Source: Candidatus Bipolaricaulia bacterium (GTDB lineage: Bacteria > Bipolaricaulota > Bipolaricaulia > JBHIAT01). From it: a stretch of 25,618 nucleotides of DNA. The stretch is from the NCBI GenBank assembly GCA_046758705.1, contig JBHIAT010000035.1, positions 1 through 25,618 of the forward strand, read 5' to 3'. Positions 1-25,618 of the stretch are shown piece after piece. A program made the position numbers and the translations under genes. Within the stretch, counting starts at the first letter, position 1; every line of letters begins with the position of its first letter. The notes under the pieces are model-generated. The model made no database searches and was not told the DNA's origin. It worked only from the letters and a program-made list of their open reading frames with translations.

Positions 1-3
1 ATA

Positions 4-32
4 ATCATAACCAAATAGAGGAGTCCGGTCAA
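4..32 (-). promoter_or_regulatory. sigma70-like promoter firing leftwards out of the window
   Basis: Minus strand reads TTGACC (32-27), 17 nt, TATGAT (9-4). Confidence 0.5.
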
Positions 33-45
33 AGCCCGACCCCAT

Positions 46-106
46 GCCATTCATCTCCCACCAAACCTTCGGTTTGGAAGGGGACTTCCGGCCACGAAAT
101 GTTAAA
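46..106 (-). mobile_element. Putative IS200/IS605-family terminal hairpin (element or MITE extending left of the window)
   Basis: Perfect CCAAACC-ttc-GGTTTGG stem (61-77) inside an imperfect TCCC/GGGA and GCC/GGC extended stem. The layout 'attcatctcccac...ggggacttc' resembles IS605-group subterminal hairpins as I recall them. TTTAAC on the minus strand (106-101) matches the IS605 target TTTAA. No transposase lies in the window. Confidence 0.45.
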
Positions 107-109
107 ATC

Positions 110-139
110 ATTGTACCGATCAGATCTACATCCTGTCAA
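110..139 (-). promoter_or_regulatory. Strong sigma70-like promoter, leftward
   Basis: Minus strand reads TTGACA (139-134), 18 nt, TACAAT (115-110). Confidence 0.6.
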
Positions 140-167
140 GGATGCTATCTTGATCCTGCGAAGGATG
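129..167. repeat. Two tandem palindromes ATCCT-N4-AGGAT, candidate operators
   Basis: CATCCTgtcaAGGATG (129-144) and gATCCTgcgaAGGATg (152-167) are offset by 23 bp. The first overlaps the -35 box above. Confidence 0.45.
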
Positions 168-195
168 AGTGGTAGAGATAGAGATCAACCGAGAT

Positions 196-2862
196 TTAGA
201 ACGGCGCCTGTCCGTCGCCGCCGTAATCGTAGAAGCTTGCGTAATCTCGATGAAAGATGAGCTTGAACACCCCGGTCGGCCCGTTGCGTTGCTTTTGGAT
301 CAAGATCTCAGCAACGCTCGTCGGTCCGCGCCGCTCGCTCGCTTCCGCGTCCTCATAGTAGTCCTCGCGGTAGATGAACGCGACCACATCTGAATCCTGC
401 TCAATCGCGCCTGAGTTGTGACTGACAATCCCATCGGCGAGCCACGAGGCCGGACCTGGCACGGTAAGATCGTAGACCTTTTCCTCACCCACTGGCTCGA
501 TCGCGACCACTCGGTCCCAGAAGAGGTCGCTGTTTGCCTGCCCCTTGAGCTCATCATTATCGAGCAGGTCAGCATAGCTGAGCAGCGTTTGCCGTGAGGG
601 CGCGAAGCTAAAATGAGAGGAGCCACCGTACGAAGTGCCTCGTAGAGCAGCCATCTGTCGGTGTGAGATCCCCGCCTCAGCCATGAGTACTCGAACACGA
701 TCGAAATATTCGATAGGAAGCGTATCCACATTTGTATTTGGCATAGTACCTTCCAGCACTTCGGAGAGCTGCTCTGCTTGAACCCTCCTCGGTCCGAACG
801 CTCCGACACGCTCTAAGAATCTCAACTGCGCTTCAGCTCCCATCACTTGAACCATATAGGTGGGACGATAGACGCCTTTCTGGACTTTTTGGATGCGTGC
901 AACGATACCCAGGCGCAAGAGTAGCGCAGTGACATCAGTCGCGAGACCGGAACTGTTGGTGCTGTAGTAGACCGTGTGACTGCCTCGCTGTCCATCCTGT
1001 CGCGCATGAATCGTTCCATCGGTCGCCCAAAGGTGACGGAGTAACAATCCGATCTGCTCATCTCGTAAACGAAACACTACTTCAGGAATGCGCTTCTCGT
1101 GTGAGCGTTGGCCAAAGATGCCGAGTTCTCTTAGCCATTTGTTGATACCTGCCGGATACCAGCGATTCCCGTTGCCGCTGATCAACAGTTGGTGCCAGTT
1201 TCCGCGACCGGGGTAGCGCTTCACCGTTGCACCGAACTCCTCCCTTGCAGTTTCCGTGACAATCTTGCTATTTTCTTCAGAACTCGTGGTATACCTCATC
1301 GGCTGACCCGACAGATAGCTGCCATCACCGATAAGCTGCCCCAGTAGTGCGACTCGTCTGTCAGGCCAGGATTCGGTGTTCGCTGGCTCCGGAAGATACC
1401 GAGCAATCGCTAATCGATCGCCAACATTGAGTTCAGAGACCCGGACCCATCCTGCCGCCCCCAGCAAACGATGCTTGCCAGTGGTCCGAATACGCCGCCC
1501 ACTCGCCAGCTGAACTGAAAAAACCTGTCTTTGGCCGACGTACCAAACCTTGTCGCTCACGGCCTGAGTGAGACACCCACCTGGTGTCACCGCAATCACA
1601 TCCGGCTGCTTCCTGACGAGGTTCTGGATCGGCACACGACGCCCGTCAGCGAGGACAACCAGCGTATCACCGGTTACGCATTCGCGAAGATCTGAGAGCC
1701 GGGGCTTTCGGGACTGGCGATGCTCTACCGCCCGGCTCAACTGGGACATGGCGATGACCGGGATCCGGAGCTCCCGGGCCAGCCCCTTGAGGGACCGGGT
1801 GATGTGGGCGATCTGCTGCTCTCGGTTGTCGACGTTGAGGGCCCCCTCGATGAGCTGGATGTAGTCAACGATCAACAGATCCAGACCGTGCTTCGCTCGC
1901 ATCCGTCGTGCTCGTGCTTTAATCTCCATGATTGAGATCGTCGGGGTGTCGTCGAGGATAATCGAGGCATTCTGCAATTTGCCCGCGGCATCGGCGATCC
2001 GGCGCCAGTGCTCCGTCGGCACGTACCCACCCCGCATCCGGTGGAGACTGATCTTCGCCTCGCCACACAGCAGCCGCTCCAGGACCTGCTCCTTGGTCAT
2101 CTCCAGGTTGAAGATCCCCACCGACGTCCCCTCGCGGATAGCGGCGTTGCGGGCTACAGACAGACCGAGCGACGACTTGCCCATACTCGGGCGTCCGGCG
2201 ATCACGATCAGGTCCGAGGGCTGGAACCCGGAGGTCATCTCGTCGAACCGTTTGAACCCGGTCGATAGACCGGTGATTGTGTGCTTGTCGGGATCGCGGT
2301 GAAGTTCCTCGAGGTTGGTGATGTGCTCGTGGAGAAAGTCCCGGATCAGATAGAAATTCTCGCCGTAGCCTCCCCCGGAGATCTCGAAGATCACCCGTTC
2401 GGCGTGGTCGAGGATATCAGGGAGATCCTTCTCCTCCTCGAACCCGAGCTCGGCGATCTCTCGGCCGCTCCTGACCAGTGCCCTCAAGATCGCCTTCTTG
2501 CGCACAATCTCGGCGTAGTACTCGACGTTGGCCGTGGTGGTGACCCCGTCCATCAACCGGCTCAAGTAGACGGACCCGCCAACTTCGGCGAGCCAGTCCT
2601 TCTCCTCCAGCCGGTTGGCCACGATCACATAATCGGCGGGCTCCCCCCGATCGAATAGCTCGAGGATCGTCCGGTAGATCTTCTGGTGGGCTTCCCAATA
2701 GAAGTGCTCCGGGCTCAGCCGCTCGAGGAGCAACGGGACGACCTCTTGATCGTCGAGCATCGCCGCTCCAAGGATGACCTCCTCCGCCTCCCGGTTCTTG
2801 GGGAGGGCTCTGGCCACCTGTCGCTGGGCTTTCCCTGGGCTCGCTTTCGCCACGCACTTCAC
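196..2862 (-). CDS. dnaB: Replicative DNA helicase DnaB, intein-containing (start may be GTG 2853 or 2817)
   Basis: N-terminal 'EAEEVILGA', Walker A 'AGRPSMGKS', 'LEM', 'LLIVDYIQL', 'SQLSR', 'LSDLRE|SGAIEQDSDVV', 'KQRNGPTG'. Confidence 0.98.
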   Translation of the reverse strand: MKCVAKASPGKAQRQVARALPKNREAEEVILGAAMLDDQEVVPLLLERLSPEHFYWEAHQKIYRTILELFDRGEPADYVIVANRLEEKDWLAEVGGSVYLSRLMDGVTTTANVEYYAEIVRKKAILRALVRSGREIAELGFEEEKDLPDILDHAERVIFEISGGGYGENFYLIRDFLHEHITNLEELHRDPDKHTITGLSTGFKRFDEMTSGFQPSDLIVIAGRPSMGKSSLGLSVARNAAIREGTSVGIFNLEMTKEQVLERLLCGEAKISLHRMRGGYVPTEHWRRIADAAGKLQNASIILDDTPTISIMEIKARARRMRAKHGLDLLIVDYIQLIEGALNVDNREQQIAHITRSLKGLARELRIPVIAMSQLSRAVEHRQSRKPRLSDLRECVTGDTLVVLADGRRVPIQNLVRKQPDVIAVTPGGCLTQAVSDKVWYVGQRQVFSVQLASGRRIRTTGKHRLLGAAGWVRVSELNVGDRLAIARYLPEPANTESWPDRRVALLGQLIGDGSYLSGQPMRYTTSSEENSKIVTETAREEFGATVKRYPGRGNWHQLLISGNGNRWYPAGINKWLRELGIFGQRSHEKRIPEVVFRLRDEQIGLLLRHLWATDGTIHARQDGQRGSHTVYYSTNSSGLATDVTALLLRLGIVARIQKVQKGVYRPTYMVQVMGAEAQLRFLERVGAFGPRRVQAEQLSEVLEGTMPNTNVDTLPIEYFDRVRVLMAEAGISHRQMAALRGTSYGGSSHFSFAPSRQTLLSYADLLDNDELKGQANSDLFWDRVVAIEPVGEEKVYDLTVPGPASWLADGIVSHNSGAIEQDSDVVAFIYREDYYEDAEASERRGPTSVAEILIQKQRNGPTGVFKLIFHRDYASFYDYGGDGQAPF
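415..1680 (-). mobile_element. Class-1 intein with LAGLIDADG homing endonuclease, 422 aa
   Basis: Starts CVTGDT (1680), ends VYDLTV...IVSHN (415), followed by +1 Ser. Block B is 'TTGKHRLL'. LAGLIDADG-like motifs are 'LLGQLIGDGS' and 'LRHLWATDGT'. Removing it restores SDLRESGAIEQD. Confidence 0.96.
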
Positions 2863-2870
2863 CCCGATCG

Positions 2871-2900
2871 ATTATACCATAACCCGCCCGGTAGTTCCAA
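2871..2900 (-). promoter_or_regulatory. dnaB promoter (extended -10)
   Basis: Minus strand reads TTGGAA (2900-2895), 18 nt ending TGG, TATAAT (2876-2871). Confidence 0.6.
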
Positions 2901-2949
2901 AATGAGTGTCGCACCCGAATCTCGTACCTGTTCTGCTACGGAGAGCCAT

Positions 2950-2978
2950 TTGAACGGCTTTGTGACTTCTGCTATACT
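2950..2978 (+). promoter_or_regulatory. rpsB operon promoter (extended -10)
   Basis: TTGAAC (2950-2955), 17 nt ending TGC, TATACT (2973-2978). SD GGAGGT precedes GTG 3055. Confidence 0.65.
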
Positions 2979-3054
2979 TTGACAGCAGCAGGCCTGAGCA
3001 GGTATCTGGCAAGCAGTCCACAAGAAAGCAAGAAAGAAGGAGGGAGGTAAGAAT

Positions 3055-3945
3055 GTGGAGATTCTGACGATGAAGGAGCTCCTGGAGACGGGGGTGCACT
3101 TCGGCCATCGGACGAGGAAATGGAACCCTAAGATGAAGCCTTACATCTTCACAGAGCGCAAGGGCATTCATATCATCAACCTGGAGCGAACTTTGGAGCT
3201 GTTTGAGGAGGCATACTTCTTCGTCCGAGACAACACCAAGCAGGGCCACGAGATCCTGTTCGTCGGGACGAAACGACAGGTTCAGGATACGATCGAATAC
3301 GAGGCGAAGCGTTGCGGGGCCCATTACGTCAACAAGCGCTGGCTGGGCGGGATGTTGACCAACTTTCAGACGATCAAGCATCGGATCGATCGGATGAAAG
3401 AGCTGGAGGAGATGTCAGAGAACGGGGCGCTCGAGTTTCTCCCCAACAAGGAAGTGGTAAAGCTGCGTCGGCAGCTCGGTAAACTGCAACGAAATTTGAA
3501 CGGTCTGCGATACATGGACGGTGTTCCCGATATCCTCTATGTGATCGATCCTCAGATCGAGAAGATTTCCGTTCACGAGGCGAACCTGCTCGAAATCCCG
3601 GTGGTAGCCATCGTGGATACCAACTGCAATCCCGATCCGATCGACTATCCGATCCCAGCGAACGACGACGCGATCAAGGCGACCAAGTTGCTCACCTCCC
3701 GGCTCGCCGATGCCGTGCTCGAAGGCAAGGAGGGCGCGGAGCATCTGGTCATCGCCCCTGATGAGGATCTGGAGGCGGCCGTTGAAGCCGAAGCTGAGGT
3801 TGAGGTCGAGGCCGAAGTTGAGGTCGAGGTCGAGACCGAACCCGAACCTGAACCGGCTCCAGAGATCGAGGAGGAACCGGAGCCCGTGGCCGCCGAAGTG
3901 AACCCAGAGGCAGGCGAATCCGACAAAGAGAAGGAGGCAGGGTAG
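3055..3945 (+). CDS. rpsB: 30S ribosomal protein S2 with acidic C-terminal extension
   Basis: '[27 protein letters not shown]', '[10 protein letters not shown]', 'IVDTNCNPD', '[10 protein letters not shown]'. Confidence 0.99.
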
Positions 3946-3948
3946 ACC

Positions 3949-4581
3949 GTGACAGAGCAGGGGAAACAGAAAGCGCAACAGACTGGGCAACAGACGAAGA
4001 TACCGATCGAGACGATCAAGCAACTTCGGACCGAGACGGGGATCGGCTACATGGACTGCAAGCGCGCGCTGGAGCAAAGTGACGGGGATATCGAGAAAGC
4101 TAAGGAGTTGCTACGCCGCGAGGGGCAGGAGCTGATTTCAGGACACGCACACGTCTCCGAAGGACGAATCGACTCCTATATTCACCACAACGGAAAGGTG
4201 GGCACTCTGGTCGAGATCGATTGTGAGACCGACTTCGCGGCCAACAGCGATCCGTTCCGCGAGTTTATCAGAAACATCGCTTTGCACATCGCCTCCAGTG
4301 CCCCTCAATACATCTCGCCGGAGGATATCCCTGAGGAGGAGCTCGAGCGGGAACGGAGCATCTATCGAGAGCAGGCCGAGCAGGAGGAAAAGCCCGAACA
4401 TATCATCGATCGGATCGTGGAAGGGAAGTTGAAAAGATATTATGAACAGGTCTGTCTGCTCCGGCAAGCGTACGTCAAGGACCCTGACATCAAGGTCGAG
4501 GAGCTGTTGAGCGAGATCGCCTCCCAACTGGGTGAGAACGTGGTGATCCGGCGGTTCGTCCGGTTCGAGGTCGGTCGATGA
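3949..4581 (+). CDS. tsf: Elongation factor Ts, short (~200 aa) form
   Basis: 'IKQLRTETGIGYMDCKRAL', 'CETDF', 'IVEGKL', 'ENVVIRRFVRFEVG'. Follows rpsB. Confidence 0.97.
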   Translation: MTEQGKQKAQQTGQQTKIPIETIKQLRTETGIGYMDCKRALEQSDGDIEKAKELLRREGQELISGHAHVSEGRIDSYIHHNGKVGTLVEIDCETDFAANSDPFREFIRNIALHIASSAPQYISPEDIPEEELERERSIYREQAEQEEKPEHIIDRIVEGKLKRYYEQVCLLRQAYVKDPDIKVEELLSEIASQLGENVVIRRFVRFEVGR

Positions 4582-5273
4582 GAGCCCTACTCAAGATCAG
4601 CGGCGAGGCGTTCAAAGGAGGGCAATCGTTCGGCATCGAAGGCCAGGCGCTCAATGAGATCAGCGAACAGATTGCAGAGATCGCCTCCGAAGGGATCGAA
4701 GTCGCCGTGGTCGTCGGCGGTGGGAATATCTTTCGCGGGGCAGAGACCCAGGAGATCGACCGGGTCGTCGGCGATTACATAGGCATGTTGGCCACCGTCA
4801 TCAATGGGATGGCGCTTCAGGACGCTCTCGAGCGCCGTGGATTCGAAACCCGACTGCAGTCGGCGATCGAGATGCACGAGATCTGCGAACCGGTGATCCT
4901 CCGCCGGGCCATCCGACATCTTGAGAAGGGCCGGATCGTTATCTTCGCCGCTGGCACCGGCAATCCCTACTTCACCACCGACACCGCCGCCGCACTCCGG
5001 GCCAGTGAGATCGAGGCCGACCTGTTGCTCAAGGCCACGAAGGTCGACGGCGTCTACTCAAGCGACCCCCGCGTCGATAAGGAGGCCAAGCACCTGAAGC
5101 GGATCACCTACCGGGAGTTGATCACCCGCGACCTCAAGATCATGGATCTGTCAGCGGTGGACATGTGCCGGGAGAACAATATCCCGATCGTCGTCTTCGA
5201 CATCTTCACGCACGGGAACCTGAAGCGCGCGGTCGCCGGCGAGGACGTTGGTACATTGGTCGTCCCCTCCTAA
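4578..5273 (+). CDS. pyrH: UMP kinase
   Basis: 'LLKISGEA', 'VVGGGNIFRG', 'DYIGMLATVIN', 'GTGNPYFTTDTAAALRA', 'KATKVDGVY'. Confidence 0.98.
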   Translation: MRALLKISGEAFKGGQSFGIEGQALNEISEQIAEIASEGIEVAVVVGGGNIFRGAETQEIDRVVGDYIGMLATVINGMALQDALERRGFETRLQSAIEMHEICEPVILRRAIRHLEKGRIVIFAAGTGNPYFTTDTAAALRASEIEADLLLKATKVDGVYSSDPRVDKEAKHLKRITYRELITRDLKIMDLSAVDMCRENNIPIVVFDIFTHGNLKRAVAGEDVGTLVVPS

Positions 5274-5288
5274 GCTTAAGAGATCATC

Positions 5289-5540
5289 ATGGCCGTCCAG
5301 GTGAAGGTCAGGTTGTTCAGCACGGTTCGCGAGATCGTCGGAGAACGGGAGTTGTACCTCAGTGTCGGGACGGAGGCGACGGTGGCAGCGGTGTGGCATG
5401 AGTTGGTTGAACAGCATCCCAGCCTGGATCGGCTCTCCGGATCGGTGCGGGCCGCGGTCAATCAGGAGCATACCGACTTTGACCGGGCCCTGCATCCTGA
5501 GGATGAGGTGGCCCTGTTTCCGCCGGTGAGCGGAGGTTAG
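5289..5540 (+). CDS. moaD: MoaD/ThiS ubiquitin-like sulfur carrier
   Basis: 83 aa, 'VRLF..VREIVG', 'AAVNQE', C-terminal 'DEVALFPPVSGG'. Adjacent to moaE. Confidence 0.92.
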   Translation: MAVQVKVRLFSTVREIVGERELYLSVGTEATVAAVWHELVEQHPSLDRLSGSVRAAVNQEHTDFDRALHPEDEVALFPPVSGG

Positions 5541-5541
5541 G

Positions 5542-5964
5542 ATGTTTGGATTAAGCGACCGCGAGCTGACCCTCCACGATGTGGGTCGCCTCCGCGACGC
5601 GGTCACCAGTGAGAAGGCCGGTGCGATCGTCACGTTCACCGGCACAACCCGCGATACCTCCCAGACCGGCAGACCGATCCGCTATCTCGAATACGAAACC
5701 TACGAAGAGATGGCGATCAAGTACATGAAGGAGATCGCCGACGAGATCCGGACACGCTGGCAGGTCTATGACATCGCCATCATCCACCGGGTCGGCCAGG
5801 TGCCGGTCGGCGGCATCGACGTCCTGATCGCCGTCTCGGCCCCCCATCGAGCAGAAGCGTTCGACGCGTGCCGCTACGCCATCGACCAGCTCAAGCAGGT
5901 GGTCACCATTTGGAAGACAGAGGTGGAGATGGAGGTGGAGGTGGAGTCGACCACCTCCGAATGA
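5542..5964 (+). CDS. moaE: Molybdopterin synthase catalytic subunit
   Basis: 'GAIVTFTGTTR', 'LEYETYEEMA', 'IIHRVG', 'VSAPHRAEAFDACRYAIDQLK..IWK'. Confidence 0.93.
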   Translation: MFGLSDRELTLHDVGRLRDAVTSEKAGAIVTFTGTTRDTSQTGRPIRYLEYETYEEMAIKYMKEIADEIRTRWQVYDIAIIHRVGQVPVGGIDVLIAVSAPHRAEAFDACRYAIDQLKQVVTIWKTEVEMEVEVESTTSE

Positions 5965-6824
5965 AGGTCCGCAGAGCTTACGCCGCAGGGCGCTTCTACG
6001 AGGCCGATCGAGCCCGGTTGATCGCCCAGATTGAGAGGTGTTTCCAGAGCTCTCCGGAACCGGGTGAGCCATCACCCAGGGATCGGTCAAACGTGGAGCT
6101 GCCCGTCGGCCTTGTCCTCCCTCACGCCGGTTACCCCTACTCGGGCGGTATCGCCGCACACGGCTATCGACTTCTGGCCGAACGCGACCCTCTGACTACG
6201 GCCATCATCATCGGGACGAACCACACCGGCCGGGGTGGCGCGGTCTCGATCGCGCTCCATGGCACTTGGGAGACACCGATGGGGATCGTCGAGATCGATT
6301 CGGACCTGGCGAACCGCATCCGAGGTGCCGGCTCGTTCGTTCGGGTGAGTGACCGAGCGTTCGAGCGGGAGCACTCCATCGAGGTCCAGCTCCCGTTCCT
6401 CCAGTACCTGTTCGGCACGTTGAGGTTCGTCCCGCTCGTCGTCCTCGATCCGGAACTGGAACGGATGATCACGCTCGGGGAGACGGTGGCCGAGGCACTC
6501 CAGGAAAAGAACGGCAACGCCGTTGTGATCGCTAGCAGTGACTTCAGCCACTTCGTGCCGCATGAGATTGCAAAGCGCGGAGACCACATTGCGATCCAAG
6601 CCATCCTCCGATTCGACCTCGATGGATTCTACCAAGCTGTGGTCGATGAAAAACTTTTGATCTGCGGCCCCGGGGCGATCGCGGCGGTCATGACCGCCGC
6701 CCAGTCGCTCGGACTGCGCAGAGCGGAGTTGCTCCAATACGCGACCTCGGCAGCGACGACCGGAGATTACGAACGGGTCGTCGGCTACGCGAGCATCGCG
6801 TTCCTCAGGGAACCGGCCGAATGA
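5961..6824 (+). CDS. MEMO1-family protein (AmmeMemoRadiSam system protein B)
   Basis: 'RRAYAAGRFY', 'PHAGYPYSG', 'GTNHTG', 'WETPMG', 'EHSIEVQLPFLQ', 'IASSDFSH', 'ICGPGA', 'VVGYASI'. ATG 5961 overlaps the moaE stop (ATGA), so the ORF-track start 5868 is too early. Confidence 0.92.
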   Translation: MKVRRAYAAGRFYEADRARLIAQIERCFQSSPEPGEPSPRDRSNVELPVGLVLPHAGYPYSGGIAAHGYRLLAERDPLTTAIIIGTNHTGRGGAVSIALHGTWETPMGIVEIDSDLANRIRGAGSFVRVSDRAFEREHSIEVQLPFLQYLFGTLRFVPLVVLDPELERMITLGETVAEALQEKNGNAVVIASSDFSHFVPHEIAKRGDHIAIQAILRFDLDGFYQAVVDEKLLICGPGAIAAVMTAAQSLGLRRAELLQYATSAATTGDYERVVGYASIAFLREPAE

Positions 6825-6918
6825 CCTGCAACTCACATTGATAATGTGAACCGGATCTTGGTAGGCTAAAAACAGATCGATCGTGACCCGCCAGCGACTC
6901 GGGTGGAGGTGAGGGAGG

Positions 6919-7863
6919 TTGAAGCATCATAAAGTCGGCTTCACCTGGATATGGACAGCTTTCCTGATCCTGTGCATCGCCACACTTGGGATGCTCTCTA
7001 TCTATCTCATCTCAACCAGCCTGGAACAGGAGTTCGTCAATACCGCAGGGTGGCTTTCGCACGGGTTCGCCGATGAGGTCTCCCTGCACATCCTTGCAGG
7101 CAACGAAAACAAGTTGGACGCTTCGGTGAAACGGATGGTCAGGAACTATGTGCTCTATGCCCAGGTGGTGAAGGGAGGGGAGGTGCTTGCCGAAGATAGA
7201 ACCGGTGATGCGATCAATCTTGACCTTCCGGTTGCATCCCTGCCATCGGCGTTCAAGATGGAGAAGCGCAGGCTGCCAAGCGGAACCCCGTACATCGATA
7301 TGATCCGATCCTTACCGTTGCAGAACCCTGAGGATGGGGGAAAGGCTGAAAATTACGTTCGAATCGGAATCTCACTCTCTAAAGTGCGTGCCGAGGTGAG
7401 GGATGCTGCTTCGATCGTTTTGAGCGTCGGTTTCGCCTTGGTGATCGTGGGGATCCTCCTCAGCTTCTACCTTGCCAGGAGGATCTATGGGCCAGCGCAG
7501 GAGCTCGCGGGATCTGGGAACGCAGCCTTCTCTCCAACGATGAGCATCGTAAATTCGGATGGATCTATCCTGAAGGTAGGCGATCTGGTCATCGACGATG
7601 GGAACAAGGAGGTCCAGATTCGCAGGAAGCGGGTCGCCCTGTCGCCGAAGGAGTATCAGCTCGCCAAGCTGCTGGCCTCTGAGCCCGGTAAGGTATTCTC
7701 GGATCAGGAGATCCTGGACGCGGTCTGGACGGGGAATCACCTCGCCGTATCCAACGATGTCAAGAAATATATATACCTCCTCAGACAGAAGATAGAGGAG
7801 GATCCGGAAGACCCACAGATCATCCTGACGGTCAGGGGTTTCGGCTACAAGCTGTCGACTTAG
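6919..7863 (+). CDS. Membrane protein: TM - extracytoplasmic sensor-like domain - TM - C-terminal OmpR/PhoB winged-helix DNA-binding domain (paralog 1)
   Basis: Two hydrophobic stretches flank about 130 aa. The C-terminus 'VGDLVID...VALSPKEYQLAKLLASEPGKVFS..EILDAVW...YIYLLRQKIEEDPEDPQIILTVRGFGYKL' is a Trans_reg_C signature. No receiver or kinase motifs. TTG start with GGAGGT SD. Confidence 0.85.
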   Translation: MKHHKVGFTWIWTAFLILCIATLGMLSIYLISTSLEQEFVNTAGWLSHGFADEVSLHILAGNENKLDASVKRMVRNYVLYAQVVKGGEVLAEDRTGDAINLDLPVASLPSAFKMEKRRLPSGTPYIDMIRSLPLQNPEDGGKAENYVRIGISLSKVRAEVRDAASIVLSVGFALVIVGILLSFYLARRIYGPAQELAGSGNAAFSPTMSIVNSDGSILKVGDLVIDDGNKEVQIRRKRVALSPKEYQLAKLLASEPGKVFSDQEILDAVWTGNHLAVSNDVKKYIYLLRQKIEEDPEDPQIILTVRGFGYKLST

Positions 7864-7870
7864 CTTGCCG

Positions 7871-7936
7871 TTTCAATTCGCTTTCAACCGGTTTTTCACC
7901 GGTTTTCCATCGATCTTCTATAGTATTTCCATCCAA
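7871..7936 (+). promoter_or_regulatory. Six 11-bp-phased direct repeats with embedded TATAGT -10-like box
   Basis: tttcaattcgc|tttcaaccggt|ttttcaccggt|tttccatcgat|cttctatagta|tttccatccaa. TATAGT is at 7919-7924. There is also a perfect inverted repeat CCATCCAA-N8-TTGGATGG at 7929-7952. Confidence 0.6.
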
Positions 7937-7995
7937 ATATTCTGTTGGATGGTTGAGGATGGTTTAAAGATTATTACCCAACAGGGGGGGTATCG

Positions 7996-8901
7996 ATGAG
8001 ACAGGTGAAGCGCAAAGTCAAGGTCAAGACTGGGGTCCGGGTTGTCGGGGTCCTGGGGCTTGTCCTGCTGATCTGGTTTGGGATCTCGCAGCCGGCGTTC
8101 GCCCCGTACCACACAGCACCGCAGCCGCAGAGTCCAGCCCCCGCCCAGCTGGTCATCAACGAGGTGCTGTTCCTGCCGGAGTCGGGGGAGCAGTTGATCG
8201 AGATCGCCAACCTTGGCGAGTCCGAGGTAGATCTCTCCGGCTGGTTCCTGTGCAACCGGCCGAGTTACTGGGGAGTCCCGCGGGGCACGACGATCGGGCC
8301 GGGCGAGTTCCTGGTCGTTCACGTCGGGGTGCGGGGGGAGAACACTGAGACCGATCTGTTCGCCCCAGGCTTCGCTCGGCTCAACACCACCGCCGATGAG
8401 GTGGCGCTCTACTCCAGCAGCAACTTCAGCAGTTCCAGCGCACTCGTTGACTTCGTCCAGTGGGGAGCCGCCCGACAGCGTCCGACGCGGCTGGATGTGG
8501 CGATCTCGACTGGACAGTGGAACTCCGGGGAGTTCGTTGACGTAAGCGACCTTGAGGCCAGCCAGTCGATCGTCTACCAGGGAACGGGGGACGGTGCCGA
8601 CGCTTGGACCGTCGGCCTGGCGACGATCGGGGGCCCCAACGAACCGACGGTGGAAGTGGACATCCGGAACTTCGCCTTCCAGCCAGCGAATATTCGAGTA
8701 AAAGTTGGGACGATGGTCACTTGGGTTCAGCGGGATAACGTTCCGCACACAGTGACAAGCCGAACGGGCCTCTTCGATTCCGGCAATCTCTTGCTGGGCC
8801 AAAGCTTCACGTTCACGTTTGAGAAGCCGGGTAGCTACAACTACTACTGCAAGATTCACCCCTCCATGGAGGGGAAGGTCATTGTGGAGGAGGTGCCCTG
8901 A
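7996..8901 (+). CDS. Exported lamin-tail-domain + plastocyanin/amicyanin-type cupredoxin fusion
   Basis: Basic plus hydrophobic N-terminus. LTD motif 'LVINEV...IEIANLGESEVDLSGWFL'. Cupredoxin 'FAFQPANIRVKVGTMVTW...PHTVT...FTFTFEKPGSYNYYCKIHPSMEG' carries a complete H/C/H/M type-1 Cu set. Confidence 0.88.
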   Translation: MRQVKRKVKVKTGVRVVGVLGLVLLIWFGISQPAFAPYHTAPQPQSPAPAQLVINEVLFLPESGEQLIEIANLGESEVDLSGWFLCNRPSYWGVPRGTTIGPGEFLVVHVGVRGENTETDLFAPGFARLNTTADEVALYSSSNFSSSSALVDFVQWGAARQRPTRLDVAISTGQWNSGEFVDVSDLEASQSIVYQGTGDGADAWTVGLATIGGPNEPTVEVDIRNFAFQPANIRVKVGTMVTWVQRDNVPHTVTSRTGLFDSGNLLLGQSFTFTFEKPGSYNYYCKIHPSMEGKVIVEEVP

Positions 8902-9020
8902 CTTCAGCGAGGTGGGAAACGTGGGAGCCATAGCCCAACAGACAGGGGGAAGGAGACGGCCGTGACGGTACCCCTGACGTCTTCGCAAGCCGTATTGTCG
9001 GGGAAGGAGGTGACCTAAGG

Positions 9021-9317
9021 ATGAGAAAAGTATTGACTGTCATCTTGGCTCTTGGCCTGATCGTCTCGGTCAATCCGTTAGTGATGGCGAGGAATGGTTC
9101 AGATGACGGGGACGGGCCTAAGCAACGGAGCTCAGAGATGAGCAGAAAGGTGCTGGTCGGGTTTACGATCGGCTTTTTGTCAGGAGTCATCAGCCATCTC
9201 TTCGGTGTGTCCCTTCTAAGTGACACCGATATCGCCATCCATCTGATCCTCGGGGGAATTGGAGCAATCGTTGGGTTCCTATCGGCGCAATTGGATGGGG
9301 GGAGCAGTGGGAACTGA
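9021..9317 (+). CDS. Small hypothetical membrane protein
   Basis: Strong SD AAGGAGGTGA, signal-like N-terminus, two Gly-rich hydrophobic segments. Confidence 0.65.
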   Translation: MRKVLTVILALGLIVSVNPLVMARNGSDDGDGPKQRSSEMSRKVLVGFTIGFLSGVISHLFGVSLLSDTDIAIHLILGGIGAIVGFLSAQLDGGSSGN

Positions 9318-9348
9318 CCGAATACCGGTAACACAGGATGGGCCGGCG

Positions 9349-10095
9349 ATGAACTCGGACCCACGGATTGAACTGGTCGAACGACTGTTTGCTGACACCG
9401 GGCCGACCTACGACCACATCGTCAACCTGTGTACCGCCGGGATTGACGGGCGGTGGAAGCGCAAGATCCTCGTCCAACTGCCGCCACAGCCCGAGCGGAT
9501 CGTGGATCTGGCAGCTGGCACGGGCATCCTGACCTTCGCCATCGCGCGGCGCTTCCCCGACTGTCACGTGATCGGCGTAGAGCTGCGTGCCGAGTACCTG
9601 GACATCGCCCGGGCCCGGGCCGCCCGCGAGCGCATGGCCAACGTCGAATTTATCCTGGGGCGGGCCGAGGAAGTTCGGCTACCGGACCCGGTGGATGCCA
9701 TCACCTCATCTTACCTGGCCAAGTACGCCGACCTACCCCGCTTGGCCCGCACTATGCACGAGATGCTGCGCGCTGGAGGGCTGATCGTGGCACATGAATT
9801 CACCCATCCCGCCCGACCGGTTCTGGTCTGGGCATGGGAACTCTATATGCAGGTGCTCCGGCGTCTGAGCAGCCGTCTATATCCGCAGTGGCAGACGATT
9901 TTCTACGAGTTGCCCGGTCTGATCAGGCAGACGACCTGGGTACAGGACCTGATGCACGCGCTGCGGACGGAAGGGTTTGTGGATATCCGCTTCGAACCGT
10001 TGACGCTGGGAGGTGCGGGGCTGATCACGGCGAGAAAGGGAACCGCAGCCGCCAAAGGAGCATCCCCAGTCCCAGCAGGATCACACCCAGGCTGA
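9349..10095 (+). CDS. Class I SAM-dependent methyltransferase, UbiE/MenG-like
   Basis: 'VERLF...YD..VNL.T.G.D.RWK', motif I 'IVDLAAGTGIL', 'GVEL', 'LRAGG'. ATG 9349 avoids overlap with the upstream gene. Confidence 0.85.
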   Translation: MNSDPRIELVERLFADTGPTYDHIVNLCTAGIDGRWKRKILVQLPPQPERIVDLAAGTGILTFAIARRFPDCHVIGVELRAEYLDIARARAARERMANVEFILGRAEEVRLPDPVDAITSSYLAKYADLPRLARTMHEMLRAGGLIVAHEFTHPARPVLVWAWELYMQVLRRLSSRLYPQWQTIFYELPGLIRQTTWVQDLMHALRTEGFVDIRFEPLTLGGAGLITARKGTAAAKGASPVPAGSHPG

Positions 10096-10753
10096 TGCTT
10101 TTCAAGATGCGCTCGTAGATCGCTGCGCTGCGCGGCCCGGCGGCGTCCTGACCTGGAGCGCGCTTGAGGACCTTGTAGGGGCGGGAGGCCGTGATCTCCA
10201 CCAAGCTGAACAAGCCGGCGGCCAACGCCACCAGCAGCGCGGCCAGCGACAGCCGGTTGGTCTGCATCACGTAGCCCGCCAGCACAGGCAGCACGCCCCA
10301 GGAGAAGAAGAACCAGCCGTCAGTGTGGAAGCGACCGTTGAACCACTCGAGGTTATAGGCAAATAGGAAGAAGAACTCCAGCAGGCCGATCGGCCATAAC
10401 AGGGGAGCATGGTAGAGGGCATAGTACCCGCCGATTACGGCGGCTGGCAGCGAGGTGAGTATCATCAGGCTCCACAACTGAGCCGGGCTGAAGTGTGTTG
10501 CCCACGGCTTGACGCCGCGACTGCCCAGCGCATCGAGCGCGTGGGCGGCGATACCCAGCGCCAGGAAATAGACGACCGCCAGCGCGCCGACGCGTTTCAT
10601 GTCAACTGACCCGGCCAGCGTTGCGCCGATGACCGTATAGGCGAGCACCATACCGGTGTAGGGCAGAAACAGCAGACCGACGAAAATGCGGAATTTGATC
10701 GGCCCGATGGATGGCACAAACCACTCTGTGTGGCGATCGTTCGTGTCTGGCAT
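10025..10753 (-). CDS. Polytopic membrane protein, possibly a divergent UbiA-superfamily member
   Basis: About 8 hydrophobic helices with 'LPYTGM..AY', 'AAHALDALG', 'FAYNLE..NGRFHTD.WF..SWG.LP'. The UbiA resemblance rests on helix and motif spacing only. Confidence 0.6.
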   Translation of the reverse strand: MPDTNDRHTEWFVPSIGPIKFRIFVGLLFLPYTGMVLAYTVIGATLAGSVDMKRVGALAVVYFLALGIAAHALDALGSRGVKPWATHFSPAQLWSLMILTSLPAAVIGGYYALYHAPLLWPIGLLEFFFLFAYNLEWFNGRFHTDGWFFFSWGVLPVLAGYVMQTNRLSLAALLVALAAGLFSLVEITASRPYKVLKRAPGQDAAGPRSAAIYERILKSISLGVILLGLGMLLWRLRFPFSP

Positions 10754-10876
10754 GGCGTCTCATCCCAGGTCGTGGCGAGCTTGGATTGTGGTGGCACAGG
10801 CACACACCACTCGGCGCAACAGGATATTGGAACAATTATAAGGGGGCCAAAATTAGTTGACAAACTATGAGGATTT

Positions 10877-10907
10877 CTAGCAGATTTAAGATAATGAGAT
10901 CTGCTAG
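10877..10907. promoter_or_regulatory. Inverted repeat in a divergent intergenic region, candidate operator
   Basis: CTAGCAGAT (10877-10885), 13 nt, ATCTGCTAG (10899-10907). The region is AT-rich and TTGACA lies at 10857-10862. Confidence 0.45.
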
Positions 10908-10996
10908 TGTGAGAAATCTAACAACGTTCTATGACCAAACGCATCCCTTGAGCTGTCCAAAATCATAGCAAACTTCGATTCACTTCTTTAGATTAA

Positions 10997-11971
10997 ATGA
11001 TGAAGGCCATGAAGATGAAAAACAGAAGGGTTTGGCTTGCCGTCATCGGGTCGGCCTCTCTGCTTGCAGTGATTACGGCACTTGCCATCTACATCCTCAC
11101 CGTGGGCGTGGAGCAGACGTTCACCGGAAGCGTCACATGGCTTGCCCATGCCTTTGCCGATGAGGCCTCCCGTTATATCGCGATGGCGGACCAAGATAAT
11201 CAAAACCCTCAGGAGACGTTACGACCCTGGGCCCAGAAGGTCGTGCAAGACTACTTGTTCTATGCGCAGGTCGTCAAAGATGGAAAAACCTTGGTGGAGG
11301 AGAAGGCCCCACAGGCGATCAACCTGGATCTGAACGTGGGAACCCCTTCTTCGGAGATGTCAGTTGTCAAGGGACGCCTGCCCGATGGGACGCCCTACTT
11401 AGATCTGATCAGAATCCTGGAGTCGTCTGATGGCAACGTCGATTCGGGGAGCTATCTCCGCATGGGGATCTCGCTGGCTCGTGTCCATTCGGGGGTCTGG
11501 ACGGGGACCTTGATCCTCGCCGGTGTTGGCCTGGCAGGCATCTTCAGCAGCTCCATCTTGATCTTCTATGTCGGTGGGGCGAGGGCAGCACGAGCGCCGG
11601 AGCCGGTGACTGTGCCCGAATTTGCATCGGTACGCGCTGGAGCTGCTGACAACAGGCAAGACGGGGACAACTCTCTCTGGAAGGTTGGCAAGCTGCAGAT
11701 CGATGATCGAAGCAAAAAGGTGCAGATCAATGGTCACAGTGTCAGGCTGACTCCTCGGGAATATGAGGTGTTGAAGCTGTTGGCCTCCGAGCCTGATAGG
11801 GTCTTCTCCAATCAAAAGATCATTGCCCAGGTCTGGCCGGAGAACTCAGTAGCTTCGGCCGATGACGTGCGCAAATATATCCGTTTTCTGAGGCATAAAC
11901 TGGAAGAGAACCCCACGCGCCCACAACTCATTCTCACCATAAAGGGCTTCGGCTACAAGCTCGCCCCTTAG
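10997..11971 (+). CDS. Membrane protein: TM - sensor-like domain - TM - C-terminal OmpR/PhoB winged helix (paralog 2)
   Basis: Same architecture as 6919-7863, with 'LTPREYEVLKLLASEPDRVFS...LRHKLEENPTRPQLILTIKGFGYKL'. Several possible in-frame start Mets. Confidence 0.85.
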   Translation: MMKAMKMKNRRVWLAVIGSASLLAVITALAIYILTVGVEQTFTGSVTWLAHAFADEASRYIAMADQDNQNPQETLRPWAQKVVQDYLFYAQVVKDGKTLVEEKAPQAINLDLNVGTPSSEMSVVKGRLPDGTPYLDLIRILESSDGNVDSGSYLRMGISLARVHSGVWTGTLILAGVGLAGIFSSSILIFYVGGARAARAPEPVTVPEFASVRAGAADNRQDGDNSLWKVGKLQIDDRSKKVQINGHSVRLTPREYEVLKLLASEPDRVFSNQKIIAQVWPENSVASADDVRKYIRFLRHKLEENPTRPQLILTIKGFGYKLAP

Positions 11972-11984
11972 CAATATACGAGGG

Positions 11985-12054
11985 CTTTACCTGGTTTTCC
12001 CCGCGATTTTCTTTTACTTTTCCGGTTGCTGCTCTGGACTTTCCCCGCTATAGT
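11985..12054 (+). promoter_or_regulatory. 11-bp-phased T/C-tract repeats followed by a TATAGT -10-like box
   Basis: ctttacctggt|tttccccgcga|ttttcttttac|ttttccggttg|ctgctctggac|tttccccgcta. TTTCCCCGC recurs exactly 44 bp apart (11996, 12040). TATAGT is at 12049-12054. Confidence 0.5.
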
Positions 12055-12104
12055 TCGTGTATTTTTAGTTAAAGATCTTCAAATCTTCTATATGAGGTGA
12101 TCCG

Positions 12105-12761
12105 ATGATGAAGCGTTCAGCCCAGTGGCTTACGGTCTTAGCGGTGTTGGTTGGAGGAGTGTTTCTCCTCACGAATCTGCAGACAGGGTTCCAAGGGGGG
12201 GACGTCTTGGCCCAGACTGGGGATGCAGAGCCCGGGTGCAAGCGGGGTGCCCCCGTTAAGGAGTTCTTCCTCATGACGGGCGAGTGGAAGCAGACCAAAG
12301 GCATTGAAAAAGATCGCGGAGTTCCGCTGGAAGAAGAAGATGGCACAACCGAGGTCGAACGCTACACCTTCGACCCCGGGACGGTCACCGTGAACGTCTG
12401 GGATTGCGTACGTCTCTTCATCCATGACATCCAGGGGAACCGTCACAGTACGGTGATCTTCGGCACCGCCGTCGACTCTGTCGAGGCTCCCATTGTGGAT
12501 GACCGGGGGAATGTGGTGGCCACAGCCGTCGAGCGTCCCAACCCCAACGCCGGGATCGACGGACCTAATCGGTTGGAAGACGGAGAGTTCGCCCGTGGCG
12601 AGCAGATCCTGTTGGAGTTCACACCGACCCAACCTGGTGTGCTGCAGCTCGTCTGCGAAATCCATACCTTCATCGATGAGGACGGCAACCTGAGGGGCTA
12701 TGACGATAAAGGTGAGCCCACCGGTGGACCGATGGTCGGTTACATCATCGTATTGCCCTAG
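12105..12761 (+). CDS. Exported cupredoxin-fold protein with long insertions
   Basis: Signal-like N-terminus, 'YTFDPGTVTVNV.D.VRL', 'GNRH', 'LEFTPTQPG...LVCEIH-x22-MVGYIIV'. SD GAGGTGA. Confidence 0.75.
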   Translation: MMKRSAQWLTVLAVLVGGVFLLTNLQTGFQGGDVLAQTGDAEPGCKRGAPVKEFFLMTGEWKQTKGIEKDRGVPLEEEDGTTEVERYTFDPGTVTVNVWDCVRLFIHDIQGNRHSTVIFGTAVDSVEAPIVDDRGNVVATAVERPNPNAGIDGPNRLEDGEFARGEQILLEFTPTQPGVLQLVCEIHTFIDEDGNLRGYDDKGEPTGGPMVGYIIVLP

Positions 12762-12777
12762 GAGTCGTTCAACGCAG

Positions 12778-12820
12778 AGCCGGGAAGCCCGGGTTTCCTC
12801 TTCCGGGCTTCCTGGCTTTT
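12778..12820 (+). terminator. Rho-independent terminator / stem-loop
   Basis: 15-bp stem AGCCGGGAAGCCCGG / CCGGGCTTCCTGGCT (one G-U pair), 10-nt loop, short T run. Confidence 0.75.
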
Positions 12821-12850
12821 CGCGTTTGTAAACGGAAGAGGAAACAAGCA

Positions 12851-13378
12851 TTGAAGCAGACGCTCGCAACCGGCGCGGTTCTCTTGGTCATGGCTGCCTT
12901 GATCGCCTGGATGCTTCAACGGGTGGCGGAGTATCCCGGCGTGGAGCGCTCCGTCGAGGGCCAGCTCCCCTCTTGGTTTGTGGGGGACACGCTCTCTGCT
13001 CAGCCCGCTCAGCCAAGCGCGGAGAGAGTAGAAAAGACGCCTGAGAAGAACCCATACGAGGACTACACCCTGATTACGGGCATGGAGGTAAAGATTGACG
13101 AAAGGGAGTACAAGCTGGAGCCCAACCAGATCCTGATCCAGGTCGAGGCGCTCCCGGCCACGGTCACGTTCGTTCTCCGCAACCGGGGCCGCGTCACCCA
13201 CGACTTTCGCGTCAAGGGCCACGGGCTAGATATCAAGGCTCCCAGGTTCGGCCCCAGACGCTCTCAAGAGCTTCAGGTGACCTTCGAGGAGCCGGGTGAG
13301 TATGAGATCACCTGTCCGTTGAGCAACCACGCCGAGCGCGGCATGCGGGGGACCTTGGCCATCCAGATTCAGGGGTGA
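12851..13378 (+). CDS. Membrane-anchored/exported cupredoxin
   Basis: N-terminal TM, 'VTFVLRNRGRVTHDF', 'VTFEEPGEYEITCPLSNHAERGMRGTL' (H...C-x4-H-x4-M). TTG start. The stop overlaps the next start. Confidence 0.85.
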   Translation: MKQTLATGAVLLVMAALIAWMLQRVAEYPGVERSVEGQLPSWFVGDTLSAQPAQPSAERVEKTPEKNPYEDYTLITGMEVKIDEREYKLEPNQILIQVEALPATVTFVLRNRGRVTHDFRVKGHGLDIKAPRFGPRRSQELQVTFEEPGEYEITCPLSNHAERGMRGTLAIQIQG

Positions 13379-14796
13379 GCGTGATGCCCGTCGACATCCC
13401 AATGTTGGGTGCCCGCAATGCCCTTTGGTTCGCTGCCCAGCTCCATCTCTTCTTTGCGGCGTTCGTGCTCGGCGCGCCCATTTTTATCGTCATCAGCGAA
13501 TGGCTGGGCCTGCGCACCCAAGATCCCCGTTACGAACGTCTGGCCAAAGAGACGATGAAAGTCGTGGCCATCGCCTACTCGCTCACCGCCATCTTTGGGG
13601 TGCTGTTTGCGTTCGTGCTCATGGGGCCGTATCAGCCGGTCACCAACTATCTGTTTAGAACGCTCTATCCCGTCTTTGCCCTGTACGGGCTCTTCATCTT
13701 GCTCGAGACCGTCTGCATGTACATTTACTGGTATACCTGGGAGCCTTGGAGCCAAACGGTGGCCCGCAAGCGTGCTCACATCGGGATCGGCGTTCTTTTA
13801 AACCTGCTGGGCACGATCGTGATGTTCCTGATGAACGCCGTGAGCGGCTTCATGAACACCCCGCCGAAAGAGATCGAGACGGCGAGCTTGTGGATGATGG
13901 TTAACAACGCCGCCTGGTGGCCCCTGAATCTGCACCGATTTCTGGGCAACGTGACCTTTGGCGGTTTCGTGGTAGCGCTCTTTGCAGCATTTATGTTTTT
14001 GACGTCGAGAGAAGAAGAGGACAGAGCATTCTACGACTGGATGGGCTATATCGGCAACTTGATCGGCGTGGGCACGCTCATGACGCTGCCCTTGGCCGGC
14101 TACATCCTTGCCAAGGATTTCTTTCTGTACGACGCACAGCTGGCCACCTTCATGATGGCCGACAAACTCTCAGGTTACTTCGTGACACAGGGGCTTTTGG
14201 TCGTGCTGCTCTTTCTGGGGGCGAACTATTACATGTGGCTATCGATGAAGCGCATCGAGGGGGGCATTCGTTTTGAGCCGCACATGAAGGCGATCTTCGC
14301 CGTGATGTTGGCGGGGGGCATCATCTGGATGGTACCCCAGAACTTCTTCCCAGATCTGCTGGCCCAGCCCCCGGCAGGGGTGAGCGAGGAGGTGTTGATC
14401 CTACCCGAGCGCTTTGCATTTTTGGGTCTGATGGTGGCCAAGGCGCTGGCCGTCACAGCCATCATCATCATGACCTTCGTGACCTATCTGCTCTATCGGC
14501 GCGCGCGCGCCACGGGCAAAATTTTATGGGGCCGTATCGACCCGATGGCCCAGTACGTGCTCATCTTTATCCCCGCGATCGCTGTGTATCTCATGGGGCT
14601 GATGGGAGCGATCCGCGAGCTCACCCGCATGGACTACCACATCTACGGCTTGGTCAAAGACATCACTCCCTACTGGTATACGGCCACGTTGGGCCATTCG
14701 TCGATCATGGCGGCGGTGACGACGGTGCTTTTCTTCGTGCTGCTGGCGTTCATCTTTTGGATCGGGTTTGTGTTGAGAGGGAGTGAGGAGGGCTGA
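13375..14796 (+). CDS. Cytochrome bd-like oxidase subunit I (non-canonical CydA homolog)
   Basis: About 10 TM helices. Helix I His in 'WFAAQLHLFFAAFVLG', then 'FILLET', 'SGFMNTP' and a second His in 'NLHRFLGN'. 'LMGAIRE..R' stands where canonical CydA has GRQPW. No Q-loop-like region. Confidence 0.8.
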   Translation: MSVMPVDIPMLGARNALWFAAQLHLFFAAFVLGAPIFIVISEWLGLRTQDPRYERLAKETMKVVAIAYSLTAIFGVLFAFVLMGPYQPVTNYLFRTLYPVFALYGLFILLETVCMYIYWYTWEPWSQTVARKRAHIGIGVLLNLLGTIVMFLMNAVSGFMNTPPKEIETASLWMMVNNAAWWPLNLHRFLGNVTFGGFVVALFAAFMFLTSREEEDRAFYDWMGYIGNLIGVGTLMTLPLAGYILAKDFFLYDAQLATFMMADKLSGYFVTQGLLVVLLFLGANYYMWLSMKRIEGGIRFEPHMKAIFAVMLAGGIIWMVPQNFFPDLLAQPPAGVSEEVLILPERFAFLGLMVAKALAVTAIIIMTFVTYLLYRRARATGKILWGRIDPMAQYVLIFIPAIAVYLMGLMGAIRELTRMDYHIYGLVKDITPYWYTATLGHSSIMAAVTTVLFFVLLAFIFWIGFVLRGSEEG

Positions 14797-15515
14797 TGAG
14801 CGATCCCGAGGTGTCGAAGGACCTGTGGCGGCGCATCAAGGGCCCGGTGATCTTCGCTCTGGTCGGCTTGGCTGTGATCTGGGGCCTGCTGCCGCGGGTG
14901 TCCCCAAGCTGGAGGATGCACTTCGGCGTGCCGTACCTGGTGTTTTTCAGTCTGGCCACACTCAGCGCCAGCCTGTTTTTCGTCCTGCTCAACTGGGGGC
15001 CGATCCGCCGGCCCGGCTCCCCCTTTGCCACCTTCGTCAGCATCTTGTTCGTCTGTGTGGCCACCGTCGGAGGGTTAGTGGCCTTTGGGCTCTGGTACTA
15101 TCCCCAGTTTGAGATCCCCCAGCCGGCTGCGGAGCAGGCAGAAGAGGAAGAGACGACGGCGGCCGAGGAGCAGGGCAGGGAGGTCTTTTTGGCGGCCGGC
15201 TGCATCGCGTGTCATTCGATTGAAGCGCTGGACATCCGTGGCGGGCAACGGGGGCCGGATCTCTCTCATGTAGGCAAGCAGGCTGAAACTCGCAAGCCCG
15301 GCATCTCCGCGGAAGCCTATCTCAGAGAGTCTATCGTGGACCCGTGGGCTTGCTTCACCCCCCTGCCGGGAAGTGGGCTCGTCAAGTGCCAGCCCGCGGC
15401 CGATCCCGCGAAGACTTATCCACAGATGATGCCCCCCGGCTTTGGAAATCGGCTGACCGAAGCGCAGCTTAACGATTTAATCGCTTTCTTAAAGAGCCTG
15501 AAAGGAACTCAATAG
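14796..15515 (+). CDS. Membrane-anchored monoheme cytochrome c
   Basis: Three N-terminal hydrophobic segments, 'GREVF...GCIACH', 'GPDLS', 'YLRESIVDP', axial 'MMP', 'LTEAQLNDLIAFL'. Confidence 0.9.
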   Translation: MSDPEVSKDLWRRIKGPVIFALVGLAVIWGLLPRVSPSWRMHFGVPYLVFFSLATLSASLFFVLLNWGPIRRPGSPFATFVSILFVCVATVGGLVAFGLWYYPQFEIPQPAAEQAEEEETTAAEEQGREVFLAAGCIACHSIEALDIRGGQRGPDLSHVGKQAETRKPGISAEAYLRESIVDPWACFTPLPGSGLVKCQPAADPAKTYPQMMPPGFGNRLTEAQLNDLIAFLKSLKGTQ

Positions 15516-15516
15516 C

Positions 15517-15963
15517 GTGGCGGGGTCGAAGCGTCCAAGAGTCGAAGGAGCTAAAGGCGCTCTGACCTCCGGGGATATCGCCTGGGGATCGGTTTTCGTT
15601 GGTTACGGCATCGCTGTGCTAGGCACGCTGCTCTTTGGGGGCCTGGGGCTGTTTGTGATGGATAAGGGGATGTGGTGGGTGGCCAACTGGGGCCTGGGCT
15701 TTTTGCTGCTGGGGGGCCTTGTAGCAGGCTTTTCAGCCAAGACAACCGAACCCTTAAACGGTGCGTTTATCGCCGTCTTCTACTTTGCGACGGCCACTTT
15801 GATCATCTTTATCGAGGAGTTTCTCAACATCTTGCCGGATCCGTTGCCCGGCCTGCCACGAGGGGACTCGACATTCTTCTTCGTCTGGCCGCTGGGCCAG
15901 CTGGTGGCGGCTACCGTGGGAGCCAGTCTGGGTGGCTGGTTCGCTGTCAAGCGGAGGAGGTGA
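15517..15963 (+). CDS. Small integral membrane protein (~4 TM), unknown function
   Basis: Gly-rich hydrophobic helices and a 'PDPLPGLPRGDSTFFF' loop. Packed 1 and 6 nt from its neighbours. Confidence 0.75.
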   Translation: MAGSKRPRVEGAKGALTSGDIAWGSVFVGYGIAVLGTLLFGGLGLFVMDKGMWWVANWGLGFLLLGGLVAGFSAKTTEPLNGAFIAVFYFATATLIIFIEEFLNILPDPLPGLPRGDSTFFFVWPLGQLVAATVGASLGGWFAVKRRR

Positions 15964-15969
15964 GCGCGG

Positions 15970-16857
15970 ATGAAGACGTATCGGGAGATCGCCGGTGACG
16001 GCGGGTCAGATATTCTCGGCCAGGTCGCCGAGCAGCAGGTGCGTTTGCGCGCTCGTATGGCTCAGATCACCCACAAGCTCGCGATCATGAGTGGCAAGGG
16101 CGGCGTGGGCAAGAGCGTGGTCACGGCTAATCTCGCCGTCACCTTGGCACGAAGTGGATTGAAGGTGGGCGTTCTAGATGCGGACATCAACGGGCCTTCC
16201 ATCGCCAAGATGCTGGGGGTGCAGGAGCAGTCTTTGGAAATCAGCAACAGGGACGTCGTCCCTATCCACGGGCCTTTGGACATCAAAGTGATCTCTATGG
16301 ATCTCCTTTTACCTCAGGATGAGACGCCGGTGGTCTGGGACGCCCCAACCCAACATGATCCCTTCATCTGGAGAGGCGCGATCGAAGTCAGCACCCTGAG
16401 AGAGTTCCTTGCCGATACTGACTGGGGCGAGCTGGATTTTCTCCTCATCGATCTGCCGCCAGGCCCCGATCGGTTGCCCAATATCTCTGACTTACTTCCG
16501 GATCTGTGCGCGATCGTGGTGACCATCCCTTCGGAGGTCGCACAACGGACGGTGAAGAAATCCGTTGTCTTGGTTCAGGAACTGAAGGTGCCGCTGATCG
16601 GACTGGTGGAAAACATGGCCGGCTATCTTTGCCCTCAGTGTGGTGCGCTGGGAGAACTCTTCCCAGGCGATGGGAAGGAGCTAGCGAAAGCCCTCGACAT
16701 GGCCTTCTTAGGGAAGATCCCCTTCGATCCTCAAATCACCCGATGCTTCGATCAGGGTGTTCCCTTTATGATCGCACATGGGGAGACCCCAGCGGGCCGA
16801 GCGTTCGCCCAGATCGCCGAGAAGATCGAGGCGTTTCTCAACGGGAGGGAGCGATGA
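15970..16857 (+). CDS. Mrp/ApbC/NBP35-family Fe-S carrier ATPase
   Basis: Deviant Walker A 'SGKGGVGKS', 'LDADINGPS', 'WRG', 'WGELDFLLIDLPPG', 'ENMAGYLCPQCG'. Confidence 0.93.
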   Translation: MKTYREIAGDGGSDILGQVAEQQVRLRARMAQITHKLAIMSGKGGVGKSVVTANLAVTLARSGLKVGVLDADINGPSIAKMLGVQEQSLEISNRDVVPIHGPLDIKVISMDLLLPQDETPVVWDAPTQHDPFIWRGAIEVSTLREFLADTDWGELDFLLIDLPPGPDRLPNISDLLPDLCAIVVTIPSEVAQRTVKKSVVLVQELKVPLIGLVENMAGYLCPQCGALGELFPGDGKELAKALDMAFLGKIPFDPQITRCFDQGVPFMIAHGETPAGRAFAQIAEKIEAFLNGRER

Positions 16858-17246
16858 AGTTCCTGTGTGTGGAGTGTGATGAAGCCATGAAGTTCGTGGA
16901 GGCTGAAGGGCCGGAGGAGGGCTCGCTGTCAGTTCTCTTTCGTTGCTCCCGCTGTGGCCAGACAGTGGCCCTGTTGACCAATCCCTGGGAGACCCAATTG
17001 GTTCGCAGTTTGGGGGTTGTGATCGGTGGGCAGACGGTTCCCCCGGAGCCCCTACAGTTGGTCCGAACGTCCCTGGTCGACAGCAAGCTTCTCTGGACGG
17101 AGGAGGCGGAGGAGTGCTTAAAGCGGGTGCCCGAGTTCGCCCGGTCCATGGCGCGCCGAAGTATTGAGCGTTATGCTCGCGAGCGGGACTATTGGGAAAT
17201 TACCCCAGAAGTGATGGATGAGGCGAGAGCCGAGCTGGGCTTGTGA
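16854..17246 (+). CDS. Cys4 (zinc-ribbon-like) protein with C-terminal PCP_red-like domain, 130 aa
   Basis: ATG 16854 overlaps the Mrp stop, with GGGAGG SD. 'CVEC...CSRC'. C-terminal 'WTEEAEECLKRVPEFARSMARRSIERYARE....EITPEVMDEAR'. Confidence 0.82.
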   Translation: MKFLCVECDEAMKFVEAEGPEEGSLSVLFRCSRCGQTVALLTNPWETQLVRSLGVVIGGQTVPPEPLQLVRTSLVDSKLLWTEEAEECLKRVPEFARSMARRSIERYARERDYWEITPEVMDEARAELGL

Positions 17247-17252
17247 GGTGAG

Positions 17253-18545
17253 ATGATGAGCGGATCTACGAAGGATCGCCCCCAGGTCGTCTCCTGGAAC
17301 CTGACTCAAGGGTGTAACTTACGATGTCCCCATTGTTATCTCGCCGCTGGACGGCCTGCTGAGGACGAGCTGACGACTGAAGAGGGTCTGGAGCTGATCG
17401 ATCGGCTGGCCGAGGCAGGGACGCAGTTGCTCATCCTCACAGGCGGCGAGCCCCTGCTGCGCCGCGATCTATGCACGCTGGCCCGCCATGCCGCTGATCG
17501 TGGCCTGATGGTCGTCCTGGGCACCAACGGGACGTTGATCGACGGGAAGACAGCCAAAAGACTCAAAGAAAGCGGCGTGCAGGGCATAGGGATCAGCCTA
17601 GATTCCCTTGCTCCAGCGAAGCACGACGCCTTCCGCGGTCTGCGGGGCGCCTGGGAGAAAGCCATCTGCGCTCTCAAGATATGCGTAAAGCAGGGTCTAG
17701 AAGTCGTGGTACAGACGAGCGTGCTGCCCATGAACTATGAGGAGATTCCCCAGTTGATCGCCTTTGCCTACGAGACGGGGGCGCGGGCCTTCAATGCTTA
17801 CTTTCTTGTCTGCACAGGACGAGGCGAACAGCTAACCGATATTACTCCGCAGCAATATGAGGCACTTCTTAACCACTTGATAGACGCGCAAGCACGATAT
17901 TCGGACGAACAGCGAGGCTTCCTCGTGCGAGCCAAGTGCGCCCCACACATCCAGCGCCTGGCTTATGAGCGGTTAAACAGCCAGGCAGTTCAACAGTCCT
18001 TGGCTGCAATGGGGGCGGTTGGGCTTTTGGCCAGCGTCGGCTGCCCGGCGGGCACTCACTACCTGAGGATCACTCCCCAAGGTGACGTCACCCCCTGCCC
18101 CTATCTGCCCGTTGTGCTGGGAAACGTCCGCCATTCCAGGTTGCGTCAGATCTGGGAGAGCTCCGAAGTTTTGCAGAAGTTGCGCACTTTAGAGCTTGGG
18201 GGCCGCTGTGGGGCCTGCGAGTTCAAGCAGCGATGCGTCGGCTGCCGCGCGCGGGCCTTTGCTTTAAGTGGGGATCTACTGGGCGAGGACCCATGGTGCA
18301 CGTACCAACCGGGGTGGGCCGATCACAAACAGGCTGAAGGATCTCATCCCGTTTGGACCCTCGAAGCGCGAGCGCGGCTGGAGAAGATCCCGTCGTTCAT
18401 TCGGGGGCGTGTCCAGGAAGGCCTCGAAGCGTACGCGCGTGCCCGCGATCTGCATCAGATCACACCCGAGCTGCTTGCGGAGCTACGGGCTGCCTGCTTG
18501 CGAAAGAAAAAGAAGAAAAAGGACGAGAAAGACAGGCATGTATAA
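17253..18545 (+). CDS. Radical SAM/SPASM protein, AhbD/NirJ-like, with C-terminal PCP_red-like domain
   Basis: 'WNLTQGCNLRCPHCY', 'LTGGEPLLR', 'TNG', 'ISLDS...HD.FRG', 'FLVCTGRG', 'KCAPH'. SPASM cysteines 'CPAG...PCPY...CGACE...CVGCRARA...DPWC'. Tail 'WTLEARARLEKIPSFIRGRV'. Confidence 0.88.
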   Translation: MMSGSTKDRPQVVSWNLTQGCNLRCPHCYLAAGRPAEDELTTEEGLELIDRLAEAGTQLLILTGGEPLLRRDLCTLARHAADRGLMVVLGTNGTLIDGKTAKRLKESGVQGIGISLDSLAPAKHDAFRGLRGAWEKAICALKICVKQGLEVVVQTSVLPMNYEEIPQLIAFAYETGARAFNAYFLVCTGRGEQLTDITPQQYEALLNHLIDAQARYSDEQRGFLVRAKCAPHIQRLAYERLNSQAVQQSLAAMGAVGLLASVGCPAGTHYLRITPQGDVTPCPYLPVVLGNVRHSRLRQIWESSEVLQKLRTLELGGRCGACEFKQRCVGCRARAFALSGDLLGEDPWCTYQPGWADHKQAEGSHPVWTLEARARLEKIPSFIRGRVQEGLEAYARARDLHQITPELLAELRAACLRKKKKKKDEKDRHV

Positions 18546-19776
18546 GCGTATTCTGGTCGCGATCGACAACTCAAAATACGCCGAGCGGGCCGCTGAACTG
18601 GCCGTGGAGTTGGCACACGGGTTGCGCGCGCAGCTCAGCGGCGTACACGTGACCAACGCCGAACTGCACACTTATGCCTTTCGCTTGCTGGAAGGCACTC
18701 TGCCTGAGCGCTATCAAACTGAAGAAGTTTTACAAAAACAGCGCGAGATTCACGAAGATCTTATCCGTCGCGGGCTCACGCTCATCAGCGATTCTTACTT
18801 AGAGCAACTGCGGCAGCGGGCTCAAGCGGCAAGGGTTGCCTGCGAGACTCAGGTGTTAGAGGGCTGGCACTACGAAGCGTTATCTGGTGAAGTCATGGAT
18901 GAGGAGTATGATCTGGCCGTCTTCGGGCACCTGGGCTTGGGTGCCTGTGAGCGTTCAATGCTCGGCGGTGTAGTAGAGCGGGTGACCCGCCGCATCCGAA
19001 AAGACTTGCTCGTGGTAAAGAACAATAGGGCTCTAGAAGACGGCAAGATCCTCGTCGCGGTAGACGGCTCGGAGTGCTCGTTCTGGGCGCTGCGCAAGGC
19101 GATCGTTTTGGCGCAAAGATTTCAAGCCCAACTGCATGCTGTGCACGTCTTCGATCCGGACTTTCACCGCACGATCTTTCAAGAGTTGGTGGGGGTGCTT
19201 AGTAGAGAGGCTGCAGAGGTCTTCGATTTTGAGGAACAGCAGGAGTTGCACGACAAGGTGATCGACAAGGGATTAGAGCAGGTGGGTCAGAGGGTGTTGC
19301 GGAGCTGCGAGCTGGCAGCAGAACACGGCGGCATCCCGATTCAGACGGAGCTTCTCAAGGGAAAATTCTTCGAGGAGATCGTTGATATGGCTGAGATGCG
19401 GGAGCCAACACTTTTGGTCGTGGGACGCTTTGGCCGACACCGAGTTGAATCTTCAGACTTGGGCAGCACGGCGGAGAACATACTGCGCTTGACACCCTGT
19501 AGCGTGCTGGTCGTGAGCACCGATGTGCCTGAAGCAATGAAACACTTCAAGACCCCACAGCAGGAAGCGAGTGCACTACCTTTAAGCTGGACGGCCGAAG
19601 CGGAAGCGATAATCCAACGGGTGCCTGACTTCGTGCAGAAGCTGGCTCGGGCAGCCATCGAAGCGTGGGCCCGTCACCGTGGCCTGCAAGAAGTTCAAGC
19701 GATGCACATCGAGCAGGCGATGAAGGAGCTGCTACCGGAGAAGATGTGGCGCAGGATGCTCAAGGAGGATCCATGA
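18538..19776 (+). CDS. Tandem-domain universal stress protein with C-terminal PCP_red-like domain, 412 aa
   Basis: 'MYKRILVAIDNS', 'GHLGLG...LGGVVERV', second domain 'KILVAVDGS', 'GRFG...LGSTAENILR..PCSVLVV'. Tail 'WTAEAEAIIQRVPDFVQKLARAAIE'. True start is ATG 18538. Confidence 0.9.
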   Translation: MYKRILVAIDNSKYAERAAELAVELAHGLRAQLSGVHVTNAELHTYAFRLLEGTLPERYQTEEVLQKQREIHEDLIRRGLTLISDSYLEQLRQRAQAARVACETQVLEGWHYEALSGEVMDEEYDLAVFGHLGLGACERSMLGGVVERVTRRIRKDLLVVKNNRALEDGKILVAVDGSECSFWALRKAIVLAQRFQAQLHAVHVFDPDFHRTIFQELVGVLSREAAEVFDFEEQQELHDKVIDKGLEQVGQRVLRSCELAAEHGGIPIQTELLKGKFFEEIVDMAEMREPTLLVVGRFGRHRVESSDLGSTAENILRLTPCSVLVVSTDVPEAMKHFKTPQQEASALPLSWTAEAEAIIQRVPDFVQKLARAAIEAWARHRGLQEVQAMHIEQAMKELLPEKMWRRMLKEDP

Positions 19777-19980
19777 TCACGGTCAAAGCACAAGAACAAC
19801 GAGTGGAGCTGAATGACAAGGGCCGGAAGTTACGTTTCTCCTTAGTGGAGCTTCCTAGAAGGCTCATTGACTGGCAGATCCAGAGCCGCCAGGAGCTATT
19901 TAAGCTTCCAGCTCGACAGCATCGCACAGGTCTTGGAACCTGGCCAGCCCGTCTATGAGTTCCTACGCGCCAGCCGACTT
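19773..19980 (+). pseudogene. Probable internally deleted/frameshifted gene remnant ending the operon
   Basis: AGGAGG SD and ATGA coupling start 'MITVKAQ...ELPRRLIDWQIQSRQELF'. From about 19894 a protein-like stretch continues in another frame ('SYLSFQLDSIAQVLEPGQPVYEFLRASRL'), while the original frame stops at 19958. Confidence 0.5.
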
Positions 19981-20098
19981 CAAGTTTTAAAGCATGGTAC
20001 CTTGGTACTTCACACCAATTCTCACAAAGGAAGGGACCCTACCAGCCTTAGAACCCCAGCGAACGGGCATGATGGCCGAGATTTTTCCTGACACTTTT

Positions 20099-20128
20099 TT
20101 GACGGAGTTTTCCAATAGGGTGTATATT
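20099..20128 (+). promoter_or_regulatory. sigma70-like promoter of the ABC operon
   Basis: TTGACG (20099-20104), 18 nt, TATATT (20123-20128). A short inverted repeat CCAATA/TATTGG overlaps it. Confidence 0.5.
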
Positions 20129-20229
20129 GGGAATATCACTGTTCAAGCAGTTAAGGGGGGGTGGTACAGAACGAAGCCCCATCGGGGCGGATGATGCCCG
20201 ATCAATCAAAAATAAGGGAGGAAAACATC

Positions 20230-21426
20230 ATGAAGAGGATTTTACCCATCGGGCTGGTCCTTCTGTTGACCCTTGGTGGCCTTTTCAGTTGGACCCAAGC
20301 GCAGCCGATTGTGATCGGGGGGGTGGCTCCGCTCTCTGCGCCCGGCGCGGCTGAGAGCGGGGTGGAGATGAAGCAGGCGATGGAGATGGCCGTGGAGGAG
20401 ATCGGGACGATCCTGAGGAGGCCGATCAGGCTTCAGGTCGAGGATACCCGTGGCCTGCCTGAGGAGGGGACGGCGGCGATGAACCGGCTGGCCGACGCCG
20501 GCGCCGTGGGCGTGGCCGGTGAGTTCCACAGCTCGGTGGCCAAAGCGGAGATCGAAGTGGCCAATGCGCGCCGGCTCCCGTTCGTCATCTCCGAGGCATG
20601 GTCCGACAGCCTGACCGCCAGGCAGTATCCCTATGTCTTCCGCATCGCCCCGGCCAACTCGCTCTTCTACACTAAGGTGGCCGATTGGATGAAGGCGATT
20701 GGCTCCAGAAACGTCGTGGCAATCGTGGAGAACACCGACTGGGGCCTGGGAGTCGATCGGGTGTTCAGAGAGAACCTGATCGGCAAGACGAACATCAACG
20801 GGCAGCCGGTCAGCTACACCTCGATCGTGGCTGAGCGGACGGTCGCCGACTTCACCCCGCAGTTGCTGATGTTTAAAGCCATGAGTCCGCAGCCGGACCT
20901 GGTGATGGACATCTTCACCGGAACCGGGGAGTATCTGATCGTGAAGCAGGCGGCCGAGCTTGGTCTGGCCACCACGCGGGAGACAGCCATCTTCGCGGTC
21001 GGGACCAGCGCATTGTACCCGGAGTTCTGGGAGACGGTCGGCGAGTACGGTGTCTTTGCCCTGACGAAGACGGGCTACCACCCGGTTCTCGGCGTCACCC
21101 CGAACATCACGGAGTTCGTGGCCAAGTTCGAGGCGCGCACCGGCAAGACGCCGACGTTCGCCGCCATGGAGGCTTATGACTCGGTCTACGTCCTGGCCGA
21201 GGCGATCGAGATGGCCGGATCGACCGATCCGGATGCGATCGTGGCCGCGCTTGAGAAGATCCAATACAACGGAGTGTTGGGGAAGATCTCCTTCTCACTG
21301 GAGCGGACGCCCGATTACATGTTCCACCAGTGGCCGGGCGCTAAGGCAGTGGTCATCCAGTACACGGAGGAGGGGCAGAACTTCACCGATGCACTGCTCG
21401 CTTGGCCCCCGATCCTGAAGCCGTAG
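20230..21426 (+). CDS. HAAT/branched-chain amino acid-type ABC substrate-binding protein (LivK/LivJ-like)
   Basis: Signal peptide from ATG 20230 ('MKRILPIGLVLLL...QA'), 'IGGVAPLS', 'EDTRG.PE', 'GEFHSSV', 'YVFRIAP', 'EAYDSVYVLAEAIE.AGS'. Confidence 0.9.
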   Translation: MKRILPIGLVLLLTLGGLFSWTQAQPIVIGGVAPLSAPGAAESGVEMKQAMEMAVEEIGTILRRPIRLQVEDTRGLPEEGTAAMNRLADAGAVGVAGEFHSSVAKAEIEVANARRLPFVISEAWSDSLTARQYPYVFRIAPANSLFYTKVADWMKAIGSRNVVAIVENTDWGLGVDRVFRENLIGKTNINGQPVSYTSIVAERTVADFTPQLLMFKAMSPQPDLVMDIFTGTGEYLIVKQAAELGLATTRETAIFAVGTSALYPEFWETVGEYGVFALTKTGYHPVLGVTPNITEFVAKFEARTGKTPTFAAMEAYDSVYVLAEAIEMAGSTDPDAIVAALEKIQYNGVLGKISFSLERTPDYMFHQWPGAKAVVIQYTEEGQNFTDALLAWPPILKP

Positions 21427-21453
21427 CTGTAGTGGAAGGAGCGTAGGACATAG

Positions 21454-21483
21454 GAGGCCCCCTCCTCTGAGGGAGGGGGCCTC
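21454..21483 (+). other. Intercistronic stem-loop after the binding-protein gene
   Basis: Perfect 12-bp stem GAGGCCCCCTCC / GGAGGGGGCCTC, 6-nt loop, no T tract. This fits an mRNA-stabilising hairpin. Confidence 0.7.
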
Positions 21484-21511
21484 TACTCATTCGGATCATT
21501 CGGAGGGCTCC

Positions 21512-22411
21512 ATGGAGTTCTTCACCGCTCAGGCGGTCAACGGGCTGGTCATCGGTCTGCTCTATGCGCTGATGGCCGTCGGCCTGTCGCTGATCTTTTC
21601 GGTGTTGAAGCTGGTCAACTTCGCCCACGGTGAGTTCTACATGATGGGCGCGTTTGTCTCCTATTACCTGGCCACCCTGTTCGGGGTCCATCCGATCCTG
21701 TCCGTCTTCCTGGCGATCGTCGCGGTCTTTTTGATCGGTGTGGTGATCCAGTCCCTGTTCCTCCGCCCCCTGTACACCGGAACGGTCGAGCGCAAGGACG
21801 AGTACGCGATATTGATCACCTTCGGGCTGGGGATCTTCCTCCAGAATCTGGCGATGTCCGTCTTCGGACCCTGGACCAAGAAGCCTCCGGACTTCATGTC
21901 GGGAACCACGGTCATGGGATTCCTGACGGTGGACAACAACCGACTGATCGTCTCTGGAGCGGCGATCGTCATCGTGGTGACACTGTTGTTGATCATCGGC
22001 GCGACGTTTGTGGGAAAGGCCCTGCGAGCGGTAAGCCAGGATCGGGATGCCGCAGCGATCGTAGGGATCAATCCGCACCGCATGAACCTGTTGGCGTTCG
22101 GAATCGGGGTGGCGTTGGCCGGTGGCGCCGGGGCGCTCATCGGCCCGATCTTCCTCATTTCGCCGGTTATGGGCCTCCTGCCCGGGATCAAGTCGTTCGT
22201 CATCATCGTCCTGGGGGGGATGGGCTCCATCAAGGGGGCGATCATCGGCAGCCTCCTACTCGGTGAGATCGAGAGCTTGGGTTCGGTCTACTTCTTCGAT
22301 ATGACCAGGGGCCTGGCCTACAAGAACGCCTTCGGGGTGTTGCTGTTGGCGATCATCCTGTTGGTGAGGCCGACCGGGCTCTTCGGTGAGCGACACGTGC
22401 GAATGAAGTGA
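21512..22411 (+). CDS. livH: HAAT ABC permease, LivH-like
   Basis: 'NGLVIGLLYALMAVGLSLIF..LKLVNFAHGEFYMMGA', 'GKALRAVSQD', 'VLGGMGSI.GA'. Confidence 0.9.
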   Translation: MEFFTAQAVNGLVIGLLYALMAVGLSLIFSVLKLVNFAHGEFYMMGAFVSYYLATLFGVHPILSVFLAIVAVFLIGVVIQSLFLRPLYTGTVERKDEYAILITFGLGIFLQNLAMSVFGPWTKKPPDFMSGTTVMGFLTVDNNRLIVSGAAIVIVVTLLLIIGATFVGKALRAVSQDRDAAAIVGINPHRMNLLAFGIGVALAGGAGALIGPIFLISPVMGLLPGIKSFVIIVLGGMGSIKGAIIGSLLLGEIESLGSVYFFDMTRGLAYKNAFGVLLLAIILLVRPTGLFGERHVRMK

Positions 22412-23397
22412 TGAAGAGAAACCTTGGGGTTGTCGGAATAGCGATCGTCTTGGGCCTGACCGTGCCGACCTTCATGCACTCCTACCGGCTCCACGTCAGC
22501 ATCATGGCCGGCTACTATGCGCTGTTGGCCTCGTCGTGGACCCTGCTCGCCGGATTTGCCGGACAGTTCTCGTTCGCTACCATGGCCCTGGCGGGGATCG
22601 GGGCCTACACCTCCGGTTTGCTGGCGATCCACCTCCAGCTCCCGACGTGGCTGGGGATGATCATCGGGGCGCTGATGGCAGCCTCGGTGGGCCTGTTGGT
22701 TGGGGTGTTGGTCTTAAGGATGAGCGGGCCATACCTCGCTCTGTTCACCATCGCCTTCTCCGAGCTCATCAGAATCACCTTGAACGCCGAATACCAGTTC
22801 ACCCGAGGTGATATGGGCTTAACCGTCCCCTACCTCTACTCCCCTTTATCCAAGGTCCCCTACTACTACACGATCCTCGGTCTGTTGGCCATCTCTCTGC
22901 TGATCATGTGGGCGCTGTTGAGGTCCCGGTATGGACTGTTTTTCCGGGCGATCCGCGAGGACGAGCAGGCCGCCGCGGCGATGGGCGTCAACACCGTCCG
23001 GTATAAGATCATGGCGTTTGTGATCAGCAGCTTCTTCGCCGGGCTGGCCGGGGGGTTCTTCGCCCATTACATCGGAACCCTCACCCCGAATAGCATCATG
23101 GAAATCCCCAGGATGGGGCTGGTCATCGCCATGTCAGTGATCGGAGGGATCGAGAGCCTGGCCGGAGCGGTTGCCGGGGCTACGATCGTGGAGTTCCTCC
23201 AGGAGTACTTGAGAGCGCTTGGGACGTGGCGGTTTGTCATCTTCGGGTTGGCGCTGGTGTTGATCTTGAGATTCTCTCAGAACGGGTTGATTTATCCGCT
23301 CTACCAACGGTTTGCCGGCCGGCGGGTTGAGTTGCAAACCGAGCCGGAGGTCGAGCTGGACCTGGAGCAGGCCGAGGGTTCGGAGGCCGGTTCCTGA
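22408..23397 (+). CDS. livM: HAAT ABC permease, LivM-like
   Basis: 'SWTLLAGFAGQFS', 'LRMSGPYLALFTIAFSE', 'FRAIREDEQAAAAMGVN..RYK'. Confidence 0.9.
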   Translation: MMKRNLGVVGIAIVLGLTVPTFMHSYRLHVSIMAGYYALLASSWTLLAGFAGQFSFATMALAGIGAYTSGLLAIHLQLPTWLGMIIGALMAASVGLLVGVLVLRMSGPYLALFTIAFSELIRITLNAEYQFTRGDMGLTVPYLYSPLSKVPYYYTILGLLAISLLIMWALLRSRYGLFFRAIREDEQAAAAMGVNTVRYKIMAFVISSFFAGLAGGFFAHYIGTLTPNSIMEIPRMGLVIAMSVIGGIESLAGAVAGATIVEFLQEYLRALGTWRFVIFGLALVLILRFSQNGLIYPLYQRFAGRRVELQTEPEVELDLEQAEGSEAGS

Positions 23398-23424
23398 TGT
23401 CAGGAGGAAGGAGGGAGGAGGGGG

Positions 23425-24141
23425 ATGCTCGAGCTTATCGATCTGGTCAAGGATTTCGGGGGCATCCGGGCGGTCAACCAGCTGTCGCTTGAGGTCGGGG
23501 AGAATGAGCTGTTGGGGATCATCGGTCCCAACGGCTCGGGGAAGACGACCACGATCAACATGATCAGCGGGGCGCTCAAACCCACGGCGGGCCAGATCAT
23601 CTTCCGCGGCCAGCGGATCGACGGTCTCCCCCTCTATGAGATCGCCAAGCGCGGCATCGGACGGACGTTCCAGGTGACCCAGGTCTTCCGAAGGATGACC
23701 GTCTTAGAGAATATGTTGGTCCCGGCGTTCGCCGCGCGAACATCCGACGGTCACGATCGCAGGGACCAACTCGAAAAGGCCTCGGAGATCCTTGAGTTTT
23801 TGCGCATCGATCACCTCAAAAACGAATACGCGAAAAACCTCTCCGGCGGACAGCAGAAGCTGTTGGAGCTCGGACGGATCCTGATGCTGGACCCCGACGT
23901 GATCCTGCTCGATGAGCCGTTCTCCGGCGTGCATCCCAAGTTGAAGGCGGAGATCCATAACTATATCCGGGAAATGCACCAAGACGGACGGACATTCATC
24001 ATCATCAGCCATGATCTCCAATCGATATTCGGCTTGAGCGAACGGCTGATCGTCCTGTTCGATGGTGAAAAGATCTGCGACGGCTCCCCGGCAGAGATCC
24101 AGGACGATGACCGGGTCGTGGAGGCCTATCTCGGTGATTGA
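23425..24141 (+). CDS. livG: HAAT ABC ATPase, LivG-like
   Basis: 'KDFGGIRAV', 'GPNGSGKTT', 'GIGRTFQ', 'LSGGQQKLLE', 'LLDEP', 'VVEAYLG'. Confidence 0.92.
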   Translation: MLELIDLVKDFGGIRAVNQLSLEVGENELLGIIGPNGSGKTTTINMISGALKPTAGQIIFRGQRIDGLPLYEIAKRGIGRTFQVTQVFRRMTVLENMLVPAFAARTSDGHDRRDQLEKASEILEFLRIDHLKNEYAKNLSGGQQKLLELGRILMLDPDVILLDEPFSGVHPKLKAEIHNYIREMHQDGRTFIIISHDLQSIFGLSERLIVLFDGEKICDGSPAEIQDDDRVVEAYLGD

Positions 24142-24147
24142 AGAACG

Positions 24148-24858
24148 ATGCTGAAGGTCGAAGCGGTGTTTGCCGGTTATTATAGAGACATTCACGTCCT
24201 TCAAGGGGTCTCCGTCAAAGCCCAAGTGGCCCAGATCACCGCGATCATCGGCCCCAATGGTGTGGGCAAGTCCACGCTGCTGAAGGTGATCTATGGCTTT
24301 CTCAAGCCCCATCGGGGCAGGATCCTCTATAACGACGGGGATATCACGGGAATGGCCCCCTACACCGCTTCAGAGAAGGGGCTCGCCTACATTCCGCAAC
24401 GTCGAAACGTCTTTCCCTATCTCTCGGTGGAGGAGAACATGGCGATGGGGGCGTGGACGTTCAGACGTCATAAGACACGGATCAGGGAGAAGCTTGAGCA
24501 GAATTACAAGCGGTTTCCAAACCTTGCCAGAAAAAGGAAGGTCAAGGCGGGCTTCTTAAGCGGGGGTGAACAACGGATGGTCGAGCTGGGCCGCGCGCTG
24601 ATGCCCGATCCCGATCTGCTGTTGGTGGATGAGCCCACGGCGGGATTGGCCCCGATGTTCGCTAAGGAGATCCGCAACAAGTTGATTGAGTTAAAGGAAG
24701 AGGGAAAGGCGATCGTATTGGTGGAGCAAAATATACGGGAAGCCATTGAGATTTCAGATTACATCTACGTGCTGGACCTGGGTCGGAACAAAGCGGAAGG
24801 CTCTCAAGCAGCATTCGCCACTGATTTGAAGGATTTAGTCAAGGATTGGCTCTTCTAA
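24148..24858 (+). CDS. livF: HAAT ABC ATPase, LivF-like
   Basis: 'GPNGVGKSTL', 'VFPYLSVEENM', 'LSGGEQRM', 'DEPTAGLAP', 'LVEQN'. Confidence 0.92.
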   Translation: MLKVEAVFAGYYRDIHVLQGVSVKAQVAQITAIIGPNGVGKSTLLKVIYGFLKPHRGRILYNDGDITGMAPYTASEKGLAYIPQRRNVFPYLSVEENMAMGAWTFRRHKTRIREKLEQNYKRFPNLARKRKVKAGFLSGGEQRMVELGRALMPDPDLLLVDEPTAGLAPMFAKEIRNKLIELKEEGKAIVLVEQNIREAIEISDYIYVLDLGRNKAEGSQAAFATDLKDLVKDWLF

Positions 24859-24908
24859 GGGCTACTGAGTGAACTCGCTTGAGAATTAGACTCAGTCGTT
24901 CACATTGA

Positions 24909-25046
24909 CCTCACTTTCCCTTCCTGGACGATATCACCCTGTGGAACTATAAGACGCAGGATCCTTCGATCAAGCACATCAACCCCACTGCTCAAGGCTT
25001 CTACGCCACCTTCGGGCTGAGGGAGTCGATGAAGCATGATGTCTGA
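24909..25046 (+). pseudogene. Decayed fragment of a peptidase S74 (intramolecular chaperone) domain
   Basis: A start-less frame between stops at 24906 and 25044 reads 'PHFPFLDDITLWNYKTQDPSIKHINPTAQGFYATFGL'. This matches the S74 pattern I recall as I..WNYK....IRHIGP.AQDF.A.FGLG. It is not in the ORF track. Confidence 0.7.
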
Positions 25047-25247
25047 AAGTAGGGATTTTATGGGAATAATTATATTAGGAGGTTAAAACTGAGATCATTT
25101 CCGCCAAATCAGTTAGCTGAATTTGACAGATGGACGCTAAGTGGTTCAGTGGTTAGGGTGCTGAAACACAACATGACTTTAACTTTAGGGGGAATTATTT
25201 AAAACCAAACAAAAAAGAGGAACAACTAAAGAAGGAGAGTGAATCTA

Positions 25248-25618
25248 ATGAAGCGAAGCAGGCGCTTACAACTTGTGGCGATGGTGGGGCTACTGGTTGT
25301 GGTGATCTTCTTCTTCTCATCCGCGATTAGCTCACCCGCCGTGCCCGAGATGATCAACTATCAGGGTCGGCTGACCGATTCCAGTGGAATTCCGCTGAGT
25401 GGCACATTCTCCATGATCTTCAAACTCTACGATGTGGCCAGCGGGGGCACGGCTCTCTGGACTGAGACTCAAGATGTGGTGGTGACCAACGGTCTGTTTA
25501 ACGTGCTGTTGGGGAGCGTCAATTCCCTTTCAGCCTCATTATTCACCGGCGCCACTTATCTGGGCGTGCAGGTGGACAGTGATCCAGAGATGACTCCCCG
25601 CCAGCAGATTGTCAGTAT
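25248..25618 (+). CDS. Partial (3'-truncated) secreted fibre/adhesin-like protein with 'NYQG' N-terminal domain
   Basis: SD AAGGAG. Translation: 'MKRSRRLQLVAMVGLLVVVIFFFSSAISSPAVPEMINYQGRLTDSSGIPLSGTFSMIFKLYDVASGGTALWTETQDVVVTNGLFNVLLGSV...YLGVQVDSDPEMTPRQ'. Open to the window end. Confidence 0.82.
   Translation, partial: MKRSRRLQLVAMVGLLVVVIFFFSSAISSPAVPEMINYQGRLTDSSGIPLSGTFSMIFKLYDVASGGTALWTETQDVVVTNGLFNVLLGSVNSLSASLFTGATYLGVQVDSDPEMTPRQQIVS

Follow-up and report, generated by a model that had tools for sequence, protein, structure and literature searches.

Genes at the locus

The window, by which we mean the whole stretch of 25,618 nucleotides that was analysed, carries two genes, here called regulators A and B, each followed on the same strand by a gene for an exported cupredoxin-type protein (Table 1). 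The earlier note had read A and B as paralogs and this holds: BLASTP aligns them over their full length with 133/325 identities (41 %, E 4e-76). The six shared motifs that it listed were all found, at residues 45, 80, 98, 118, 150 and 307 of A and 48, 89, 107, 127, 157 and 317 of B. The recognition helix of B is unlike that of A.

Table 1. Features of the two regulator loci
Feature	Position (nt)	Residues	Strand	Length	Basis or remark
Regulator A	6919..7863		+	314 aa	ORF list, Pfam, hydrophobicity scan, AlphaFold, fold matches
A TM1	6931-7023	5-35	+
A extracytoplasmic Cache/PDC-like domain	7024-7392	36-158	+
A TM2	7393-7488	159-190	+
A disordered linker	7489-7563	191-215	+
A OmpR/PhoB winged helix	7564-7860	216-314	+
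Six 11-bp-phased repeat units, core YTTCYAY	7871..7936		+		Proposed operator, between A and LTD-cupredoxin gene
Exported LTD + cupredoxin (amicyanin/plastocyanin-like) protein	7996..8901		+	301 aa	Proposed A target
Regulator B	10997..11971		+	324 aa	ORF list, Pfam, BLASTP, hydrophobicity scan
B TM1		11-42	+
B extracytoplasmic domain		43-169	+
B TM2		170-195	+
B linker		about 196-224	+
B winged helix		225-323	+
Six 11-bp-phased T/C-rich units	11986..12051		+		Putative operator of diverged type, between B and cupredoxin gene
Exported divergent cupredoxin	12105..12761		+	218 aa	First gene of cluster 3' of B
Cupredoxin-like protein	12851-13378		+		Pfam
Cytochrome bd subunit-I-like membrane protein	13375-14796		+		Pfam
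c-type cytochrome	14796-15515		+		Pfam

Trans_reg_C is the sole Pfam family in A (residues 237-312, 77.5 bits) and in B (247-322, 74.6 bits), the cut-off being 26.2 bits. Response_reg, HisKA, HATPase_c and HAMP are absent from both proteins in the Pfam search, and the match of NCBIfam response-regulator models is confined to the last ~100 residues, with all scores far under cut-off. A Kyte-Doolittle scan gives two hydrophobic segments in each protein, which are TM1 and TM2 of Table 1. This bears out the layout read from the sequence at the outset, an extracytoplasmic domain between two TM helices followed by a winged helix, with no kinase or receiver domain, for which 'collapsed two-component' is a fair name.

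The linker is ~25-30 residues long in both proteins. In the AlphaFold model of A (pLDDT 89.6) residues 198-213 fall below 50, and across 39 relatives the linker varies in length and composition and is rich in Pro, Ala, Ser and Glu. A receiver domain hidden in the linker, which the earlier note had named as a possible objection, is ruled out by this length, low pLDDT and variability.

The modelled extracytoplasmic domain has a Cache/PDC fold, as had been suspected. The best solved match to residues 30-165 of A is the extracellular domain of WalK (4ywz_A; Z 12.3, rmsd 2.6 Å, 127 residues aligned), at 4 % sequence identity. The top Foldseek match of the whole N-terminal module is 9a5d_A, a WalK-YycH model, and Atlas models of TM-sCache_3_2-TM-HAMP modules resemble it with a TM-score of about 0.8. 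The winged helix of the A model matches 2hwv_A (Z 17.8, rmsd 1.6 Å) and the DNA-binding domains of CadC and ToxR (Z 14.1 and 13.8). Four sensor residues, Q82, Y146, R148 and G150, are invariant over the 39 relatives.

Downstream genes in this genome

The product of the gene after A has an N-terminal hydrophobic segment (residues 8-37) and matches LTD, Cupredoxin_1 and Copper-bind in Pfam, with NCBIfam amicyanin under cut-off. The gene after B has no Pfam match, even at E 10. PF13473 and/or PF00127 are present in 9/18 of its homologs, however, and 12 sequences all keep H107, H114, C184, H187 and M210, so it is a divergent cupredoxin by homology. Its homolog in another genome, G104, is 30 % identical (E 4e-19). 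The claim that each regulator lies directly upstream of a cupredoxin is therefore right as to the kind of gene but not as to strict adjacency, because spacers of 132 bp (A) and 133 bp (B) intervene.

The four paralogs of this genome precede LTD-cupredoxin genes (two), the divergent cupredoxin gene and CHRD genes. The cluster at 12851..15515 also follows B relatives in G104, and the pairing of B with the cupredoxin/cytochrome cluster is seen again in two other genomes, where a gene for an Rrf2 regulator intervenes. The copper link is a local one, not one of the family at large, and only that of B recurs.

Protein X beside most relatives

An association of copper proteins with the family as a whole was not upheld. 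When the downstream genes of 36 unique relatives outside this genome were tabulated, a cupredoxin was the first downstream gene in none (0/36). There is nevertheless a conserved association of another kind: in 28/36 the gene directly downstream, on the same strand, encodes an unrelated, uncharacterised exported helical protein, here called X, which has no PDB fold match at E<=0.001. Among the other eight, seven have a different gene downstream and one has no flank.

A complex of X with the sensor domain of a relative from another genome (L015) was predicted with ipSAE 0.66 (runs 0.66, 0.61 and 0.72), while none of the 3 controls scored above 0.00. The runs share no less than 80 % of their contacts, and the partner pLDDT is 91. 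A score of 0.66 is reached by 116/157 solved complexes and 2/215 mismatched pairs, a calibration that holds only roughly here because alignments made for this analysis were used. The prediction supports binding of X to the sensor domain, and the docking surface would be the helix with the W-L-x-H-x-F-A-D/E motif. There is no X gene alongside A or B. This genome has a single X-domain protein, which carries a fused cupredoxin-like stretch and is encoded next to another cupredoxin.

Phased repeat arrays in the spacers

All four downstream spacers of this genome's paralogs bear 11-bp-phased repeat arrays. After A, the array scores 0.80 bits per column at a period of 11, while periods 8-10 and 12-14 do not exceed 0.52, and a matrix built only from three other loci of the genome ranks it 4th of the distinct sites in 7,369,392 positions. 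The spacers of the C194 and C146 paralogs rank 5th and 7th among distinct sites with the same matrix (7.37 million positions), although in both of them period 8 (0.66 and 0.65) beats period 11 (0.60 and 0.63). After B, period 11 is again best (0.63 against <=0.52) but the array is weak with the general matrix, scoring 3.6, a value equalled or exceeded at 102 positions genome-wide, and lies outside the best 30 distinct sites. The B-array spacer is conserved in two other genomes, with 77 % mean column identity to the G104 and G102 spacers. In 12 orthologous spacers the 6-7-bp cores and the 11-bp spacing are conserved and the bases between vary; 2/12 are without about one unit.

The promoter after A is ambiguous, since in a consensus scan the -10-like hexamer falls inside array unit 5. 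Intrinsic curvature of the DNA, and not binding, could account for phased T-rich tracts, but the X-type arrays are G/C-rich, which is counter to this reading. From family membership and position we infer that A and B bind the arrays. The presence of arrays in all four spacers makes control of the adjacent gene plausible, as the earlier note had proposed for the neighbouring copper-protein genes; the copper link itself is not a family trait.

Family and parentage

A and B are, by sequence comparison, members of a large intact family and not the product of a one-off deletion, as the earlier note had argued from two copies. The best 120 of 1396 matches to A contain PF00486 alone, mostly with 83-100 % of A covered. 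At E<=1e-30 there are 257 representatives, a hand count of the best 150 gives about 92 that match over their whole length, and the clusters at 50 % identity with such a match number at least about 90. Within the phylum Bipolaricaulota the sensor is present in 63/184 genomes, and of its 123 matches 77 lie in frames of 300-420 aa, 42 in frames of >=470 aa and 4 in shorter ones; a single genome has up to 7, counting short and kinase-length frames alike. The family, previously undescribed, is widespread in this phylum.

A canonical pair in the same genome (contig C50) is homologous to both halves of A. It consists of a 520-aa kinase with HAMP (213-265), HisKA and HATPase_c, followed by a 227-aa OmpR-type regulator. 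Residues 15-197 of A, the TM-sensor-TM module, match kinase residues 34-226 (27 % identity, E 2e-16), residues 216-313 match regulator residues 129-226 (61/98 identical, 62 %, E 3e-41), and a sensor profile from short forms alone detects the kinase at E 1e-27. The pair and its orthologs also have the same type of phased array nearby, as do canonical pairs in this and other genomes. They differ from A and B in that HAMP, HisKA, HATPase_c and a receiver domain are present, split over two proteins. No X gene was seen next to the kinase loci examined, most of them with a flank of only 1.5 kb. This homology suggests that the short family derives from a kinase and regulator pair. In a tree of the sensor with 37 short and 23 kinase forms, one change suffices, on one separating branch (SH-aLRT 91). 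In the winged-helix tree the short forms are not one group and the free tree needs 5 changes, but forcing them into one clade is not rejected (AU p 0.40).

Discussion

Taken together, the data make it likely that A and B act as transcription factors anchored in the membrane and independent of phosphorylation, members of a family that joins a kinase module to a winged helix, and that they activate the neighbouring gene from phased arrays. The family would have arisen by fusion of the TM-Cache-TM input module of a sensor kinase, by way of a short disordered tether, to the OmpR/PhoB winged helix of the cognate partner regulator, with loss of the HAMP, HisKA, HATPase and receiver parts. Several membrane-held winged helices would bind side by side on 4-6 units, one DNA turn apart, and the bound array, just upstream of the neighbouring promoter, would switch the gene on. 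Since the tether is floppy and variable in length, a rigid push through the membrane is unlikely, and an outside signal probably changes how the sensor module associates with itself, how stable it is or how it binds a partner.

One alternative is that the arrays belong to canonical two-component regulators and that A and B are modulators, competing for sites or forming heterodimers, and not primary activators. The genome's three strongest arrays (at a protease gene divergent from the canonical kinase pair, a TolC/HlyD/ABC operon and a sigma-factor gene) are all away from short-form regulators, and the canonical winged helices, at 62 % identity to that of A, could be the binders. We nonetheless think this unlikely: the order regulator, spacer, target is strictly kept in the 28 relatives with X, with a conserved array between, and in the B type the recognition helix and the array type, itself conserved, have both changed, as would be the case if every regulator recognised the spacer next to it. 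Direct sensing of copper or redox state, with the extracytoplasmic domain binding copper to tune adjacent copper proteins, would fit the cupredoxin genes here, the CHRD proteins after one paralog, the X-cupredoxin fusion and the His of the W-L-x-H-x-F-A-D/E motif common to A, B and the C146 paralog. But the sensor domain has no His, Cys or Met that is kept in all 39 relatives, X and not a copper protein follows most relatives, and in one relative X is predicted to dock on the motif helix; we hold this reading to be equally improbable.

Proteolytic release, in which a signal-triggered cut in the tether or TM2 would free a winged helix, inactive at the membrane, to act as a soluble activator like an unphosphorylated OmpR-type regulator, would suit the disordered, variable tether, and cleavage-dependent activation of CadC has been published (PMC11484849). 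However, no protease gene consistently adjoins the loci examined, ToxR-type regulators are reported to be active from the membrane (PMC10629549, PMC10269533), and arrays of 4-6 sites suit clustered membrane-held molecules equally well, so that we give release rather little credence. That A and B are non-functional remnants of decayed two-component operons has a parallel in Rsp of Neisseria gonorrhoeae, described as a chimeric remnant of the PilS receptor and PilR's DNA-binding domain (PMC10269533). For A and B it is hardly credible, given intact frames in hundreds of sequences, the multiple sensor matches per genome, and the conservation of motifs in both domains, of gene order and of spacers.

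ToxR, TcpP and CadC have an N-terminal winged helix, one TM helix and a C-terminal periplasmic domain. Like them, A and B would combine outside sensing and an inside OmpR/PhoB winged helix in one polypeptide without phosphorylation, and ToxR-like regulators also have a disordered juxtamembrane linker. In A and B, by contrast, the order is reversed: the sensor, a kinase-type Cache/PDC module with demonstrable kinase homologs, forms the loop between two TM helices, and the winged helix lies at the C-terminus. ToxR is reported to work with a periplasmic partner, ToxS, which resembles the pairing of X and sensor predicted here for a relative. The WalK (YycG) sensor, of similar fold, likewise works with extracytoplasmic partners, YycH and YycI, but WalK is a full kinase and these partners are unrelated to X.

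The descent of membrane regulators from two-component systems has published precedent, Rsp being offered as a hint of it (PMC10269533). In Rsp, too, a kinase's membrane receptor portion is fused to the portion of the regulator that binds DNA, but Rsp is of the PilS/PilR family, not OmpR-type, and is described from one lineage, whereas A and B belong to a phylum-wide, multi-paralog family with conserved targets. They fit the definition of Demey et al. (2023; PMC10269533), a DNA-binding domain with at least one TM region. That survey reports 3,459 Trans_reg_C regulators, 17 % with two TM regions, and sensor-first layouts such as dCache_1,HTH_18 (936 with dCache_1) and sCache_3_3,HAMP,HTH_11; its 'hybrid' class retains the kinase and receiver domains absent from A and B. 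The terms 'Cache' and 'Trans_reg_C' do not occur in its main text, nor Bipolaricaulota in nine supplementary files, and this material describes no TM-Cache-TM-OmpR-helix family, parent pair, X or operator arrays.

In summary, the family to which A and B belong probably switches on an adjoining gene for an exported protein. The four paralogs of this genome would have been rewired, with cupredoxin, CHRD and respiratory genes as their new targets. For most relatives the target would be X, predicted to dock onto the sensor domain; if this is true, X and the regulator would form a feedback pair.

Architecture and predicted fold of the regulators

The two regulators A and B are paralogues that align end to end with 133 identities in 325 positions (41 %, E 4e-76), and the motifs that the earlier note had quoted as shared are all present in both proteins at matching positions. 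Each protein has two strongly hydrophobic segments around approximately 125 residues, a TM-extracytoplasmic-TM layout, and a C-terminal OmpR/PhoB winged helix that is matched by Trans_reg_C (PF00486) at 77.5 bits in A and 74.6 bits in B (cut-off 26.2). This is the sole Pfam match; the Pfam check gave no HisKA, HATPase_c, receiver (Response_reg) or HAMP domain in A or B. The description of these proteins as collapsed two-component regulators is largely right and the observation behind it is real.

A cryptic receiver or HAMP domain within the linker was considered and ruled out by Pfam, by NCBIfam, by an alignment of 39 relatives and by a structural model of A. The NCBIfam response-regulator models cover only the last ~100 residues of A and B, and the stretch from TM2 to the winged helix consists of ~25-30 disordered residues only. 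In the alignment of 39 relatives this tether varies from ~20 to ~90 residues and is of low complexity; no cryptic domain fits there. The residual HAMP trace in A is limited to the first few residues after TM2, which align with the start of the kinase HAMP. Reading of the A and B sequences shows basic residues preceding TM1 and trailing TM2, and an in-out-in topology, in which the winged helix would be cytoplasmic, fits this distribution.

The AlphaFold model of A, built on the 39 relatives, has a mean pLDDT of 89.6. In the model a long helix (residues 2-59) leaves the membrane and is followed by a short helix (64-73) and a five-stranded sheet (78-152). The chain re-crosses the membrane in a further helix (154-190) and has no structure at residues 198-213 (pLDDT <50). 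The winged helix lies at 217-312, with four short strands ahead of its helices. Residues 216-314 superpose on 2hwv_A with Z 17.8 and an rmsd of 1.6 Å over 99 aligned residues. The best match to residues 30-165 is the extracellular domain of WalK (4ywz_A; Z 12.3, rmsd 2.6 Å, 127 residues aligned), and the next Cache/PDC matches are CitA, DctB, TlpB and Mlp24 at Z 9-11 (Z 9-10.5 for the first three). In addition, the model of residues 1-200 from the Atlas itself fits (TM ~0.8) onto TM-sCache_3_2-TM modules that, in cyclases, kinases and chemoreceptors, precede HAMP. The structure comparison of the A model thus agrees with the Cache/PDC fold suggested earlier for the extracytoplasmic domain. There is no match of the A or B sequences to the Pfam Cache families at E≤0.01, and the assignment of this sensor is by predicted fold only.

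Coordinates of the regulators, of the X-like frame and of the strongest repeat arrays outside the window
Feature	Location	Strand	Remarks
A	window 6919-7863	+	314 aa
B	window 10997-11971	+	324 aa
401-aa frame	C171:5400-6605 = locus L205:3401-4606	-	weak cupredoxin-like N-terminus and X-like domain
Array	C50 ~16680-16721	-	upstream of HtrA-like protease gene divergent from the C50 kinase pair
Array	C92 ~6172-6215	+	upstream of TolC-TolC-HlyD-ABC operon
Array	C25 ~4530-4574	-	upstream of sigma-70-family gene
Array	C47 ~17575-17618	-	upstream of membrane protein and molybdopterin oxidoreductase; rank 6 with matrix 2
C-numbers are contigs of the same genome as the window.

Relationship to a canonical two-component pair

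The genome (3.7 Mb in 319 contigs) encodes four full-length paralogues, namely A, B and one each on contigs C194 and C146. There is also a canonical pair on contig C50, in which the gene for a 520 aa kinase (TM-sensor-TM, HAMP, HisKA, HATPase_c) overlaps the start of the gene for a 227 aa OmpR-type regulator. The sensor profile search matches this kinase at E 1e-27. Residues 15-197 of A align with residues 34-226 of the kinase (27 % identity, E 2e-16), including both TM helices and a few HAMP residues, and residues 216-313 align with residues 129-226 of the regulator (62 % identity, E 3e-41). The two alignments place the join within ~18 residues of A, and the missing part corresponds to the transmitter and the receiver.

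A sensor tree was made by quick search from 62 modules: 37 short forms (TM-sensor-TM-tether-winged helix), 23 kinases and 2 unclassified. One branch parts the short forms from the kinases (SH-aLRT 91). The winged-helix tree (98 columns) is poorly resolved, with short and canonical forms interleaved (5 changes). One short-form clade is not rejected on the winged helix (AU p 0.40, log-likelihood difference 3.45) in a test of 55 rows, from which 30 near-duplicates and 9 rows that were long or partial had been dropped. Taken together, the split in the sensor tree and the failure of the AU test to reject one clade favour, but do not prove, a single ancient origin of the short forms.

Distribution of the family

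The best 120 of 1396 sequence matches contain PF00486 alone; their length is 234-368 aa and their coverage of A is mostly 83-100 %. The named sources among them are Candidatus Bipolaricaulota/Acetothermia, and some are mislabelled MtrA. The sensor is present in 63 of 184 Bipolaricaulota genomes, including 33 of the 71 of high quality. For 77 of the 123 sensor matches in the phylum the frame is 300-420 aa long; another 42 sit in long frames (≥470 aa) and the last 4 in shorter frames. A library of 1.84 billion representatives contains 257 proteins at E≤1e-30, and a hand count gives ~92 that align over the whole length among the best 150. The earlier note had named, as grounds for refutation, homologues that were nearly all separate kinase and regulator pairs; these counts speak against that.

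Proteins of 270-320 aa from metagenome contigs (L152-L171) were considered as further short forms and were rejected as unrelated, having no TM and a degenerate receiver-like N-terminus. They are soluble, give no Response_reg match and carry an Arg-rich linker before an OmpR-type winged helix; the one member with a hydrophobic N-terminal stretch, L166, likely has an over-long ORF start. They seem to be OmpR relatives of another type, likewise independent of phosphorylation. The family profile also matches many separate stretches of three proteins (P0189, 9 in 1500 aa; P0194, 6 in 692 aa; P0186, 4 in 479 aa), which are possibly tandem winged-helix repeats, or artefacts.

Genes downstream of the regulators

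Outside this genome, 28 of 36 unique short forms have directly downstream on the same strand, after -23 to 147 bp, a gene for an uncharacterised exported protein that we call X. Seven others have different downstream content and one has no flank. The seven are a clade of four (one followed by a solute-binding protein gene, the rest by no clear gene), one followed by a Kelch protein gene and two B-type loci. There are also variant short forms at L029:4128-5330 (400 aa, longer sensor), L148:506-1381 and L149:561-1475, in which the sensor is longer or divergent; X is still downstream where a flank exists (L029, L148), and an array lies between the L029 regulator and X.

None of the four paralogues in the genome of the window is directly followed by X (0/4). 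Instead, genes for LTD(-cupredoxin) proteins follow A and the C194 paralogue, two CHRD proteins follow the C146 paralogue and a gene for a probable divergent cupredoxin (12105-12761) is downstream of B. The 7996-8901 product matches Cupredoxin_1 at 48 bits and Copper-bind at 47.7 bits, in each case over the Pfam cut-off. The 12105-12761 product has no Pfam match even at E 10; PF13473 and/or PF00127 are found in 9 of 18 of its homologues, and H107, H114, C184, H187 and M210 are invariant in the homologue alignment.

In the sensor tree the closest relatives of B are in genomes G102 and G104 (support 100). The gene order in G104 is regulator, Rrf2, DUF7482, a 12105-12761 homologue (30 % identity, E 4e-19), cupredoxin, cytochrome bd-I-like protein, cytochrome c and NUBPL-type ATPase, and the cluster is the same as in the window. 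The earlier note had proposed that the family controls adjacent copper-protein genes. Given X after 28 of 36 relatives and the B cluster in G104, this link holds for the clade of B and is local for A, and the copper-specific interpretation is right only in part.

The cluster at 12851-19776 (+) contains genes for a cupredoxin, for a cytochrome bd subunit-I-like protein that lacks a recognisable partner subunit, for a c-type cytochrome and for a NUBPL/ParA-type ATPase. Three PCP_red-domain proteins, one radical SAM/SPASM protein and tandem Usp domains are also encoded. G104 has a syntenic cluster to which Rrf2, DUF7482 and a cytochrome-d1-like propeller are added, and the cluster is a so far undescribed module of respiration or detoxification. 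Elsewhere in the window, an intein containing a LAGLIDADG homing-endonuclease domain splits the DnaB helicase gene (196-2862, -). Among sequencing runs, the window was found in DNA runs of a single study, and no RNA run was listed for it.

Phased repeat arrays

There are T-rich units 11 bp apart in the spacers after all four paralogues. Period 11 is the best after A (0.80 bits per column vs at most 0.52 for other periods) and after B (0.63 vs at most 0.52); it is not the best after the C194 and C146 paralogues, where period 8 is marginally higher. A matrix made from the six units after A alone (matrix 1) found strong arrays elsewhere in the genome, among them those on contigs C50, C92 and C25. 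With the C47 array these are the strongest 11-bp-phased arrays of the YTTCYAY core in the genome, and the four could form an envelope-stress-type regulon governed by the canonical OmpR-type pair. By reading, a -10-like hexamer begins 19 nt past the start of the last unit in the C50, C92 and C25 arrays.

We then scored 7,369,392 positions with matrix 2, which was trained solely on the protease, TolC-operon and sigma-gene arrays. Among distinct sites, the spacers after A, the C194 paralogue and the C146 paralogue rank 4th, 5th and 7th. The array after B scores only 3.6, with 102 positions equal or better, and the recognition helix of B differs; this array type is kept in G104 and G102 with 77 % mean column identity. 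Matrix 2 arrays are also found in other genomes beside canonical kinase pairs, likewise in divergent arrangement (L022, L027, L028, L030, L038 and L104) and at L029, between the variant regulator and X. In 12 orthologous X-type spacers there are invariant 6-7-bp cores one turn apart with variable bases between, a footprint-like pattern. The pattern ends in an invariant T-T-C-T-A-T-T-C, ~22 bp ahead of a -10-like box, and about one unit is missing in 2 of the 12 loci. PhoB and OmpR read phased direct repeats, and we infer from the arrays that the winged helices of the canonical and collapsed forms may do the same.

HtrA-like genes were sought divergent from the kinase pairs in other genomes and this association was rejected: 4 of 5 such genes examined have no Pfam family and one is DUF2231, so the protease link is local. 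At L022, L028, L104 and L127 the products of the genes divergent from the kinase pairs are exported, 285-313 aa in length and without a Pfam family, and a like array sits between each gene and the kinase. In at least the L022 and L028 proteins the N-terminal region (first 40 residues) contains Cys.

Upstream of A (6833-6849) the sequence TCACAT-TGATA-ATGTGA forms a perfect palindrome, and 9-bp inverted repeats, CTAGCAGAT ... ATCTGCTAG, lie upstream of B (10877-10907). Both may serve other regulators as operators; the C146 paralogue has a Crp-family gene next to it. The divergent gene near B has a strong promoter-like site (10863-10835, -; 11/12 matches).

Protein X as a predicted partner

X is an exported protein of 180-220 aa, modelled as a helical bundle (pLDDT 89.6, pTM 0.80). 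It has no Pfam family even at E 10 and no relative among PDB sequences, the best being a designed protein at E 0.025; the model has no Foldseek match to known folds at E≤0.001. We predicted the complex of a relative of A and B, using the periplasmic domain of the L015 regulator (27-168) and its mature X (26-183). The ipSAE was 0.66 (runs 0.66, 0.61 and 0.72) and the best of three controls gave 0.00; in the calibration, 116 of 157 solved complexes attained the mark used for this score, against 2 of 215 mismatched pairs. With our own alignments as input, these counts apply only roughly. At least 80 % of contacts agree between runs and the partner pLDDT is 91. On the regulator side the interface consists of the helix with the W-x-x-x-x-F-A-D motif (38-52), with residues 73-83 and 156-160. 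As a matter of model confidence, the prediction supports binding of X to the sensor domain of the L015 relative.

No X gene is adjacent to A or B. The sole X-like domain of the genome lies within a 401-aa frame on contig C171 (hmmsearch E 3.8e-10). The middle part of this frame is weakly RskA_C-like (E 0.0027), and its gene is flanked by those for a 125 aa cupredoxin and a DUF420 membrane protein. The C171 protein is a possible shared partner of the four paralogues.

Mechanism and alternatives

The data probably reflect a mechanism in which several membrane-held molecules would sit on the array and, with no need for phosphorylation, switch on the promoter next to it. A tether this floppy speaks for control via association, stability or partner binding. 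Direct copper sensing would suit the cupredoxin genes near A and B, but there is no invariant His, Cys or Met in the sensor and this explanation is unlikely. Arrays of one type lie beside canonical pairs as well as after A and its C194 and C146 paralogues. The canonical regulators might be the main users of the arrays, leaving A and B a modulating role; we regard such a division as improbable. Proteolytic release of the winged helix, to which a disordered tether could lend itself, seems quite improbable beside activation from the membrane. That A and B are non-functional remnants is scarcely credible; the genome has four full-length paralogues, and the spacers of their relatives are footprint-like.

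Activation from the membrane can be extended, tentatively, to a phylum-wide two-gene module in which a protein partner would take the place of phosphotransfer. A kinase-derived Cache sensor tethered to an OmpR-type winged helix might activate the secreted-X gene from the membrane, and X might dock on the W-x-x-x-x-F-A-D helix of the sensor to form a feedback loop. The ancestral two-component operator code (11-bp-phased YTTCYAY arrays) would have been kept, so both systems would read overlapping regulons. In this vent bacterium four duplications would have been rewired to cupredoxin, CHRD and respiratory genes.

Comparison with known systems

A and B lack the receiver with its phospho-acceptor aspartate that is found in two-component response regulators. 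They also lack the HisKA and HATPase_c domains of sensor histidine kinases, whose TM-sensor-TM input module is homologous in A. Unlike ToxR, CadC and TcpP, which have an N-terminal winged helix, a single TM and a C-terminal periplasmic sensor, A and B have a C-terminal winged helix and two TM segments flanking the sensor. Partners of ToxR-like proteins (ToxS-, TcpH-like) bind the sensor, and here X is predicted to do so in the relative L015. The analogies that we draw are with CpxP/CpxA, CssRS/HtrA and HprSR/MsrPQ.

In a catalogue of 50,302 transmembrane regulators, 3,459 contain Trans_reg_C and 17 % have two TM regions (PMC10269533). A and B fall within the definition of a transmembrane transcription regulator given there (a DNA-binding domain and at least one TM); sensor-first layouts are included, e.g. 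dCache_1 with HTH_18, and Rsp, a chimera of PilS and PilR, is cited as pointing to an origin from two-component systems (PMC10269533). The architecture of A and B is not mentioned in the text covered, and Bipolaricaulota do not occur in nine searched supplementary files (PMC10269533). A full-text literature search, with subscription journals outside its scope, found no description of the family. A and B are transmembrane one-component regulators, a known kind, whose evolutionary and cis-regulatory context is unusually complete and includes a new candidate partner protein.

Significance

Both parents, the sensor kinase and the response regulator, survive in one genome together with their fusion offspring, in which the sensor is wired straight to DNA binding. 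With parents and offspring side by side, the role of phosphotransfer in signalling becomes directly testable; clustering, partner binding and proteolysis are the candidate replacements. The family provides compact single-protein sensor-to-promoter devices with a readable operator. X, the exported candidate partner, represents a new protein family whose binding surface has been predicted. To our knowledge there are no cultured models for genetics in the Bipolaricaulota. The arrays give a first candidate regulon for this phylum, in which envelope, efflux, sigma-factor, cupredoxin and respiratory genes share one array type.

Follow-up and report, generated by a model that had tools for sequence, protein, structure and literature searches.

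A divergent cytochrome bd-like protein encoded in an operon with copper proteins, a cytochrome c and possible heme-maturation genes

Introduction

In a 25,618-nucleotide stretch of DNA from a Candidatus Bipolaricaulia bacterium, hereafter called the window, a gene resembling that of cytochrome bd subunit I (CydA) lies between genes for a cupredoxin and a cytochrome c. This arrangement raises the question of where such a protein would take its electrons and to what acceptor it would pass them. The original prediction, confined to positions 12851-15963, described a bd-like protein fed from the periplasm; the observation itself was confirmed in the present analysis and its interpretation was partly supported.

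Gene organization

The genes considered here are all on the + strand and are as follows.

10997-11971, +, possible regulator, two transmembrane (TM) segments with a C-terminal OmpR-type winged-helix DNA-binding domain (Pfam Trans_reg_C)
12105-12761, +, cupredoxin A, membrane-anchored or secreted, nitrosocyanin-like fold (AF2, Foldseek)
12851-13378, +, cupredoxin B, N-terminally anchored type-1 copper protein (Pfam, PDB, ligand pattern)
13375-14796, +, CydA-like (bd-like, OR-N-type) heme subunit with about 11 TM helices (Pfam, AF2, Foldseek, alignments)
14796-15515, +, membrane-anchored monoheme cytochrome c with three TM helices, CcoO/FixO-like at the last TM helix and heme site (PF00034)
15517-15963, +, 4-TM accessory subunit with a conserved periplasmic-loop motif at residues 107-126 (hydropathy, alignment)
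15970-16857, +, Mrp/ApbC/NUBPL-type Fe-S cluster carrier ATPase (Pfam ParA (NUBPL), E=1.8e-77)
16854-17246, +, small Zn-ribbon-like (CxxC...CxxC) and PCP_red protein (Pfam PCP_red)
17253-18545, +, AhbD/NirJ-group radical SAM (rSAM)/SPASM enzyme ending in a PCP_red domain (Pfam, NCBIfam)
18538-19776, +, tandem universal-stress-protein (Usp) domains with a C-terminal PCP_red domain (Pfam Usp, PCP_red)

The four open reading frames at 12851-15963, listed at 175, 473, 239 and 148 amino acids, are translationally coupled, and the overlapping or abutting stop and start codons first reported for them could be read at each junction. The TGA stop of cupredoxin B (13376-78) overlaps the GTG start of the CydA-like gene at 13375, the CydA-like and cytochrome c genes meet in TGATG at 14794-98, and the TAG stop of the cytochrome c gene (15513-15) is followed by GTG at 15517. 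An alternative CydA-like start is the ATG at 13384; the database copy P0001 has 470 amino acids. Because 2492 homologues were recovered at E<=1e-3 among 8000 scored candidates, with conserved synteny, these reading frames are taken to be real genes and not chance openings.

The operon exceeds this interval. It is newly described here as extending from 12105 to 19776, with a second cupredoxin gene (cupredoxin A) upstream and the Mrp, rSAM, Usp and PCP_red genes downstream. Intergenic gaps are between -8 and +6 bases throughout from the 4-TM gene to the Usp gene; the ATG of the Zn-ribbon gene at 16854 overlaps the Mrp stop, and that of the Usp-PCP_red gene at 18538 overlaps the end of the rSAM gene by 8 bases. 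Cupredoxin A and the co-conserved downstream genes had been overlooked in the original prediction.

Upstream, the protein at 10997-11971 matches Trans_reg_C over residues 247-322 (E=6.9e-21) and has two hydropathy TM segments. Its tie to the cluster is weak, since an upstream homologue was found in only two of 25 related loci (L001 and L003). A paralogue of this regulator at 6919-7863 precedes another cupredoxin gene.

The CydA-like protein

The 473-residue protein matches Pfam Cyt_bd_oxida_I (PF01654) with E=1.8e-16 and 60.2 bits against a cutoff of 26.2, over profile positions 3-237 of 418 only. Its AF2 model (pLDDT 86.7, pTM 0.85) has the CydA fold as judged by Foldseek, for which the top 10 PDB matches were all cytochrome bd subunit I (TMq 0.44-0.60). 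Sequence identity to solved CydA chains is 13-16%. In the phylogenetic tree the CydA-like group forms its own clade of 13 rows (SH-aLRT 99), separated from E. coli CydA by a branch of 5.5 changes per column (the median for end branches is 0.55), and the sister clade includes a protein from Thermodesulfovibrionia (Nitrospirota). These results bear out the proposal of a divergent bd-like protein, and support the conclusion that it is not a canonical quinol oxidase subunit but part of a divergent bd-like radiation.

Hydropathy analysis gave 11 TM segments. The Q-loop, reported missing at the outset, is indeed absent; the corresponding region is predicted by AF2 as helices (residues 238-319), amounting to two extra TM helices. 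The low-spin heme b558 site (H187 and M353) is retained near the periplasmic face, as are active-site helices 1-4. BLAST, hhalign and MAFFT agree in placing H24, E111, H135 and H187 at E. coli H19, E107, H126 and H186, and the match of M353 to M393 comes from MAFFT and from a weak local segment in BLAST. None of the five residues varies among the 46 family members; among the five are the two heme-ligand-position histidines, H24 and H187, noted originally. The proposed mapping onto E. coli H19, H186 and M393 holds in this way, and the counterpart of E445 is ambiguous: MAFFT sets L409 opposite it, and E415 is a candidate by spacing (Glu in 40 and Ser in 6 of 46 members). At position 415 most longer relatives have Ser, against Glu here. 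The position of E. coli E99 is occupied by Y104, a Tyr in 46/46 members, and one residue is missing between the two proton-channel Glu positions, which are followed by conserved Tyr residues. The GRQPW motif had been described as lacking. This is only partly right, because the literal string is absent and a remnant, G411 ... R418-(Q/M)-D-(W/Y), is kept; R418 aligns to E. coli R448 and is invariant.

A family HMM found a single cydA copy in the six-frame window and in each of the 25 related loci (the copy in L012 is split in two frames and was counted as one), and E. coli CydB as query gave no cydB in the window or within 6 kb in these loci. The reported lack of both a second cydA and a cydB in the window therefore stands and extends to the related loci.

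Copper proteins and cytochrome c

Homologues of the window genes were sought in 24 loci of the CydA-like clade. Family carriers are mostly Chloroflexi-type, Fraserbacteria and similar MAGs, and the loci bear the labels Chloroflexi, Fraserbacteria, 'Betaproteobacteria', 'Acidobacteria' MAGs and Thermodesulfovibrionia.

Cupredoxin A has no match in Pfam, NCBIfam or PDB sequences. Its AF2 model, built from 11 sequences, is all-beta (pLDDT 76.8), with nitrosocyanin 1ic0_A as best Foldseek match (E=2e-5, TMt 0.77), followed by the cupredoxin domains of NirK and multicopper oxidases and by AcoP. H107, H114, C184, H187 and M210 are invariant in all 11 sequences, and the gene is found in 11 of 25 loci. 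Cupredoxin B matches Pfam Cupredoxin_1 below the 27-bit cutoff (23 bits, E=8e-5); its best PDB sequence match is 4hcf_A, 'Cupredoxin 1' (E=1.4e-4), followed by the CuA domains of cytochrome oxidase subunit II. The ligands H117...C155-x4-H160-x4-M165 align across homologues, with the axial Met replaced by Ser in several Chloroflexi copies. The proposed coupling to a cupredoxin is upheld by the presence of cupredoxin B in 20/25 loci; four of the five loci without it have at most 2 bases of upstream sequence.

The cytochrome c has a single CxxCH (residues 136-140), three hydropathy TM segments and a PF00034 match of E=2.6e-11. FixO matches residues 79-141 below its cutoff (E=5e-6), and residues 78-144 give weak PDB matches to cbb3 subunit II. 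All 20 sequences keep C136, C139, H140, M212 and P213. Coupling of this protein to the CydA-like protein, likewise part of the initial proposal, is corroborated by synteny and by natural fusions. In 23 of 25 loci the CydA-like gene is followed by a homologous cytochrome c gene (one of the remaining two stops at the CydA-like gene and the other carries a different diheme c), and four of 150 representative relatives have a C-terminal domain matching the cytochrome c profile (E 2.8e-23 to 4.5e-7). In four more relatives, precomputed Pfam domains place cytochrome c and bd in one protein.

The 4-TM protein

This protein has four hydropathy TM segments and could not be assigned to a Pfam or NCBIfam family, nor to an Atlas family with a score of at least 0.9. 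Residues P107, P109, P111, G112, D117, S118, F122, W124, P125 and L126 are invariant in 20/20 sequences. The gene is found in 20 of 25 loci, and in some Chloroflexi it lies upstream of the CydA-like gene. Complex prediction with the CydA-like protein gave a score of 0.74, compared with 0.06 for the best of three controls; among solved complexes 116 of 157 reach that mark, and among mismatched pairs 2 of 215, a calibration that is approximate because self-made alignments and three chains were used. The runs share at least 81% of contacts, with partner pLDDT of at least 74. In these models the 4-TM protein is predicted to dock on the helix of M353, the heme b558 Met, and on the segment replacing the Q-loop. 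The original prediction named it and the TM part of the cytochrome c as possible stand-ins for subunit II; neither showed likeness to E. coli CydB by hhalign (probability 0.1%).

Downstream genes

The Mrp protein scores 272.6 bits against NCBIfam MrpORP, under the 450 cutoff, and its gene is found in 11/25 loci. The Zn-ribbon protein, with four N-terminal Cys as two CxxC pairs, matches PCP_red with E=3.6e-18 (65.8 bits against a cutoff of 32.5) and is found in 13 loci of 25. In protochlorophyllide reductase subunit B, PCP_red forms the C-terminal domain. In the rSAM protein, matches to Radical_SAM (E=3.7e-30) and SPASM (5.3e-11) are accompanied by PCP_red (1.6e-12), and C21-x3-C25-x2-C28 is seen in the translation; among NCBIfam models it scores highest against NirJ2 (332 bits) and AhbD, heme b synthase (315 bits), in each case under a cutoff of 500. 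This gene is found in 19 of 25 loci; it is missing from L001 despite 6 kb of available downstream sequence and is on the opposite strand in L021. The Usp-PCP_red protein (Usp E=4.3e-46 in two stretches, PCP_red E=3.3e-11) is encoded in 22 of 25 loci. Linkage of the accessory genes spans loci with 44-89% CydA-like identity. The sister-clade gene in L025 likewise has the rSAM and Usp-PCP_red genes among its flanking genes; in place of the cupredoxins and this cytochrome c, that locus carries a molybdopterin oxidoreductase, an Fe-S subunit and a diheme c.

Comparison with known systems

The closest parallels are the OR-N enzymes, the 'bd-like oxidases' of Nitrospirota/Nitrospinota (Murali, Gennis & Hemp 2021; Lücker et al. 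2010, 2013), for which Murali et al. 2021 (bioRxiv) describe no quinol site and suggest other electron donors. As far as these enzymes are described there, they share with the CydA-like protein the first four helices with the H19 position kept, the absence of a quinol site, TM helices in place of the Q-loop, the one-residue deletion between the proton-channel Glu positions with conserved Tyr residues after them, and clustering with cytochromes c; the single-cydA arrangement matches the description of OR-N2. The sister clade includes a Nitrospirota sequence. The CydA-like protein has about 470 residues and about 11 TM helices, compared with 10 (N3-N5) or 14 (N1/N2) given for OR-N in that text, and its group is a separate, well-supported clade of mostly Chloroflexi-type and Fraserbacteria MAGs, with Glu415 where most longer relatives have Ser. 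The kind of protein is not new, since it falls in a known, biochemically uncharacterised "bd-like" or OR-N-type radiation.

The available excerpts on Nitrospira, Nitrospina and Kuenenia describe bd-like genes that cluster with membrane-bound cytochromes c and cupredoxins (PMC3578206; PMC6606698). In the nxr clusters, whose published parts list is like the one here, the parts are one bd-like, two cupredoxin-like and mono- and diheme cytochrome c proteins with a putative zinc-finger protein (PMC3578206), and blue copper proteins are mentioned (PMC11791136). In contrast, the window holds no NXR or other molybdoenzyme, and the nxr-cluster bd-like protein is described with 14 TM helices against about 11 here.

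Canonical cytochrome bd (CydABX of E. coli; 6rko, 6rx4, 7oy2, 5doq) shares the fold, with TMq up to 0.60, and the H19, E107, H126, H186, M393 and R448 positions. It differs in having CydB, a Q-loop, Glu at position 99 (Tyr here) and a full GRQPW motif, in lacking the two extra TM helices, and in its partners, which here are periplasmic redox proteins. The entry subunits of heme-copper oxidases offer a functional analogy, that of an oxidase fed from the periplasm: CcoO of cbb3 is a TM-anchored monoheme c with weak sequence likeness over the anchor helix and CxxCH, and subunit II of aa3/ba3 is a membrane-anchored cupredoxin, with CuA domains among the weak PDB matches of cupredoxin B. The catalytic subunits are, however, unrelated, the copper site here is mononuclear type 1 (one Cys) and not binuclear CuA, and the cytochrome c has three TM helices against one in CcoO. 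The rSAM protein shares its radical SAM and SPASM architecture with AhbD and NirJ (siroheme-dependent heme b and heme d1 synthesis), and its Atlas structural neighbours include rSAM proteins fused to siroheme-decarboxylase-like domains; unlike AhbD and NirJ, it has the extra C-terminal PCP_red domain, scores under both cutoffs and neighbours a bd-like oxidase operon instead of ahb or nir genes.

Proposed function and alternatives

The operon appears to encode a divergent cytochrome bd relative that is without subunit II and has copper proteins and cytochrome c, not quinol, as donors. The favoured explanation, given a slightly better than even chance, is that 12105-19776 is a single nine-gene + strand operon encoding a terminal oxidase of the OR-N type that is independent of quinol and fed from the periplasm, with accessory genes dedicated to maturation of its heme cofactor. 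The catalytic core would be one CydA-like protein, with heme b558 at H187/M353 and active-site helices carrying H24, E111 and H135. Electrons would enter at the periplasmic side through the two membrane-tethered type-1 copper proteins and the anchored monoheme cytochrome c, and would pass by heme b558 and the active-site hemes to O2, with protons drawn from the cytoplasm; the charge separation would conserve energy as in cytochrome bd. The 4-TM protein, predicted to pack on the M353 helix, may have a role akin to the small subunits CydX/CydS rather than CydB. The heme cofactor of the bd-like protein would be produced or supplied, without oxygen, by the Mrp, Zn-ribbon-PCP_red, rSAM-PCP_red and Usp-PCP_red proteins. 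Gene content, fold, conservation of the ligands, synteny and the fusions are shown by the analysis; how and in what order electrons flow, O2 as the acceptor and the part played by the accessory genes are inferred from them.

That the protein is a canonical quinol-oxidising subunit I with cydB elsewhere in the genome is hardly credible: public annotations name family members 'cytochrome ubiquinol oxidase subunit I' and the Pfam match is above cutoff, but that match is partial, the Q-loop is missing, identity is low, the branch is long, and none of the 25 loci has a nearby cydB. Tyr at the E99 position, the ambiguous E445 position and the Met-to-Ser change in some cupredoxin B copies all count against the favoured explanation, and the first two would suit a membrane electron-transfer module in which the protein is a heme b anchor between periplasmic carriers and the quinone pool or another partner. 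In L025 the gene directly follows those for the molybdopterin oxidoreductase and Fe-S subunit, like the membrane subunit of a complex iron-sulfur molybdoenzyme; the sister clade, beside a molybdoenzyme and in a likely anaerobe, therefore fits such a module as well as an oxidase. In the excerpts available, a reverse-electron-transport role is discussed for the NXR-cluster bd-like protein (Lücker et al. 2013, PMC3578206), an anchor or reverse-flow role is proposed for bd-like_3 (Mundinger et al. 2019, PMC6606698), and no member of the bd-like radiation is said to have been shown to reduce O2 (PMC10839748). Such a module is nevertheless considered unlikely, as the protein lacks quinol-site residues and a Q-loop, the window encodes no dehydrogenase or reductase that could be its partner, and a mere anchor would not need the invariant H24, E111 and H135. 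The acceptor might also be another small oxidant (NO, nitrite-derived species or peroxide), used in detoxification or anaerobic respiration. Groundwater MAGs from lineages frequently called anaerobic (Dehalococcoidia, Thermodesulfovibrionia) account for many of the carriers, the cluster is linked with a radical SAM enzyme that does not depend on O2, Y104 could shift the chemistry, and PMC10839748 considers canonical bd enzymes in NO and O2 detoxification. Against this reading, which is thought quite improbable, no NO-reductase-specific sequence feature was found and the sole fold and sequence relatives are bd oxidases. Type-1 copper proteins and cytochrome c are, moreover, high-potential carriers and typical feeders of O2 reductases.

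A separate doubt concerns the accessory genes, which might be a neighbouring housekeeping unit (e.g. AhbD) or a stress module, leaving the oxidase part unchanged. A dedicated set could be questioned on the sub-cutoff rSAM scores, the patchy occurrence of the Mrp and Zn-ribbon genes (11 and 13 of 25 loci) and the exceptions in L001, where neither rSAM nor Usp lies in the 6 kb downstream, and in L021; heme b synthase is also a near-best match of the rSAM protein, and proteins that combine Radical_SAM, SPASM and PCP_red make up several large clusters across many phyla. This possibility is held to be the lesser one, since linkage holds across clades and loci labelled as different phyla, and in L025 despite different donor genes, the accessory genes overlap or abut in the window, and both NCBIfam scores are well under the equivalog cutoffs. 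In the favoured explanation, a periplasm-fed bd-like oxidase with dedicated maturation genes, these genes would be a possible heme-maturation set that travels with the bd-like operon and that seems not to have been described before.

Gene organization of the locus

Four coupled open reading frames had been predicted at positions 12851-15963, and ORF calling recovered them at exactly these positions, all on the forward strand. Reading of the junctions showed that the TGA stop codon of the cupredoxin B gene (13376-13378) overlaps the GTG start codon at 13375 of the CydA-like gene, that the CydA-like and cytochrome c genes are joined by TGATG at 14794-14798, and that the TAG stop codon of the cytochrome c gene (15513-15515) is followed by the GTG start of the 4-TM gene at 15517. 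An alternative ATG start for the CydA-like gene is present at 13384, and the database copy of the protein (P0001) has 470 amino acids. The coupled run stands for these four genes but is longer than originally predicted, with further genes both upstream and downstream. Because the intergenic gaps are small or the genes overlap, 12105-19776 was taken as a single nine-gene operon.

Genes of the putative operon
12105-12761, forward strand, cupredoxin A, upstream, with an 89-base gap before the cupredoxin B gene
12851-13378, forward strand, cupredoxin B, 175 amino acids
13375-14796, forward strand, CydA-like protein, 473 amino acids
14796-15515, forward strand, monoheme cytochrome c, 239 amino acids
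15517-15963, forward strand, 4-TM protein, 148 amino acids
15970-16857, forward strand, Mrp, an Fe-S carrier type ATPase, 6 bases after the 4-TM gene
16854-17246, forward strand, small Zn-ribbon-PCP_red protein, overlapping the Mrp gene by 4 bases
17253-18545, forward strand, AhbD/NirJ-like radical SAM-SPASM-PCP_red enzyme (rSAM), 6 bases after the Zn-ribbon-PCP_red gene
18538-19776, forward strand, tandem universal-stress-protein domains with PCP_red (Usp-PCP_red), overlapping the rSAM gene by 8 bases

Consensus scans of the window for promoters (3 found, 3.3 expected) and terminators (13 found, 8.9 expected) were at chance level, and Rfam found no RNA families in the window.

Family, fold and ligands of the CydA-like protein

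The CydA-like protein matched Pfam family PF01654 (Cyt_bd_oxida_I) with 60.2 bits (cutoff 26.2; E=1.8e-16), over profile positions 3-237 of 418 only. In a phmmer search of the PDB at E≤1 it matched just 9r2g_A (1.2e-6) and 5doq_A (3.7e-6), both bd subunit I, and both matches were confined to its N-terminal half (query residues 10-267). The AlphaFold2 model, built with 46 family sequences, had a pLDDT of 86.7 and a pTM of 0.85, and its best ten Foldseek matches in the PDB were bd subunit I chains throughout (TMq 0.44-0.60, identity 13-16%).

Residues were compared with E. coli cydAB as the numbered reference, in which the landmark residues were verified. BLAST, hhalign and MAFFT all placed H24 at E. 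coli H19, Y104 at E99, E111 at E107 and H135 at H126; BLAST and MAFFT placed H187 at H186; M353 corresponded to M393 by MAFFT and a weak BLAST segment, and R418 to R448 by MAFFT. All seven residues are invariant in the 46 family members, which bears out the prediction that two histidines at heme-ligand positions, H24 and H187, are kept. In the hhalign comparison of the family profile with E. coli CydA the alignment was limited to residues 14-137 (probability 28%), and the C-terminal ligands were accordingly mapped from the MAFFT alignment. In that alignment E. coli E445 lies opposite L409 and residues 412-417 are treated as an insertion. E415 stands three residues before R418, the same spacing as E445 before R448, and position 415 is Glu in 40 and Ser in 6 of the 46 family members. 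The GRQPW motif had been described as lacking; the literal string is indeed gone, but a remnant, G411 ... R418-(Q/M)-D-(W/Y)-H422, is retained around the invariant arginine. Of the two proton-channel glutamates of CydA, that at the E107 position is kept, and the E99 position is occupied by Tyr. Relative to E. coli there is a one-residue deletion between positions 104 and 111, after which come the invariant residues Y116, Y118 and Y120; this deletion and the tyrosines that follow are among the features listed by Murali et al. (2021) for the OR-C/OR-N groups of the bd superfamily and for qOR3/4.

As had been predicted, no alignable Q-loop was present between the helices bearing H187 and M353. 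The AlphaFold2 model places helices there, at 214-235, 238-261, 263-292 and 297-319. By hydropathy this interval includes two TM segments, and the whole protein has 11, the nine of CydA plus two. Its sole cysteine is C114, so no CxxCH motif is possible within it.

Subunit II and the 4-TM protein

The predicted absence of cydB and of a second cydA from the window was reproduced and extends to 25 related loci. E. coli CydB had no match in the window or in any of these loci; no second CydA-like frame was present in the window, and the family HMM found one such frame per locus, in two pieces in L012 owing to a frameshift. Comparison with E. coli CydB by hhalign, a weak test with a single-sequence template, gave probabilities of 0.6% for the CydA-like protein, 0.1% for the 4-TM protein and 0.1% for the cytochrome.

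The 4-TM protein had no family in Pfam or NCBIfam, and its best Protein Atlas score, 0.88, is in the range reached by shuffled proteins. The loop between its TM3 and TM4 is strongly conserved. A complex was predicted from three chains, each supplied as an alignment, with the 4-TM protein as the scored partner. Its score was 0.74 and the best of three controls reached 0.06. This mark was attained by 116 of 157 solved complexes and by 2 of 215 mismatched pairs, a calibration that is only rough here, since the input comprised three chains with alignments of our own. Agreement in contacts between the runs was at least 81%, and the partner pLDDT was at least 74. The confident predicted interface joins residues 240-247, 299-300 and 346-380 of the CydA-like protein to residues 78-104 and 115-129 of the 4-TM protein; on the CydA-like side these belong to the M353 helix and the segment in place of the Q-loop. 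In solved bd structures CydB contacts the opposite face of CydA, whereas CydX and CydS, which are small subunits, lie near heme b558. Considering the predicted interface together with the positions of CydB, CydX and CydS, the 4-TM protein looks like a b558-side accessory subunit rather than a CydB substitute.

Cupredoxins and cytochrome c

For cupredoxin B the Pfam match was weak and below cutoff (E=8e-5), and the best PDB match was 'Cupredoxin 1' (E=1.4e-4), ahead of CuA domains and pseudoazurins. The ligand pattern H117 ... C155-x4-H160-x4-M165 is aligned among homologues, with Ser replacing the Met ligand in several Chloroflexi copies. The protein has a hydrophobic N-terminal anchor, and in several Chloroflexi homologues a Cys directly follows that segment. 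Judged from its sequence, cupredoxin B is a predicted type-1 copper protein in both fold and His/Cys/His/Met ligands. Cupredoxin A had neither a family match in Pfam or NCBIfam nor a PDB sequence match, and its identity came from a fold search. The best match to its model (pLDDT 76.8) was nitrosocyanin (E=2e-5, TMt 0.77), and further matches were to the cupredoxin domains of nitrite reductases and multicopper oxidases and to AcoP. With the nitrosocyanin-like fold of the model and with H107, H114, C184, H187 and M210 invariant in 11 of 11 sequences, cupredoxin A is likewise a putative type-1 cupredoxin. A copper-homeostasis role for the cupredoxins, considered on a weak CopI match (28 bits against a cutoff of 280), was set aside because these genes are translationally coupled to the heme subunit.

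A similar arrangement occurs upstream. The gene at 6919-7863 (forward strand) encodes a membrane protein with two TM segments whose C-terminal domain is an OmpR-type winged helix (Trans_reg_C, E=8.5e-22), and the next gene, at 7996-8901 (forward strand), encodes a 301-aa cupredoxin that combines an N-terminal anchor with a Lamin Tail Domain and an amicyanin-like cupredoxin domain. This pair repeats the pattern of the regulator at 10997-11971 and cupredoxin A at 12105-12761, which suggests that paralogous one-component regulators control copper-protein genes.

The cytochrome c has three TM segments and one CxxCH motif, and M212-P213 is invariant in 20 of 20 sequences. The stretch of its third TM helix and heme motif is weakly CcoO/FixO-like. 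In the window's clade the c domain carries a 17-residue insertion at residues ~185-200 with two extra cysteines (C186 and C198) that are missing in Chloroflexi-type homologues; this may be a disulfide-stapled loop. Fusions of bd-like protein and heme c also occur, as the profile of this cytochrome matched C-terminal domains in 4 of 150 database representatives (P0124, 5e-22; P0167, 2.8e-23; P0137, 1.9e-12; P0178, 4.5e-7). Four relatives of another database protein, P0125, have precomputed cytochrome c and bd Pfam domains together.

Relatives, synteny and phylogeny

Homologues of the CydA-like protein numbered 2492 at E≤1e-3 among 8000 scored candidates. Those with named sources are labelled 'cytochrome ubiquinol oxidase subunit I' and come from Chloroflexi, Dehalococcoidia, Anaerolineales or 'Betaproteobacteria' MAGs. 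When 1.84 billion representatives were searched exhaustively, 892 proteins matched at E≤1e-3, a number that fell to 399 at E≤1e-10 and to 87 at E≤1e-30. The 25 loci were drawn from species-representative genomes, and identities to the CydA-like protein were 87% in Fraserbacteria MAGs, 82-85% in groundwater MAGs labelled Betaproteobacteria or Acidobacteria, 52-62% in Chloroflexi and Anaerolineae, 57% in a Thermaerobacter-labelled MAG and 44% in a Thermodesulfovibrionia genome (L025).

Homologues of the operon genes recurred as follows.

Occurrence of homologues in the 25 related loci
Cytochrome c: 23
Usp-PCP_red: 22
Cupredoxin B: 20
4-TM protein: 20
rSAM: 19
Zn-ribbon-PCP_red: 13
Mrp: 11
Cupredoxin A: 11
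Regulator (10997-11971): 2

Many homologues are missing because contig ends cut the loci: one flank measures just 0-2 bases in L009, L019, L022, L023 and L024, and the downstream flank of L020 is 658 bases long. Three loci are real exceptions. L001 has 6 kb downstream and yet neither rSAM nor Usp, L021 has the rSAM on the opposite strand, and L025 is without cupredoxin or 4-TM protein and has another cytochrome. An extra cupredoxin-B-like gene was observed downstream in the cluster of two Fraserbacteria loci, at 9780-10163 of L001 (35% identity over 54% of the query) and at 11639-12244 of L003 (33% over 45%).

A quick maximum-likelihood tree, with SH-aLRT support only, was built from 60 rows: the window protein, 12 of 120 listed family members, 45 of 150 representatives (at least 400 aa and covering most of the query, fragments being excluded), L025, and E. 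coli CydA as outgroup. The window family formed one clade of 13 rows (SH-aLRT 99), and its sister clade (support 91) comprised proteins of 519-700 aa and the Thermodesulfovibrionia sequence. Many proteins of 550-890 aa fell outside both. The end branch of E. coli CydA was 5.5, against a median of 0.55. Grouping with canonical CydA would have refuted the prediction; the tree has a single canonical sequence, and it is the distance, together with the loss of the Q-loop and a Pfam match that is only partial, that speaks against such a grouping. Residues were counted in a 52-row alignment with 46 rows outside the window clade (the 45 representatives and L025). In these, His was present at position 24 in 44, His at 187 in 44 and Met at 353 in 38, and position 104 was Tyr in 33 and Glu in 8. 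The homologues of one long representative came from Chloroflexi, Rokubacteria, TA06, Myxococcota, Tectomicrobia, Brocadiia, Acidobacteriota and Methylomirabilales; Nitrospira was not a source name among the 120 matches listed for it.

The downstream rSAM, PCP_red and Usp genes

The rSAM has a CxxxCxxC motif and, by Pfam, Radical_SAM, SPASM and PCP_red domains. Its best NCBIfam matches were NirJ2 at 332 bits and heme b synthase AhbD at 315 bits, both below the cutoffs of 500, and it thus differs from the AhbD/NirJ equivalogs by the curated NCBIfam score. PCP_red, a domain that forms the C-terminal part of protochlorophyllide reductase subunit B (PDB matches 2xdq_B and 2ynm_D), occurs three times within the operon; the small Zn-ribbon protein carries it with an N-terminal double-CxxC motif, and the Usp-PCP_red protein carries it with two Usp domains. 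Among Atlas clusters with Radical_SAM, SPASM and PCP_red the commonest phyla were Methylomirabilota, Nitrospirota, Acidobacteriota and Pseudomonadota, and the structural neighbours of this architecture include rSAM proteins fused to siroheme-decarboxylase-like domains.

Along L025 the genes encode, in order, rhodanese, sulfur-transport protein, molybdopterin oxidoreductase, Fe-S subunit and bd-like protein, followed by diheme cytochrome c, a metallo-beta-lactamase-fold protein, Usp-PCP_red and rSAM-PCP_red. At 1866-8620 of this locus, a 916-aa molybdopterin oxidoreductase and a 4Fe-4S subunit precede the bd-like gene and a 407-aa diheme cytochrome c follows it. The bd-like protein of L025 looks like the membrane partner of a sulfur-compound molybdoenzyme. 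Since Usp and rSAM both stay with the bd-like gene in L025 although the donor side is fully changed, we infer that they serve the bd-like protein, most simply by O2-independent making or delivery of heme.

Other genes in the window

The replicative helicase DnaB (196-2862, reverse strand, 888 aa) is split by an intein whose domains include a LAGLIDADG homing endonuclease (Intein_splicing, LAGLIDADG_3). MoaE, the large subunit of molybdopterin synthase (5542-5964, forward strand), overlaps by ~100 bases as called with a gene for AmmeMemoRadiSam system protein B of the MEMO1 family (5868-6824, forward strand); the radical SAM and AMMECR1 partners of that system are absent from the window. A UbiE/MenG-type quinone methyltransferase gene (9259-10095, forward strand) is convergent, with ~70 bases of overlap, with a gene for a 242-aa six-TM protein that has no Pfam or NCBIfam family (10025-10753, reverse strand), and neither had a match in the related loci. 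ARAGORN called a tRNA-Leu (anticodon GAG; 21436-21514, forward strand) between the substrate-binding and first permease genes of a Liv/Urt-type ABC transporter, overlapping the permease start by 3 bases. This may be a false call, since Rfam gave no tRNA at the gathering score.

Discussion

The protein at 13375-14796 is a single-subunit-I bd-type heme protein without a quinol site, in which the b558 ligand pair and residues of the active-site helices are conserved; periplasmic redox carriers are encoded alongside it and, in relatives, form fusions with it. It shares the H19, H186 and M393 positions with canonical CydA (qOR) and differs in missing the full-length family match, the Q-loop, the Glu at E99 and an adjacent cydB. 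It fits the OR-N group of Murali et al. (2021), in which the quinol site is gone, helices 1-4 and H19 are kept, subunit I has no heme c motif and the operon supplies alternative electron donors, here cupredoxins and cytochrome c. OR-C proteins instead carry heme c motifs in a C-terminal extension of subunit I; the window protein has none, and a separate gene encodes the cytochrome. The helix numbers given by Murali et al. are 10 for N3-N5 and 14 for N1/N2, and the count of ~11 in the window protein matches neither; OR-N2 is described there as often lacking a second cydA. From its sequence and from our tree, which joins it to long bd-like proteins and a Nitrospirota sequence, the protein is assigned to the radiation called bd-like or OR-N.

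This kind of system is already known from genomics. Lücker et al. (2013; PMC3578206) describe nxr clusters with one bd-like oxidase in which TM helices take the place of the Q-loop, two cupredoxin-like proteins, mono- and diheme cytochromes c and a putative zinc-finger protein, and Mundinger et al. (PMC6606698) report such clusters to be highly expressed in Nitrospira. The present family differs from the described nxr/OR-N systems in being a compact clade (~470 aa, 11 TM helices) outside nitrite oxidisers, in combining the invariant Tyr at E99 with Glu415, in its 4-TM subunit, and in the co-conserved set of rSAM, PCP_red, Usp and Mrp.

Organisms that respire with high-potential donors typically combine cupredoxin, cytochrome c and oxidase in one operon; iron in Acidithiobacillus is one such case, and nitrite in Nitrospira and manganese in Ca. 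Manganitrophus are others. In the proposed mechanism, electrons from high-potential periplasmic donors would enter the type-1 copper proteins and the anchored cytochrome c, in any order, would then reach heme b558 and next the active-site hemes, and O2 would be reduced using cytoplasmic protons. A donor-oxidising enzyme is not encoded in the 25.6-kb window. We lean slightly towards this periplasm-fed, O2-reducing complex. The main alternative, which we regard as rather improbable, is that the complex works as an anchor or electron-transfer module and leaves O2 unreduced; in its favour are the molybdoenzyme neighbours in L025 and roles proposed in the literature for bd-like proteins linked to NXR (PMC3578206, PMC6606698).

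A full-text literature search found no published link of bd-like or bd proteins to radical SAM, AhbD or PCP_red (PF08369). It is conceivable, though improbable, that rSAM, the three PCP_red proteins and Mrp form a dedicated O2-independent route that makes or inserts a modified heme for bd-like oxidases, which could be a d-type chlorin or a heme yet undescribed. If so, the operon would contain a missing cofactor-biosynthesis route for the bd superfamily, and the invariant Tyr at the E99 position would be a sign of changed active-site chemistry. The conserved association of the bd-like gene with the AhbD/NirJ-like rSAM and PCP_red proteins offers a testable lead on how bd-superfamily hemes are made or inserted without O2.

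Where public records use the label 'cytochrome ubiquinol oxidase subunit I', metabolic reconstructions based on groundwater MAGs, Chloroflexi-type and others, are probably led astray. Proteins of the bd-like (OR-N) type are regarded as the chief terminal oxidases of nitrite and manganese oxidisers, and to our knowledge none has yet been purified or assayed. The window clade is the most compact form met, with one 470-aa heme subunit and a 4-TM subunit beside a monoheme cytochrome c and one or two cupredoxins. Being both compact and widespread, it is therefore a practical target for expression and cryo-EM, which would settle what bd-like enzymes reduce and how they are fed.
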